Positions 1 through 64,000 of a stretch of DNA of 64,000 nt are shown in pieces; within the stretch, counting starts at the first letter, position 1; each line of letters starts with the position of its first letter. The notes beneath the pieces were generated by a model. That model did not search any database. It was not told the origin of the DNA and saw only the letters and a program-made list of their open reading frames with translations. The DNA comes from Balanoglossus misakiensis (lineage: Eukaryota; Animalia; Hemichordata), in NCBI GenBank assembly GCA_040954595.2, contig CM082598.2, positions 3,107,154 to 3,171,153 on the forward strand, in the 5' to 3' direction. Made by a program: the position numbers and the translations under genes.

Positions 1-403
1 AGCAGGCCATGACGTCATACATGCGTGTGTATATTATGCTCGTTCTGTCGTAACCTGTTGAGTTCTTGATTTTTCACAATCAGTTGCTTTTTTTTATTTA
101 TCGATTCCAATTTACTTTTAAATCAACACCGAATTAATTTATCTGGATCGGGTTGAATTATTGAGAATGTGTACCCAAATGTTATCAATGTTTCATTCGT
201 CTGGAGACAGTGGTGCTGAGATTTAGGAGTTGACCTAAGTGCAATGAATTATGGCACTGAAATACGGCTTGGTGTGATTTGAATGTAGCTTGACATCCCC
301 ACATGTATTGTTTAAGAGAAAAAATACCAGCTGTACTTGTATAGATAGATGAAAAATGGCGATAATTTGGCCAATGTTGAGCAAGGTTAAATTGGTTTGA
401 AGT

Positions 404-610
404 TTGGTTTAAAAAGTTACAGATATACGAGACAGCACATCAATTTGCATCACAAAGAAACCAACAACCGTCTTGGTTAAAAAAAGTTACCGATATATTA
501 GATAGAACACAATTTGCATGACAAAGAATTCATCAACCGTCTTGGTTTAAAAAGTTACAGATCTACGAGATAGTACTCCGATTTGCATAACAAAGAAACT
601 AACATCCGGT
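404..610. repeat. Degenerate tandem repeat, ~69-bp unit x3
   Basis: Unit ttggtt(t/a)aaaaagttac.gat.ta..aga.ag..c....atttgcat.acaaagaa...a..a.ccg starts at 404, 473 and 542. Confidence 0.85.
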
Positions 611-1809
611 TACGTGACTTGGACATGAGCTGAAATAGTGGTTACTGATGATCGCTGACATTTTTTACTGAGTGTTTCCTATATATTTAACAAGCGCCAT
701 CATGAGATAAACCAATTCGTCTGAAACTGGGCGAAACTTTGCCACAATCGTCGTGTAGGCTAAAACTGCCGTTCCATCTTATGAGGTTGCTTGAGTTCCC
801 TAACATATGTTCATGTATTTCTTTATTGAGCTTCCCTTGAAAAATATTTGCTCAATCTTTCCTTATTTCTTACCACCCGTGAAGAAATCGATTTAGCCAA
901 TTACATATATTAATAAAACCCTTTCATGCAGAAATGAATAATTTAAAAACATCTGTTGTCTACGATAATATCTTATTACACTGTTATGTTACGGTATATA
1001 AGCTGCAATATTTTGCTAACAATGACATTTTGCTTGGCAGGAAAAATATTATTTTCCATTTATGCCTGTTTGCCGAAATGTTCATTTTTTGTCGAAGCAG
1101 TTTGAAATAAAATATGTATAGAATGTCAAATTTCGATTTGCTGAAAACGTTGAACGGACGCGTATTTTTTTTTAATTTATCGCAAAGAGAAATGTGACAT
1201 GAATTTTTAAACAGAATTAAGAAGAATTGATAGAAACATTATTTTTTAATCTGATGTAATGGAATATTTAGTACCTTCAGCGAGGATAATTCGAGAGTGG
1301 GATTTCAATCTTAAACGTAGACCACACTTTTATCTAAACATTTTGCATCTTGTGATCGCAAACTGCGTCACTTTTAACAACATAGAAACATGCTGCCGCG
1401 AGATCCAGCACGTCTGACAATTCTATGAAAATCATTTTAACGATTCAAGTTATATATAATCGTATACAAGAATAGTTTTGTTTTTCAATTTGCATAAATG
1501 TGTGTAAAGAAAACATTTATGTTTTATACAAATGTGGGCAAGATGAAAATGGTTCTACTAAGTTTGAGAATCCCTTACTAACTAGTACGTAAACTAAACA
1601 ATTGTTTCAGGTAGCATTTCTGTAGAGAATGTGAGCAGCTTGATATTCTTGTCCTTATTCTTGTCGATATATATTTACAAAAAATACTTTTACGTTGTTA
1701 TTATGAATATACTGTCTTCTTGAATAATCATTCCTGCGATATGTTCTCTGCAACGTGTGCATATAGGCCTATAGTTTCTGTAAGAATTGGTAGAAAAAAG
1801 ACCGTTTAC

Positions 1810-1929
1810 CTTCAGGAGATCGGACCTTTGTTCTTCGTTCGTTTCTTCTGCGTCTGTGATTTCTTGCCACACGACCATAACCAACGCCAGAACGACAAAA
1901 ACCTGCGAGACGGACCAACGTAACCTCAT
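1810..1929 (-). CDS. First coding exon of a putative secreted protein or peptide precursor; the rest of the gene is probably left of the window
   Basis: ATG at 1929 gives MRLRWSVSQVFVVLALVMVVWQEITDA-EETNEEQRSDLLK (basic N-region, hydrophobic core, TDA cleavage-like site, acidic spacer). It ends at a phase-0 donor AAG|gtaaac at 1810. No downstream exon found in 1-1800. Confidence 0.6.
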
Positions 1930-4900
1930 CGTGTTCACAGCGATAGAGACTTCCCCAAAAGTTCTGCAAGTGCTTGCAAACGTGGCTTGATCAGTCGCAA
2001 ACGTCCAAACCCAGCTGATACCTCTTATCGAAATGAAAGCGTTCCCCTCACTGATGGAAACACATCCTGTTCTCTTGCTTTTATGTGTTCCCCAGAAAAA
2101 AAGTCGAAAATTGACTAGCCCTAAGTGGCTCATAGAAAAGACCGTATCGACATCGTCGAATCGATGTGTTTGAACTATGAATAATTAATTAGGAATGGCG
2201 TATGCATACATTTTGATCGTTCGGCTAAACTTCGTTGTTGGTGAAATTTGAGACCAGCCCAATCGATGATAATGCTACCTGTTATGCTATTTTTAGTATA
2301 CCATTATTAAAACTATGCTTTATTTAGATCTTTTGACAAATTCCGATAAATTTTGATGGTTACAGTGACGTAGCGAGTGCTACAAATAGAGAAGAATGAC
2401 AAAAGAGAGCTCGGCTGCTGTTCACTTCGTTACTGGCTTCGTCGCTAAGCAGCTTGTCACGTGACCACGCCGCCTGTGCCACGCGGCTAAGCTGTCTCTC
2501 AGCCGGGAATTATTGAATTGTGTCGCCGTCGCTGCTAAGTACCGTAAGAACGAATGTCCCCTCATCGGAAATCGAAAGAAAATCTCAAATTGGAGGCAGT
2601 TGTATTCCTGTCTTTCGCTATTCTGCACATTCGTAGGGTGTGCGACAACTCAGGCACATAGCCGTGTGAGGTAAAGCGGTTTGCATCGACCGGTATTGAC
2701 TTAAAAAGAGCAATATATGATGGGTTGGGTACGTTGTTGAAATACTGAAAATGCACAGAAGTTCAGACCGAATTTTTTGTATCCAAGTTCAATGCCACCA
2801 GAACACAACTGCTATGTATGCAGCTCAAATTGTACTGTGTGATATTTAGAGACACCTGAGAAAGTTTAAGGTCGGAAGGAAACTTTTCTTTACAAGCTCG
2901 CGCTCTCCAACTCATATGGCGCGTGTGACACGTGATATTAGCCGCCAATGACGCAAGGCGCTAACGGAAGAAATAATTACAGAAACCCGGAAGCGGCAAT
3001 GCTCGGGCGATTGTTTCTCTGTGCGCGAGGCGCGCTCTGAGGCGGCGAGTAAAGGTCTTTGCACAATCAATACTAGCATCCTGCAGGGGTGAAACAGCTG
3101 CCGGTGTCTAAACTGAGATGGAAAATGCAATGTCTCCTGAGAGGTGCCAGAGAAGCGCAGCTCGCCAGCAAAATCTATCGTTGAACGAGAGGGCAGCGAG
3201 CCTCTGCCAGAACGCTTGTGCAATTGCTGGCGATCGATATCGCTCCTGACGCGTTCCGTTCCCCGAGATCGAAGACGACATCTAACATTTACCGATACCA
3301 CAATTCGTTTTATCGGTTATATGGCAGAGTGCGACTTTTGAAACCTTTTGGATCGTTTGAACCGTACTAATACCCGATTACATGTTGTATGACGAAGCAG
3401 AATATATTTAAGTCCAAATAGATAAAAAATGCATTTGGAATTCACATTTTTTTTTAAATTTGCGAGAACACCTGATGAAACACTGTCGTTTTGTTATTGT
3501 CAATGATTATATGCTATATATAAAAGCACACAAATACAGGAGCAGTCATCCACACAGACAATTAATTTGCAAGTATGATTGGCATTAATATTAAGCTATC
3601 ATCAATATATAGTCACTTTGTTGTCAACACCCACTGTCCACATATGCATGCTTCGTCAACTTTCTCTTGGTCAACTGAAGGCTTTGCAATACTTTGCCAA
3701 AGACGTTCCTTTTCTCTGATGGGCAATGGGGTGACCGTTGCATTACATACCGCTCATGGTAGTAAGTGGTGCGGATTTTTGGAAACCATCAGTCGATTTC
3801 TGTCACCCAAAGTGCAACCCAGAGGCGGCCAAAAAGTTTGGGCGATGTATGTCATGTTTTTTTTCTCTGTAGAGTCTGTTAACGGGTTTCCAAATAAAAT
3901 AACTTCTCACATAGACCACACTCGAGAAACAAAAAGGAGTTCCAATTTGTGAATGTTGCGTGAAGCTGGTGAACTGATTTTATCCATTGAAAGTCTCACT
4001 TTTACCCCTTTGTTTCAATCTGTAGACCGTTGTCAGTACCACGTTCATATATGAGCCTATGGCCGAACAAAGTAAAGTCTGAAGATTGTGAGAAGGTAAG
4101 CTAATATTTTGTCCGTTGTTTGTCATAATAATCTCAGAGATTTACAGCAGGTGTACTGCCCCCCCCCCCAGGTCCAAATCATTCCTCGAAACCCATGGTC
4201 TCTTCTGCCCGAACACTTGTTCTGCTATCAAACTGAGTTACCTTTTCGAACTCTGCCTCCAAATGTGTCAGCTTGGGTTTGCATTGCGTGCTACCGTCGA
4301 CTACAAGCTCTAAGACTCTTCACACCTGTATGTTTTGTAACCACTTTTGCATGCGATACATGTTTGTAGCCATTTTGTATGAGACAACAAAAGAAAGATA
4401 ACATTGTTCCTTCCGGTTATCAACAGGACGATGTTTGTAACGGTTTCAATCGTTACTACCCTCAAACTTTTCTACCCCGTTGACCATTGATTGATCAAAG
4501 ACATCACTCGTTCAGTTGTCGACAGATATCAATTCAGTGTTTTAATGAAAATGCATAAATCAGTACACGATCAAAATCATCGTCGATTCCCAAGAAAGTG
4601 TCTTATAAATTATTTCTGGTTTTCTACAATACATTTACATAGCCACGGCGGCGCTATACTGACATGTTTTATGGTGCCGATGATATTTTCACGGGCCACG
4701 CGGGAACGGTTTCAAATAGTATAGCGAAACCACGATATCGGCGAGAGTTACTATATTCCCAAGGGGACACTTTTACGACAGCACGAACTCGATCGACATG
4801 AAAGTATTCTTCTTATTTTGTGTTATTTCGGTTTTAGATTTCTTCCATTCCGGTCGATACAAAACATTAGGTAATTTACTACCCACGAAACCGCCATCTT

Positions 4901-6474
4901 AATTAAGCAACTTGCATATTTTATGAGATAGAGAATGGAGATTGTATTGCGGATGAAACCATCGGTTTCACAGTCCCAATTTCCTCAGTCTGTTCTGGAC
5001 TTTAGTTATTACCATTGTCGGTATCAGTGATACTTTTTGTCTCCTGAATCTAATACCGGCCTATTCTCACTACATTAAATAAGTTTTTGCTACCTAGGTG
5101 AGTGATAAAAAATCATGTGATCGACAGAATTTCAAGATGGCGGATTTCTTCTGTGTTTAACCAATGGAAGTTGACAAGTGAAACTGGTGATCGATAATAC
5201 ACCTCTATCAGACATTCCAGCACTTTGAAGATGTGTGTACCCTGCCCTACACTTTGAAATTGCCAAAATGGCTGAAACTGTAAATTTACTTTGAAAGGAG
5301 TCTTAGCCCTCTTAAAATTAAAAACAGACGATATACAAGAACCCAAATCCCACATGTGGTATCACCAGATATGAATTATGTTATTCTTTTTAATAAGGAA
5401 AATGTGACATTAGACCTGGGTGTATCGCTTGGCCCGCGGCGTGTAAATTGTTTACCTATCTCCCCTGGATGTGCCTTCTGTAATTGAAGTGTGGTCGGTT
5501 TGTTACAGAGAGATGATATGTTTACCTCCCTGGTGAAAGATAACGCTGATGTGACCGGAAATGTTCAGTTCAGGTGAATTCTGCACTGAAGCGAAGAGGG
5601 CAAGGCCAAAGGTGGGCGGGATATAAGGCAGATAGATACTCTGAAATTGCTGGAAAGTCTGAGAGGGAGACAGGCAGGCAGGCAGGCGGGCAAACAAACA
5701 CAAACTTCAGGGTTGTAATGTTGGAAAGAGCTTTCGTCCAATCACAATGCTCGTATCTATTGACCAATGAGAGCCATGTTTACATTACATCGTATACTGT
5801 CCTCCGTGATACCTATTATTGTCTTAATGAAATTTTGTTCTAATTTGCGGACAAAATATAAAAAAATTAATGATTAATTGCTTTTTACCGGCACCGGATG
5901 AAGCTGCTTGGTAAACATAACGAAAATTAAATGTGTCGATTAATAAAACACGAGCAAACTTTATTGCGCGACAACCCCTTGGGACTTGTAAGGCCATTAG
6001 TGGAATTAATTCCAATGGTAACCGCGGCAACAGAAACATGTTACCTGTCTGTACCGTAAACTGCAAAATAATTTAAAACATCAATGTATTTGAAAACAAC
6101 AGTTCATGGGGTAATGATCATCTGACCCGAATACCCCCCCCCCCCCCGAGTATGAATGCACATATGACTTGTTTAGACGTAATGAGCTGAGTGACAGTTG
6201 TTTGTGAATGTTACAGAGTCGTGCATATTATGAGTCTTTATTCACTTTGACTCCAGGAATATCGTGGGCTGTACCGGACTGCCATTAGCCACACTGGGTA
6301 GGCCTAATTAAACATCTCAATTATTATTAATTTCATAGGTTGATGAGTAAATCCGCCTATGCTCATTAAGCTAATGGTTATTTTTTGAGGTGATTACCCC
6401 GAAACACGCAGGAGTAAAACTCTAGGGCTTTGACAAGTTTTAACACATTAGCCAACGCCCGCCAGCGCTTAACC

Positions 6475-6837
6475 ATGACTTTGCAAGCGTTGGTTCTGCT
6501 GGCCCAAGTTTCCACCTTTGCGCTGGGTTCTATCGCAGCGTCGCCCGACAGCGGGGACCAGTTCGACCCGGAGGCGCAGGCGTACCTTGTCCAGAGCGAA
6601 ATCCCAACCCCGCACATGTCGTTCTCGTGCCCGAATCCGACGATGCACAGGGACACCCTCTACGTGTTTCTGTGCGCCAACACGTGCTACCGGCGGGGCG
6701 AGAAGTGCAAGTCGTTCAACTATCAAGCCTTTGAGAGAATCTGCGAGATTTGTCCGACCGAGGCGCCGAACCATGATTCCCTGCTGCACCGTCCAGGTTG
6801 GGAATACGGTCGAAATGATCAGTACACAGTCATCGAG
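6475..6837 (+). CDS. Mosaic protein exon 1: signal peptide + PAN/apple domain
   Basis: [22 protein letters not shown] signal; CANTC...CKSFNY...CEIC...GWEY matches the PAN pattern; donor GAG|gtaaga. Confidence 0.85.
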
Positions 6838-9800
6838 GTAAGAAAACACTAACCACATAAAATTTCCAATATCGACCTTGATTCCTAAAGAAAGCTTCCC
6901 GCGTTTCGATCCTACCCACCAGGGATAAAACACCTGTTGGATTTCAAGCTGACGTTGCTATTTGGTTGACATGCATTGTGCTAAAATTTTCCAGTCACAC
7001 GTCCAAAGGAAAAACAACAACGATAAAACAACAACAAACCTGATTCTCGTATTTCTTAAAGCCCAATGAGCTGCCTAAATTCTCCTATTTTTGCCATTGG
7101 CAGCTTTTGTGGCTTTAAATGATATTTCACATTTTCTTGTTGTTTCTTGCTTATGATAAGTTCATCTTGCTTGAACAATCGCCACTACGGTGAAATACAC
7201 ACTGCTAGTCTATAGTCGAATTTTTCATACAGATCCCCAAATTAAGTTTCTTTTCTCGGTTTTCCTGATTTTGTCAACGAATAGTTCCTATCTGTTGAAT
7301 ATTATCATTCTGTGGCTATTGCATGGAAATTGCGCCAATCTGATGTGTAATATACAATATGTATGTGGGTGAATATGCATGTACTTAGTCAGACGGAATA
7401 ATGTATTTCAGGCTAGAGCAAGACCGTGCGCCGGTCGACCTTGTTTGAACGGAGGACGGTGCCTAGAAAACCCTACCGGCGATACTTTTTCCTGTATCTG
7501 CAGGGAGGGGAGTCGCTTTATTGGACCAACTTGCAACATACCAGGTACGTTTATATGTTCAGTCTTGTAGAAAGCGGTTCATTGCTGTGACTCTGCCTGT
7601 GTGTAACCCCCGGGGGAAGGATACTCCCATGGTTTTCGTACGGGGGGGGGGGGGTGTGCGCCCCAAGTTCAAAACATTAATACATGTACATTTACATTTT
7701 GTCGAATTTTGCTGGATCGGATCAAGACACAGCGCGTCATGCGAAATGATCGACAAATATTGGAAATGTGGCTGTTAATTACTCTCTTATAGAGTAAAAC
7801 ATTCCTCTCAGCTCAAATTTAAAAGTTTGGGAAACACAAGAACTCATTAACATAGCATTTAATTACTATGCAAATTATGAACAACGAGAAATGCGAAGAC
7901 TACTTAGTTAATGAGTTCGCTACTGTGTACAGTCAGCATATCAGTGGGGTCGGTGGACCGATACTCGAGAAACGTACATTCTATTTACTGATAAAAGAAA
8001 AATCGATTAAATGTATTCATTGTGACATTCAAGACCTTATTGATTTTAAATGTCAGCAAATTAACTGTGATGCTAGTTAGAAAATTGAGGAGCAAAATTC
8101 TTTATTCTCTATTAATAAATTAAACGTGATTAAATGTATGCAATGTGTGTTGCTGAGTGTCACTCGGGCTCGGGGAACGTCATTCATTAACTGTCCACTA
8201 GTTTTACCCAACATTTTAATCGCCCCTTTTGAAACTACAATGTCAACAACTATGCAATTAAAACTGTTCAATGGAGTTTCCTTGGCGATTTAAGGATTTA
8301 ATGAGAAGTTGATTGATATTCCGAGAGATGTTGAACAACTCAAGGCTTCAGATGGAGCAGCGGCGAATAGAATGTTAAGTCATGTGCGAAATGAGAAGTT
8401 TCTCGCTTATGTTTTTTTCTTTCTTTCATTGTGCTCCAGTGACTGACGGCGGCTGGGGCGATTGGAGCTCCTGGTCCGCCTGTACGGCGTCGTGTAACGC
8501 CGGATATCAAACCCGTACACGAGAGTGCAACAGCCCGGTCCCCGGAGATGGCGGAAACCCTTGTGCGGGTCGTCGTACAGACTACCAGAAGTGTCACATG
8601 CATATTTGTCCGGGTGAGTCAGAATTGCCCTACCGTCCTCGTACAACATACTTCATTGCAAACGTAGCTGTCTTTTTGCAAGTTTTCCCAGTGATAATTT
8701 TGTGTTCAATGTGAAACTGATCAAGCATACTACTTGTTATTGTTTGTTCTAGTTTGGTCAATGTGGAGTCTGACTCCATGTGAACCAGTGCCAGGAGGCG
8801 GATTGGTCGGTCGCCGCAATAGAACTCGCGAGTGCCTCTTCGGCGGAACTCCCAATGTTGATATTGGGTGTACGGGACATGACAATGAAACTGTGCCTTG
8901 TGATACTCGCAGCGCCCTCGGTGAGTCTTTTAAATTTATGTCCGGCCCTTATAGTATTTCTGATGAATATTAATTAGCTCATGAATATTAATTATCCGAC
9001 CAGCTCTCAGTGATGCAAGGCTGGGCAGAACCTTGGTTCATTGTATACAGCATGTTAAAGTGATAGTACCGTTTTTGTTTTGTGCATATTTGTGAAGGTA
9101 AATACTGATCACAATAAATTCAACGTCGTTTATGGTAGTGAGGGCCAGAAAAGTGCGTAGGACTTAACCACACACATTCATTCATGTATGGGTATATGTA
9201 AATTGGAGGTGATTCTTTAGGTCTTTAGCTTGGGTCTAAGTGATGTGGAAAACGCTTAAGTTACCAAATATTGTTAATTGCGATTGTCCTTTTTGAGATG
9301 CTTTATTGACAGGTCGCACGGCCATGTTCCTTCGATTTTATCACATTTTCCCTCTTGTCAACCGACAGTAAGCGGGTCCGCAGCGAACAAGATTATCGAG
9401 GCTATCGAGCAAGAAGCTCAGGCTGGTACAGATATCTGTTCTCGTCGTCCAGATGCGGTGGGGTGCAATACTGGTGAGTACCATGTGTTGCAATGTGAGC
9501 AGATAGAATGTAGGCCTATACATGTAGTGATGAGATGGCCTTGTCACAACCACGATCACTCCACACAACTAAGAGAGTGTTGAAAGACAAGCAAGACAGC
9601 AGTTTGTATCATTATCGTGTATTTTAATAAATTATCAAGATATGAAAAGTAATTTTTTGCATCGCTTGTGTTTCACTTCTTTCAGGCGATGGTGCATGGG
9701 GCAAGTGGTCTCCGTGGGGATCCTGTCCAGACGCTTGTGGGTGGAATGTGCGCACGCGCACCAGAAAGTGTGACACTCCACCACCTGCTGAAGGAGGTGC

Positions 9801-11440
9801 AGAATGCGCAGGCGTTGATCGAGAAGAAAAGCCATGTAGGAAATCGCTTGTGCATTGCAGTAAGTAGATCGTCTGTAACTGTAGACTATCCTTTTCTCAG
9901 AATTTATGTTCTATGAATCGACCATGGTGTCCAGTTCGCCTCCTAATCTATGTTCAACTTCATAGCCTTGTCTTGGCATGGAATTTATATGAACTATCAT
10001 AAATCTGATTCGCAAGTCAAGGAGCCAATCGAATTGTCCATACATGGTTTTCACACGTTGAAGTGACAACTGGTGTTTTTTGCTCCACAGACTGCTCAGA
10101 TCCGGGAACGATAGAGAATGGCCATGTGACTGTTGTAAGAACTGGCTATCTGACATTCACGTGTGAGTGGAACGAAACAGCCAAGATATTTTACACTTTG
10201 TTCGGAAAACAATCAAGCAAGTGCATTGAAGGTGAATGGTCAAATCCACTGCCTGTTTGCAAAGGTAATATATGTATGTGTTTGTGTGTGTGTGTGTGTG
10301 TCTGCGTGTGTGTGTGTGTGTGTGTGTGTATGTACTAGTATGTATGTATGTATGTATGTATGTATGTATGTATGTATGTATGTATGTATGTATGTATGTA
10401 TGTATGTATGTATGTATGTATGTATGTATGTATGTATGTATGTATGTATGTATGTATGTATGTTATTACACTTGTGTGTGCACGTGCGCAGTGTTTTCAG
10501 ACTGGCTATGTTATATAATGAGTCCATATAATATTTAATTGAGAAATTTTAATGGATACAATTTTTTTTTCATCCAAAGAATCATGTTTGCTTCCGTCGT
10601 CGGCGGTTTTAAATGGCGTCACGGAGTTAATTGGAGATGCTATCACGCGTCACGGCGAGGAGGCAACCGTTCAATGCACTATCGGCTTTCACGAAAAAGA
10701 TCATAACACTATAACCTGTAATGAAGGACAGTGGGAACCGACTCCTAATCCAGAATGTTCACGTAGGTACTAGTCTTGTCTATCTAGCACATAGCCCCTA
10801 GTTGCATAGAGGCTGACATAGTATTTCTGCCATCTTGGAAAGTCTCAGTGAGTTGTGGGATAGACCGTCTCTTGGTGTTGGTCCCAAACGATACAGTTGC
10901 TAGCAAGTCATAGAAGGCGAAAAGTGTAACTGCTACAATGAACATCACTGCAAACAATGTGGTTGTTACTTTGTATTACACTGTAGTGTAACTGCTACAA
11001 TGTACGTGTCTGTCATGTTACTTTGTGTTTCAATGTACCTCATGGACAGGTAAACAATCATATTTTCAATTGACTTTGAAATATCATGTATTGGTCGGCA
11101 GGGTCGTCCTGAACAATGCCGAATGTATGTTTTTATGCAGAAAATGAACCGAGGTGTGTGATTATTTTTCAGCAAACAATCTCTGCCGTAAAATCGTTCA
11201 ACTGGGATCGTACACAGTCTGTGCAGGCAAATCGAAATATAAATGGCATGACGCGAGAGATAATTGCCAGGACATTGGCGGTAGTTTGGTCAAGTTCGAT
11301 AACAAGAACAAATTCACCGAGATTTTGGAAGAATTGACCAACATAGATGACCAGTACCCGTACTGGATAGGGATGAGGACGGCTACAATTGATGATGAGG
11401 TATGATCGCAGTGTTGTTTATTTGTTTGTCTATCCTTTTC

Positions 11441-11487
<47 letters not shown>

Positions 11488-11835
11488 GAAGCGGATTAGA
11501 TATTCTGTATATAACACACAATATATGGAACCACTATAAATATTATTAATAAATGAATATTTGCCACTACCAGCGCACATTACACACATACAAAAATATG
11601 GAAATATTTCTTGGAGATTCACTGAAACTTCGCCTTGTTTTTTTTGTCTGTGTAAAAACAACAGCGTCAATATGCATGGCTTGACGATGACACAGGTGGC
11701 TACCAGTTATGGGCTGACGGAGACCCGCCGGAAGACGGGGTTGGCTGCGTTCAGCTGATAAAAATCGGCAATAAAAAGAGAATGAAAGTTGAAGATTGTA
11801 AATCGGCGAAGTACAACTGGATTTGTGAAGAATAA
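6475..11835 (+). CDS. Secreted multidomain protein, 10 coding exons, ~623 aa: signal peptide-PAN/apple-EGF-TSP1-TSP1like-linker-TSP1-CCP-CCP-C-type lectin
   Basis: Exons 6475-6837, 7412-7544, 8440-8613, 8753-8920, 9369-9473, 9686-9859, 10091-10264, 10580-10762, 11173-11399 and 11665-11835 join in frame (1872 nt) with GT/AG sites and compatible phases; AATAAA at 11983. Confidence 0.88.
7412..7544 (+). CDS. Mosaic protein exon 2: EGF-like domain
   Basis: [13 protein letters not shown]...FSCIC...FIGPTC; tttcag| acceptor, G|gtacgt donor. Confidence 0.92.
8440..8613 (+). CDS. Mosaic protein exon 3: thrombospondin type-1 repeat
   Basis: [44 protein letters not shown]; phase 1-1 exon. Confidence 0.95.
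8753..8920 (+). CDS. Mosaic protein exon 4: divergent TSP1-like repeat
   Basis: [10 protein letters not shown]...[12 protein letters not shown]...[12 protein letters not shown]; ttctag| acceptor and G|gtgagt donor. Confidence 0.85.
9369..9473 (+). CDS. Mosaic protein exon 5: short linker with 2 Cys
   Basis: cgacag|TA AGC...ACT G|gtgagt, phase 1-1; [35 protein letters not shown]. Confidence 0.65.
9686..9859 (+). CDS. Mosaic protein exon 6: thrombospondin type-1 repeat (this reading frame is not in the ORF track)
   Basis: [51 protein letters not shown]; tttcag| acceptor and A|gtaagt donor. Confidence 0.93.
10091..10264 (+). CDS. Mosaic protein exon 7: CCP/sushi domain
   Basis: [10 protein letters not shown]...FTC...YTLFG...[14 protein letters not shown]. 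Confidence 0.92.
10272..10462. repeat. (GT)n + (ATGT)n microsatellite
   Basis: Read directly from the sequence. Confidence 0.97.
10580..10762 (+). CDS. Mosaic protein exon 8: CCP/sushi domain
   Basis: SCLLP...NG...[13 protein letters not shown]...[17 protein letters not shown]. Confidence 0.9.
10881..11005 (+). mobile_element. Dispersed element copy A: conserved head + ~1.5 units of a 62-bp core
   Basis: gtccca...cagttgctagcaagtca head followed by gtgtaactgctacaatg...gttactttgtattacactgta; homologous to the copies at 18798 and 28451. Confidence 0.7.
11173..11399 (+). CDS. Mosaic protein exon 9: N-terminal half of C-type lectin domain
   Basis: [19 protein letters not shown]...YWIGM; donor GAG|gtatga. 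Confidence 0.92.
11441..11487. repeat. (TCTG)n microsatellite
   Basis: Read directly from the sequence. Confidence 0.95.
11665..11835 (+). CDS. Mosaic protein exon 10: C-terminal half of C-type lectin domain and stop
   Basis: RQYAWLDD...[19 protein letters not shown]...[17 protein letters not shown]. Confidence 0.88.
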   Translation, partial: RQYAWLDDDTGGYQLWADGDPPEDGVGCVQLIKIGNKKRMKVEDCKSAKYNWICEE

Positions 11836-12554
11836 CGTCACATCCCCGCAGCAACAGACGAAATCTCTCGGTCTTGTTCGTCCAAACGATTGATATCCAA
11901 GCCATATCTTACCAAGCTGTGGAGAATAGTTTACCCGTGTGCACACACGACAATAGTTGTGTACTCTTGTAATTGGTAGTTGAATAAACGGGTGCGACAC
12001 CCATTTATTTTTGAATTTCATATTTAAATTTACAGCCACAATCAGAGGTTGCTGATATGTGTGCCTACCAGTTAACTAACTTAAATTGACAATTCTAATG
12101 TCGAAAGTTAAATGATGATCAGAAAAAAAATGGAAGCTATTGGAACTTTAAGATGCTATGTATTCAAGTCAAAATTACATGTACTTTCATTTACTAGAAA
12201 TAGAACGTCTGTTTTGTGTCGAATTGTTTACAATCGTTTTCATTTTTTCAATACACATATACATACAGGCCTCAAACCGGTCTCGACTGCTCCATATATC
12301 CCTCCAATTAAAAAGTATGGCTCACGGTGGCTTGAGTCAAAATATTCTAATATTCTATTCTGCAATCTAACAGAGTACTAGTGTTGCCTCAGAGGGTGTC
12401 GTGGTAATGGTCGGCAAATAGAAATTATCCGCGTCTGCTCATTCGGGGACATGGCATGATTGCTTGTCACGTGGACGCAAAGCCATCGAAGGGAAACAAT
12501 AGTAATAATACATTTAACCTTGGTGGCGCCCTATTACCACGGAATTCTTGATGG

Positions 12555-12678
12555 AGAGAGAGAGAGAGACAGAGTGAGAGACAGAGAGAGAGAGCGGGAG
12601 AGAAAGAGAGAGAGTACGAGAGAGAGTGAGAGACAGAGAGGGAAAGAGCGAGTCAGAAAGAGAGCGAGAGTGAGAGAG
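12555..12678. repeat. GA-rich low-complexity repeat
   Basis: Read directly from the sequence. Confidence 0.9.
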
Positions 12679-15600
12679 GTCGGGGGGGGGGGAGAGGTCA
12701 GAGCTTCGAAATCCACCTTTGGTTATCCCATACTGTAACGTGAGGGCGCTTTATCCCATGACATAGCGAGATGCCAGCAGACGGTGAGCAGGGGGTCCTC
12801 GAGAATCGTCTCCGTCTAGGATTCAAAATTTCAAGTTGTTATAGACTTGTGAGCAGTAAGAATTTCCCTATTTTGTGCCCAGTCTTCAGAGGTTGTTACC
12901 ATGGCATACCAGGTAATCCATTACACTTGAATTTGCCACTTTGGGTCAGTCTTGTTGGGTGTAGCATGCGGGCAAGGCATGTCCACTCATTCGAGACGCT
13001 TGGTACCATAAATTTGCGGTCGCTCAAGATTACCCTATTTTAATATTCAACGTTCTCTTTGTTTCTTGCACCTGGTAATTTCGCACCTGGTACTTAGGTT
13101 ACTCGAACGATGAACACCTGGTGAATGCCGTATTGGAAGGCATATCTTTGTACAACAAATGGAGTGCCATGGATTAGCAATTACATTGGATAAGGTATGT
13201 GATATTATTATCTGACCAAGAAGGCCACAAACATTGTTGCGTTTCCGCCGCCACTCACGCCATGAAACCCAACAAAAACGAAAGATTTGTTTACCATGAC
13301 GTTGTTGTCCAAGCTGGTGATTCGGCAATGTAAGCGAGGAAGATGATGGGCACTTCATGCAAAATACATCAGAGGAAAGTCATGATCTATAAATTCAAAG
13401 GAAATCAAATAATATGGCATTTTTGTATTTATTTAGAGGCAGTTTTTCAGTAATAATGTTTTTTCCTAATATCCTGATTTCCCACTCGACTTTTGGGTTA
13501 TATATATTTAAGCGATAATGTACCCCCTCCCGGCCAATGGACGAAATCCAACTTTACATTATGGAGTGCAAAGTTGGCTGTATGATTTATCAAATAAATA
13601 ACTGCATAATTTATGAAAAGGGTGTACATGTAATACGGTAGAAGCTTAATTAAGTGCCAGGTGTGTAACCATTTGAGGACCAACTCACATGAACAGATGT
13701 TAGCCAGTGTGTGGTTTATTCAGAAACTTCGAATTCACAGTTGTCCTCGTATGCATAGAGTCGTCTTTAATCTTTGAGATATACACAAAATACAACTTAA
13801 ATTCAAGTATTCCTACCATTGTTTCACTACATTGTACAAAGATTCCAAAGTGCCACATGTACAGTACTCGTTCTGTAAAAATCACGTGCTTGTCTTCCCA
13901 TGATGCAATCGTGTCGGCCATTTTGTTTGAGACATGAAATTAAAACAAGTCGATATCATTCAAGTTGGCCATGGATTTCATTTTGTCATGTCAGAACAAT
14001 ACAATTGATAGGTGATCACCCTTGATAAGCAATAGTATTATTCTGAAAACAGCCTCATTGTAGAGAGAGATATTTTTCACCATTTCTCCTTGTACACTTT
14101 TCTTTAAATTGCGTTTTGAGAAGACACGCGTGATCATGAATTTTTCTCCACCGAATTACAAAAATGAGCCTGCCGAAGTATCCGGCTAAAGTTCATTCCG
14201 TCCGTCCGACCGTTTCAGATATGGTTCAGCTTGACGACCTTTGACCTCTGTCAGATTGCCAGCATTTTACGATATAGGACGGAAAAAAGTCCAAAACGTC
14301 AGATCAAGTCAGCTTTTACAAAAAAGAGATATGAGAATCCTAAACATTGTATCAATATACAGACACTAAACTACTGTGCAGTACAATGATGCGTCTGAAC
14401 CGCCCTCTAGTGCCCCGTGTATTTCATTTGATCATAAAACACAACTTCCTTCGATGGGAAGGTTGTTTGTTTCATCAAAACCCAGTGAATCATTGTTTAA
14501 ATCTACATTTGTTTCAGATAGAGTAAATACATGTCCGTTTAGGCTGTACAAGGGAACCAGTAACACGTTTACACTGTTGGTCGCGATGCGTTGTCTGTGG
14601 CCAATGAATGTGTCGTCTACTTCCGCTCTCCCGCCATTCGCCTACGATTCGCAGTAGAGTATATCATCATAGGTGACGTAACATCCTGTTGAAGGTAAGT
14701 TGACAATAATTAGACATGTAGTAAGTTTATATAGTATATGCTAGGCGACAGAGGGATTGTGGCTAGGCCATAAGACTGCAAAACGGTCTGATTGTGGCGC
14801 GCTGTTACATAATACCGGCAGTTTGTGTCCTCGCATATAAACCGCAAAGCCACGCGAAATCTCGCGGGGTCTCGTGGAGATCGGTAAATGGTCTATTCCG
14901 CTGTCTAACCTGTGTGTTATTTTCTGCGTTGGCGTGTCTGCCACCGCGTGCAGCTTGACGTTCACGTACAAACGCGTCGATGAGCACGTGTTACGCGGCG
15001 GTTTCAATTCTTAGAAAAGAGCAATCATCACTTTGTATCACCAACCTTTTGTTTCCGACGATCTCATCACTTCGAGTCCTTTCTGTCTGAGCGCTTCGAT
15101 GCAATCTGAGAGTACTTCCAGCTCCTGTGGGCAAGATAAAGACAACAGGGCTTAGTTCCGGTTTCCTTGACCCCCCGGGGGTAGGGGTTCTGATTACAAG
15201 CCGCTTCTCCATCAGGAAAATTGGCGCAAGAAAGATGAATCGGTCGATCAAACACGGGGGAATTTCCTGAACGTATCATGCCGAATTTCTTCGGGGTATT
15301 TTAAAAAAGTAAAAGCAGATTCCCATTCAATTTTGCAGTAAGAGAACGTCATTGCATAAATTTGCATAAATTTGAAATCCAACTGAAGAATATTTACTGC
15401 TGACTTGATTGGCATTTTAACTTAGTATTAATTTATGATACAGGTTATTAAGTGTCTTGAATTTGATAACAGCTTTATCCATAGGCGTATGACATAATAG
15501 AAGCGACATATAATTAGCAACTGTAAATAAGACTGTAATTGTAAATAACAGCAAATGAAAAATGAAAACTAAACAGCAGACATGTTTCAGGGAGGACATA

Positions 15601-17990
15601 GGTACTAGAAATTGTAGTTCACCACGTGGTAGTGTATAGAACGCAATTCGTGTAGTGTCGTAATCTGTAATGTCTCGTGTAATTTACTTGCCAGAACTTC
15701 CGCTCTAAATTATGAGTATAGGCTAAATCATTCTTAGGTTTTTCCAGTCATTTCCGACTGGGCGTCGTTTGTGCTCGCCATCATGGCGGAACCACGCGGG
15801 TGGGTGGCGGGAGTTTCCCTTTACATGTACAGTATGTATACCTGCAACCTGTATAGTTGCGATGTGACCGAGGTGTCTGGTCGAGATGCATCGCAATCCG
15901 TCACGGGTGAGCTCGCAACGACTGTCAGGCTGTATAAATAGACCATAATTGAAACATCAGATTACCCCGCCGAAGTTATTCGACGAGGTGGCGGCCGAGA
16001 CAGCGTATATAGCCATTATCCGGAGCTGTTGTTTCGACGCCATTTGCAACAGGACAGAGGTTGGCCGTGTTGCTGGAGACGAGCAACGCTATTAAAACCT
16101 ATCACTGTGAACGTAGTGCCAAACTTGCCGGCGAAGTAGCAACCTAAACGAGTTTCTTGCGAAATTGGGGAACGCTTTATCTGACATCATCGTGTCGCTA
16201 AGAGGCGAGATTTGTGGATTTTTCTTTTAGTTTGACCGACATGAACTCATCAGAAGATAAAAACACTCCTGGGCGTGTAGCTCCCTTAGGCTCTACACAT
16301 TCCCTAAGTAACTTTCATCTTGTATGATCGACCTTTAAACGCTATCTCACAGATAGCTGGCATTTAAGCAATATCTTAATGATTATTTCCCCGCTTGTCG
16401 ATTTCCGGAATTGCTTTTTTTGCCTTCCTTTGCGATTTTGTCGTGGTTTGTGGGCGGAAGTGTATTTGTTTTACGCTAAGTACAGAGAGCAGGATTATGT
16501 GCGAGGCATTATCGTTTCTCATTTTCAATGTGGGTGGGGTTGCCTTGAACGTAAATTTGCATATAGGTAACCGGGACCAGGTACAAATTTTAGGACGTCG
16601 TGGTTACTTAATTCAAGATATAGTTATATGTCCGGAAAACGAGTCTTTTGACTAAATAGGTAAATCGTACTATATGGTTCTGCGACATGACAGCGCAATA
16701 ATTCTGCTGATCGACCTAAGTCAATTTGACCGCCAATGGCGTATCCACAGAAATGCGCAGAAGATACGCACAAATATCATTAACCGTGACTGGGTCCATT
16801 TGATTGATAACACAATTCCCAGCTGCAACTTCAATGCCAGGTTTTGAATGCAGCGCCCTCATCACCGTTGACAATTTTTTTCAATCGCCATCAAGATATT
16901 GATCAAAGTTGTTCACTTGACGAAACGTTACATAGATACTCCCATAGGCCCCCTTTTTGATTGGAATTTCACACATAGAGAGATATCGAATCAGGAAAGG
17001 AAATCAAAGCATCACTCAAACTGATTATGTCTTCTTCACCTTCAGTGCTTCCTTATCTTGTTGGTCTCAAATTGGATTTTTTTTGTACGCACGTAGAGTC
17101 AAATGCAAGGTCATTGTTTCACATTTTGTACGATTCTGTCATTCTGCAGTGGAGGGGCGTAGTGGTCGGTCTTAGGGAAATTTAGTGAGTGAGTGAGTGA
17201 GTGAGTCAGTCACTCAGTCAGTCAGTCAGTCAGTGAGTTAAAGGTTGGGTGGTGAGGTAGGGTGTGAGGGACAGACAGACAGAGAATGCATCACCGTTGT
17301 CCCACTGTCAATCTCTTTCAAACTGATGACAGCTGGTCCATTGTTCTTATCACTATTGTCATTTTCGCACCAAACATCTGTTATCTGGCACTTCGCTACC
17401 TGTCTTTTTAACGCACAGTTGCAAGCGCCCCCCAAATCAGGAAAATCTCAAAATGCCAATTCTTAGAATGTTTTTCTTCTACAGCCCTTTTCAACAAAGT
17501 TAAACCAAGTGAATCATATTGGCAGAGAGATATACTTTGTTTCGCTTTGTCTGGCCACTCTGTCTTTTGTATTTATCCAGGCGGAAACACAGTCATTCAT
17601 CACTGACAACTTGTCTCTGAAGGAGACCAACCGAGCATGTACTTGTAGGCTTTTGACACTAAACCCTCTTTAGAGTGCACATATTTCCAGACGCAACAAC
17701 AACATAACTATCAACACCTGGACCTTTCTCGCAGTGAAGTGACAGTTTCTATTTTTATTAGGAAAGAGAATCGGGAGCAATATGCCAGTGTAGCAATTTC
17801 AGACAAAGAATTGTCTGTCATGCAACATCTAAAATCAGCAAGTGTCTGGTTTTGTCAAACTTTGTTACAAATTACTCACTACGTACGTGGGTAGAACTGG
17901 CTTACTTCTAAGCTGGTGCCATGTTTTGCACGTTGCCATATGCAGTGACGCCATTTGCAAAATGACGTCATCACTTTGTGTGTGTGGACA

Positions 17991-18683
17991 TCATAGGTGT
18001 TTACTTACTTCGTCGTATACCACTGCATCGACAAGCTTGGGGTCAAGGTCAAAGTCCGCGTTTTCAGGGTTTCTCTTCACAAATATACCCGTTTTCCATC
18101 TTTTGGCGTCTCTTTTGTAAATTCCGCCCTTCCAGCGTTTGTCGGTTGCAACTTCGTTGTCGTCGTCTTTTTTAAAAAGCCCGCCTTTCCAACGTTTCTC
18201 TTCTTCCGCGTCCTTTTTGAAAAGTCCGGCTTTCCATCTTTTTTCGTCATCTTTCTTAAAAAGCCCGCCTTTCCATCGTTTGTCTTCTTCGACTTGGTCG
18301 TCATCTTTTTTGAAAAGTCCCCCTTTCCAGCGTTTTTCCTCGTCTATGTCATCGGCGTCTTTCTTGAACAGACCGGCTTTCCAACGCTTTTCGTCGTCTT
18401 TCTTGAACAAACCCCCTTTCCACCTTTTCTCCTCGTCTATAGTGTCATCCTTTTTGAACAACCCAGCCTTCCATCGTTTATCGTCGTCTTTCTTGAACAG
18501 ACCGGCTTTCCATCTTTTGTCCTCGTCTATGGTGTCGTCCTTTTTGAAAAGCCCCGCCTTCCATCGTTTTTCGTCGTCTTTCTTGAAAAGTCCGCCTTTC
18601 CACCTCTTGTCTTCTTCCACAGCCGCGTCGGCGTCCTTCTTGAAGAGCCCGCCTTTCCAACTTCTTTTGTCTTCGTCTTCGGC
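17991..18683 (-). CDS. Neuropeptide precursor exon 2: multi-copy peptide region
   Basis: KR-peptide-KK/KR units with acidic spacers: SWKGGLF x1, WKGGLF x5, WKAGLF x5, WKGGIY x1, WKTGIFV x1; synonymous codons vary among copies. Confidence 0.95.
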   Translation of the reverse strand, partial: AEDEDKRSWKGGLFKKDADAAVEEDKRWKGGLFKKDDEKRWKAGLFKKDDTIDEDKRWKAGLFKKDDDKRWKAGLFKKDDTIDEEKRWKGGLFKKDDEKRWKAGLFKKDADDIDEEKRWKGGLFKKDDDQVEEDKRWKGGLFKKDDEKRWKAGLFKKDAEEEKRWKGGLFKKDDDNEVATDKRWKGGIYKRDAKRWKTGIFVKRNPENADFDLDPKLVDAVVYDEVSKHL

Positions 18684-21600
18684 CTGTGAGACGAAAGAAA
18701 CAGAACAGTTTGGATTAGTCACATGTGCTGCCAGTTCACAATCAGAATTCAGATCTTTAAAGGGTGTTTGTCATCCCGTCTGCGACTGCGGGTATGGGTC
18801 CCATATGACACAGTTGTTACCAAGTCAAATTAGGTGTAAAAGTATAATTGCTACAATGTACGTCATAACATACAATATGGTTGTTACTTTGTGTTACACT
18901 GTAGTGTAACTGGTACAATGTACATCATTGCAAACAATGTGGTTGTTACTTTGTATTACACTGTAGTGTAACTGCTACAATTTACATAACTGCAAACAAT
19001 TAATGTTGTTACTTTGTAAGTACACTGTATATCATTACAAACAACGCGTCGCTTCCTTTTATCGGATTTTAATATTAATTTTATGGTCAATAATAGCACT
19101 CGGCACTCGCTGCGCCTATGTCTACACGACTGAAGCGAATTTCCTGCCGCCTTATCGTATCCCTTTGCTGGGTACCTGGAAACGCTCGGATGTCACTGTT
19201 TTCAGTCGAAGACAATCTACTGAGACAAATTTATTTGTTTCAAACGGCGGTGCCACTGGGGCTGACATCAAAGGAACTCAATACCGAGTGCATCAATCAA
19301 AATTTACAGATCTCAGATTTGTCTACCGAGGCTTCATGGACGTGTCTGGACACCGTCAAATGGTACATCTCTCCAATGGCTTTCTAATTGAAGGACACCG
19401 TTGAGTTGCTTTAGCGCTAGCACCAGTCTGTGTGTGTGAGAGATTTGTTTCAACGTCATCTCATCCGCAAAAGATACACCCAAAGTAATCTGACCCAACA
19501 GTCGTGAGTACATTTGAAGCGAAATCCAAAAGATCAAACTCTACTATAGTCTACTAAAACTACGAGCGACGTTTCCTCTTGTACTTTATTCTCACTTCGC
19601 GATATAATTAAAACTTTTATGATTCTGCGTGCTGAGGGCAACATTGGCCATCCATCGCCATTTTGGATGAGATTACCATCTCAATGAAAAGCCCTGTTAG
19701 GAATATATCTCGCACAATACTAAATCCGAGAGTTCCCTTTCCGATACCATCAGCAGCAATATTGAGAGAACGTCGCACACAAATGAACGATTGTACAGAT
19801 AAGAGCAATATCTTGTCTATCGCTTGCATTCTTATATTGATTCTGTGTCGTTTTAATCTTTCACCCCGAATAATGGCCCCCGCGAAAGTAGCCAAACCCA
19901 CGGTGGGTTGTAAAAAAGCTCCATTTCTTTTGATGTTATCGTTTATTCAATTCAACGTGGATGGTGGAGTCGCGGAAAACGAGAAAACCAGGGTGATACA
20001 TTGTCTGTCCGTCTGTCTGTCTGTCCGTCGGTCTGTCTGTCTGTCTGTCAACACTTTCGATGGATTGAAAAGTGTCACCTGTAGTTCCTTTAAAAGCAAA
20101 CTGGCGGCGAAACAACTGCGCTTGCAATTGCAATTGCTAATGAAAGTGGTAATGCGACTTGAAACACATCTCAGAAAATCGAGTTCATGCCGAGTCAAAT
20201 TATAGACAATTGCAAAGAGACAGTAATTCATCGGTGATCGAGCATTTGACTGAATTTTCATTCCGAGGTGGTTTGACGTGATGCATTGCGAGGAGTCAGG
20301 GGTTGGGGACGGACGGCCTTTTACAGAATGGAGTAATTTTCATTTCCCCGTGATAATCATCAGGGCGTCTAAGTGGCCCGCTTGGCGCACGCATCTGCCC
20401 TTCTCCAACCGACTTTAACGGTTTTATGGAGCACGATAACAATCAGATGTGCGTCTCCAAATAGTATTTCCTCGTTCCTCTAATTACCAGTTAATTACTC
20501 AAACCATATTGTTGAATATCAGGCAGTCAAAAAATAGGCCTTATCAACGGTTTCAATGAGAATGACGCTAGGGGGTCAGAACCTTGGACTGGATACAAAT
20601 TCGTGCATTGTAACACTATAGATTATATCTCTCTGTATGCGATTGATGAATGGCTAATTTGCATAAACATGGCCGACAGCTACGGTGTACTCTCGCTGAA
20701 CTATTTCTTTGATTATTCATATGGTGCGGAAGTAAATATTCATATAAATTCTTTCGGTTCTTCTTTTGATGTTATGAAGTTTCTGAAAGGGCTTTGGTTT
20801 GTCTATTGAGCGATGATAATGGCACACGCCTTTAGCAATATTTTCTAACCAGCGACTGAATTATTTTATAACAATCCAGTATCAAAATGTCCTGTAAATC
20901 GACCTGTATTTTACCGGATTTGAACCCAGACCTACCGCACCAGCAATTGAGGAATCCTTGGATAATCTTACATCTTTTAAGTCATGATTATGTTTGAATT
21001 GTCAGGACCGTTTTGATTTTTTGTGTTTTGTCGATAAAATGAGGATAGGGTGTATGCAAAAATGTAATATTAAGCGAAAACTACTTTCAAACGCACTTCA
21101 CAATAGGCGCGTGTTTGTGCAGATGATCACCTGTTAAAGAGCGCGAAACTTCGTGACCTGATTTTACAAAGTATAGGCTTGAAAGGTTCTGGTTTATCGG
21201 GAAATGTGATATTTGTTAGCAACAATTTAACACATCTGTCAATTGTCCGATTCGCTTTATTTTGATTTCCTCTGGGAACTAAGTCGTCCACGGTGACCTA
21301 ACTTGCATTAGGCCCTTCTCAGCGTGCTGTTATGGAATTCAATTATAAGGGGGAAGCAGTCTGTCTTGCATCACGTTACATTAGACATGCTCAGTTCGTT
21401 CAAATTGACATAATCGAGGATTCTGTTAAATCTGATATCTGCAGAGACAAAGGAAGAACCATTGTGAAATTTGAGCATATTTTAGTGGTTGTCAAGGAAA
21501 CACCAGATCGGCTAAAATTGTCATCGGAAGTTCTAAGGTACAAAGACTTCATTGTACACTAATCGTATATTCTAAAAATAATTTTTTTTTTTCTCTAAAT

Positions 21601-22284
21601 AATGGAACTAAAATCCGAAACACAGTTTACACATTTCCTCACACCAGCAGCAGAGGAATGTGGAAAGCTTTTTTTTTCATTCAGAATTTCATTTGCGTAA
21701 AAACGTGCAAGTTGACGGGTCAAATAAACAGCAATCCATTCATAACACGCCTGAGCATCTTTCCAATTCTTGAGCGGCGGCAGTTTCTGTGAATTGGCCA
21801 TGCGCGTGTCGAGAAGTGCACTTACCGCGCACAGCCGCAATAATTGCCAGTTTGAACGGTTTCTCCGGTGCATTAGCTCATACTTTGGAGTACCTTAATT
21901 TCCGTTAGTGGGTGTAGAACGTGCATCGTGGTACGGCACCTTGCCCTGTTTTCTAGTTCCGGTGCTTTCAAAACCCAGGTGACTACAGCCATGGCCGGAC
22001 TGTACTTCTATCTCTTGTAGTTCCGCAATTGAATTTCTGGGTGTTATTCGGTTGATTTGCTTTGTGATCAGCTTTATTTCCCCCTTGGATTTGTATCATC
22101 GGAAATGTCCTTTATTTCAGTCGTTTGGATGCTTTTTTCTTGTTTGCATACATTCAAACAAATCAAGGTACTTTAGACAGGATATTAAATAGACAAAGAT
22201 AATATAAATAGATAGATTTTTTTTTATAAGCAAATGAATGAATGTAAATAAGTAATTAAGTAAATAAGTAAGTAAGTAATGAAA

Positions 22285-22359
<75 letters not shown>

Positions 22360-25300
22360 CGTTGCTTACATAGTCTTGTAATGTGCGTGAAGGAAACAAA
22401 ATCGACTGTATCAAACGTATCATGTTTCGGAGATCTGCCCAATATAATTACATGTATTTCGAGTTGGACATACACTCGTTATCTACGCTAGGTGGGGGAA
22501 GTTGTACTAGTATAGTGCAGTATATAAGAGACGTGGATTTTCTTAATAGTACACGCGTGGCACATACATTGCGTTCATTGCGGTAATAAAGAATTGATTT
22601 GGCAACGGCTTGAGTTCGTTGTCAAGTGTTGTTTTGTGTGTGAGTATCGGTTGTGAATAATTACCCCGTTCTTGTAACAATTACAGAGCTACTGTATTTT
22701 ATACCACCTCTTGAAATGTGACAAGTCAAAATAGTTGTTTTCGTGGCGCTTCGTAATAAATCAGAATGAGTCTGTTCCAAAAAAAGGGTTGTCTGTCGTC
22801 AGCAAGTGATACACGTACCGATGGTAAAGATTGACATATCAGAAAACGTGTAAACCATTCGTCCTCATTGAGAATTCTCACTCTCTCGTCAGTAACCTGT
22901 TCGTTGTGCGCAGAAAGTAGCTGTCGTTGAAGGCCGCGTAATGCGTCTTACGATTAATTCCTATGAACTCTTGAGCAGGCAATTTCAAGTTTCATTACCG
23001 CGTGTTTTATTGATGGGTCCCCGTTTAGCACTCGTTAAGGTTACGAACCACCGTTCTCGGCGACCCCTTTACTAATGCGAATTCTGTCATGCGCTGTTTA
23101 TACACAAGAATGTGAAATTACCTGACAGTTCGCATTATCAACAATATCTCCATACCACGTGAAAATAATCTAGTTTTAGGAGGATTTATGCGAGAATTGA
23201 AAACACCCTGTAGGTCAAAACACAAGGGAACGATCAATTGAAATTCGTAATTTTGCTGAAAACAAACTTGTGTATACTGTTTACATAACCGTTTCGCAGA
23301 CTGCAGTAAAGGGTCTCGGATACTTCACAGCGACCAATTAAAACAGTTACATTCTCATTGCTGTCGATTTATAAAAGCAGTAAGCTAATTTAGCTGCAAT
23401 CGTTTTCAAACCATGACATGAATCTCGAAGAAATAACTCTTTGGCAAGCACAACACAAGTGGACTTCTCAGCGCCAATACAAGATCCGTCATTCTTTACT
23501 TCAGAACCTAGGGAACGTTGATATATTGAACATATATTGACAAAGCGCTTGAGTTCAAGTGGCGAACAGCTGAAATGTTTAAGAATTGCATTTTTGTCAC
23601 ATGCCAGAACAGATCACGGCAATTGGTATGAAAAAAAAACCATGTCTGCCTTGATTTATCAAGGCAGTGCATTGCAAGGCGAATCTTCTCAACGAAATCG
23701 GTCCGTGAGAGCTACTCAGACACAAAAAGTCGTCGCGCGGTGATAGCTTAACTAATAAAACAAACCTTAATCCAAGGTGTAATTTTCACGAGTCGAGATA
23801 AGAAAGTTTCTATATGATAACCTGGGAGACAGAAACCTCGTTTAATTCAACAGTTTCAACGACAGCCGTGGGAACGATTTATTCTCAGCTGCTTTTCCTA
23901 TCAGTGTTAGAATCGGTTAGTGAATAGAGGTCTCGCGAGATCGCGTTTTTGTCCGAAGATGTCTGCTGTCGACAACGAATCCCTCCCCAGCGGTATCATG
24001 ATATGTCTGCCATTTATCCAAATTGTCGTCCGGTTTTGATTTGATCGTTGAAAGAAGGGCAGAATAGAATCCTATCTCTTGTTTTCTTAAGAAAATTCTG
24101 AAGACGCATTGTGTCGATTTGTTTTTAAACAGAACAACCGTCGCTGTACAGAGATAACCGAAGTTAAAAACAATTACGCGAATGAAACACTTTGTCTGTC
24201 GTAAATTTTAACTCTAGACCATCGTCAATCAACTGAACAGCTTGATTGAAATGGTTAGCAGGGACATTAGGTCCAATTTAAAACGGCAGAGAATTTCTAG
24301 GGATCTCGCTCGTTTTTCTAGAAAAAAAATCTCGTAATGGGCAATAAGATTGGCCTCTATCTAGGTATTTCACACTAGTTAGCGATGTAGCTGTCGAGAG
24401 CCCCAAGCGCTGTGCGTGTTCTGAAGCCCAAAGGAGGCGCGAACGTAAACACCGCGCGGCCGTTAAGCGGTCGCTTGTTTGTCGCAAACACGTCTCTTAG
24501 TACCATAGTCCAAAGAACCAAAACATAGCAAAGAAACTGCTTTGAAATTTCATCTTACTTGAAAAATCCTTACATAAATGGACTAATAGCTCACGAGTGT
24601 ATGCGTCGAGTGAGGGTTGAAAATATGACGTCACTCTGATCGATAAAAAACAGCGTTGACTATAACATTATTCATTCTTGTTCCAGATAGAAGTGATAAA
24701 GGATAAAGATAGTTATGTATTTTTCGGGTGTGGTAGCTACACTAGTATTGTGATAATGACAGTCTTTAACTCCATAACAAACTGTTCATGTACATGCTTC
24801 CCCGGTGAATATTTACACAATAGTTTTGTGACATCCGGGTAACTTTGAAAACTTTTATTTAAATTACCATATTGCGTCACTAGCTAGCTTTACCGCTCTT
24901 GAAAAGTGGGACGTAGACTACAGTGTATTTCTCGAAACTTCAAAAATTTACCTTTTTTTTTTTACAAAAAAGCAGTTTCCCGTCCTCGAAAAGGAGGTTG
25001 CGCGTGCCAACAATTTGCTTTTTCAGTAAGAAAATCAGAAAACTCTTCAAGAAATCAAAGGCACGGTTAGATATCTTCAGCGTGTATTTGTGCTCCACGC
25101 AATACAGTCTTCACAATATTGTGATCTACTGGCACCAAATTAAATCAAGATTCAATGCTTTTAGGCAATGTAGGTGAGGTTGGCTTTGTTATGGGTCTAT
25201 GGAGACGTTTTAAAGGAGGAAAACTATAACTCGCCCTGGGCGAACAAGACTTCAAAAATGCACTAAAGGGCCGAAAATAATGAAGATTTTGGCAAGCAAT

Positions 25301-28300
25301 AGTACTGACGATGCAGTCATGTTCAAATAGCCAAAAGACGAAGCCTTCAAAATCTCTCAGAAGGGTTTCTTGAGAAAAAATACGTGGTTATTATATTTTC
25401 GCACCACGAGACGCAACGCGCCAGTCACGCGGCGCGCATTTGCGTACGTCCACACGCCAATTTCAAAACGCGTACACCTGTGAAATGAACATGAAGACAC
25501 TGTGTCTGTCTGAGAACAAACCTATTTGCCACTTTGTCATTTCAGATGATTATTCTTTCGAGATATATTTATATCACATCCCGCAGTGAGTCAGTGGGTG
25601 GCAGTGCGCTCATATTTCTCCAAGAATCGGTGTGTAAATACAGAATGGAATATCGACCTTGTTCTCACGACTTTTATTGTTAAAATTGTAATTAAGTTTC
25701 CCTGGCCGAGTTACTGAAAATTTACAATGGATATATAAACGCTCAGTGTGTTGCTTCCCGCATCACCTACAGCGTGGTAACCGTTAACTTTAATATCTAG
25801 TGCGAATAGCAATATCATATATACATACTGATTATTTTTATGGTTGCATTTCAATTCTTTAAGGTGTTGAAATATAATGAAGTGATGGTATCTGGTAATC
25901 CAGGGGAAAAAACACATGCAGTGTGCAATAAATTTTCCTCTCGCCTGTAAGTCATTATCGCTGTGATCAATTTCGTTCCCCCCAAGGATAGCGCGTATCG
26001 ATGAAACTGACATCACTTTTGCTGAGCGTTCCAGTTGCAATGAATATTAATCGTATCGGTGAATAGATTTTTTTGCGATCACGTCAGAGTGTGCAGTGAT
26101 ACTCACGTGACACGACGAGTCATTTTCTTATCCCTCTAACTATCCATCTATATCTATATTATATGCCCGTCTCCCCCTCTCTCCATATCCCCCCTTCTCT
26201 GTCTGTCTGTCTGTCTGTCTGTCTGACTGTCTGTCTCTGTCTGTCTGTCTCTGTCTGTCTGTCTCTCTCTCTCTCTCCCAATTATGACAACTATGTCTAC
26301 ACAAAACAAAAACGACACAACAAAATCGAATATGTTGCATAAATATGACTGGCAAGCCCTATATGGTTTTGATATCACTGGAGTGTGAACGCTGATGTAC
26401 ACAATGGCAGTCCACTCTCAAACTATCACTCTCAAACAAAATACTGTACCAAACGACTGCGTGCTTTTGCACAAAATAGGCTAATCGCTGAGATAGCAGC
26501 ACGTGTGTTTATACCTCAGATCAAATCACACTTTCGCTCTATCTTCTGACAGTGAAACGTAACGTGAGAACTTTAAAATAAAAAACTAATTTACTGATAT
26601 TGCGTGTGTATAACTCATCATCTCGCCCTGAAAGCAGGCGACAAGGACGTGTGTTTTTTAATTTCTTTTCTGTCAGTACCCTCTAACGACTTTCACACCA
26701 TTTTAATTGGAGCAGTAAAATCTCTTTGTATTTCGCGGATTACCCGGAGCCAACAATCAGAGCTGAAAAACAGAGTTAAATGTGATGAGAATCGAACTTA
26801 ACAAGTATAGATCTGATTTATGCCCGGCTCGCTGCTTTTCACGCTGGCCACTTTTTGTCGTCTGCTCCTTATTTCTCGGCTGACGAGTTCTCTTCTGCGT
26901 GGCAAGCACCGTCGCCTGTACCTTGTACTCCAATTTAATGAATGTTGGTGTAGAATTGTCAAAGAAGAGGAAGAGTATAGAAAACGATAGAATGCCTAAA
27001 AACGAGCAACGCGAAAAGGATGTCGATAGCAAAAGGAAACGGTTTGAGCTAGACGTGGGAAGAAAATTTCTGCACATTTTTGAAAGATTTGGATAGTAAA
27101 TTCTTGGAGGGGCTTACATCGGGAGGAGGGGCTTACTTATACGTAATATTTACAGCTCTTTTTTTTCCATTTATTCTATTTCAGTGTTCACCGAATCAAG
27201 ATTTAAAGGAGAGAGAGAGAGAAAAAGTTCTACCAGCTTGAGCAAATATAAATCCAAAGGTTACATATGTAAGTAAGTAATTCTTGTTATCTCTGATAGC
27301 AATCACATAGCTTTCAGTCGTCGGAAATCTATTTTTTTTGTTATCGGTAATTCTTCGATATGTAACATATAATTCACCGCGAGAGATAAAAAGTAAAAGC
27401 AAATGCCGTAAGGAGAGAGCAAGAAGCAGGTGTGTCCTCCTAGAAATGAGAACATTTGTCGTTTTCCCTCGCTGCCTCTTTTTGCAAACACGCGAGCAAT
27501 ACTTCACTGAAAATATTGCCTCGACAGATTTGATATACAACAAGCTATTGTGCCCTCGAAATTTAATGCATCGATTTTCTTTCGTTTATTTGAGAGCAGC
27601 AAACTAACGTTTGAATTTAACCTAGAGACCTGCGTTTACAGTAGCTCGTAAGATTTGTCAGTTATTTTGACACAAAATAGACAGGCATCTCGGATATGTT
27701 TATCCATATTCAAATAAGAGCATACACACAGTCTGTAGTAGAATAGGCGGGTCAAATCTTTCTTGTCTCTGCATGGGGGCAGTCCCTCGCTGTACTTACT
27801 CATAACTGTGGGCTCAGCTTGGTGGTTCAAATTTTGATCCTTCTAAATGAGAAGCCGCCGAAATTGGCGGATGGACATAGAAAAGGTAATTTCAAAGATA
27901 CGATCACGTTTTGTATCGTGGACAGGTATTATGAGCAGCAAGGTGCAGCCCGAAAGGGGACGCTATAAACATCTGTTTTCTAGTGCCAATGACAGACACT
28001 TATGTCAAATGGTGTTGTCTGGCCATCACCGTCAGATGTCGATCGGCGTTTTACAAATATGGGTCCGTCAGTGACGGAGGTGTCGGGATCCCTTTCTCCC
28101 GTAGAGCTGTGCTAAATGGCTGTTAACCCTCGCTGGAAAATCACACCTGGGTTTTGATCATTTCTCAAATTGCAATTTGGCTCGGAAGCAGCCGTCAAAC
28201 GCGGACAGGAAACACGTCGACCCCGCGCACATGGGGACTGTCTATGGCATCTCATTGCTGGATTGTTCAACTCAGAATTATTTCTTTTACCGCCTTTATT

Positions 28301-30531
28301 AAATTCGCCAAATTAAATTTCTCAAATTTAATTTTGGTTTTTGACAAAGTAAATGCACAAGTCGGTCGATTATCGATCCTGTGTGTTCGTTTATCTCGCC
28401 GTTGTAAAGGCGACTTGCACGTCGAATCACGGCTGCGACTGCGGGCACGAGTCCCACAAGGCAGTTACTAGCATGCCAAAGTAGGTGCACAGTATAACTT
28501 CTGCTACAATGTACGTCATTTCAAACATTGCGATTGTTACTTTGTATTACACTGTAGTGTAACTGCTACAATGTACATCATTTCAAACATTGCGATTGTT
28601 ACTTTGTATTACACTGTAGTGCAACTGCTACAATGTACATCATTTCAAACATTGCGATTGTTACTTTGTATTACACTGTAGTGTAAGTGCTACAATGTAC
28701 ATCATTGCAAACAATGTGGTTGTTACTTTGTATTACATTGTAGTGTTTGCGTAGAGGGCCCGAAAAATAGTTGCTCTTGCTATCAGCATCGTGAAAGGGA
28801 GACCTTTAGTACTTAATCATAAGAGAACGTCTCAATAATGGACATTTTTTGTGCTAAACGGCGGGATAATTACAAATTGGTTTCGGAACGGCAAATAGAG
28901 TACATGTAGTTCAGGATAAATAATATATTATCTCAGTTCCTCCTCTTTCGTCAAAAGCGCATTTACTGCGGAAGAATGAAATTGGCTGGCGTGTTTCAAG
29001 AGATGTAGTCGAGAATTGCTCTTACAGCCTTCGACAACAAAAGCTAGATTGATTGAATCAGAGTGTTTCTTTATTGCGATAGCCAAACATATCAGGGAAC
29101 ACCTTGAGAATTACGCGTGTTGTTGTCTGGAGCAACGAACTGTGGGCGGCAGAGGAAGGAGACGCGCGCGCTTGGCGTGTCGGACCTTCAGCATGTTTGT
29201 AACGACCTAACTCGGAAGTGTCGTTAAAGTCCTTATAGCTGCCACTCAAAGCATATCTAAGTCAATGAAATCTCCCCCTTATCTTTAGTCGACAAATGAC
29301 ACCATCTTGAATTTGTGGAGATTCTAACATGCATGTGTACATACACCATGGCAGTTGTATACTCTTGGAATGGGTGGATGAATAATGGGGTGTGGCACCT
29401 GTTTAATATTTAACTTGATTATATTTAAACGTGCAGCCACAATCATAGGTTGATAATATGTTTGTGAACATCCATCGATTACCTCCTTTAAATAGACCAT
29501 TCTAAGTTTGAAAGTCAACTCCTGAAAATAATGCAAAAATAGCTGGTACTGGGGCTTTAAGAAGCGGAGCATAGATGAGCAGATATTAGTTTCACTGTAA
29601 GCCTCGAGAGTGCCTGAAAGCGGCCGGCTATTAGCTCCGCGACCGCCGGTGATTTCTTAAAAGGGGGCCTGGGAGAAATTCCGGTGATATTGAAGAGCTT
29701 TCGCTCCCAGAAACGCAAGTTTCAAGTCGTAACCTTGCATTACTATTACATGTAATGCACCTAGCCCTAGCGGAGCATCCCCCATAGCGATTTCAGCTGC
29801 GCAGAGTGACTGGAAAAAAATCTTATCAAACCATATCAACGCAAACGAGGCTGCTGGCGTGGGACACTTTCCTCAAGAAGTAGTTGTAATTCTTCAGTGC
29901 TTGCGCTGTGTGCGACCACGATAGTTTATACAGATAAGCTAGCCCGATCCTTGAAATAAAAGTCAGCTTATGTTTTTGCGAGGAAGCTGACGGAAAATCG
30001 CTCGCCAATAAAAAGTATACACATCCATATAAACAAAAGCGATCATCATAACCTTGTTCCTTCTGAACCATACCGATTTTATTTTACTAGGTTCTTATAA
30101 GACATGGACGTTTAGTGCCAGCGATCAAAGTGTCATGCATAAAAACAGGTTGTTATAGAAAACTGCTACTAACTAGCATTGCAGGTAGCTGTCTTGTGGT
30201 GAAATTGTCCCAGAAGGAAAGAACATCTTTCACTCTGAAATCCTAATACTCTAATTCCCGTGTTTCATGTTGTATCGTTATTAGAAATGAAAAGGCCAAT
30301 GGATATATGCGACTGAGTAGAACGTGTCCGCGATTGTAATTTTAAGATTACTGAGGAGTTGGTTAGCGCGGTCGGTGGCATTTGGTAATGTTGGTGGGTT
30401 ATGAACTTATTATCTGATATTGGAAAAAAAATAATATAATTAGGCGAGACTTTTACCTGTTCATCAGCGAACGCCTGATACGCGAGAGCTAGCGTGATTC
30501 CCAGGAAGGCAAACACGGTGACCGATCTCAT
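17991..30531 (-). CDS. Prepro-neuropeptide, 2 coding exons (30531-30457, 18683-17991), 255 aa, 13 WK[G/A]GLF-type peptides
   Basis: Signal exon ends CAG|gtaaaa (phase 0) and the repeat exon starts tcacag|GCC (phase 0). TATA box at ~30789-30796; AATAAA (minus strand) at 17754-17759. Confidence 0.85.
18798..19030 (+). mobile_element. Dispersed element copy B: head + ~3 units of the 62-bp core
   Basis: Same head and core as the copies at 10881 and 28451. Confidence 0.75.
22282..22358. repeat. (AAAT)n microsatellite
   Basis: Read directly from the sequence. Confidence 0.95.
26198..26277. repeat. (TGTC)n/(TC)n microsatellite
   Basis: Read directly from the sequence. Confidence 0.9.
28451..28746 (+). 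mobile_element. Dispersed element copy C: head + ~4 units of the 62-bp core
   Basis: Near-identical tandem units gtgtaactgctacaatgtacatcatttcaaacattgcgattgttactttgtattacactgta. Confidence 0.8.
30457..30531 (-). CDS. Neuropeptide precursor exon 1: signal peptide
   Basis: MRSVTVFAFLGITLALAYQAFA-DEQ with an AFA cleavage site, followed by a phase-0 donor. Confidence 0.82.
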
Positions 30532-30788
30532 CTCGACTGCCCGTTTGTAGTTTACCGTTCTGCAGACTTGTGCCCAGCAAGGGGTTGGACCAAAGGTGGG
30601 ATGGTTTACACGGCACCTTCAGTGGTAGGTCTTCCTCCGGTGGAGTTCCTTCGACGCTTGTCGTCACCGGTTGCCCTGCCTTCGTGACTTGCTGTAGTGA
30701 CGTTGTCAGCGTGTGTTACAAACAGCGGTGTTTCTCTCTCGGATCTGAAGGCTGGCGTCTGTCTGTGCGCGTCGACGCAAAATTCGGA

Positions 30789-30918
30789 CTTATATAGGCC
30801 GCAACGGGTGTGCGTCTGCTGACGACTGCCTAGCCCCCCGGAACGAGCACGCGGAATAAAAAAGTAACGTCACCGTTGCCCCGGGTTACTGCATAGCCGG
30901 GCCTGTTGCCATGGTAGC
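30789..30918 (-). promoter_or_regulatory. Proximal promoter of the neuropeptide gene: TATA box, half-CRE and X-box-like (RFX) motifs
   Basis: Minus-strand TATATAAG at 30789-30796, ~260 nt upstream of the ATG; gtgacgtt at ~30866-30873; GTTGCCATGGTAGC at 30905-30918. Confidence 0.55.
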
Positions 30919-33900
30919 ATTTCGACGGAAGGCCAATCTGAATGACCGGCGAGAAAGATACACAAAAGTGTAACCGGTCTGTTGTATTGAAATTTGAAAT
31001 CAATTTAGATGAAGGGGAAATTGAAACCGAATTACAAAGAGTGAAACCGGCCAGCTTTTACAGGTTTCATGATCTTAACAGCCAGTTTAACTCACACTCC
31101 TGTCGTCATTATCTTCAATGGTTAAATCGATCTGGATTCGGACAATCCAACCCTGAAAATTAGTCACTTCTCGTGGCAAACGGCCACCTCTATTTTTTAT
31201 CTCATTTTCATTTGAAAAATATTCCGTTTTCGAAGTGATTGCAATCTTTTCAAGTCACCCATGGCGCGTCGAAAGAGGAATGATGGGAAACCTGTGAAAT
31301 GTTTTGGAGTGGTGAGTCCTTTGGAGTAGATCTGAAGGGTCTGAAGGTGACGGATGATATATACCGCGCGATAGCCACGCCGGGTGATCGCTTCCAATGG
31401 ATGTACGCGTCCGTTCTGATTCGGACTTCGTAGGAAGATTCCTATCAGACAAATACCCAATCCCGATGCCTGTGCGTCTTGCAGTAAGCATGAAACAAAA
31501 TACACGTTCCGCCACTAAGCCGCGCTCTTCACCAAATATAACGTACAGTAATTGGAATGTATCAGTAACGCCAAGTCAGTCTTTATTTGTGTCCGCTGGA
31601 ATGTTTGTCAGCATTATGATAAAGTGAAACTGAGCGAGAAGGATATTGCCACTGAATAACGTTGACGTTCTGGGAGAAAATAACACCAGTTATGTGATAG
31701 AATACATCTCTCTTTCAGACAAGATAGTCTGGCTGCCAACTAGCCTACGACCTGGCTAGCTAGCTAGGCGCCAGTCAATTAGATAGAGAGAGACGGAGAG
31801 GGAGGAGAGAGAGGGAGAGAGAGAAGAGACAGACAGACAGGCAGGCAAATAGACATACAGGCAGATAGACAGACAAGTGTATGCTATCAGAAGAGATGGA
31901 AGAGAGATTTCAACCCTTAAAGACCCATGTTTCTCGACGTGGGCACTTCCATAGAAATAAACAGGTCCCTTTTTCTGTGTACAGAACAATATTGGGCAAC
32001 AGAAGGTCGTCTGAGCATTGCATATGCCCCTTTAAATGGAAATGTTAAGAAATGTGACGGTCGTTGAAATAGATGCAAGGACAGCGGAGGGGAATTTTCC
32101 CCTCCACTGATTTCCCCGTTTCTTCGATTATACGCTTAAACGTTCAGAAATGTTTTGTAGCTATCGATCGACATGATACAGATATCTCTATTCGTACCAC
32201 CACACCCTTGAACCTTCCCAATTCTTTGATAGTTCGAGGCACATCTTGTCAATACATCTTGCTTTTTTGATGACGTCATACTTATGTTAATTTAACTAGG
32301 GACACCGGAAATGGGAATTTGAAAACCCGTCTTTATTATCAATGTTTGGCGCAGCAATCTATACTTGAATTCGTCCCCCGCGGTAGTCACCACGGAATAT
32401 AAATCGTTCAGTGTAGGGGTCTGACCTTTCTTCCTCGTTCAACAAGTGACGCGGCCCCGTCTATCAGTTCGAAGCGTGCGAAAACGAACGCGCGCATGTC
32501 AACGGTCGGGAGGACACACATTTATTAGTTTGTTCGTGCCCACTTTTGAACAGATTGCGACTGAACGGTCCATCTGTTTGTTCAGCCATCCGTGTGTCTC
32601 TCTCTCCCATCCATCGACGTTACTTGGCAATTTTAAGACGCGACTGTCATTTCGCGGAGTTGTGTAACTTTTACCTCTTTTTCCAGTATTTTTGTTTTGT
32701 GTGTCAAATGCAAAACCGTTGTTATTGTTGACAAATGAATTCTCGTCCGGACTTGAAATCAAATTATGCAAACTAACAATGCTGACACACAGATACATGT
32801 GTATATGTACATGTATTTATATGTCAATCTGTGTTTCTAAGCTAAAGCTGAGCGTTTCACTGCCATATTTCATGAATTTGAACAAGAATCTGCAGTTGAT
32901 ACACAAAACAAAAATACCGAAATCATAGGGAAAAGTTACAGCTAATGAGCTTAAAGCAATCATATATACCACCAACAGTTTGAGCCAATCCCCAATCGTG
33001 CATTTTATGAAATGCCATCTCTCGATGCATTTCGACGTTTCGGGTGTACTATTTTCTGGCAAAACAATAGTAACTATAGAGATAATCAATTTTAAATTGA
33101 TTTATTCAAGTCTGACTAAAAACGACATCATAGATTAATCGGATCTTTAAAATAAGTCAATTCTTGAACAAAAGTGTTGGCGGAAATAATAAAACAACAA
33201 TATCGAGGACGCGGACGCTTTCAACTTTCTTTGGATTTTCAAAGCAGCGCACAGATTTCTTTTGTGTAGCGACACGGACCGATCGCTATGTATTTGTGAG
33301 TGAAATCGTCGATATTGACGCCCATATATAGGGCACCACTTCAAATGCTTGCCTTGGGATGGTGATTATTTTTTTTTGCAGACGCGGTGAATAAAATAGT
33401 TGATTGACACAAGGGACACTTTTGCCTATATTGTCCGCCTGTTGCATATTACCGTGTTAATGTTGGCTAATAGTTAAATGTTAGCGCTGTTTCAGACTAC
33501 TGTCAAGGGCCCCGTCACTGTGTGACTCAATCATATAGTATTTCCAAATTGCGCTGTAACGGTTTTAAACAAATATCATGGGTAACGTATGATAACTCAT
33601 CATTTTAACCCTCGCGGTGTCACACGGGCGCCTATATCGTATGTGCTCTGGTTGTGAAGCTTTTCATCGGCACCATCTTCGAGTGTTTTCTGATCACCGC
33701 CGTTGCTGTGGTCCCCTCCCTGCCCGCAATAAACGTCAGCGCGATGATACGGTAGCCTCGCCGCGCCACCACGGTCGAACGAACGCGCGGGCAGGCTTAC
33801 ACACAAATTACGGAACGCCAAGAAAGGCGTTTGTGATCGCATCGGTTGCTTTGTCAAAATAAAACAATCACACCTTGCTACGGCAATCCAATTCTCCTCA

Positions 33901-36064
33901 GTGAACTGGCAAAATATATGCTGTTGGTTCGGAAAATGTGCAGTGAAACGAAGCGGAAGGTTTGAAATGAAACTTGGCGTAGATGGAAACATTAGTACAT
34001 GCTCTGTAATAAAGATACAATCAGACGAACGTGTATATGTGAAAAAGAGTAATATTTAACAGAAACGTACATTTATTTTTATCGGATAATATATCACGTG
34101 TAATTCTTTTTTTAAAATGATCCAAACTGGAAGAAAAGATACTAGAGACAGGAGGGATAACTTAAAGAAAATCCCCATGATATTTTTCAGGTGAAAAGGT
34201 ACCATTCTTAATAATCAAATCTTGGGTAATCAAGTTCTCCGCTTCGGAAGCACCTGATAAATCTAGATTGCTTGTGCGAGTCACGTGAGAATTTTATAGG
34301 TCGAGAGTAATTATTAACTGTTCCAGGGTTCAATTTTCAGACTTTATCCCTCATCGCCTTCGTCGATGGAAGGTGCAGTTTTGGCTTATAAAAGTATGGT
34401 GTATTTCTCTTGATAACACTTGTTCGTTTCCAATTTTTTTTGCAGTTATGGTGAAGACAGACGGTGTCAACTTGGTGGTCAGTTGAAAATGGCGCCACTG
34501 TGTGCTGGTGGTGTAGGGCGGAAGTGACGTCGAAGGCGACCGGAAGTGGTGAAACACACAAAGTACAATTACAAGACTAAGGTATTTACGCATATCCAGT
34601 CCCCCTATCGTTTCTTGTTTGCTCCCTTATGGAGAGCATTAACTGACGGGGAAACACTTAATTGTGTAATTAACACCTCTTAATGTTATGAGCTATGCTT
34701 TGACGGCGCTAATCTCCGCCAAATCGCCCTAATGAAACTGACACGAGTCTGTGTCAATTTCATGTGCGCACTCCACGTGAACGCGCGACGCGGAGCCTCG
34801 GTCGCGTTAACGTTTTAATTGCACCCAGACGCCCGATTCGGGAGCTAATTATGCGGACGACGCATCAGACAGCCATTCAGACTCTATTGCCCCATAATTT
34901 TAAACAAGTGACTCAAATGCGGTGGTAACTCCCAGCAAACTGACTAGACTTTAGAGTCAGGGCAAGTAAACGGACCCAGTAAATGAATAAAATTCTCTGT
35001 AAAACATATCTCCCCGTTAAATGTCATTATCAATATTAAATCGGAAAGACGTCGTACACTTGACTGACGTATGTGATTATGTCACTCAACAGTACGGCTA
35101 GATCCGTAGTTGAGTCTTGTTGTTTTCCTGATTTTTTGCGGGAAAAAATTAGTGAATACAAGTACGCGACATACCTCAACTCCCACTGGTCATCGGTTTA
35201 GTATGCAAATAAATTCGTAAGACAATTAAGTCAGATGTAAAAATGTTGAAAGGACGACACAATAATTCTGGTTCGTTACACCGTTTTATTTACGTTGACC
35301 TTGAAAAAAATGCAGTGGATCGTTGTCACGACTCTTTACAGACCAAGCAGTAAAAGATAAATACTTGTTGTCCACGTTGTAACCTTGTCATCGTAGCATT
35401 GTGCGAAATCGGAGAGATTGTCAACTCGACAGAAAAGCGATCGTTATTTGTTTTAACGCTGGGCCGGCGAAGCTCAATGATTTACTATAATATGATTCAT
35501 GTTGGAAATGTGATGTAACTTTTTATGACAAACACAAAGTGAAAATACCTACGCAAAGATAAAAGAACAGACTTAATCCCCAATAAAATGCTTCGCATGT
35601 CATAAGGATTAGTTTTGTGGCCAGACTAAAATTGCGAGACGTTTTTGACGTTTTTGAGTTCCAAAGAGGCTTCTTCCCGCCTTTCTTTTTACCTAATTCA
35701 GATTGTTCGGTCGTCCTCCATCTATAAAACGCAATTCATCGATTGATAATTTGATAGCAGTAATCTAACGAACGTGGAGCGTAAATAACCTTCTCAGGGT
35801 CACTTAGACAGAGCAAAATTTCGTATCTTCAGGGAGTCTTTCTGATTACAATAAAAGTCTCTTCACTCAGATTACGGTTCTTAATAATTAAAAGCGCTTC
35901 GCAGCGTCTAATTTTTTATGTGATAATCCCCTAGGAGGTTGGCTTTTTATGTAAATGAATATAAAGTTAACTTTATCACCTTGGACATTAAACGTCTTTT
36001 AACCCGAGGAAGGAGCGTATAAACCTACACGAGGAAGGCATAAATATTAATTAGAGAAGACGGG

Positions 36065-36065
<1 letters not shown>

Positions 36066-36107
<42 letters not shown>

Positions 36108-36185
36108 GGACGGACAGACAGACAGACAACCGGGCAGACAGACAGACATGGATAGACAGGCAAGCAGGCAGGCAGGCAGGCAGGC

Positions 36186-36262
<77 letters not shown>
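36066..36262. repeat. Compound (GACA)n/(GGCA)n/(GATA)n microsatellite
   Basis: Read directly from the sequence. Confidence 0.95.
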
Positions 36263-36263
<1 letters not shown>

Positions 36264-37271
36264 TTGTTGTAAGCTTCTATCTCAACGCATCAACTGCCGC
36301 TGAAAACAATCTAGTTATCACCGGGGATTTCAGTAGACTCTCGTTGGATTAAAAGAACGGGGGCGCACGCAGTCAAATCGAACAGTGGTATAATCGAACG
36401 GCCTTAAGTGGCAGTCGCTTGAATATTACCTGTTCCATTGCCCGGGACCATGCCTTTATCTATGCGTTTAGTAATCGAAGCCGTACACAAACCGATATCA
36501 CTTCAATTCACTGCTATGCGTACTTAGCTGTGGCGTTATCCTCCAATACTGCGCACAGAGGTCGTAAAAGCCGTACAATGGTTGGGCGTCTTGATGATCA
36601 GCCATAAACCGCTCAAATTTCACTGCAATTCTTTTTAACCAGCGCGGTGGGTTTTTGTTATTGTATGTTCCAATGCACTGTGCCTTTAAAGCTTAATTAG
36701 CCGTATTGAATGTTTTGTGAAAATTAAAAGACGGTTACGTTCTGGTAATACGTGCCTATTAACACTCTGCTTGCGAGTTAAGAGAAAACCACTAAATCGC
36801 CCTTGCTCAAATATTACATAAATGGGCTTCCTGTATGTTATAAACAGTAAAAATGAAGGATTATTATTCTTGGAAAATAATAAAACAAATAGGAGAATTA
36901 TATCTGTAACAGAAACCGACCATTAGGAATTAGGATAAAAAATAAAAGGGGGCTAAGAAGGGCAAATAAAATGTTCAATGTATTTATTTAATGATTTCCG
37001 CTGGTCGTATATCCGGCTATAGATTTTTTATTCAGATTGTGTTGTAACGGTGAACACGGTGATGATTGCTAGTATTGAAAATCGCTTTGATATCACAATC
37101 GTGTGTCTCCTTCGTGAGTATATTAGTTTCATTGACCATGATTCAAGGAAAACTGGAGGAATTGTTAAGTGTGGACATATTTGGTGCTTTGCGTTTGGTT
37201 AGGCTAGAGTTGGGGGATAATTTTCTGTGTGACGTCATTCAGTTTGCATTTTCACATGTGTGATTGCCGTA

Positions 37272-37542
37272 ATGTGAACTTGTGGTAGGGCTGTTGTGTT
37301 GTGTTGTGTTGTGTTGCGTTGCGTTGCGTTGTGTTGTGTTGTGTTGTGTTGTGTTGTGTTGTGCTGTGTTGTGTTGTGCTTTGTCCTGTTTTGTTGTGCT
37401 GTGTTGTGTTGTGCTTTGTCCTGTTTTGTTGTGCTGTGTTGTGTTGTGCTTTGTCCTGTTTTGTTGTGCTGTGTTGTGTTGTGCTTTGTCCTGTTTTGTT
37501 GTGCTGTGTTGTGTTGTGCTTTGTCCTGTTTTGTTGTGCTGT
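37272..37542. repeat. (GTTGT)n pentamer array grading into a 35-bp higher-order unit x5
   Basis: gtgctgtgttgtgttgtgctttgtcctgttttgtt is repeated from 37361. Confidence 0.93.
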
Positions 37543-39310
37543 GATGCTAGGACTGTGCTTAAAGGTATACGACCACCTCTGCAAATTTAACCACTGTTAC
37601 CATGGAATATTCAAATCTAGCAAATCACAGATTTTAATATCAGAAATAATATAGTAGTCACCGCTCCCAAACTTCTTAAGACTTAACACTCAGGTTTTAA
37701 ATGAAGTCAATTGACGTTTTCAATACAGTTCAGTGCCTCATACCAGTTGGGAACGCGAACGGGTGTTCGAAGAATAGGATACATCGTTTTCATTTCACCA
37801 TCTCACTTGTACAATAACGTGTGGAATCGATAAACGACAGTCAAGTGTTTAAAAGACTGGCAGGAAATCATTGAAAATCAGTAATTGAATGGATTGTCTT
37901 TACCGACGCGGGTTCAAGTATTGAATTCTCCCCAGCTTCTTCGAGCGAGCCACAAAGAACATCTTTTCTCCCTCTCTGCTGCCATGGAAACCGAGCACAG
38001 GTTGTTTAAACGGAAATAATCAACAATCCGAAACGTAACTTTAACCAGGGACAGTTGCGCAGAGATGCTTTGCGCACTGTGAAATAATCGACCATGGTTT
38101 TCATTATTAACTGGAGGAAGTAAAGTTAAAATATTAAATACATTCCATTGTGGTCTGCAGAAGATGCAATTCACTCTTCTATCTATTAGTCTAAATAGGT
38201 CCTCTCACAGACAGATTAATCTGCCAGCCGATAGATAAATGGGCGTTTCCTTTTCTCAAACTTAAAGCCCCAGTAACCCTAACTTAACTTTAGGGCCATT
38301 TTCCCGTATTATTGTTTTTGGTATCAACTGGGGTTTCTTGTTCTACTCTCTGAATTGTTGATTATCTCACGCAGCTTTTTAGAATGATTGTCAATAAAAA
38401 TCACAGCGAAAGAATTTTCATAGTACATTGCGATGTGGATGTCGACAGGGGGAACATTCTTGTAAAACAACAGGAAATTGGCTCATTGAAGATTCAGCCG
38501 ATTAGCAGGTGGTGCGCGCCAACGATTAGACTGGGCAAGATACACAAATTAGAGACCTCTTGTGCCCTGTGTTCATTTCAGCAGAAATCGACACACGGCG
38601 CTAATTGCGCCGAGCGAAGCCCTCATCGGCGTTTAACTCGCCCCGGTAGACAACACAACCCGCGGCAGAATTGCAGCACAGCGCGCGTTGAGATTTCGCT
38701 CACGGTGCCGGGGTAAGAAATCACACCCCATTGACTCCCTAACTCCGCAATTATTCGCCTCAAGTTCTTGATTAAACGTCAGTTCTTACGCAGGGATGCT
38801 GAATTTGTACCCCCGTGTGACGTCACAACAGGTCCTCTGAGGTAAAACACCGTGATTTGCGGAATTAAGCGTGAAAATGCTTGTTCGTCAGAGGAATTTG
38901 AATTTATACATTGTAACTTGAAAACAAAGTTAAACATCTATCTACACAATTGATAACCCTCTTAAAATTTACCACAGTAAGAACATTTAGCTTAAAGACC
39001 ATCTAAATGTATAAAGGTGTAAGTAATATCTCCCCAAGTTAGACAACTGTCTGTTATTCTAAGTTAAGAAACAGTCGATTTTATAATAAAGGCGTTTGGC
39101 GAAGATGACGATCGTTGAAGCACGAAATCGATTAGGAACGAGAGAAAATCGTTCGTTAAAACGTATTCATTCGGAGAAATCAAATTCAGCGATGGTATTT
39201 TATCCGAAATCTCAACAGAAACTTTTAACATTTTCAAGTCGATTAAAAGGGAATACTAAGCGCGTTCTCTTGTTTGATGGTACAGATTATTAAACTTGTA
39301 CTTGAAAACA

Positions 39311-39462
39311 ATACATACATACATACATACATACATACATACATACATACATACATACATACATACATACATACATACATACATACATACATACATACAT
39401 ACATACATACATACATACATACATACATACATACATACATACATACATACATACATACATAC
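39311..39462. repeat. (ACAT)n microsatellite
   Basis: Read directly from the sequence. Confidence 0.97.
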
Positions 39463-39794
39463 AGTGTCACACGCATGCATACAAAAAAGTAATATGTAAA
39501 ATATTTCTATGGTGGTTTTCTCTGTCTTACTCTTACGGCTGATTATTTTCATGAGACAATAACACTTTCACTCCAGGCCAGATTAATTCGTTTGATCATG
39601 TCTTGAGCCCCGAGGTTTTTGCAGACTTGATATCGATCCGGGGGGGAGAAGAGAAATGAGTTGATCCATAAGAGCCCTTTGTATCTGTATCACTCAGAGC
39701 TTTCCCATTCTGTTGAAAAGTGCGCGCCTCTTGGGTGCAATAGTCATGAAAGCCTAAGTGTTACTTAGCTGTATTGAATTAGAAGCGAGATCGG

Positions 39795-40000
39795 GTTGTG
39801 TTGTGTTGTGTGTTGTGTTGTGTGTTGTGTTGTGTTGTGTTGTGTGTTGTGTTGTGTTGTGTTGTGTTGTGTTGTGTTGTGTTGTGTTGTGTTGTGTTGT
39901 GTTGTGTTGTGTTGTGTTGTGTTGTGTTGTGTTGTGTTGTGTTGTGTTGTGTTGTGTTGTGTTGTGTTGTGTTGTGTTGTGTTGTGTTGTGTTGTGTTGT
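39795..40000. repeat. (GTTGT)n microsatellite
   Basis: Read directly from the sequence. Confidence 0.97.
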
Positions 40001-41318
40001 GGAAGAGTTTGGGGGATGGCAACTGTCCTCACTCGCGATGGAGCTGGAATTGTTGTCTAGGCGACGGTATCAAATCACAGAATCATGATCACCATAGTGC
40101 AACGTAAGCGTCCATAGTCAAATCGCCCTTCTTGTTGTCTGTACGTTGTTTCAGTAGCTTTGCGTAGAAAGTTGTAAATGACCGTGCTATAGTTACAGTC
40201 TACCCGGACAGGCGCACATTATAAAGACGTTTCGGTATCGTAGAGAGAATATCTTAAATGCGTAGTAACGCGATAGTGGATTGACACAGACGTCTCCTGA
40301 CCGGCAGGCAAGCTATAAAACTTTGCTGAAATTCTCACAAATATTAACCATCATTATTCCCGCCATTTGAGCAAATGTCTCAAGTTTGTGTCGTCTAAAT
40401 ACTGCGTGGGAATATATCCTTTCCCAGGGAGACCTGATCAGAAACAGCCTGTGAGAATAAACGAGAATCGTTTTGCTATATAACGATCGTTACGTGCACA
40501 TAAACCGCTTTCTCGTGGGAGGCAATGACGCCTTTCTCGGTCGCTACTTACGGAATAGCTAGACACGCACGTAAGGAGTTTACATCACCGTTAAACAATC
40601 CAAAATTAATAAAACGCAGAGTCAGACGAGAAAATGAATCAATATTTGGTCATTTTTAGCGTTTCTCTAAACGACTGTGGTTCGGTATTTACATACCTAA
40701 GGTGCTTGCGTCGCCTGCTAGCTTTCTGTTTAAAGCATTGATGTTGTATAATGTAAAATATGCTGTCACTATGTCGTGTTGGGTCAAAATCCATTCCATT
40801 CGCATTCAAGATGGTGTAAAAACAGCCTCCACAAACTGCGTGTTCGTTCAACAAAAACACAATTAAAGAAAATTTGTTTGAACCAATATTGTTCACATTG
40901 CCAATCAGTTCAGTTCATGTAACGTTACTCAGCCCGAGTACTTTATCTTCGGATTTAAAAGGCGATATTTCTGGCCAATAAATTAACATTAAAGACTTGA
41001 ATACCGTTGCCGAAAACCTTCTTCACAAAGCTCACCGACTGTATTGCCGAGACCTCATAGTTGTTAAACCGCTTCGCCGATTACAGATTACAGTTTAGTT
41101 GATAGCAGTACATGGCTCAAAGCTGTTGGGTCGTTTTATTTACATTATCGTCAATGATTATGTTCACAGTGTAGAGCTTGAAGACATTCGGGCAGCCATT
41201 TGTCAATGAACAAGAGCGTTTATTGACCCGATATATTTTCATTATAGTAGTTGTATGTATAAATTTAACATCCAATTCATTGCCAATAGCGGAATTAATG
41301 TGTACGCTTAGAGGGTGG

Positions 41319-41418
41319 GAGAGAGAGAGGGGGGAGACAGACAGACAGAGAGAGAAAGAGAGAGACAGAGAGACAGAGAGAGAGAGAGAGACAGAGACAG
41401 AGAGAGACAGAGACAGAG
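41319..41418. repeat. (GA)n/(GACA)n microsatellite
   Basis: Read directly from the sequence. Confidence 0.9.
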
Positions 41419-42458
41419 TACAGTATAGCAAGCATACTTTTTTCCTCCAAGATATTGCACGACTTCCATAGCTTGTTTTAGAACGCAGAATTACCAAAAA
41501 AAAAAACTGCCGAAGCGCCTCGGGGGGGGGGGGGGTTCTTTTTTCACGGGTTCAACAAAATCCACGCACCTGTGTGAACCTGCTTGAGGAGTGAGTTGTC
41601 AAAGGAATTAGCCAATCAGAGAAATGTAAACCTTGCGATGCCGCTTCACATCAGCTGACTGAATGATGGCATAGGTTAGGTATCAATCGGAGGGTGAGTG
41701 CTTCACGCTACACGGTAACACGGAGCCGTGATTTAGCTTAGGCCCTACTAGTATACTGATTACTTGAAACAGAGCACTTCGCGCGGTTGTTGTTTTGTTA
41801 CAAAATGGCGCCCAAGGCAAATGAGGATTTGTGCGGATTATGAAGAAATATTTCGGTTATTTGCTACATTTTCTTAACCTTTCAATAGGCTTTCACACTG
41901 TATTAACGACACTACACTAAAAATGCAACAAGGAAAGTGGCGAATTTTCCAGAAAGACGCCACCTACGTTCACAATAACGTGATCACTCAACCCGAAAGA
42001 ACAGGGAGTTGTTGTCCACACTGTCAATGAGGGCGCTATATTTTCCTGAACAATCAGTGCAACTTTCTGCCAGTGTTGGTAAAGCGCCAGTGAGCATTGT
42101 TTCCGTGGATACCAGGCGCTATATCGTATCGTATCATAACTTCCGCTGCAAAGCATGCTGGGTATGGAAAGTCGGTAGACTCCAGCTCGTTTTGACTTGT
42201 TTGTGACGTCAACGAACCATGCTATCGAGGCACGGTATAGTGTGAAATCGTCCTGACACGTATCCGTTTTACCGCCCTCTTCAGGTCACTCGACCTCTGA
42301 TATTTACTTATAGGGCCATGCAAAGAAAACCGTTTCCGGTCAATGCGCATCACTTCAAAGGCGCTAAAATCAACCATTTTAATCTTAAAATACGCACGAT
42401 GACATATACTGGTAGTGTTTTCTTTTTATCATTTAATAAAAGCTCTTTGGCACCGAGC

Positions 42459-42691
42459 TTAAGGTAGATGACTACCCAGATGCAATGCTGGGTTATCACC
42501 TTCCATAAGCGTATGCATGAATTTTGAGAAAACAGTGTTACAATATTGTCATTCTTGAAATTTACACAAAAAGAAGAGTATTATTAAATGACATAAAGAA
42601 AACACCATGTCACCATATTTGACTTTTTGATAGAGCTGTTCAGATATTTTCACCAAAGGAAAACCGACTTTTGACTAGTCCACTACCTTAA
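42459..42691. mobile_element. TTAA-flanked MITE remnant
   Basis: ttaaGGTAGATGACTA ... TAGTCCACTACCttaa imperfect TIRs; a related end ttctgggtagtccactaacttaa lies at 54711-54733. Confidence 0.6.
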
Positions 42692-43393
42692 AAGAGAGAG
42701 TTCTCGTGTACTTTAAATAAGTATGGGAAGAACATCAAGACTTCGCTTCTGAATGTTCAATTAATGTTTCTAGGCCAAACCTGATTAAGTTATACACTTA
42801 TAAATTCAATTCCCAGCAGCCTCCGAGGAAGAATTATTCCCATTTTATGACTCTCTGTAGTTCCACGTTTTCCCGACGCGATGCTTTAAGGGGCAGCCTT
42901 GGGGATTTCTCAAGTTTGTTACCAACGCGAACAGTTAATAAATTCATTTAACGTTGCCTCCAGGGCAACGCGTTAGCGTCTGTTTTCATAAAAGTGATGA
43001 AATTTTTTAGCGTATAGGCAGCTATACAAACAGCTTTTTGTCCACCTTCGCTGTAAGCCACGGCGAAATGAGGCTAATGAACGTGTGTGCATTTCAGCAT
43101 GATATATACATTCCATTCTGTTCACGCTAATTATTCATTGTCAAAAATACTTTATTGTCTTTTAACGTGTGTATTTCATATAGGACGTTGACTTAAATTA
43201 AATTATTCATATAGCTGCAAGGACGAAAGCTTTCCCTTTAAAATTCTATATTACCTCATGGCAGTAAACGTTGAGGCGTGAAAGAATGAATTATAGAAGG
43301 CGGTCTTACAACTGGCTTTGAAACGAAAAAAAAGAACATCCTGCCTATAACAGTGAACTGAAGAAAACGCGGGAACTTTTGGCGCCAGCGTGG

Positions 43394-43566
43394 CTACTCC
43401 GGACCGTTGCGTTGATGTGAACAGTATTCGGCGAGTTCCTCCCAGTTGCAGCCAGTCGTGTCACTGCAGCATTCCTCGGTGGGACTGGCACGACGAAATC
43501 TTGTCATTCTCTTGTTCATGTCGTTATTCTCCAGGAAATCGTTCGCTTTGACTTGATCCAAAAAGG
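43394..43566 (-). CDS. Ilp7: dilp7-like coding exon 3: C-peptide + A chain
   Basis: (TC)n tract then ctcag|CC TTT TTG; RFRR furin site; CC-x5-C-x8-C A chain; AATAAA (minus strand) at 43151-43156. Confidence 0.93.
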
Positions 43567-46500
43567 CTGAGAGAGAGAGAGAGAGAGAGAGAGATAGACA
43601 GAGATAAATTATCCAATCTAAACTGTTGCTCACTTGCTTACTGGCTGACATTTTTCAGCCCAAATGAAAATGCACAGCTCAGTACTTGACCTTTTCGACT
43701 TGTATAAGTGTTATTTTATCCTAGAAAAAACTGTACATATCATTAACGGCGTATTTTCCATCAAAGGGACATTAGCTGTATATTTTGGCTTTATTTCCAG
43801 TATATGTTCTATGTACCAAATTGCACTGATTTCTTGTTCTACTCCAAACAACATGCTATCCCCCAGTACTAAGCTTGTCAACATAGCCTGTATGTGTCAA
43901 TAAGCTGAATCGAATAGGCCCACTGGGCATTTCGTCATGTTTCGGGGATTTGACTAAGAAATTGCTGCAATAGATACACAAAACAAAAACTGAAAACATG
44001 GCGAAAAGTTACAGCAATAATTCTAAACGCTCACGTGTCGAAATCACATTTGAAAAGTGCACCACCCACTCTGAAAAGGCAAATGTTTCTGAATCTGTGT
44101 CCGTTGTAACATTTATACAGAAAAGTCGCGCGGCTGCCTAGAGGTAAAAATGCAGCAACACATCCTGTTAATACCCCCTCCAAGCCAACGAACAAAATCC
44201 TGTGTGCCCGTGGATTAAGGCTGCATGATTGATAGGTTCATGACTTCACGGTGACATTAAAACCGCAATCATTCATCAGACGCCATCTTGTTCTTGGACA
44301 GATAAGAGGAAACGTTGTAGTCAATTTGTTCTTATTAAACTTACGTCACGCAACGCTGAATTGTGGTGAGCAAAATATATTAATGATTTTTTTTATTACA
44401 TTAAACAACAACACTGTCTATGACCCCGTGAAATGATATCATAATTCTCCATCAGAGCCTCCGATATAGATTCTGCCGGAAGCGGGCGGAGAGACACTCA
44501 GTATGTGACCTAATGTCACGTGAAAGCGCCATCTCTGATAGCGCCCTCTGTGATGCGCGACAACCAACATGACTTGTCATTCCGAGCCTATTGACATCAG
44601 TTTCTGACGTCACGCCTGTGAGTCTCCCACTGTAACACTACCCAGCAAATCAGGTTACAGAGAAATAAATGGAAATTTCGCTTTCCACCAGCACATGTAC
44701 ACAGTTGAACTTATGACCACGCGGGAACTGGGGATAGCGTTGCGGGAGTGGCTGAAACCAGACTCTATTTAACCTCGTCCCACGGGACGTTTCTGGGTGG
44801 ACAGGAAATTACAAATCTTCCCCAAAGGGTGGATATAACCCTCGCTCTGCACTTTCCGTTTTCAAGACAGCTTCTACGAATGAAACATCTAGTTAGAACA
44901 GGTTTTACGAGTTTGGTTGTTCAGCATTAAACCCCGATAGCTGCCAGTTTTTGCATTATTTTCAAAATTTTAGTTTCAAACTTAGAATATTAATGTTCCA
45001 CTTAAATGAGTCAATTGATGGGTAAACATATTCATATTATCAACCTCTGATAGGGCTATACATGAAAATAATAAACGGGTTACGCACCCGTTTATTCAGT
45101 CGGCCATTGCAATAATAGTAATACCGCACATTGTATGCGCACATGGGTATTAGAATATCCAGAAATATTGTCGTCTGTCGACTTAGGATAATAGAATAAG
45201 GTAGAATTTTTGTATCGTTTATATTGTGCTTTAAATGGCAGGCACTGGGCTTTAATGCTTTGCTTTTCTGGCTTTAAATTCGTGACCGATTGTCCTATTC
45301 TTAGAGATCAGACTATCAGACTATAGATCAAGATGGCTGATAGGTTTTTAGGGATGTTCTGCTCCATCAGCGCGCGAAAATATCGAGCGAAGTGAACATG
45401 GTTGCTCTCTCCTCCTATGGCACCTGGGTATAAGTCAAGGACCAGCGTATTTAGCGCAGATGCGGATCCTCCACACGTGTATGGAGATACTTGAGTGGAG
45501 GGACGCGTGTGGTGATAGACGGAGCAAAATTGCCTCAATTTGAAATTCAAAATGGCCGCCAATGATCGCTGTGTTCAATCTATAAAAACAGGACGATGTA
45601 CACCAAGACTCCCAAAACACTTTCATATAGCAAAGAGTTGACACATTTTGAGGACTATGATAATTTTTCCGCAAATCTGTGCCGGGGGCGCGAAAACAGC
45701 CGGAGACAAAATTATTTGTAGACTTAACCACGCATTTTATTTTCTGATTGTTATTCTCATGACCGGCCAATGCAACAAGTTCCAACTGGCTTATGAAGGC
45801 AGTGGTATCCATGGCAACAACAGTTAAGCTTCTTTGCCTGAAATAACACAGGATAATCCAACACTCAAGATGTTTGTTTTATGCAAGTGTTCATCTATGA
45901 CCTTAAGCATGTATAGAATTTCCAGGGAGATTTCGGCTTTTTTCTCAGTGATTTTGCGAGACCAGCTACCTCAAACCGCCATGAAATATCGCGAATATCT
46001 TTGCCATTAATAATTTTTTTGTATTAAATTTGACAGCAAGCTGCATTTTTCACTAATTTGCGATTTATTTTCAGAAAACAATTTTTATGTTACTAAGATA
46101 CTGTTTACATATCTCTTCTTTAAAATCAGTCAAAAAATTAAAACGCGATTTGATGTTCAACTCGTCCTTGCTGCAGGATTTGTGAACGATAGCCTTCTTG
46201 ATGACGTAATTTCTGGTACGGACCCCGTACTACATCATTTCTGGTACGGACCGCATACTACATCGTCAGGTTGAAGTACATGTTTTCTGGGGCAGCTGGT
46301 TTATGTTAGATTTAAACCACCTTCACGTTCTCACACGCAGCAAAACTAACAAAGAAATGTCCCAAAAGGGCGATTTTTTCTCTCTTTAGAAATCGCTGTG
46401 CGTGTTTGATATCCGCGTGCGAGTCAATAGTTTCGTCAAGGAGGCACTGTATATAGAAGCAGTTTCTCTAGGGTCTATAATAGAAGCAATCAGAGTGGGT

Positions 46501-48223
46501 GGGCGTGGCCCCTTAAGAGTGTTAATCTCACCAACTGATAAGTACAGCACCTGGGATTTATTCATAGCCAAGGCCAAAGATTATTTTATCAAAAACCGTG
46601 ATAATATTTCGATGTCGAAGTGGCCGAAACAAACATTTAGTTTGTCACTTTCATGATTTGCTATCTTTTTTAAAAGTCTTCTTTGAAGTGTTAACATTGT
46701 CAATACATAATTTTTTACATGTCTGTCTAATGACATATGCGCATGCTCTTAGCGTGTCTTTTGAGACAAAGGCAAGGTTTTTTTTCAAGTGCAACGTTAG
46801 TGTCCGAAAGCTGGTTTATGTAAATCCAGAATTTTAACGGCATATGTCCACTCTTGGTCTAAGAGCAAATATATCACTTGATGACGTATCAATAGCCGTG
46901 GCTCATATTTTTTTTTGAAAGTCCGGACATCACATAGTTCAATAGACGATTGTCCGTCTCGAGATCTCGCATAACAAGGCATATGGGAGGAAATACTCGT
47001 GTGACACGTGACAAACAACACGTGGCCCTTTATGTTACCGCGGCACAAAGGTCACAATTTTTGGTTAAAATCTTCACTTATTCTAGTTTCATTACACAAA
47101 GCTTGATTTCTATTACTTGGCTATAGCAACCGTTGTTACATTAAGTAAATTGAAAACATAATCCAAACTTACGAAGTTCAGCTCTTTTTTTCTCGCCTAC
47201 GGCATAAATGTCGACCATACAGGCAAAAATAACGTAACTGTACAGCGAGTTCCTACATTTCTGGTGTGTTTCTGTGTGCCAGACGTCATGCCATTCACTT
47301 TCCGTCCTGCAGAGACAAACAGACAAATGCCATGAATAATTAAGCGTCACGTGACTGCCGACATTTCCTAGTCTTTCCTTCGACGCCCTGAAACTTAAAA
47401 GACAATCTTTAGGGTTCGCATTGCAGTGGGTGAGATCAAGGAAGGGAGGCTGGGGGATATTCCTACATAATTACAACCAGCCTTGTTCTACTTTTGACTG
47501 AATTCTTCGAGATCTTCGATACAGCTTTCCCCTCGCAATGAATAAAACTTATAGGTAGGGCTGAAGTACATGTACTTTACAAATCGCGCGGTCATCCATC
47601 ATTTTGAGTAGCGACTAGTGACATGCACTGAGCATCGACCACATCAGAGAAATAGAGACCAGTTGTTGAACCCCCTACGCTGTGGTCATTGAACCGCCTC
47701 GCCCTATGTCGTATTTTCACTAGTCTAGCATCTCGCCGTGTGCTGCTCGCTTTGTGGCCAAAACCAACGTCTAGCCTTGTGTGCCAATGGCCCAATAAAA
47801 CCGGATACCTCCTTGCTGGGCATTGTGATGAATCTAGCGTCCCTTTGGAGTCAATCACAGACTTTCTTTCCCAATGATTGGACAAAGGATATACATATGT
47901 GTAATTAAGGATGGGTAACAGATTAGCCCTGCCTTCAATATAATCTTACACCCAATCAACATTGTTCAGTTTATGTGTAATTGACTTCAATGGCACGCTA
48001 GTTACAACACAACTCCCATCTAGAAGTATTAGGATTTATTATACGTTACTAGATTCGGAAGCAAAGCGGACAAAACACGGAGACCCTATTTTCACATGCA
48101 CACTTACCGACTGCCGTATTTGGCGATGAGATCTTCCACTGTTTCGTATGTATTAACTCTCTTTCCTGAGATTATCACGTTGAAGGCTAAGCAGACCGCC
48201 AATATCGTTAATAGTGTTCTCAT
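43394..48223 (-). CDS. Ilp7: dilp7/relaxin-like insulin-family peptide precursor, 3 coding exons (48223-48108, 47306-47173, 43566-43394), 140 aa
   Basis: MRTLLTILAVCLAFNVIISG-KRVNTYETVEDLIAKYGSRTESEWHDVWHTETHQKCRNSLYSYVIFACMVDIY...KKRAELPFLDQVKANDFL...RFRR-ASPTEECCSDTTGCNWEELAEYC. The W..VWH.ETH..CR, AC..DIY and GC.WEE.AEYC motifs are dilp7-type. Splice phases 2 and 1 match. Confidence 0.9.
44927..45255. mobile_element. TTAA-flanked MITE remnant (ttaaagccc...ctgcc family)
   Basis: ttaaaccccgatagctgcca ... tggcaggcactgggctttaa; related ends at 7056-7118, 29541-29560 and 38262. Confidence 0.5.
47173..47306 (-). CDS. Ilp7: dilp7-like coding exon 2: B chain
   Basis: ctgcag|G ACG GAA...CTT C|gtaagt; C-x11-C B chain. 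Confidence 0.92.
48108..48223 (-). CDS. Ilp7: dilp7-like coding exon 1: signal peptide + N-terminal extension
   Basis: catttcag|AAA ATG AGA ACA CTA...GGC AGT CG|gtaagt; this frame is absent from the ORF track. Confidence 0.88.
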
Positions 48224-48861
48224 TTTCTGAAATGAAAATGTAGAGAGAAAAAAACTGAGCTAAATTTTGAAAGCAAATTGCACCGAGGCGCGATTGTAGC
48301 ACAGTAGGCGAAAATCGTAGTTTTGTTGCTGCAGAGAGTGAAGTCATCGTTTTTTTCTTTTGAAACAACACTGAAATGAAAAAGGTGTGGTCTACAAAAA
48401 ATTACCTGAACAGAGTAAAGCGTATTTTATACTTAACTGGGCACAGCGCATCAAATATGTTCAGTTACTCTCCGGTTGAAAGCACACAAAAGGCAAAAGT
48501 TGAAAAATGACACGTTCACAGTACAAGTCCCGATGGCCAACTACAGGTTTAGCTTAAGCCAAAGTATGATTCCAAATCTTGTTGATTTAAGGCGCTACGC
48601 TTGTATTTATAACGAAATATCGTTTCTAGAAAATTCTAACATTACATTATATTATATTAGGCCTACGCCCACATAAACAGTCGCATGGAAAATTCAAGAA
48701 AATTAGCCCATTTAAATGAGCCATTAAAAATCGTGATAATAATGCAAACATTAGCAGCTATGGGGGATTTAATGTTAGATAGTAGTAACAGAAAAAAACA
48801 ACAGATATTGTAGATGGCAAAGTTAGTCACTCGGGTACCGGTGTCAGATGATGTGGTCGAT

Positions 48862-48908
48862 TAAATCATGGACGTAAAAAGAGAAGGACTTTTTACGTCC
48901 ATGATTAA
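48862..48908. mobile_element. Perfect hairpin, probably a collapsed TIR element with TAA target duplication
   Basis: taa-ATCATGGACGTAAAAAG-agaagga-CTTTTTACGTCCATGAT-taa. Confidence 0.55.
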
Positions 48909-49255
48909 ATTAATGTAAGGAAAGACCGCCTCGGCCAGAGCGTTGCTTGACGACGGTCGCCAGCTTCGGTGGCATGGCGATCAATAGGCGATTTGATAGA
49001 TACATCCGGTCGGGAGACCGCCCACTTGGCGAATCATGGTGCCGAGGCGGAACCCCCAAAATGGGGACGGTCAATATTTACCGTGCTCTCTCGAGACACG
49101 CTGGTCCCGTTGAGGTCAAACGGCCAATAACGCATACTGCAGAATACGTCACTAGCCCAAATTATGATCTCATCGGCAGTCGAAGTTCGTCATAAAAGGT
49201 CGTTGAGTTCTAAGTTCACATTTCGCAACACGCAAGAAATCTGATGCAACATAAA

Positions 49256-49484
49256 TGTATGTATGTATTTATGTATGTATGTATGTATGTATGTATGTAT
49301 GTATGTATGTATGTATGTATGTATGTATGTATGTATGTATGTATGTATGTATGTATGTATGTATGTATGTATGTATGTATGTATGTATGTATGTATGTAT
49401 GTATGTATGTATGTATGTATGTATGTATGTATGTATGTATGTATGTATGTATGTATGTATGTATGTATGTATGTATGTATGTAT
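49256..49484. repeat. (ATGT)n microsatellite
   Basis: Read directly from the sequence. Confidence 0.97.
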
Positions 49485-52400
49485 AGCTTGAGTTATACTA
49501 TTGACGAAAAAATCACATTTCCGTGTGGTTTAGACAAAGTCTTTAAAAAAACGGCCTTATGTGGTGTGTACAAACATTCAGTAGCATCCAATGATGAGGC
49601 GTCTTCGTTCTCTTCTTGGTTCGGTAAATGTAGAAAGGACTGGATATCTTATTTTGTCGTGGAAGGCCATGAAAACCGCTATGGGTTTATGGCGTGTGAC
49701 ATTAAATGCATACAGTGTAGGCCTGACAATTTACACTACATGTACTACGTATCTGTCTGACAATAAAATTTGTAACAAGTCCCAGAAGTTATGAGCCTGA
49801 GAGATATTAAGCAGAAGACCTGATAAAACAGTAACACGTTTTGTCGATTTTGAGAACGATTTGACACAGTGTGCCATAAAAGCGACGGAATGAACGAATT
49901 CTAAGACTAGTTCGGAAAATTCGGAGATTCGTGGTTCGTGAAATAAAAAAATACAGGTTTGGTCGAGAAAATGTTGGATTTGGTGCTTTGATAAACGAAA
50001 GTGTAGTAAAATAAGAAAACGGTTTCTAATTGGTGAAGATCCTAATGAGAATCAATGCACGTCAAAGGAATTAGTGGGGAAAGTAAAAAAAAATTACCTG
50101 AAAAATCCCAGCGCATAGTAGTGACCAACTGTGAGCGTTCATTTTATACAACGATTACGAGTCCTCCAACATAGACACTGAGCAAAGTCAGTAGATTTTG
50201 TCCATCCCTGCCTAGGGTCGACCCATACTTTATCGAGATTTGCATGATTTATGCGGTCGAATCCGGATTGATTTGGCCTGCTTGTACAGAAGGGTCCCCG
50301 AGTGCCACTTGACAAAAACAAATCAGCAGCGCGACGTACATGTACGTCATCCGAACTGCGCACTTGAGACGCCGTGTATAACACGTCACGGTCCAGCCCC
50401 CCACACAAAAAGCAGCCCAACTCTTTCATGAGTATTTCGAGTGTGGTACTGTATGATTGACGGCCCGGAAGAGAACTTAAGCATGAGCAACAAAGAGGGG
50501 GCATACATCAAGTAGATATATCCATCCAGTGACTCAGCATCACAGATCGCCACTTACTGTAGCACATGTACAACAATCGCAAAAGGGCATCTCTTTGTAT
50601 ACAATTACTCAGTCATACCATATTTCAGTATCAGTAATTCTCTGACTCTTGTCTGGATGCGCCTTTCTCTCTACAAGGTAGTACGCGCCCAAGGAACATA
50701 TTCTCAGAAAAACGATAGTCCCCAATCGTTCAATCCTTTGTGATATATATAAGTGTGTGAGGAAGTTAGTGCTTATTGTCAAATCTGTCAGTAACATAGT
50801 TCCCTGACTCCAAACCGGCAATGTGAGGCCACAAATTTTGACCCAGTCATACTGACTGACTTAAAAGCCACGCCACGGCTACCAGCGAGACGCGTCCGTC
50901 GTGCTAAAAACAGTCTTAAGGGTGAAGTGATATGATAGTTAAGACGCGCCTCCTTGTTTTGTAGACGAAGCAGAACATTTGGTTTTCAAACCCTGATCAT
51001 TTGACATATATTTGGATTGGTTGACAGTGGGAACTTGAATATTAAAAAAGGTGACGGGAAAATGGCATTTGATATTAGGAACGTGGAAATATAATTTACG
51101 CCTACATCATGTAAGATTTGTCACGTAACGGGCCAGCAACACACGGATGCGGCCAAGTCCAAATCACTACTCCCCCAGCTATGTGTTGTTGAGTGTCGTC
51201 ATGGCTACGACGTGACAAAAAAAAAGTGTTTCCGCTTTCCTTGAAAATTGAAAACAGGTTCAGTTCATATTGTCTTGACCAATGGTTTTCGAATTAACGT
51301 AATGTACCCACTAATTAATGTACAAGTCGACTGTAACACTACACAACAAAACTGTCAAAATTACAAGAATGTCATCTTATACTGACCAAAGCCATCAAAA
51401 CTGTATCAAACAATTATCTAATTTAAAGAAATTCTGTAGCCTAGTTCACAGAAATGTAACAACCGTAATAAATAATCAGACAGAATGTTATACCCATCAA
51501 CAAAAGTGAAACGAAATTTATTGAATTTTGACAACAGGAGATATTTATTATGGAAGGAGTTTTCCTGTCTTGATATTGAAGTTTGCTGTAGACCATATCA
51601 CCAGAGCTAGGGAGGCCTAATTTACATGACAATGTAAGCGTGCCGAACGCGAACGTGGGACGGGACATGCAGTGGATAAATAATTAACGTTTCCCTAAAT
51701 TCCCATCCTTCCAGACCATATTGGAGTTTATTTGGAAATTGGATATGCGGTTTTGAACCAACCCTGAGTTTTTAAGCAACGTATTGACTGGAATTCCTGG
51801 AAAATACAGGACTTACTCGTGGACTGACAGCGTGTTTATTGCCTAATTTGTGTGTAGGCCAACGGGACACTAACTTGTGCCGAATCATTTGACTAAGATT
51901 CACACCTGTTGTTTCGCCGTCAAGACGAGGTATTACACTTTTGGTGAGTCTTGTTTGTGTTTTCTTCAGCGAACGTAATTTTCATGGCTAGAAACATGTA
52001 CGGCATGATTCTAGCGTCCGAGCAGTTGCGTTCAAGTTAGTGCACTATGGGCGTGCACTGTATAGGACACGTCCATGGTTCATATATCATGGTCTCTAAG
52101 CTACATGCGGAGCGGTGTTGCTGACGCACCCTTCGCTGTTTGGTTTCTGGTAAAATTTACTGAGTATCATTCATTCTGGAATCTGCTCTAAACTTTAGTT
52201 TGTTTGTTTCCTTGCCGTCACGTCGCGTTGTAGCAGACGACAGGTTTTGAAATGTAGTCGAGTCTGCACGCGTATGATATGCGTACGCGTCGACGAAATA
52301 TACATACGCTCTAGAAACAGCGCATGCGCTTCAAACTGCTCGTCTCTAAGCAAGGGTTTCTCAAAGCAGTTCGCTCATCGTTTTAATTGGAAGTTTGCGG

Positions 52401-53661
52401 TCCTACGCGAAATCAACTTTGGAAGATGAGAGCTGGAGAACTACGGAAGTAAGTAATGATTTTCTAATCTTGTTGTATTTAGCTTAGGTATACGATCACC
52501 TGTTATTTACAATATGCAAATTATAATCGTGCAGTGCATCACTGCATGGTTATTTTGTATGGCTCATGGACATATAGTCTGAGTGTTTCATCCAGGATGA
52601 CATCAGCAGGGGGATATTTCCCCCTTTGCCAGAATTTTTCGGGGGGGGGGGGAGATTCCATTCTGGCAAGGGGGAATGTAATACCTCTTACATGTGAGTG
52701 ACTTCATTTTAAGGGGCATTGGTCCCCCCCCCCCCTTGTCAATGAGTAGTATTTGAAATTAATTTCAGGCCCAACTATGAAAAAACAGATTTTGTTGGGC
52801 AAGTGCTAGACCAGTTAGCACCTCATTGTCACTGTGAATCATTGCAGACAATTGAGTTTTCAGTGACATTTGTCAACTTCCTTGACATTTCCACTGAACA
52901 TTATGTTGAATTCAATACTGAAATCCTGCTTAAGAGGAACAAAGTCTCTCTCGCTGCCCTTTTCCATTAATTATGTTTGATACAAGACATCACTTATGTT
53001 AATGTCCATGTGAATGAACGTTCAATCACACGCAGCTTATAGCCGGCTTGTATGATATGAGAGTAAAAACTAAATAAATGGTTTCACTCACGTGTCTACA
53101 AGCGGGATGGAAGGTGTGTGTGTGGTTGAACATTCACTATATATCCACATGTACATTCACTTGGGCTTTTCTATGACACTAGTTACCTATCCAGTGGACC
53201 AAGTATGTGGAATACTTTATTCACCAGTATTATTTTTTGCTGAAAACAAAAATTTTGAAATTTAAATTCTGAGATTTTATTCTCACTATTTCTTATCAAA
53301 TTATCTGTAAAGAATGGGAAATAATACTATTCAATGGGATTTTATTTTAGCAGGAAAGGGTGTCCAGTGGGGGGGGGGGGGGGGATGGAAATAATTTCCT
53401 AGTGAAAATTAAATATTTTGTAATCTGAAAATTATTCACTACATCAGTGCAAAAAGGCATGTAGTGTAGTAATGTGGGTGTGTTCTGTGCCTTTAGGTAG
53501 AAACTAACTAGTTTTATGTTATTTTAATGTGTTTTAATAATTGATCTTGTGGCATATACTTGTCAACTGATATCATTGGCCTGCTTCGAGCATCACAGTA
53601 GGGATCATGTGGAATTACATGTTCCAGTATTAGGGTTACACATATCAGTTAGAGTTGATAG

Positions 53662-53828
53662 TTAAAGGTATACAGTCACCTCCAAATTACATACACCCAT
53701 ACATGGCTGAAATGGCGTATTTGAAGGTTCTAAAAAACATACGGTGGCGCTCTTTTTTTCGTGTGTGCCATCCACTCAAAATCCTTGATTGGCTAGCCAA
53801 ATTTCCATAGGTGACCGTATACCTTTAA
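53662..53828. mobile_element. Non-autonomous TTAA-flanked DNA transposon (Kolobok/piggyBac-like MITE)
   Basis: ttaaAGGTATACAGTCACCT ... AGGTGACCGTATACCTttaa: 16-bp TIR with 1 mismatch and TTAA on both sides; a related single end lies at 37559. Confidence 0.75.
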
Positions 53829-55182
53829 GTTTCTTACAGAGGACATGATCATGCATTTTTCAGTTTCTTTCTAGTTTTTTCTCATATGGGACATTGTATA
53901 ATGATTTATTTTTCTTTGTTACAGAATTGGTATAAACCACTGTATGTACCACTGGACATGTTCACTGCAACAGTGTCTTTGCAAGGACATCAAAGTTCTT
54001 GTGAATGTGTATTTTACTGTCAGTTTCAATTGAAATATAGAATCACAATAAAAACAAACTATTTTCCTTGTTTACTTGAAGTGGCAATAACACTTCATAA
54101 TCAGTTTACACATATGACATCTTCCAACATGAAACTTTTTTTGGAGAAATGTATCATTCTGTCATTAAATGATGTCAATATTATGCACTCAGATTTACAA
54201 GGTTACATGTATATATATTGTGATATGCATTTTGTTTCTTTTAGTCACATGAAGTCAATATATTTCATGAACCTTGACTCCTATACTAATAGTGTACATG
54301 TACTGTATTTCTCCACTACCGTTGAGGGCGCTTTAAGGCCACACTCAGGTCAGAGCTGGTCCAAAGATAACAGCTCACCTTGTCATCCTTGTCCTAGTAC
54401 ACAAGCTTCCCTTGAATGTTTAGATATCATATAGCCATACTGTATCACACAAGCATTGGCGCTTGTTGACTCAGTGGTCAGTCTCTGATTAGGCAGCTAT
54501 GTACTCACTCATTCATGCATTTACGGTCAAATTATAATATAGCTCAAACTCCTGGAATAGCACTTTGTGTTCTGTTATGAACATGTATCTGCCTTTAATT
54601 CCAATAGGAATGTCTTGATCAATATATAAATAGCTTTGGATGAAAAAAAGTAACAGTAAACAGTAAATAAACAGTATGTATAGAAATCAGGATAGTGACA
54701 ATTTTCTGACTTCTGGGTAGTCCACTAACTTAAAGGAATGGAACAAGAAATCGTTGCAGATGGTTAGATATGAAAAACATATCTTTACAAAATATCAAGG
54801 ACCCACAACCCACGCCACCAAATCACCTAGCGCATATTGAACTGGCCACGCAGAATGATTGAGCCACATTGCCAAATGTCACCGAGGTATATTGAATAAT
54901 TCTTTAAGCTCATTTCAGTCGACTTCGTTTGCCTGCTCCTGAGGCAATGTTATTTTATGTTTTGATGTAAATGTCAGGACACGTTATTCATTTAGTGGCA
55001 GAAAATCTGATAATAGTGATTGATGTGTGCGATAGGTGAACTCAGAATGTGCTCAAACTGTTACAAGAGAATTGTTTTACAGATTTAAACAATAACTTTC
55101 GTTCAATCGTAATATATTTCCACGCGTGACTGGTGTTTTTTTTAAATACCCGTCTCCTCACTGTACATCATCATCGTCTTTT

Positions 55183-55398
<216 letters not shown>

Positions 55399-56779
55399 AT
55401 CGCCCAGTGTCCAATTTATCTGCTATTTTCAAACCTATAGCATCCTCCGCAGAAACAAAAGAACATCATCGCACGGTCTTTGAAAACACGAGAATCACAA
55501 AAACGTGCCCTGCAAGAACACGACAAAAGTCTATTGGCCCTGGAACGTGTACACCTTTAACACGTGCTTGCAATACCATGTGACCCAGTTGCTATTGGTA
55601 TCCATATTCAAAGGCCCACCGCTGGCCCCTATCGAGTATAGTTAGCGTAGATTGCGTACATCTACCAGACTAATCCCCATTACTTAAAGACAGACTAGGG
55701 CATTATTAGAAGAAGCGTTAAAGTTCCTTCAAATAGGAAGAAAAACTTAAAGCAGTGTTTAAATATCGAGGTGTGTATGACATCACGCGAGGTTCTCTTG
55801 TACGTCAAATGACACATGCAGCTTATAGCTTACGCGTACAGCTCACAAATATGAAAAAGATTCATGTCGTTCGGCTTTCAGATATTAATATCGAAATGAT
55901 ATGAAATAGACGTGGCAAAGGATGTATTAATAGTAAGGTGCGAGATCCTAGATGGACTGAATTATGTCTCTAAAGTACGTTTTCTCGAGCCGCAAGCGAT
56001 GCGCCTTTCTGGGGCGTTTCTTTTCTCAATCTGTCTGAGCGTGACACAAGTTTTTGTCGTTTCAAATTGAAGAGTCTTCCCTAGTGGAACTACGAGGCGT
56101 ACTAAACCTGCTAAACATTGAATGGTTGCCGCGTGCGCCCGACATGGTTACCCCGTGAGGACAAGTCAATATTTGTTAAACCACTCGAGTTGCATTGCCG
56201 CGTTTGGGATGTTCCGTTCGCTAAGAAACGAGTTTAGGTATAACAAACTATCTACGAATAGCGAAGAGTGTCCGCCAAAAATGCCGAGATGTTAAGATGA
56301 TAGTAAGGTTATTTATGGTCACGCTGCGAATTGGAACTAAATACGTCGTTTGTTCGTCTACAGGATGAAGATATAGCGGTTTTAAATACAATACGTTCTT
56401 ATACATGTTTGACATGTTTTGATCGTCAACATTGTCGGGAGCTTATCACTTGTTGAACTCGTAAAAAAACAATTTTCTGACCTGGTACCCAATGTGGCGG
56501 GATTTTCAAACTCCGGAGAGGGGGCACCCAGTGTGGTGTCAAATGTCCGAGGGAGACCCAACGACATGACTGAACGAATCATCTTTCGTTTGGAACGTTT
56601 GGGACGAACGAATAAGACGAGAGCATAGGTTGAATCCGCTACAATTACCAAACTGTTACCCGTCAAATCCTCTGACATCGATCAGATCGGTGCAAAATTC
56701 ACCCGGCGGCCGCGCGCACCGTGTGAATGTCACACGCTCTTAAACTGTGAGGTGAGCTTGTTCTTAATCATAGACTTAC

Positions 56780-56902
56780 CTACAGTTGAAGAAATTACAG
56801 AAGATCCTTCTTTGACTCCGCGCTACCTGTATGTGGGCTTAACTCTGTTGAGCCGGGCTTGAGGACAGTGACGGACGGGGCCGGGAACCCACCCCCTTAT
56901 AT
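56780..56902 (-). promoter_or_regulatory. TATA box and probable non-coding first exon (about 56870-56780) of the dilp7-like gene
   Basis: Minus-strand ATATAAG at 56896-56902, Inr-like TCACT about 30 nt downstream, and a consensus donor TAG|gtaagt at 56780. The dilp7 ATG exon begins with a splice acceptor, so an upstream exon is required. Confidence 0.55.
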
Positions 56903-59750
56903 TCACAAGGCATTAGATCAACCATGAATGACCCTTGAGGAAAGGTGAACGGCCAGACACCCTAACTTGACGGTTCTGAATTATCCCCATAGCCGAAATG
57001 ATCATTAAAAAGTCTTTAATTACACATGTGCACGAATTAATGTATTATTAATAACGATCGCTTCACACTTAAATGTATATCGTACCAGGGTTTCAAACTA
57101 TTTCGTCCTCCCCAATATGTGTTCAATCCAGGCTGTTTCTTCCTTCACGACCTTCAGAGCTGACCCCACCCATCAACAATGCAGCAGATGTAGGAAATAT
57201 ATTGTCTGTCTTTGAAATAAATCTCAAGAAGGAAATGTACGGCGATTTCCGGGCCTCAAACATTTTGACATGTATCTTCGTATTCAATGTAAATAGTATA
57301 AATCAAAACCGACTGATTAGCTGTCCACTAAATTTTCACACTATCACGCCCAAAGCAGATATTTCCTTAAAAAATTGTCTCATACGTTTTCTGGTGATCA
57401 CGACATTATACCCTTTCACAACCATGGTTTAGCCCAAATCTATTGTTTTCCATGGTAAATTTGGGCATCTATAGGGGAACTGGGGGTGGAGGGTTGAACA
57501 ATAAAAACTAGTGACCGAATGATCTTTAAGCATTGGTCGCGTCTCGTTGACAGTTAGCAGAACTCCAATAAAATAATTTATTATAATAAGTTTTCTGATA
57601 CGACTAATTGCGATGGTACAAGTTAGAGAACCGTTCATGGAAGCAGTTTATTTTCCAATTATAGATGTGTTTAGTATAACGCATTCGTAAAGTCCAAGAA
57701 CTTTCTGATGAGAAACATGTGACAAGGCGATCACGTTGCCGATTGAAAGTTTGGATTTCAAAAGGTTTAATGTTTTGTGAGTCAACTACTACAGTTTTAG
57801 ATCCACTCTCTGAGGGTTGTTGAATACAGCACACACGTCATCATTTTTTGAAAACGGTGACGTCAATTATTAGAAGAGGGCGTTATTTGTCAAGAGTATC
57901 CCGTATAGCCTCGGTCCAGTTCATGTGACCAGCCGGTTTTTGCCAGCTTTACTTCGAAAACTACATCAAGAGTCATGCATGCCCCTGACCGTAAAGCTAA
58001 CGTGGGGAATCTCTGTCGGAAATTCTGAAAGATCTAAATGTATCTTATCAATGACAGTTTTACCCAACAAATGAAAATCAATTTTTGACTTCTCCCCATA
58101 AAACATATCCCTCCACCATCTGTTTTCCTTTTGATCTACCGTAACACGCACCACTAGCTGTCGAAATCAGTACAATCCGCTTTTTTCCCATGATTCAAAT
58201 TACACTAAACGCCATATTGGAAATTTTGCCAAATTTCCCTCGATTTTGTAAAAAATCGCGCGACTTATACAAGGCGAATATGTTTGTTTCTGAAAGAGTG
58301 ACATCAAAGCTACCAAATTATGTAGAAATCAGCTACGCCGGATTTCCCCTTTAATGAGGAGCATTATCATATACAGCCCACGCCAGAGCAGGAAGGAAAC
58401 TACGTTTTGTAGTGTGTTTTACAATCTTATGAGCGCCGTACTAACTATCTTCAAATTACTTGAGAGTAAACTATCAAGGAGATGCAGGCATTTGTGACGC
58501 ATTTTCGTCACGGTTCCCGGAAATAGATTCTCGGTTCGAGATTTCTGACAACGCTGTCTGTTCCAGCAAGCATTTAATTTTTTACCAACCTGTCGGGAAC
58601 TTTTTAACTGGTGCACAGCAGTATTCTTTAAAAAAAATGCAAATTCTTATACTAGTACTTTATATTTTTGCATACGAAGGTAGTCACAGAAATACAGCAT
58701 GTTCCAATCGATTCACTGGACAATAATGCAAATGAGGTGTTTTTTTTCGTGGAATTCAGATTTTTCTTTCGCTCGTTCACCGCAGATGTTGCTCTGTTTG
58801 CTCATTGGCACATAAGCAACAAAGAACTCGTAGCATATGGTTCATTTCCGACGCATACGACAACTTTCATTTAAGCTAACAGTTCCGCTAAAGTTGCCGG
58901 GGTAACAGCGGAAGCCGGGACCACGCGCGCAACGCGTTGTTGTCATTCCCGGTAGAATTAAATTCGCGTTATTTTTTTTTGAGTTGGTGACGGCGTGTTG
59001 ACCCACGAACCCCGTTTTAATCGATCTTAAATGTGTCGACAACGAAGCGATAAGACTTGCGGATGCATACCCTAACTAATTAGATGTATAATGAAAATAT
59101 CAGAAATCAGGAAGGTCTTGTGTGAGTGGATTTATTCAATTCAATCTTTCATTTCTGAGTTGATCACAAGCAACCACTCACTGTCAGACAGATGTACCGC
59201 CACGGGCCAATCATGATGAGTTTTTCTCCTTCGCCTCTGTCGCAAATGATCTGGTGTGAAATATCACCCGGACTCGGGACGCCCAGTAGTGAACTAGTGA
59301 CGGTGTGTGCTCTCTGTGTCGCCCACGTTGCGCTGATATGGGGGTCGCACAGGGACCTTTAAGACGATTCTTTGTGCGTGTGGACACCAGCGACTCAAAG
59401 GATTAATGCTCTGTGTTTACCATAGGCAAATAGTGTCTCAAATTTTACCCTGTGTGAACCTGGTATGAGTCTCGCTATTTACGAGAACAAGGAGGAGGGA
59501 CGCAGCAGTTTAAGAACTCCAATTTTTAGTATAAAATGGTACCTCTTTATACACGCTTACTTTAAAAACATTTCAGTCAGTCTGTCAGACATGTACCCCG
59601 TTCTTGCACAAGAACACTCTATCCGTCATGTTGCTTCGGGTGATACAAATCCGACATAATCCGAATCAAAAACCTAAGTTTTAAAGTAACATATCCAGTT
59701 ACAAACGTTATTGGCTCAGGGCCCTTTTCTTGTACTGCCATAGCCAGGTC

Positions 59751-59886
<136 letters not shown>

Positions 59887-61356
59887 CACCGCGCAAAAAC
59901 TACCACCGATAAATAGTCTCGATAATTCATCTTTATTACGCAATGATCTCCAATAATTTACATTCTTCCAGATGCAAAGTACATGTACAATGTTTATGTA
60001 AAAATCCCATATACGCTAGAGCGACATTATGTCTATTGTCAAACACGTTCAACTTTAAGGGAATAGAAAAAAAGGATTAATTCGGCAAAGAAAGTGGCAT
60101 CGGGTATGTGTATTTTCGAAAAGACGTCCAAAACATTTTTTCTACCACACCAATTTGAGCCTTGTTACAGCAAAACAAACGGCATTTTTAGATGATTTGT
60201 TCTTTTGACAGATTAATACAATCGAACCTGTCTATAGTTGCCACGAAGACGCATGTTATTGTTATGGTAAAGTGAAACGTTTATAAACTATGTGTGGCGA
60301 TTGAGAAAATGACGTCTTGCGGGTCGAAAATTGTTGTCGTTGGCAGTGTCACGGTATAAACTAAAGAAAATGTTACTGATTGGCTACCCCCCCCCCCAAC
60401 CCTCCAATTAGGGACATCTGTTGGCTCTGAGGTAGTTTCCATGACAATAGGCAAGCACCCTATGTATAACAGATCCAGTTTATCTTATTTGAAAGAATAG
60501 AAATTGCACGTGTAGATATGACTTCTAAACTTGGTAAAACTAAAGGGAACTTGTTCCATTTTTTTAAATGAATTAACTCCACCAGGTAGTATTCAAATAC
60601 ACGTGTATAGATCCCCTAGGTATTACGTCACCCCCAAGGAAAATATCTACGTTTGAACCACTCAAAGTGGCGACGTCACCATTTCCTGTGCACAAGGACA
60701 GCGAAAGTTCTGCTGTCTTCAGTCGTGCAAAAGTGACTCTGGACTTTACAATCGTGTTCCATCTGCGTGGAAGTCAACTTTCAAGTGTCCCTCCTGACCT
60801 CGGGAGAAAAGGGACTATCCTGATAACAGTGGCATAAGCATGACTGAGTATGGGCCAATAAATTACATGCAAGGACATTAGCATGACTGAGTTAGGCAAA
60901 ACACTTAAGCAGAAGCTATGTAAGTGTGAATCGAGAACCACCCGATAATCTCTTTCACCTTGAGATATTTCTCACACGCAAATAAATTATGAAAGATAGG
61001 AAAATAAATATAGAAAACTTGTACTCATTTTTTCTGAAGTGTTTGGTTTGACATCGTGCATAACTGGCACTGTAAAAGTTACGAGGTTATTACTACATCG
61101 TACATTCACAGAAGCTATCCGTGTCTTCATTTCTCCACTATCTCTCATGTTTGCAGGATGGTACAGCGCCCTCTTTGGTCACAGCCTGAGTTGTACGCTT
61201 GTCCCCTATCCCCACAGGGATGATCATCAGCCTGGCTGTGATAGATAACTGTGCATAGTCACACTGTGGTCTCCTTGGTAACGCAACCAGGGTATGACAT
61301 ACACTCACGGAGTGGCAATCACTGCTGTTCCAGCAAGAGATAGTTCATGCTGTTTA

Positions 61357-61650
61357 CTAAACAGTCACTGCGACATGTTTGGGTTCGCCTCGCGGCCTGA
61401 TTAGCGATTTATGTGACGTTTCCGCCTCGTCCCTGTCGTACTCAACGAACGGCTCTTGCGATCCCTCGCCCTCCTGAGACTCCGGACGTTTTCCCTTGGT
61501 GCCGTTCCTGCTGGACACAGCCGTTCCATCCTTCTCCCGGTGGTGCTTATACTCAAACTCGGTGTCTCGCACCATCCACCAATAATCGTCGGCTTCTCGA
61601 CTGTCTTGGTCCACGGCCGGGGCCTCATCGGCTTGCATTTGCGTACGAGC
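61357..61650 (-). CDS. IGF: IGF-like coding exon 3: acidic C-terminal tail
   Basis: ttattgcag|GCT CGT is phase 0 and matches the upstream donor; 97 open codons with coding-like composition. Confidence 0.75.
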   Translation of the reverse strand, partial: ARTQMQADEAPAVDQDSREADDYWWMVRDTEFEYKHHREKDGTAVSSRNGTKGKRPESQEGEGSQEPFVEYDRDEAETSHKSLIRPRGEPKHVAVTV

Positions 61651-62753
61651 CTGCAATAAAAGAACATTTTCATAATTTACAACAGAATTCGACAGTCAAT
61701 AGACCATTACCCGAACTCCACGAGACCCTTCGAGATCTCGCGTGGTCAGGCAGTTTATGTGGGCGGATAGTCATATGACTCATGACAAATAACATATGTT
61801 AAAGGGCACAAAAGTTACAATTTTGTTATTATAAACTCTGCACCTATTTTAGTTTGATACAAAGATTGACTTGTATTACTTGGTAAGCAACCCGTTGCTA
61901 TGGTAATTAACCAAGTCTCAATCTCGAGAAATATCGCCATGAACAGAAAACAGTACTCAGTAAATTTTAAATATTATGTTGCCTTGTGCTCTCGAAAGTG
62001 CAAACTAACTTACCAATTCGCCATCTGCAATGATTCTTGTAATTAAGGTCGGTTTCGCTTTTGTGCTGTTTTTCGTCTTTGCACGGGACTTTTTCCGCCG
62101 GTGTTCATCTGAAAGCCTTGCTTTTTCTTTATTCAGTTTCTTGTGTTTCCTGTGTTTTCGGTAAGAGCTCTTGTCCCGTCCGTGGATTTCGTCGTGTTCG
62201 TGTCCTTCGTAGTTGTCGTGCGAATGTTCAGTTGCTGTCTCTTCGTCTTCGATGTCGTCATCCGTCAGGTGGTAATCGTCTGCTGCATCTCTGGAATTTG
62301 ATTGGTCGTTTTCGCCGCCATCTTTGTGCGCGTCGGTTGTACCACTAACAGTGCGCGGCGTCGTTGTCGAGTCTGTTGTTGTTGTTGTTGTTGTGGGTTC
62401 CTCTTCCGGTTCCTGGTTGTACTTCCGGTAATAATCCTCCTCGTCCCAGTTGCCGAGTTTGAAGCCCTCGTATTTCTTGGCGGGGTCGACGTCCTTCGGC
62501 CACGGCGCACAGTAGCTCTCGATGGTCGGGTAGTCGCACGTTTTCTCGCAACATTCGACGACGATGAGACCCGTACCACGCCGACGCTTGCTTCTTGAAC
62601 TGCCGCCGCCGAAAAATCCATTGGCGGCTTCTTGTGTTGCAAACACTGAATAAAAAGGTGCACATACATGTTATCCAGGAAAATGATAATATTGTGACAT
62701 TAGGGGAAACGTGTTTCGATGTGTTTTCGGATAACAATTATATCTAAGATTTG

Positions 62754-62840
<87 letters not shown>

Positions 62841-63209
62841 CAACCACCACCGCCAAAAACATGACCACCACCACCAACATTTCTATCAACATAACCACCA
62901 CCACCACCACCACCACCACCACCAACAACAACAACATCATCATCATCATCCACCACGACCACCCCCACAAACATCACCACCACCTTCATCGCCTCTCGAG
63001 ATAAAATCACATGAGTATACCCTACCTGATTCCCTTGCCATTCTACTTTTATGATGTTTCGAAACGTCCGTGTAGTAGCCTCGCCCATGGCATACCAGTG
63101 CCAACATATCGGCCAGTGTTCTTCCGCAGAGTCTATCCCAAGCCAAACCCTCTCCGCAAAGAGCGAAGATGATAAGCGTAACCGTCAATGTCCTACTCGG
63201 TGAAACCAT
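61357..63209 (-). CDS. IGF: IGF-like peptide precursor, 3 coding exons (63209-63026, 62645-62014, 61650-61357), ~369 aa
   Basis: Signal MVSPSRTLTVTLIIFALCGEGLA; B chain WDRLCGRTLADMLALVCHGRGYY; A chain GLIVVECCEKTCDYPTIESYCAP; long charged D/E extension; canonical phase-1 intron in the C domain. Confidence 0.9.
62014..62645 (-). CDS. IGF: IGF-like coding exon 2: C domain, A chain and most of the E domain
   Basis: attcag|TG TTT GCA; IV.ECC...C...IESYC; TTG|gtaagt donor. Confidence 0.93.
62754..62950. repeat. (CAT)n/(CAC)n/(CAA)n repeat filling much of the IGF C-domain intron
   Basis: Read directly; lies between the donor at 63026 and the acceptor at 62645. Confidence 0.95.
63026..63209 (-). 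CDS. IGF: IGF-like coding exon 1: signal peptide + B chain
   Basis: aaacag|AAAAAT ATG; LCG..L...L..VC..RG motif; TCA G|gtaggg donor. Confidence 0.92.
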
Positions 63210-64000
63210 ATTTTTCTGTTTGAAAAACACGAAAGGAAATAACTCCTTTAAGTAAATACAATACGTATAGATTGTACCGTTCAAGCTCCAATCTACTCGA
63301 TTTGGTCTTGGTGATAACACATCTTTCATCAGAAGACTCTTATACTCAATATATCTATCTATCAACCAAACAGTCAGTCAATCAGTCTGTCTGTCAGTCT
63401 GTCTGTCTGTCTGTCTGTCTGTCGGTCTAGCTGCATGTCTGCTGTCCTATGACCAGTCAGTGTACGATACGCAACATGCATTTACTGTAATTATTTTGTT
63501 CACGGTAGAAGCGCTGATGATAACTGTGCTGTTTCCTCAGTGGTGGAAAGTTTGTGCACATACACATACACGGATAACAGAGCCGACACGCGGGGGCATA
63601 TTCTATCAACTTTGTACGTTTTCCAGCTTCCGCCTTTCATTGAGGAGAGACACTGTGGATGTCATTAGACGGGACATTTTCAAGGATAAGTAACCTGAAT
63701 GGCCTTCCAAGGTTGTTTCTCTCTCGACCCAATTGACTGGCAATGTCATACGCTTGTTGCGAAACAAAATTGTCAACAACTCACACGGTGCCATTGCTAG
63801 ATAGATGAATTTACGAGTGGTTCGCAGAAGTTGTGTGTGTGTCTATGTATGTAATACAGGGCATATGTAGATAGAGTTGACTACACTGCCGGACAGTGTC
63901 CATCTTTCGTGGTCCACGCAGTAGTTTCATAATTTATTGCTATTTTAATTTAAAATGTTTTCCTGTTTTCTTTACTTTTTACTATTTGTTGATTGTAATT

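Follow-up and report, generated by a model that had tools for sequence, protein, structure and literature searches.

A likely multi-copy neuropeptide precursor with non-amidated WK[G/A]GLF peptides in the enteropneust Balanoglossus misakiensis

Introduction

Hemichordates are placed between echinoderms and chordates. Their neuropeptidome was described in a 2026 preprint as incompletely annotated for want of peptidomics, and hemichordate ligands for several receptor groups, e.g., the kisspeptin-type group, were still to be identified. Several described peptide systems bear on the locus reported here. The pedal peptide/orcokinin (PP/OK) peptides of echinoderms are defined by an Asp-x-Leu core (Asp-x-Leu/Ile; PMC9793003), and no receptor was known for the family as of 2017. 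The defining feature of MIPs is a pair of Trp residues 5–8 apart, and their amidated C-terminal Trp is critical for activity. For opioid peptides, no homologue is apparent among invertebrates (PMC5818035). Lineage-restricted multi-copy precursors are found routinely, with 14 types in xenacoelomorphs, and the acoel free-acid multi-copy peptides LWDY and AWDF were confirmed by mass spectrometry. In crinoids, 20 precursors have been predicted.

Here we report a gene of B. misakiensis (contig CM082598.2) whose product is likely a true neuropeptide precursor, built on the standard multi-copy plan and apparently not yet named. Positions refer to the window, i.e., the whole 64,000-nucleotide stretch of DNA that was analyzed.

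Results

The gene lies on the minus strand. Coding exon 1 (30531–30457; 75 nt, 25 codons) begins with an ATG at 30531 and ends in phase 0 at the donor CAG/GTAAAA. Coding exon 2 (18683–17991; 230 codons plus stop) contains all 13 peptide units and starts at an acceptor preceded by a pyrimidine-rich tract. Exon 2 has no Met, and an upstream exon is therefore required. The initial annotation proposed a signal-peptide exon joined in phase 0 over an intron of about 11.8 kb; the layout predicted here, with a 30457/18683 junction and a minus-strand intron of 11,773 nt (18684..30456, GT...AG, phase 0), matches it exactly.

Exon 1 encodes a hydrophobic stretch resembling a signal peptide (hydropathy over 9 residues reaches 2.56) and, assuming the predicted splice, the -1/-3 rule applied to exon 1 places the probable signal cleavage after residue 22. 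In 18.7–43.4 kb, no other candidate was found to combine a TATA box with a clean leader. The remaining signal-like ATG...GT starts in this region comprised microsatellite frames, an extended read-through from the exon 1 ATG, and three weak alternatives (34205, 34178, and 19829) whose 5′ DNA lay outside the scan. Inside the intron, a filter-based scan gave one weak 33-nt phase-0/0 exon candidate (26627–26595). The gene was also said to be bracketed by a TATA box and a polyadenylation signal, and the two ends fared differently. A putative TATA box, TATATAA (30790..30796, minus strand), lies 265 nt 5′ of the ATG with no other ATG between it and 30531, and this motif is rare on the minus strand (0.08 per kb). 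The candidate polyadenylation signal AATAAA (17754..17759, minus strand), about 230 nt past the stop, belongs to a motif so frequent (0.94 per kb) that it is weak on its own.

The joined frame encodes 255 amino acids. Its translation confirmed the number and sequences of the peptides previously noted between dibasic sites with acidic spacers: one SWKGGLF, five WKGGLF, five WKAGLF, one WKGGIY, and one WKTGIFV (calculated MH+ of 707.39 for WKGGLF and 721.40 for WKAGLF). The first 11 units form a core (18174..18662, minus strand) in which each has the layout KR-peptide-KK-D, and the last two are divergent (18078..18134, minus strand; WKGGIY at 18134–18117 and WKTGIFV at 18098–18078). KR precedes all 13 units and is also found after these last two, while KK follows the other 11. 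The units end in F, Y, or V, and the absence of an amidation Gly and of Cys held over the whole product (C-terminal Gly in 0 of 13 units, 0 Cys). Spacers in exon 2 are acidic and 2–9 residues long, and the C-terminal tail has 26 residues. Within the window, all 13 occurrences of the peptide pattern fall in one of the six reading frames, and codon shuffling of exon 2 (10,000 rounds) never produced more than one unit.

The core units diverge almost entirely at synonymous sites (pS of 0.85 versus pN of 0.04): 10 DNA sequences among the 11 units give two peptide sequences, and variation is found at seven of eight third codon positions compared to one of eight first and one of eight second positions. 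Across 10 units, amino-acid divergence was 0.06 in the coding frame and 0.30–0.55 in the other five frames. The peptides are constant while the spacers differ in length and sequence, and the last two units exchange KK for KR at the same position. Purifying selection confined to the coding frame indicates a real coding gene rather than satellite DNA. In this respect, the units with their varying spacers are unlike the identical tandem repeats behind an earlier, mistaken claim of a deuterostome MIP. An N-terminal signal peptide (dependent on the splice), repeated peptides with unconserved spacers and dibasic flanks, and purifying selection are together the general features of multi-copy proneuropeptides, and they support the layout of a convertase-processed precursor that had been proposed.

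The nearest gene found upstream is a dilp7-type insulin-like peptide gene (43394..50142, minus strand; four coding exons), which matches the Ptychodera flava dilp7 orthologue from the PMC8286064 supplement. Beyond it lies an IGF gene (61360..63209, minus strand) whose three coding exons show 77%, 50%, and 36% identity to a P. flava insulin-like peptide (P0001). The WK[G/A]GLF gene adjoins an insulin-like cluster, directly downstream of the conserved IGF–dilp7 pair. These two neighbors by themselves assign the DNA to an enteropneust close to Ptychodera.

Sequence searches gave resemblances but no orthologue. A phmmer search of 1.84 billion representatives, a collection that includes at least one P. 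flava protein, returned 14 matches, none of which was an orthologue with WK..LF peptides. Word-seeded searches with exon 2 found no match, either among 7,991 candidate proteins of 126–403 amino acids (E 0.001) or among 7,996 of 404–2000 amino acids (E 10). The scoring step detected 21–25 of 25 simulated precursors per class (3–13 copies, one substitution per peptide), and the limit of this search is therefore its word filter. No Pfam family matched either exon, no PDB sequence matched, and a pattern scan of metagenomes, uninformative for an animal gene, gave 0 matches. In the literature, the exact peptides led to nothing relevant (the sole match was an unrelated antibody paper), and no ambulacrarian peptide with the motif appeared in the titles or the opening parts of abstracts of the 25 papers listed for it. 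The supplements of PMC6188537, PMC9793003, and PMC8557429 contain no such precursor, although published lists outside these could already name an orthologue. In PMC8557429, KRWKG and KRWKA occur 0 times, 7 WKGG and 16 GLFKK places do not belong to such a precursor, and the 8 of 84 KRSW places that were examined were all MIPs.

These results bear on the original statement that the peptides match no family. It holds insofar as none of the named families compared here has its full set of defining features in this precursor. It is too strong as a claim that likeness is completely lacking, since a free G-L-hydrophobic C-terminus before KK is also found in spiralian pedal peptide-2 and certain snail hexapeptides share the length and flanks.

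Discussion

We consider it reasonably probable that this selected two-exon gene yields a secreted precursor and 13 free-acid peptides, likely neuronal, that act on a receptor. By established prohormone biology, the signal peptide would be removed after about residue 22, PC2/PC1-type convertases would cut after KR and after KK/KR, carboxypeptidase E would trim the basic residues, the peptides would stay non-amidated for want of a Gly donor, and the acidic spacers would be discarded. KK sites are cleaved less readily than KR sites, so that some products may be longer. The 13 peptides, chiefly WKGGLF and WKAGLF, would then be released by neurons and act on a putative rhodopsin-type GPCR; both neuronal expression and this route of signaling are what we infer. 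The family is best treated as unnamed and as recorded to date from the present enteropneust alone, with short resemblances elsewhere provisionally read as convergence.

An older origin is possible, if rather unlikely: the gene may belong to the PP/OK superfamily in shortened form, be homologous to the snail F[MI][RK]GL[IV] precursors, or both, having kept the free G-L-hydrophobic end and lost the Asp-x-Leu core. The peptides described here share with PP/OK peptides a C-terminal end, mostly free in that family, in which Gly stands with aromatic or hydrophobic residues, and a nemertean example reads MLDPISGGLF-KK. In the PMC8557429 supplement (3.9 million characters), pedal peptide-2 accounts for 15 of 16 GLFKK, 3 of 3 GIFKK, and 3 of 4 GLFKR places, which represent few distinct sequences repeated across files (for GLFKK, 5 places in 3 sequences); the fourth GLFKR place is a nematode entry within an orcokinin block. 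As of 2017, no PP/OK peptide had been recognized in hemichordates; divergence may conceal them, as the authors of that study suggested. However, no Asp is found within any of the 13 peptides, and their 6–7 residues fall short of the family's range of about 10–18 (10 in spiralian pedal peptide-2, 13–18 in starfish). In the sea cucumber, moreover, a draft and ambiguous mapping puts the sole mapped pedal-peptide gene, PPLN2, on LG1/LG12, and LG18 holds the insulin-like gene.

The snail part of the same proposal draws on the best four of the 14 phmmer matches (E 3e-59 to 1e-10), of which three come from named snails and the fourth is unnamed. Each carries 12–22 hexapeptides as KR-peptide-KK, often with a matching three-residue acidic spacer. 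Real snail peptides outscored 97–100 of 100 scrambles and 99–100 of 100 random peptides, which may indicate a likeness beyond architecture and would weigh against an origin confined to one lineage. On the other hand, the hexapeptides themselves score only 7–9 by BLOSUM62, a similarity that about 1% of random hexapeptides attain. Repetition also inflates the E-values, as 6–41 of 100 random-peptide controls pass E 0.001. A fungal repeat protein from Gigaspora (P0014) with the peptide WTGGLW, almost certainly convergent, scores 21–27, better than any animal match. A bolder form of the proposal, in which WK[G/A]GLF is the missing hemichordate PP/OK branch reduced to a free G-L-F end and forms, together with the snail precursors, a short-peptide arm dating to the protostome–deuterostome ancestor, seems to us doubtful.

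It is improbable that gland or epidermal cells make the precursor and that its peptides have their role outside the nervous system (in mucus, in defense, or as pheromones). Architecture alone does not imply neurons, as this layout also occurs, with a similar peptide, in the secreted fungal repeat protein. Frog skin likewise produces multi-copy precursors with acidic spacers, and the failure of protein searches to detect an orthologue would fit a fast-evolving exocrine product. However, near-invariant peptides under strong purifying selection fit a ligand constrained by its receptor, peptides of 6–7 residues are very short for antimicrobials, and the adjoining insulin-like genes are neuroendocrine, which is suggestive only.

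Less probable still is that the precursor descends from the MIP/Wamide lineage as a deuterostome remnant, without the C-terminal Trp-amide, and that it would signal via a GPR139/142-type receptor. Brachiopod MIPs start with SWKSGGM and GWKSGGM, resembling the SWKGGL of the first unit, and GPR139/142, the sister of protostome MIP-type receptors, responds to aromatic amino acids and peptides. The nearest ESM Atlas clusters include MIP (the top cluster, 0.82), tachykinin, and allatostatin-A precursors (0.77–0.82), which serve as leads only, both for a neuropeptide precursor in general and for MIP in particular: nothing scored 0.9 or more, and shuffled proteins also reach scores below 0.9. Against such a remnant, each peptide has one Trp rather than two, and the ends F, Y, or V take the place of a Trp-amide. 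Furthermore, the GPR139-like sequences named in the receptor study are human and amphioxus only, and Leu-enkephalin, a short free-acid GGFL peptide, shows no binding competition at GPR139. Finally, it is hardly credible that the open frame arose by chance in tandem DNA without coding function or in a dead gene: Tandem Repeats Finder reports periods of 39–90 nt across 18160–18611, but divergence is synonymous only and restricted to one frame, splice signals are intact, and all 13 units are free of frameshifts and stops.

Whichever origin applies, a selected 13-copy precursor provides two hexapeptides that are cheap to synthesize for receptor screens, and probably also a marker of a neuron type, and its position beside IGF–dilp7 offers a synteny anchor for orthologues invisible to sequence search. 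If it is related to PP/OK, a gap named in the literature (2017) would be filled; if not, it would be one more lineage-restricted family, useful and unsurprising. Should it be the reduced PP/OK branch, the minimal hexapeptide would be a direct handle on the receptor that PP/OK lacked as of 2017.

Comparison with known systems

Several described families were considered and rejected. The precursor resembles proenkephalin in its short free-acid peptides, GG plus aromatic ends, and KR-peptide-KK-D layout, but it has neither the N-terminal Tyr-Gly-Gly-Phe nor the Cys-rich N-terminal region, and an opioid precursor was rejected on the absence of YGGF and Cys. Achatin of Saccoglossus, in the same phylum, is also multi-copy and free-acid with acidic spacers, but its peptide is the tetrapeptide GFGN, and the GFxx tetrapeptide is absent here. 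The VIamide, WFMRFamide, and NNFamide of Saccoglossus are amidated, unlike WK[G/A]GLF (the VIamide precursor was compared without its sequence). Starfish corazonin ends in WKAG, but it is a single amidated copy directly after the signal peptide, and a corazonin/GnRH assignment was rejected on this difference. The sea cucumber SWYG peptides share SW-x-G-x-L, but each precursor holds a single copy, cleavage is at monobasic sites, and SWYG-3 at least carries an amide; they were rejected on these defining features. MCH was considered as PMCH presumably lies beside IGF1 in human, and it was rejected for lack of a C-terminal Cys-pair peptide (0 Cys). Galanin/allatostatin-A and kisspeptin were considered and dropped on the missing amide. 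MIP/allatostatin B/Wamide precursors likewise have KR-W or KR-SW starts and acidic spacers, with WKxGG in brachiopods, but the present units lack the second Trp and the amide.

Two groups come closer. The first comprises the snail precursors from Lymnaea (P0002, CAL1530180.1), Physella (P0003, XP_059146050.1), and Biomphalaria (the P0004 cluster), together with the unnamed P0005. They share many free-acid hexapeptides that are aromatic at residue 1, contain a basic residue and Gly4-Leu5, and end in a hydrophobic residue 6, set between KR and KK-D, often with a three-residue acidic spacer, and they have 0–1 Cys. However, they start with F-[MI]-[RK]-G-[LF] where W-K-[GAT]-G-[LI] is found here, i.e., Phe-Met-Arg/Lys compared to Trp-Lys-Gly/Ala, and no more than 2 of 6 residues coincide. 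In addition, they are 674–951 amino acids long, with many longer and some amidated peptides, compared to 255 amino acids here. One P0004 member is automatically named "FMRF-amide neuropeptides-like", and the snail precursors are otherwise unannotated. An Aplysia "FMRGF-amide" prohormone has reportedly come from work on D-amino-acid peptides. The second group is the PP/OK precursors (spiralian pedal peptide 2 and echinoderm PPLN), which are also multi-copy and mostly non-amidated and carry [GSA]-G-[LIF]-[FIV] directly before KK/KR. From these, WK[G/A]GLF differs in lacking the Asp-x-Leu core, in having about half the length, and in its N-terminal Trp-Lys.

Structure of the peptide gene

The peptide gene is real and very probably encodes a neuropeptide precursor. 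It lies on the minus strand, where exon 1 (75 nt, 30531-30457; ATG at 30531, GT donor after 30457) is predicted to join in phase 0, across an intron of 11,773 nt, to a 693-nt exon 2 (18683-17991; AG acceptor before 18683, stop at 17991). The predicted product has 255 residues and no cysteine, and contains 13 peptides: five copies each of WKGGLF and WKAGLF and one each of SWKGGLF, WKGGIY, and WKTGIFV. All are preceded by KR, with KK after 11 and KR after two, and none carries an amidation glycine. Both exons, the phase-0 join, and the 13 peptides, re-derived from the sequence, agreed exactly with the initial annotation.

Exon 2 lacks a methionine, and therefore an upstream exon is required. A scan for hydrophobic ATG...GT exons at 18.7-43.4 kb of the window yielded exon 1, its longer read-through, many microsatellite frames at about 39.4 kb, and three weak candidates. 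One weak candidate passed an internal-exon filter covering phase-0/0 exons. A scan of the DNA 5′ of exon 1 showed a TATA-like box with no ATG in between. Of the two signals said to bracket the gene, the TATA box is present but the polyadenylation signal is weak evidence, as AATAAA is common across the window. Four candidate CRE-like half sites (30872, 30824, 30702, and 30666) lie around the TATA box in mildly CpG-rich surroundings (16-17 CpG per 200 nt versus a median of 8). A 62-nt tandem repeat occurs twice within the predicted intron, 9.5 kb apart, at 18841-19029 (three copies) and 28501-28746 (four copies).

Selection on the repeats

The peptide array is a protein-coding repeat on which purifying selection acts. 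The peptide unit occurs 13 times in one reading frame and in none of the other five, and 10,000 codon shuffles of exon 2 gave at most one unit. The 11 core units (SWKGGLF, WKGGLF, and WKAGLF) comprise 10 distinct DNA sequences that encode only two peptide sequences, with pS of 0.85 versus pN of 0.04 (55 non-independent pairs). Among the 10 KRWK[GA]GLFKK units, the mean nucleotide difference is 0.20, and the amino-acid difference is 0.06 in the coding frame compared to 0.30-0.55 in the others. Identical tandem repeats were formerly mistaken for deuterostome MIP precursors, according to excerpts of the PMC8557429 supplement; the present array is unlike these. A higher-order period of 90 nt at 18211-18627 suggests that the array grew partly through duplicated two-peptide blocks.

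Proposed processing

Prohormones enter the secretory pathway by a signal peptide, convertases cut them after dibasic sites, and the basic residues left at the ends are then removed by carboxypeptidase E. The WK-peptide precursor would likewise be directed into the secretory pathway by its signal peptide, cleaved by convertases after KR and after KK/KR, and trimmed by carboxypeptidase E, yielding ten hexapeptides of two sequences and three variants, all as free acids. Cleavage at KK is supported by the exchange of KK for KR in the last two units and by the identical layout of proenkephalin (PMC8557429 supplement, in part); the KK could possibly stay uncut, or cutting could occur at the internal lysine. 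The processing machinery is broadly expressed in Saccoglossus neurons, as described in parts of PMC10508912 and 10.64898/2026.04.13.718258. We infer neuronal release and a GPCR target.

Neighboring genes

Two minus-strand genes lie upstream: an IGF gene (63209-61360) with a long charged C-terminal extension and a dilp7 orthologue of four exons (50142-43394). One of 315 candidates matched the IGF, a Ptychodera flava protein at 51%; the dilp7 gene corresponds to the P. flava entry in the consulted part of the PMC8286064 supplement. Judged by these neighbors, the source is very probably an enteropneust near P. flava but distinct from it. The IGF and dilp7 genes are part of a conserved ambulacrarian insulin-like cluster; excerpts of PMC8286064 report its conservation in Saccoglossus, sea urchins, and insects. 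The start of the peptide gene lies 12.9 kb downstream of dilp7, and the ORF listing revealed no recognized gene between them. Tail-to-tail with it is a plus-strand multi-exon gene (about 6440-11850) with a PAN-like domain, thrombospondin-1 repeats, a sushi-like stretch, and a C-type lectin domain; its product is probably secreted.

Database relatives

Two word-seeded protein searches, Pfam, and PDB returned no relatives. Unfiltered phmmer against 1.84 billion representatives (threshold E 0.001) gave 14 matches, none with WK..LF peptides. The best four are precursors of 674-951 residues, three from named pulmonate snails and one unnamed, each with 21-30 peptides including 12-22 hexapeptides between KR and KK (e.g., FMRGLI, FMRGLV, and FMKGLV). 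The remaining 10 are unrelated repeat proteins. The best four (P0002-P0005) and cluster members P0016-P0024 make up a family of unannotated or auto-named long precursors with 21-30 F[MI][RK]G[LF]x peptides, whose named members are from pulmonate snails.

Against 100 controls of each type, the real snail peptides outscored 97-100 position scrambles and 99-100 random hexapeptides, and therefore the peptides contribute to the match. Homology, as judged from short-motif resemblance, cannot be proved, because 6-41 of 100 random-peptide versions still reach E 0.001, the WK peptides match the snail hexapeptides at the 1% level only, and WTGGLW from a fungal secreted repeat protein, itself one of the phmmer matches, scores far better (21-27 versus 7-9). 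The latter, P0014 from Gigaspora, has WTGGLW units between basic sites and served as convergence control. FMRGF does not occur in the PMC8557429 supplement; FMRGL stands at 10 places there, and the four of these that were examined are proenkephalins.

Comparison with named families

Achatin, opioid, MCH, corazonin, and SWYG have defining features absent from the WK precursor (PMC5818035, PMC6586643, PMC6188537, PMC4772807, and PMC8557429), and neither crinoid PCNP1-20 and ophiuroid np18/26/27 (PMC9793003 and PMC5627052) nor the xenacoelomorph multi-copy peptides named in the consulted passages of PMC6188537 match its peptides. The WK peptides begin like brachiopod MIPs (PMC8557429 supplement) but have neither the second Trp nor the amide of MIP/Wamide (PMC7270403; PMC8557429 supplement). 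The pedal peptide/orcokinin (PP/OK) family shares the free G-L-F end before KK, which across a large annotated set is almost confined to pedal peptide 2 (PMC8557429 supplement), and was not known from hemichordates in 2017 (PMC5656890). Its Asp-x-Leu core (PMC9793003) is lacking, however, and the sea cucumber linkage table in PMC6586643 gives no support for a link.

Judged by its sequence, the precursor appears to belong to no family tested and to work like a standard multi-copy neuropeptide precursor. It is apparently unnamed so far. Its significance is moderate, since its layout is ordinary and comparable precursors confined to one lineage turn up regularly. Synteny or a receptor linking it to the PP/OK superfamily or the snail precursors is unlikely, but such a tie would give the finding greater significance.
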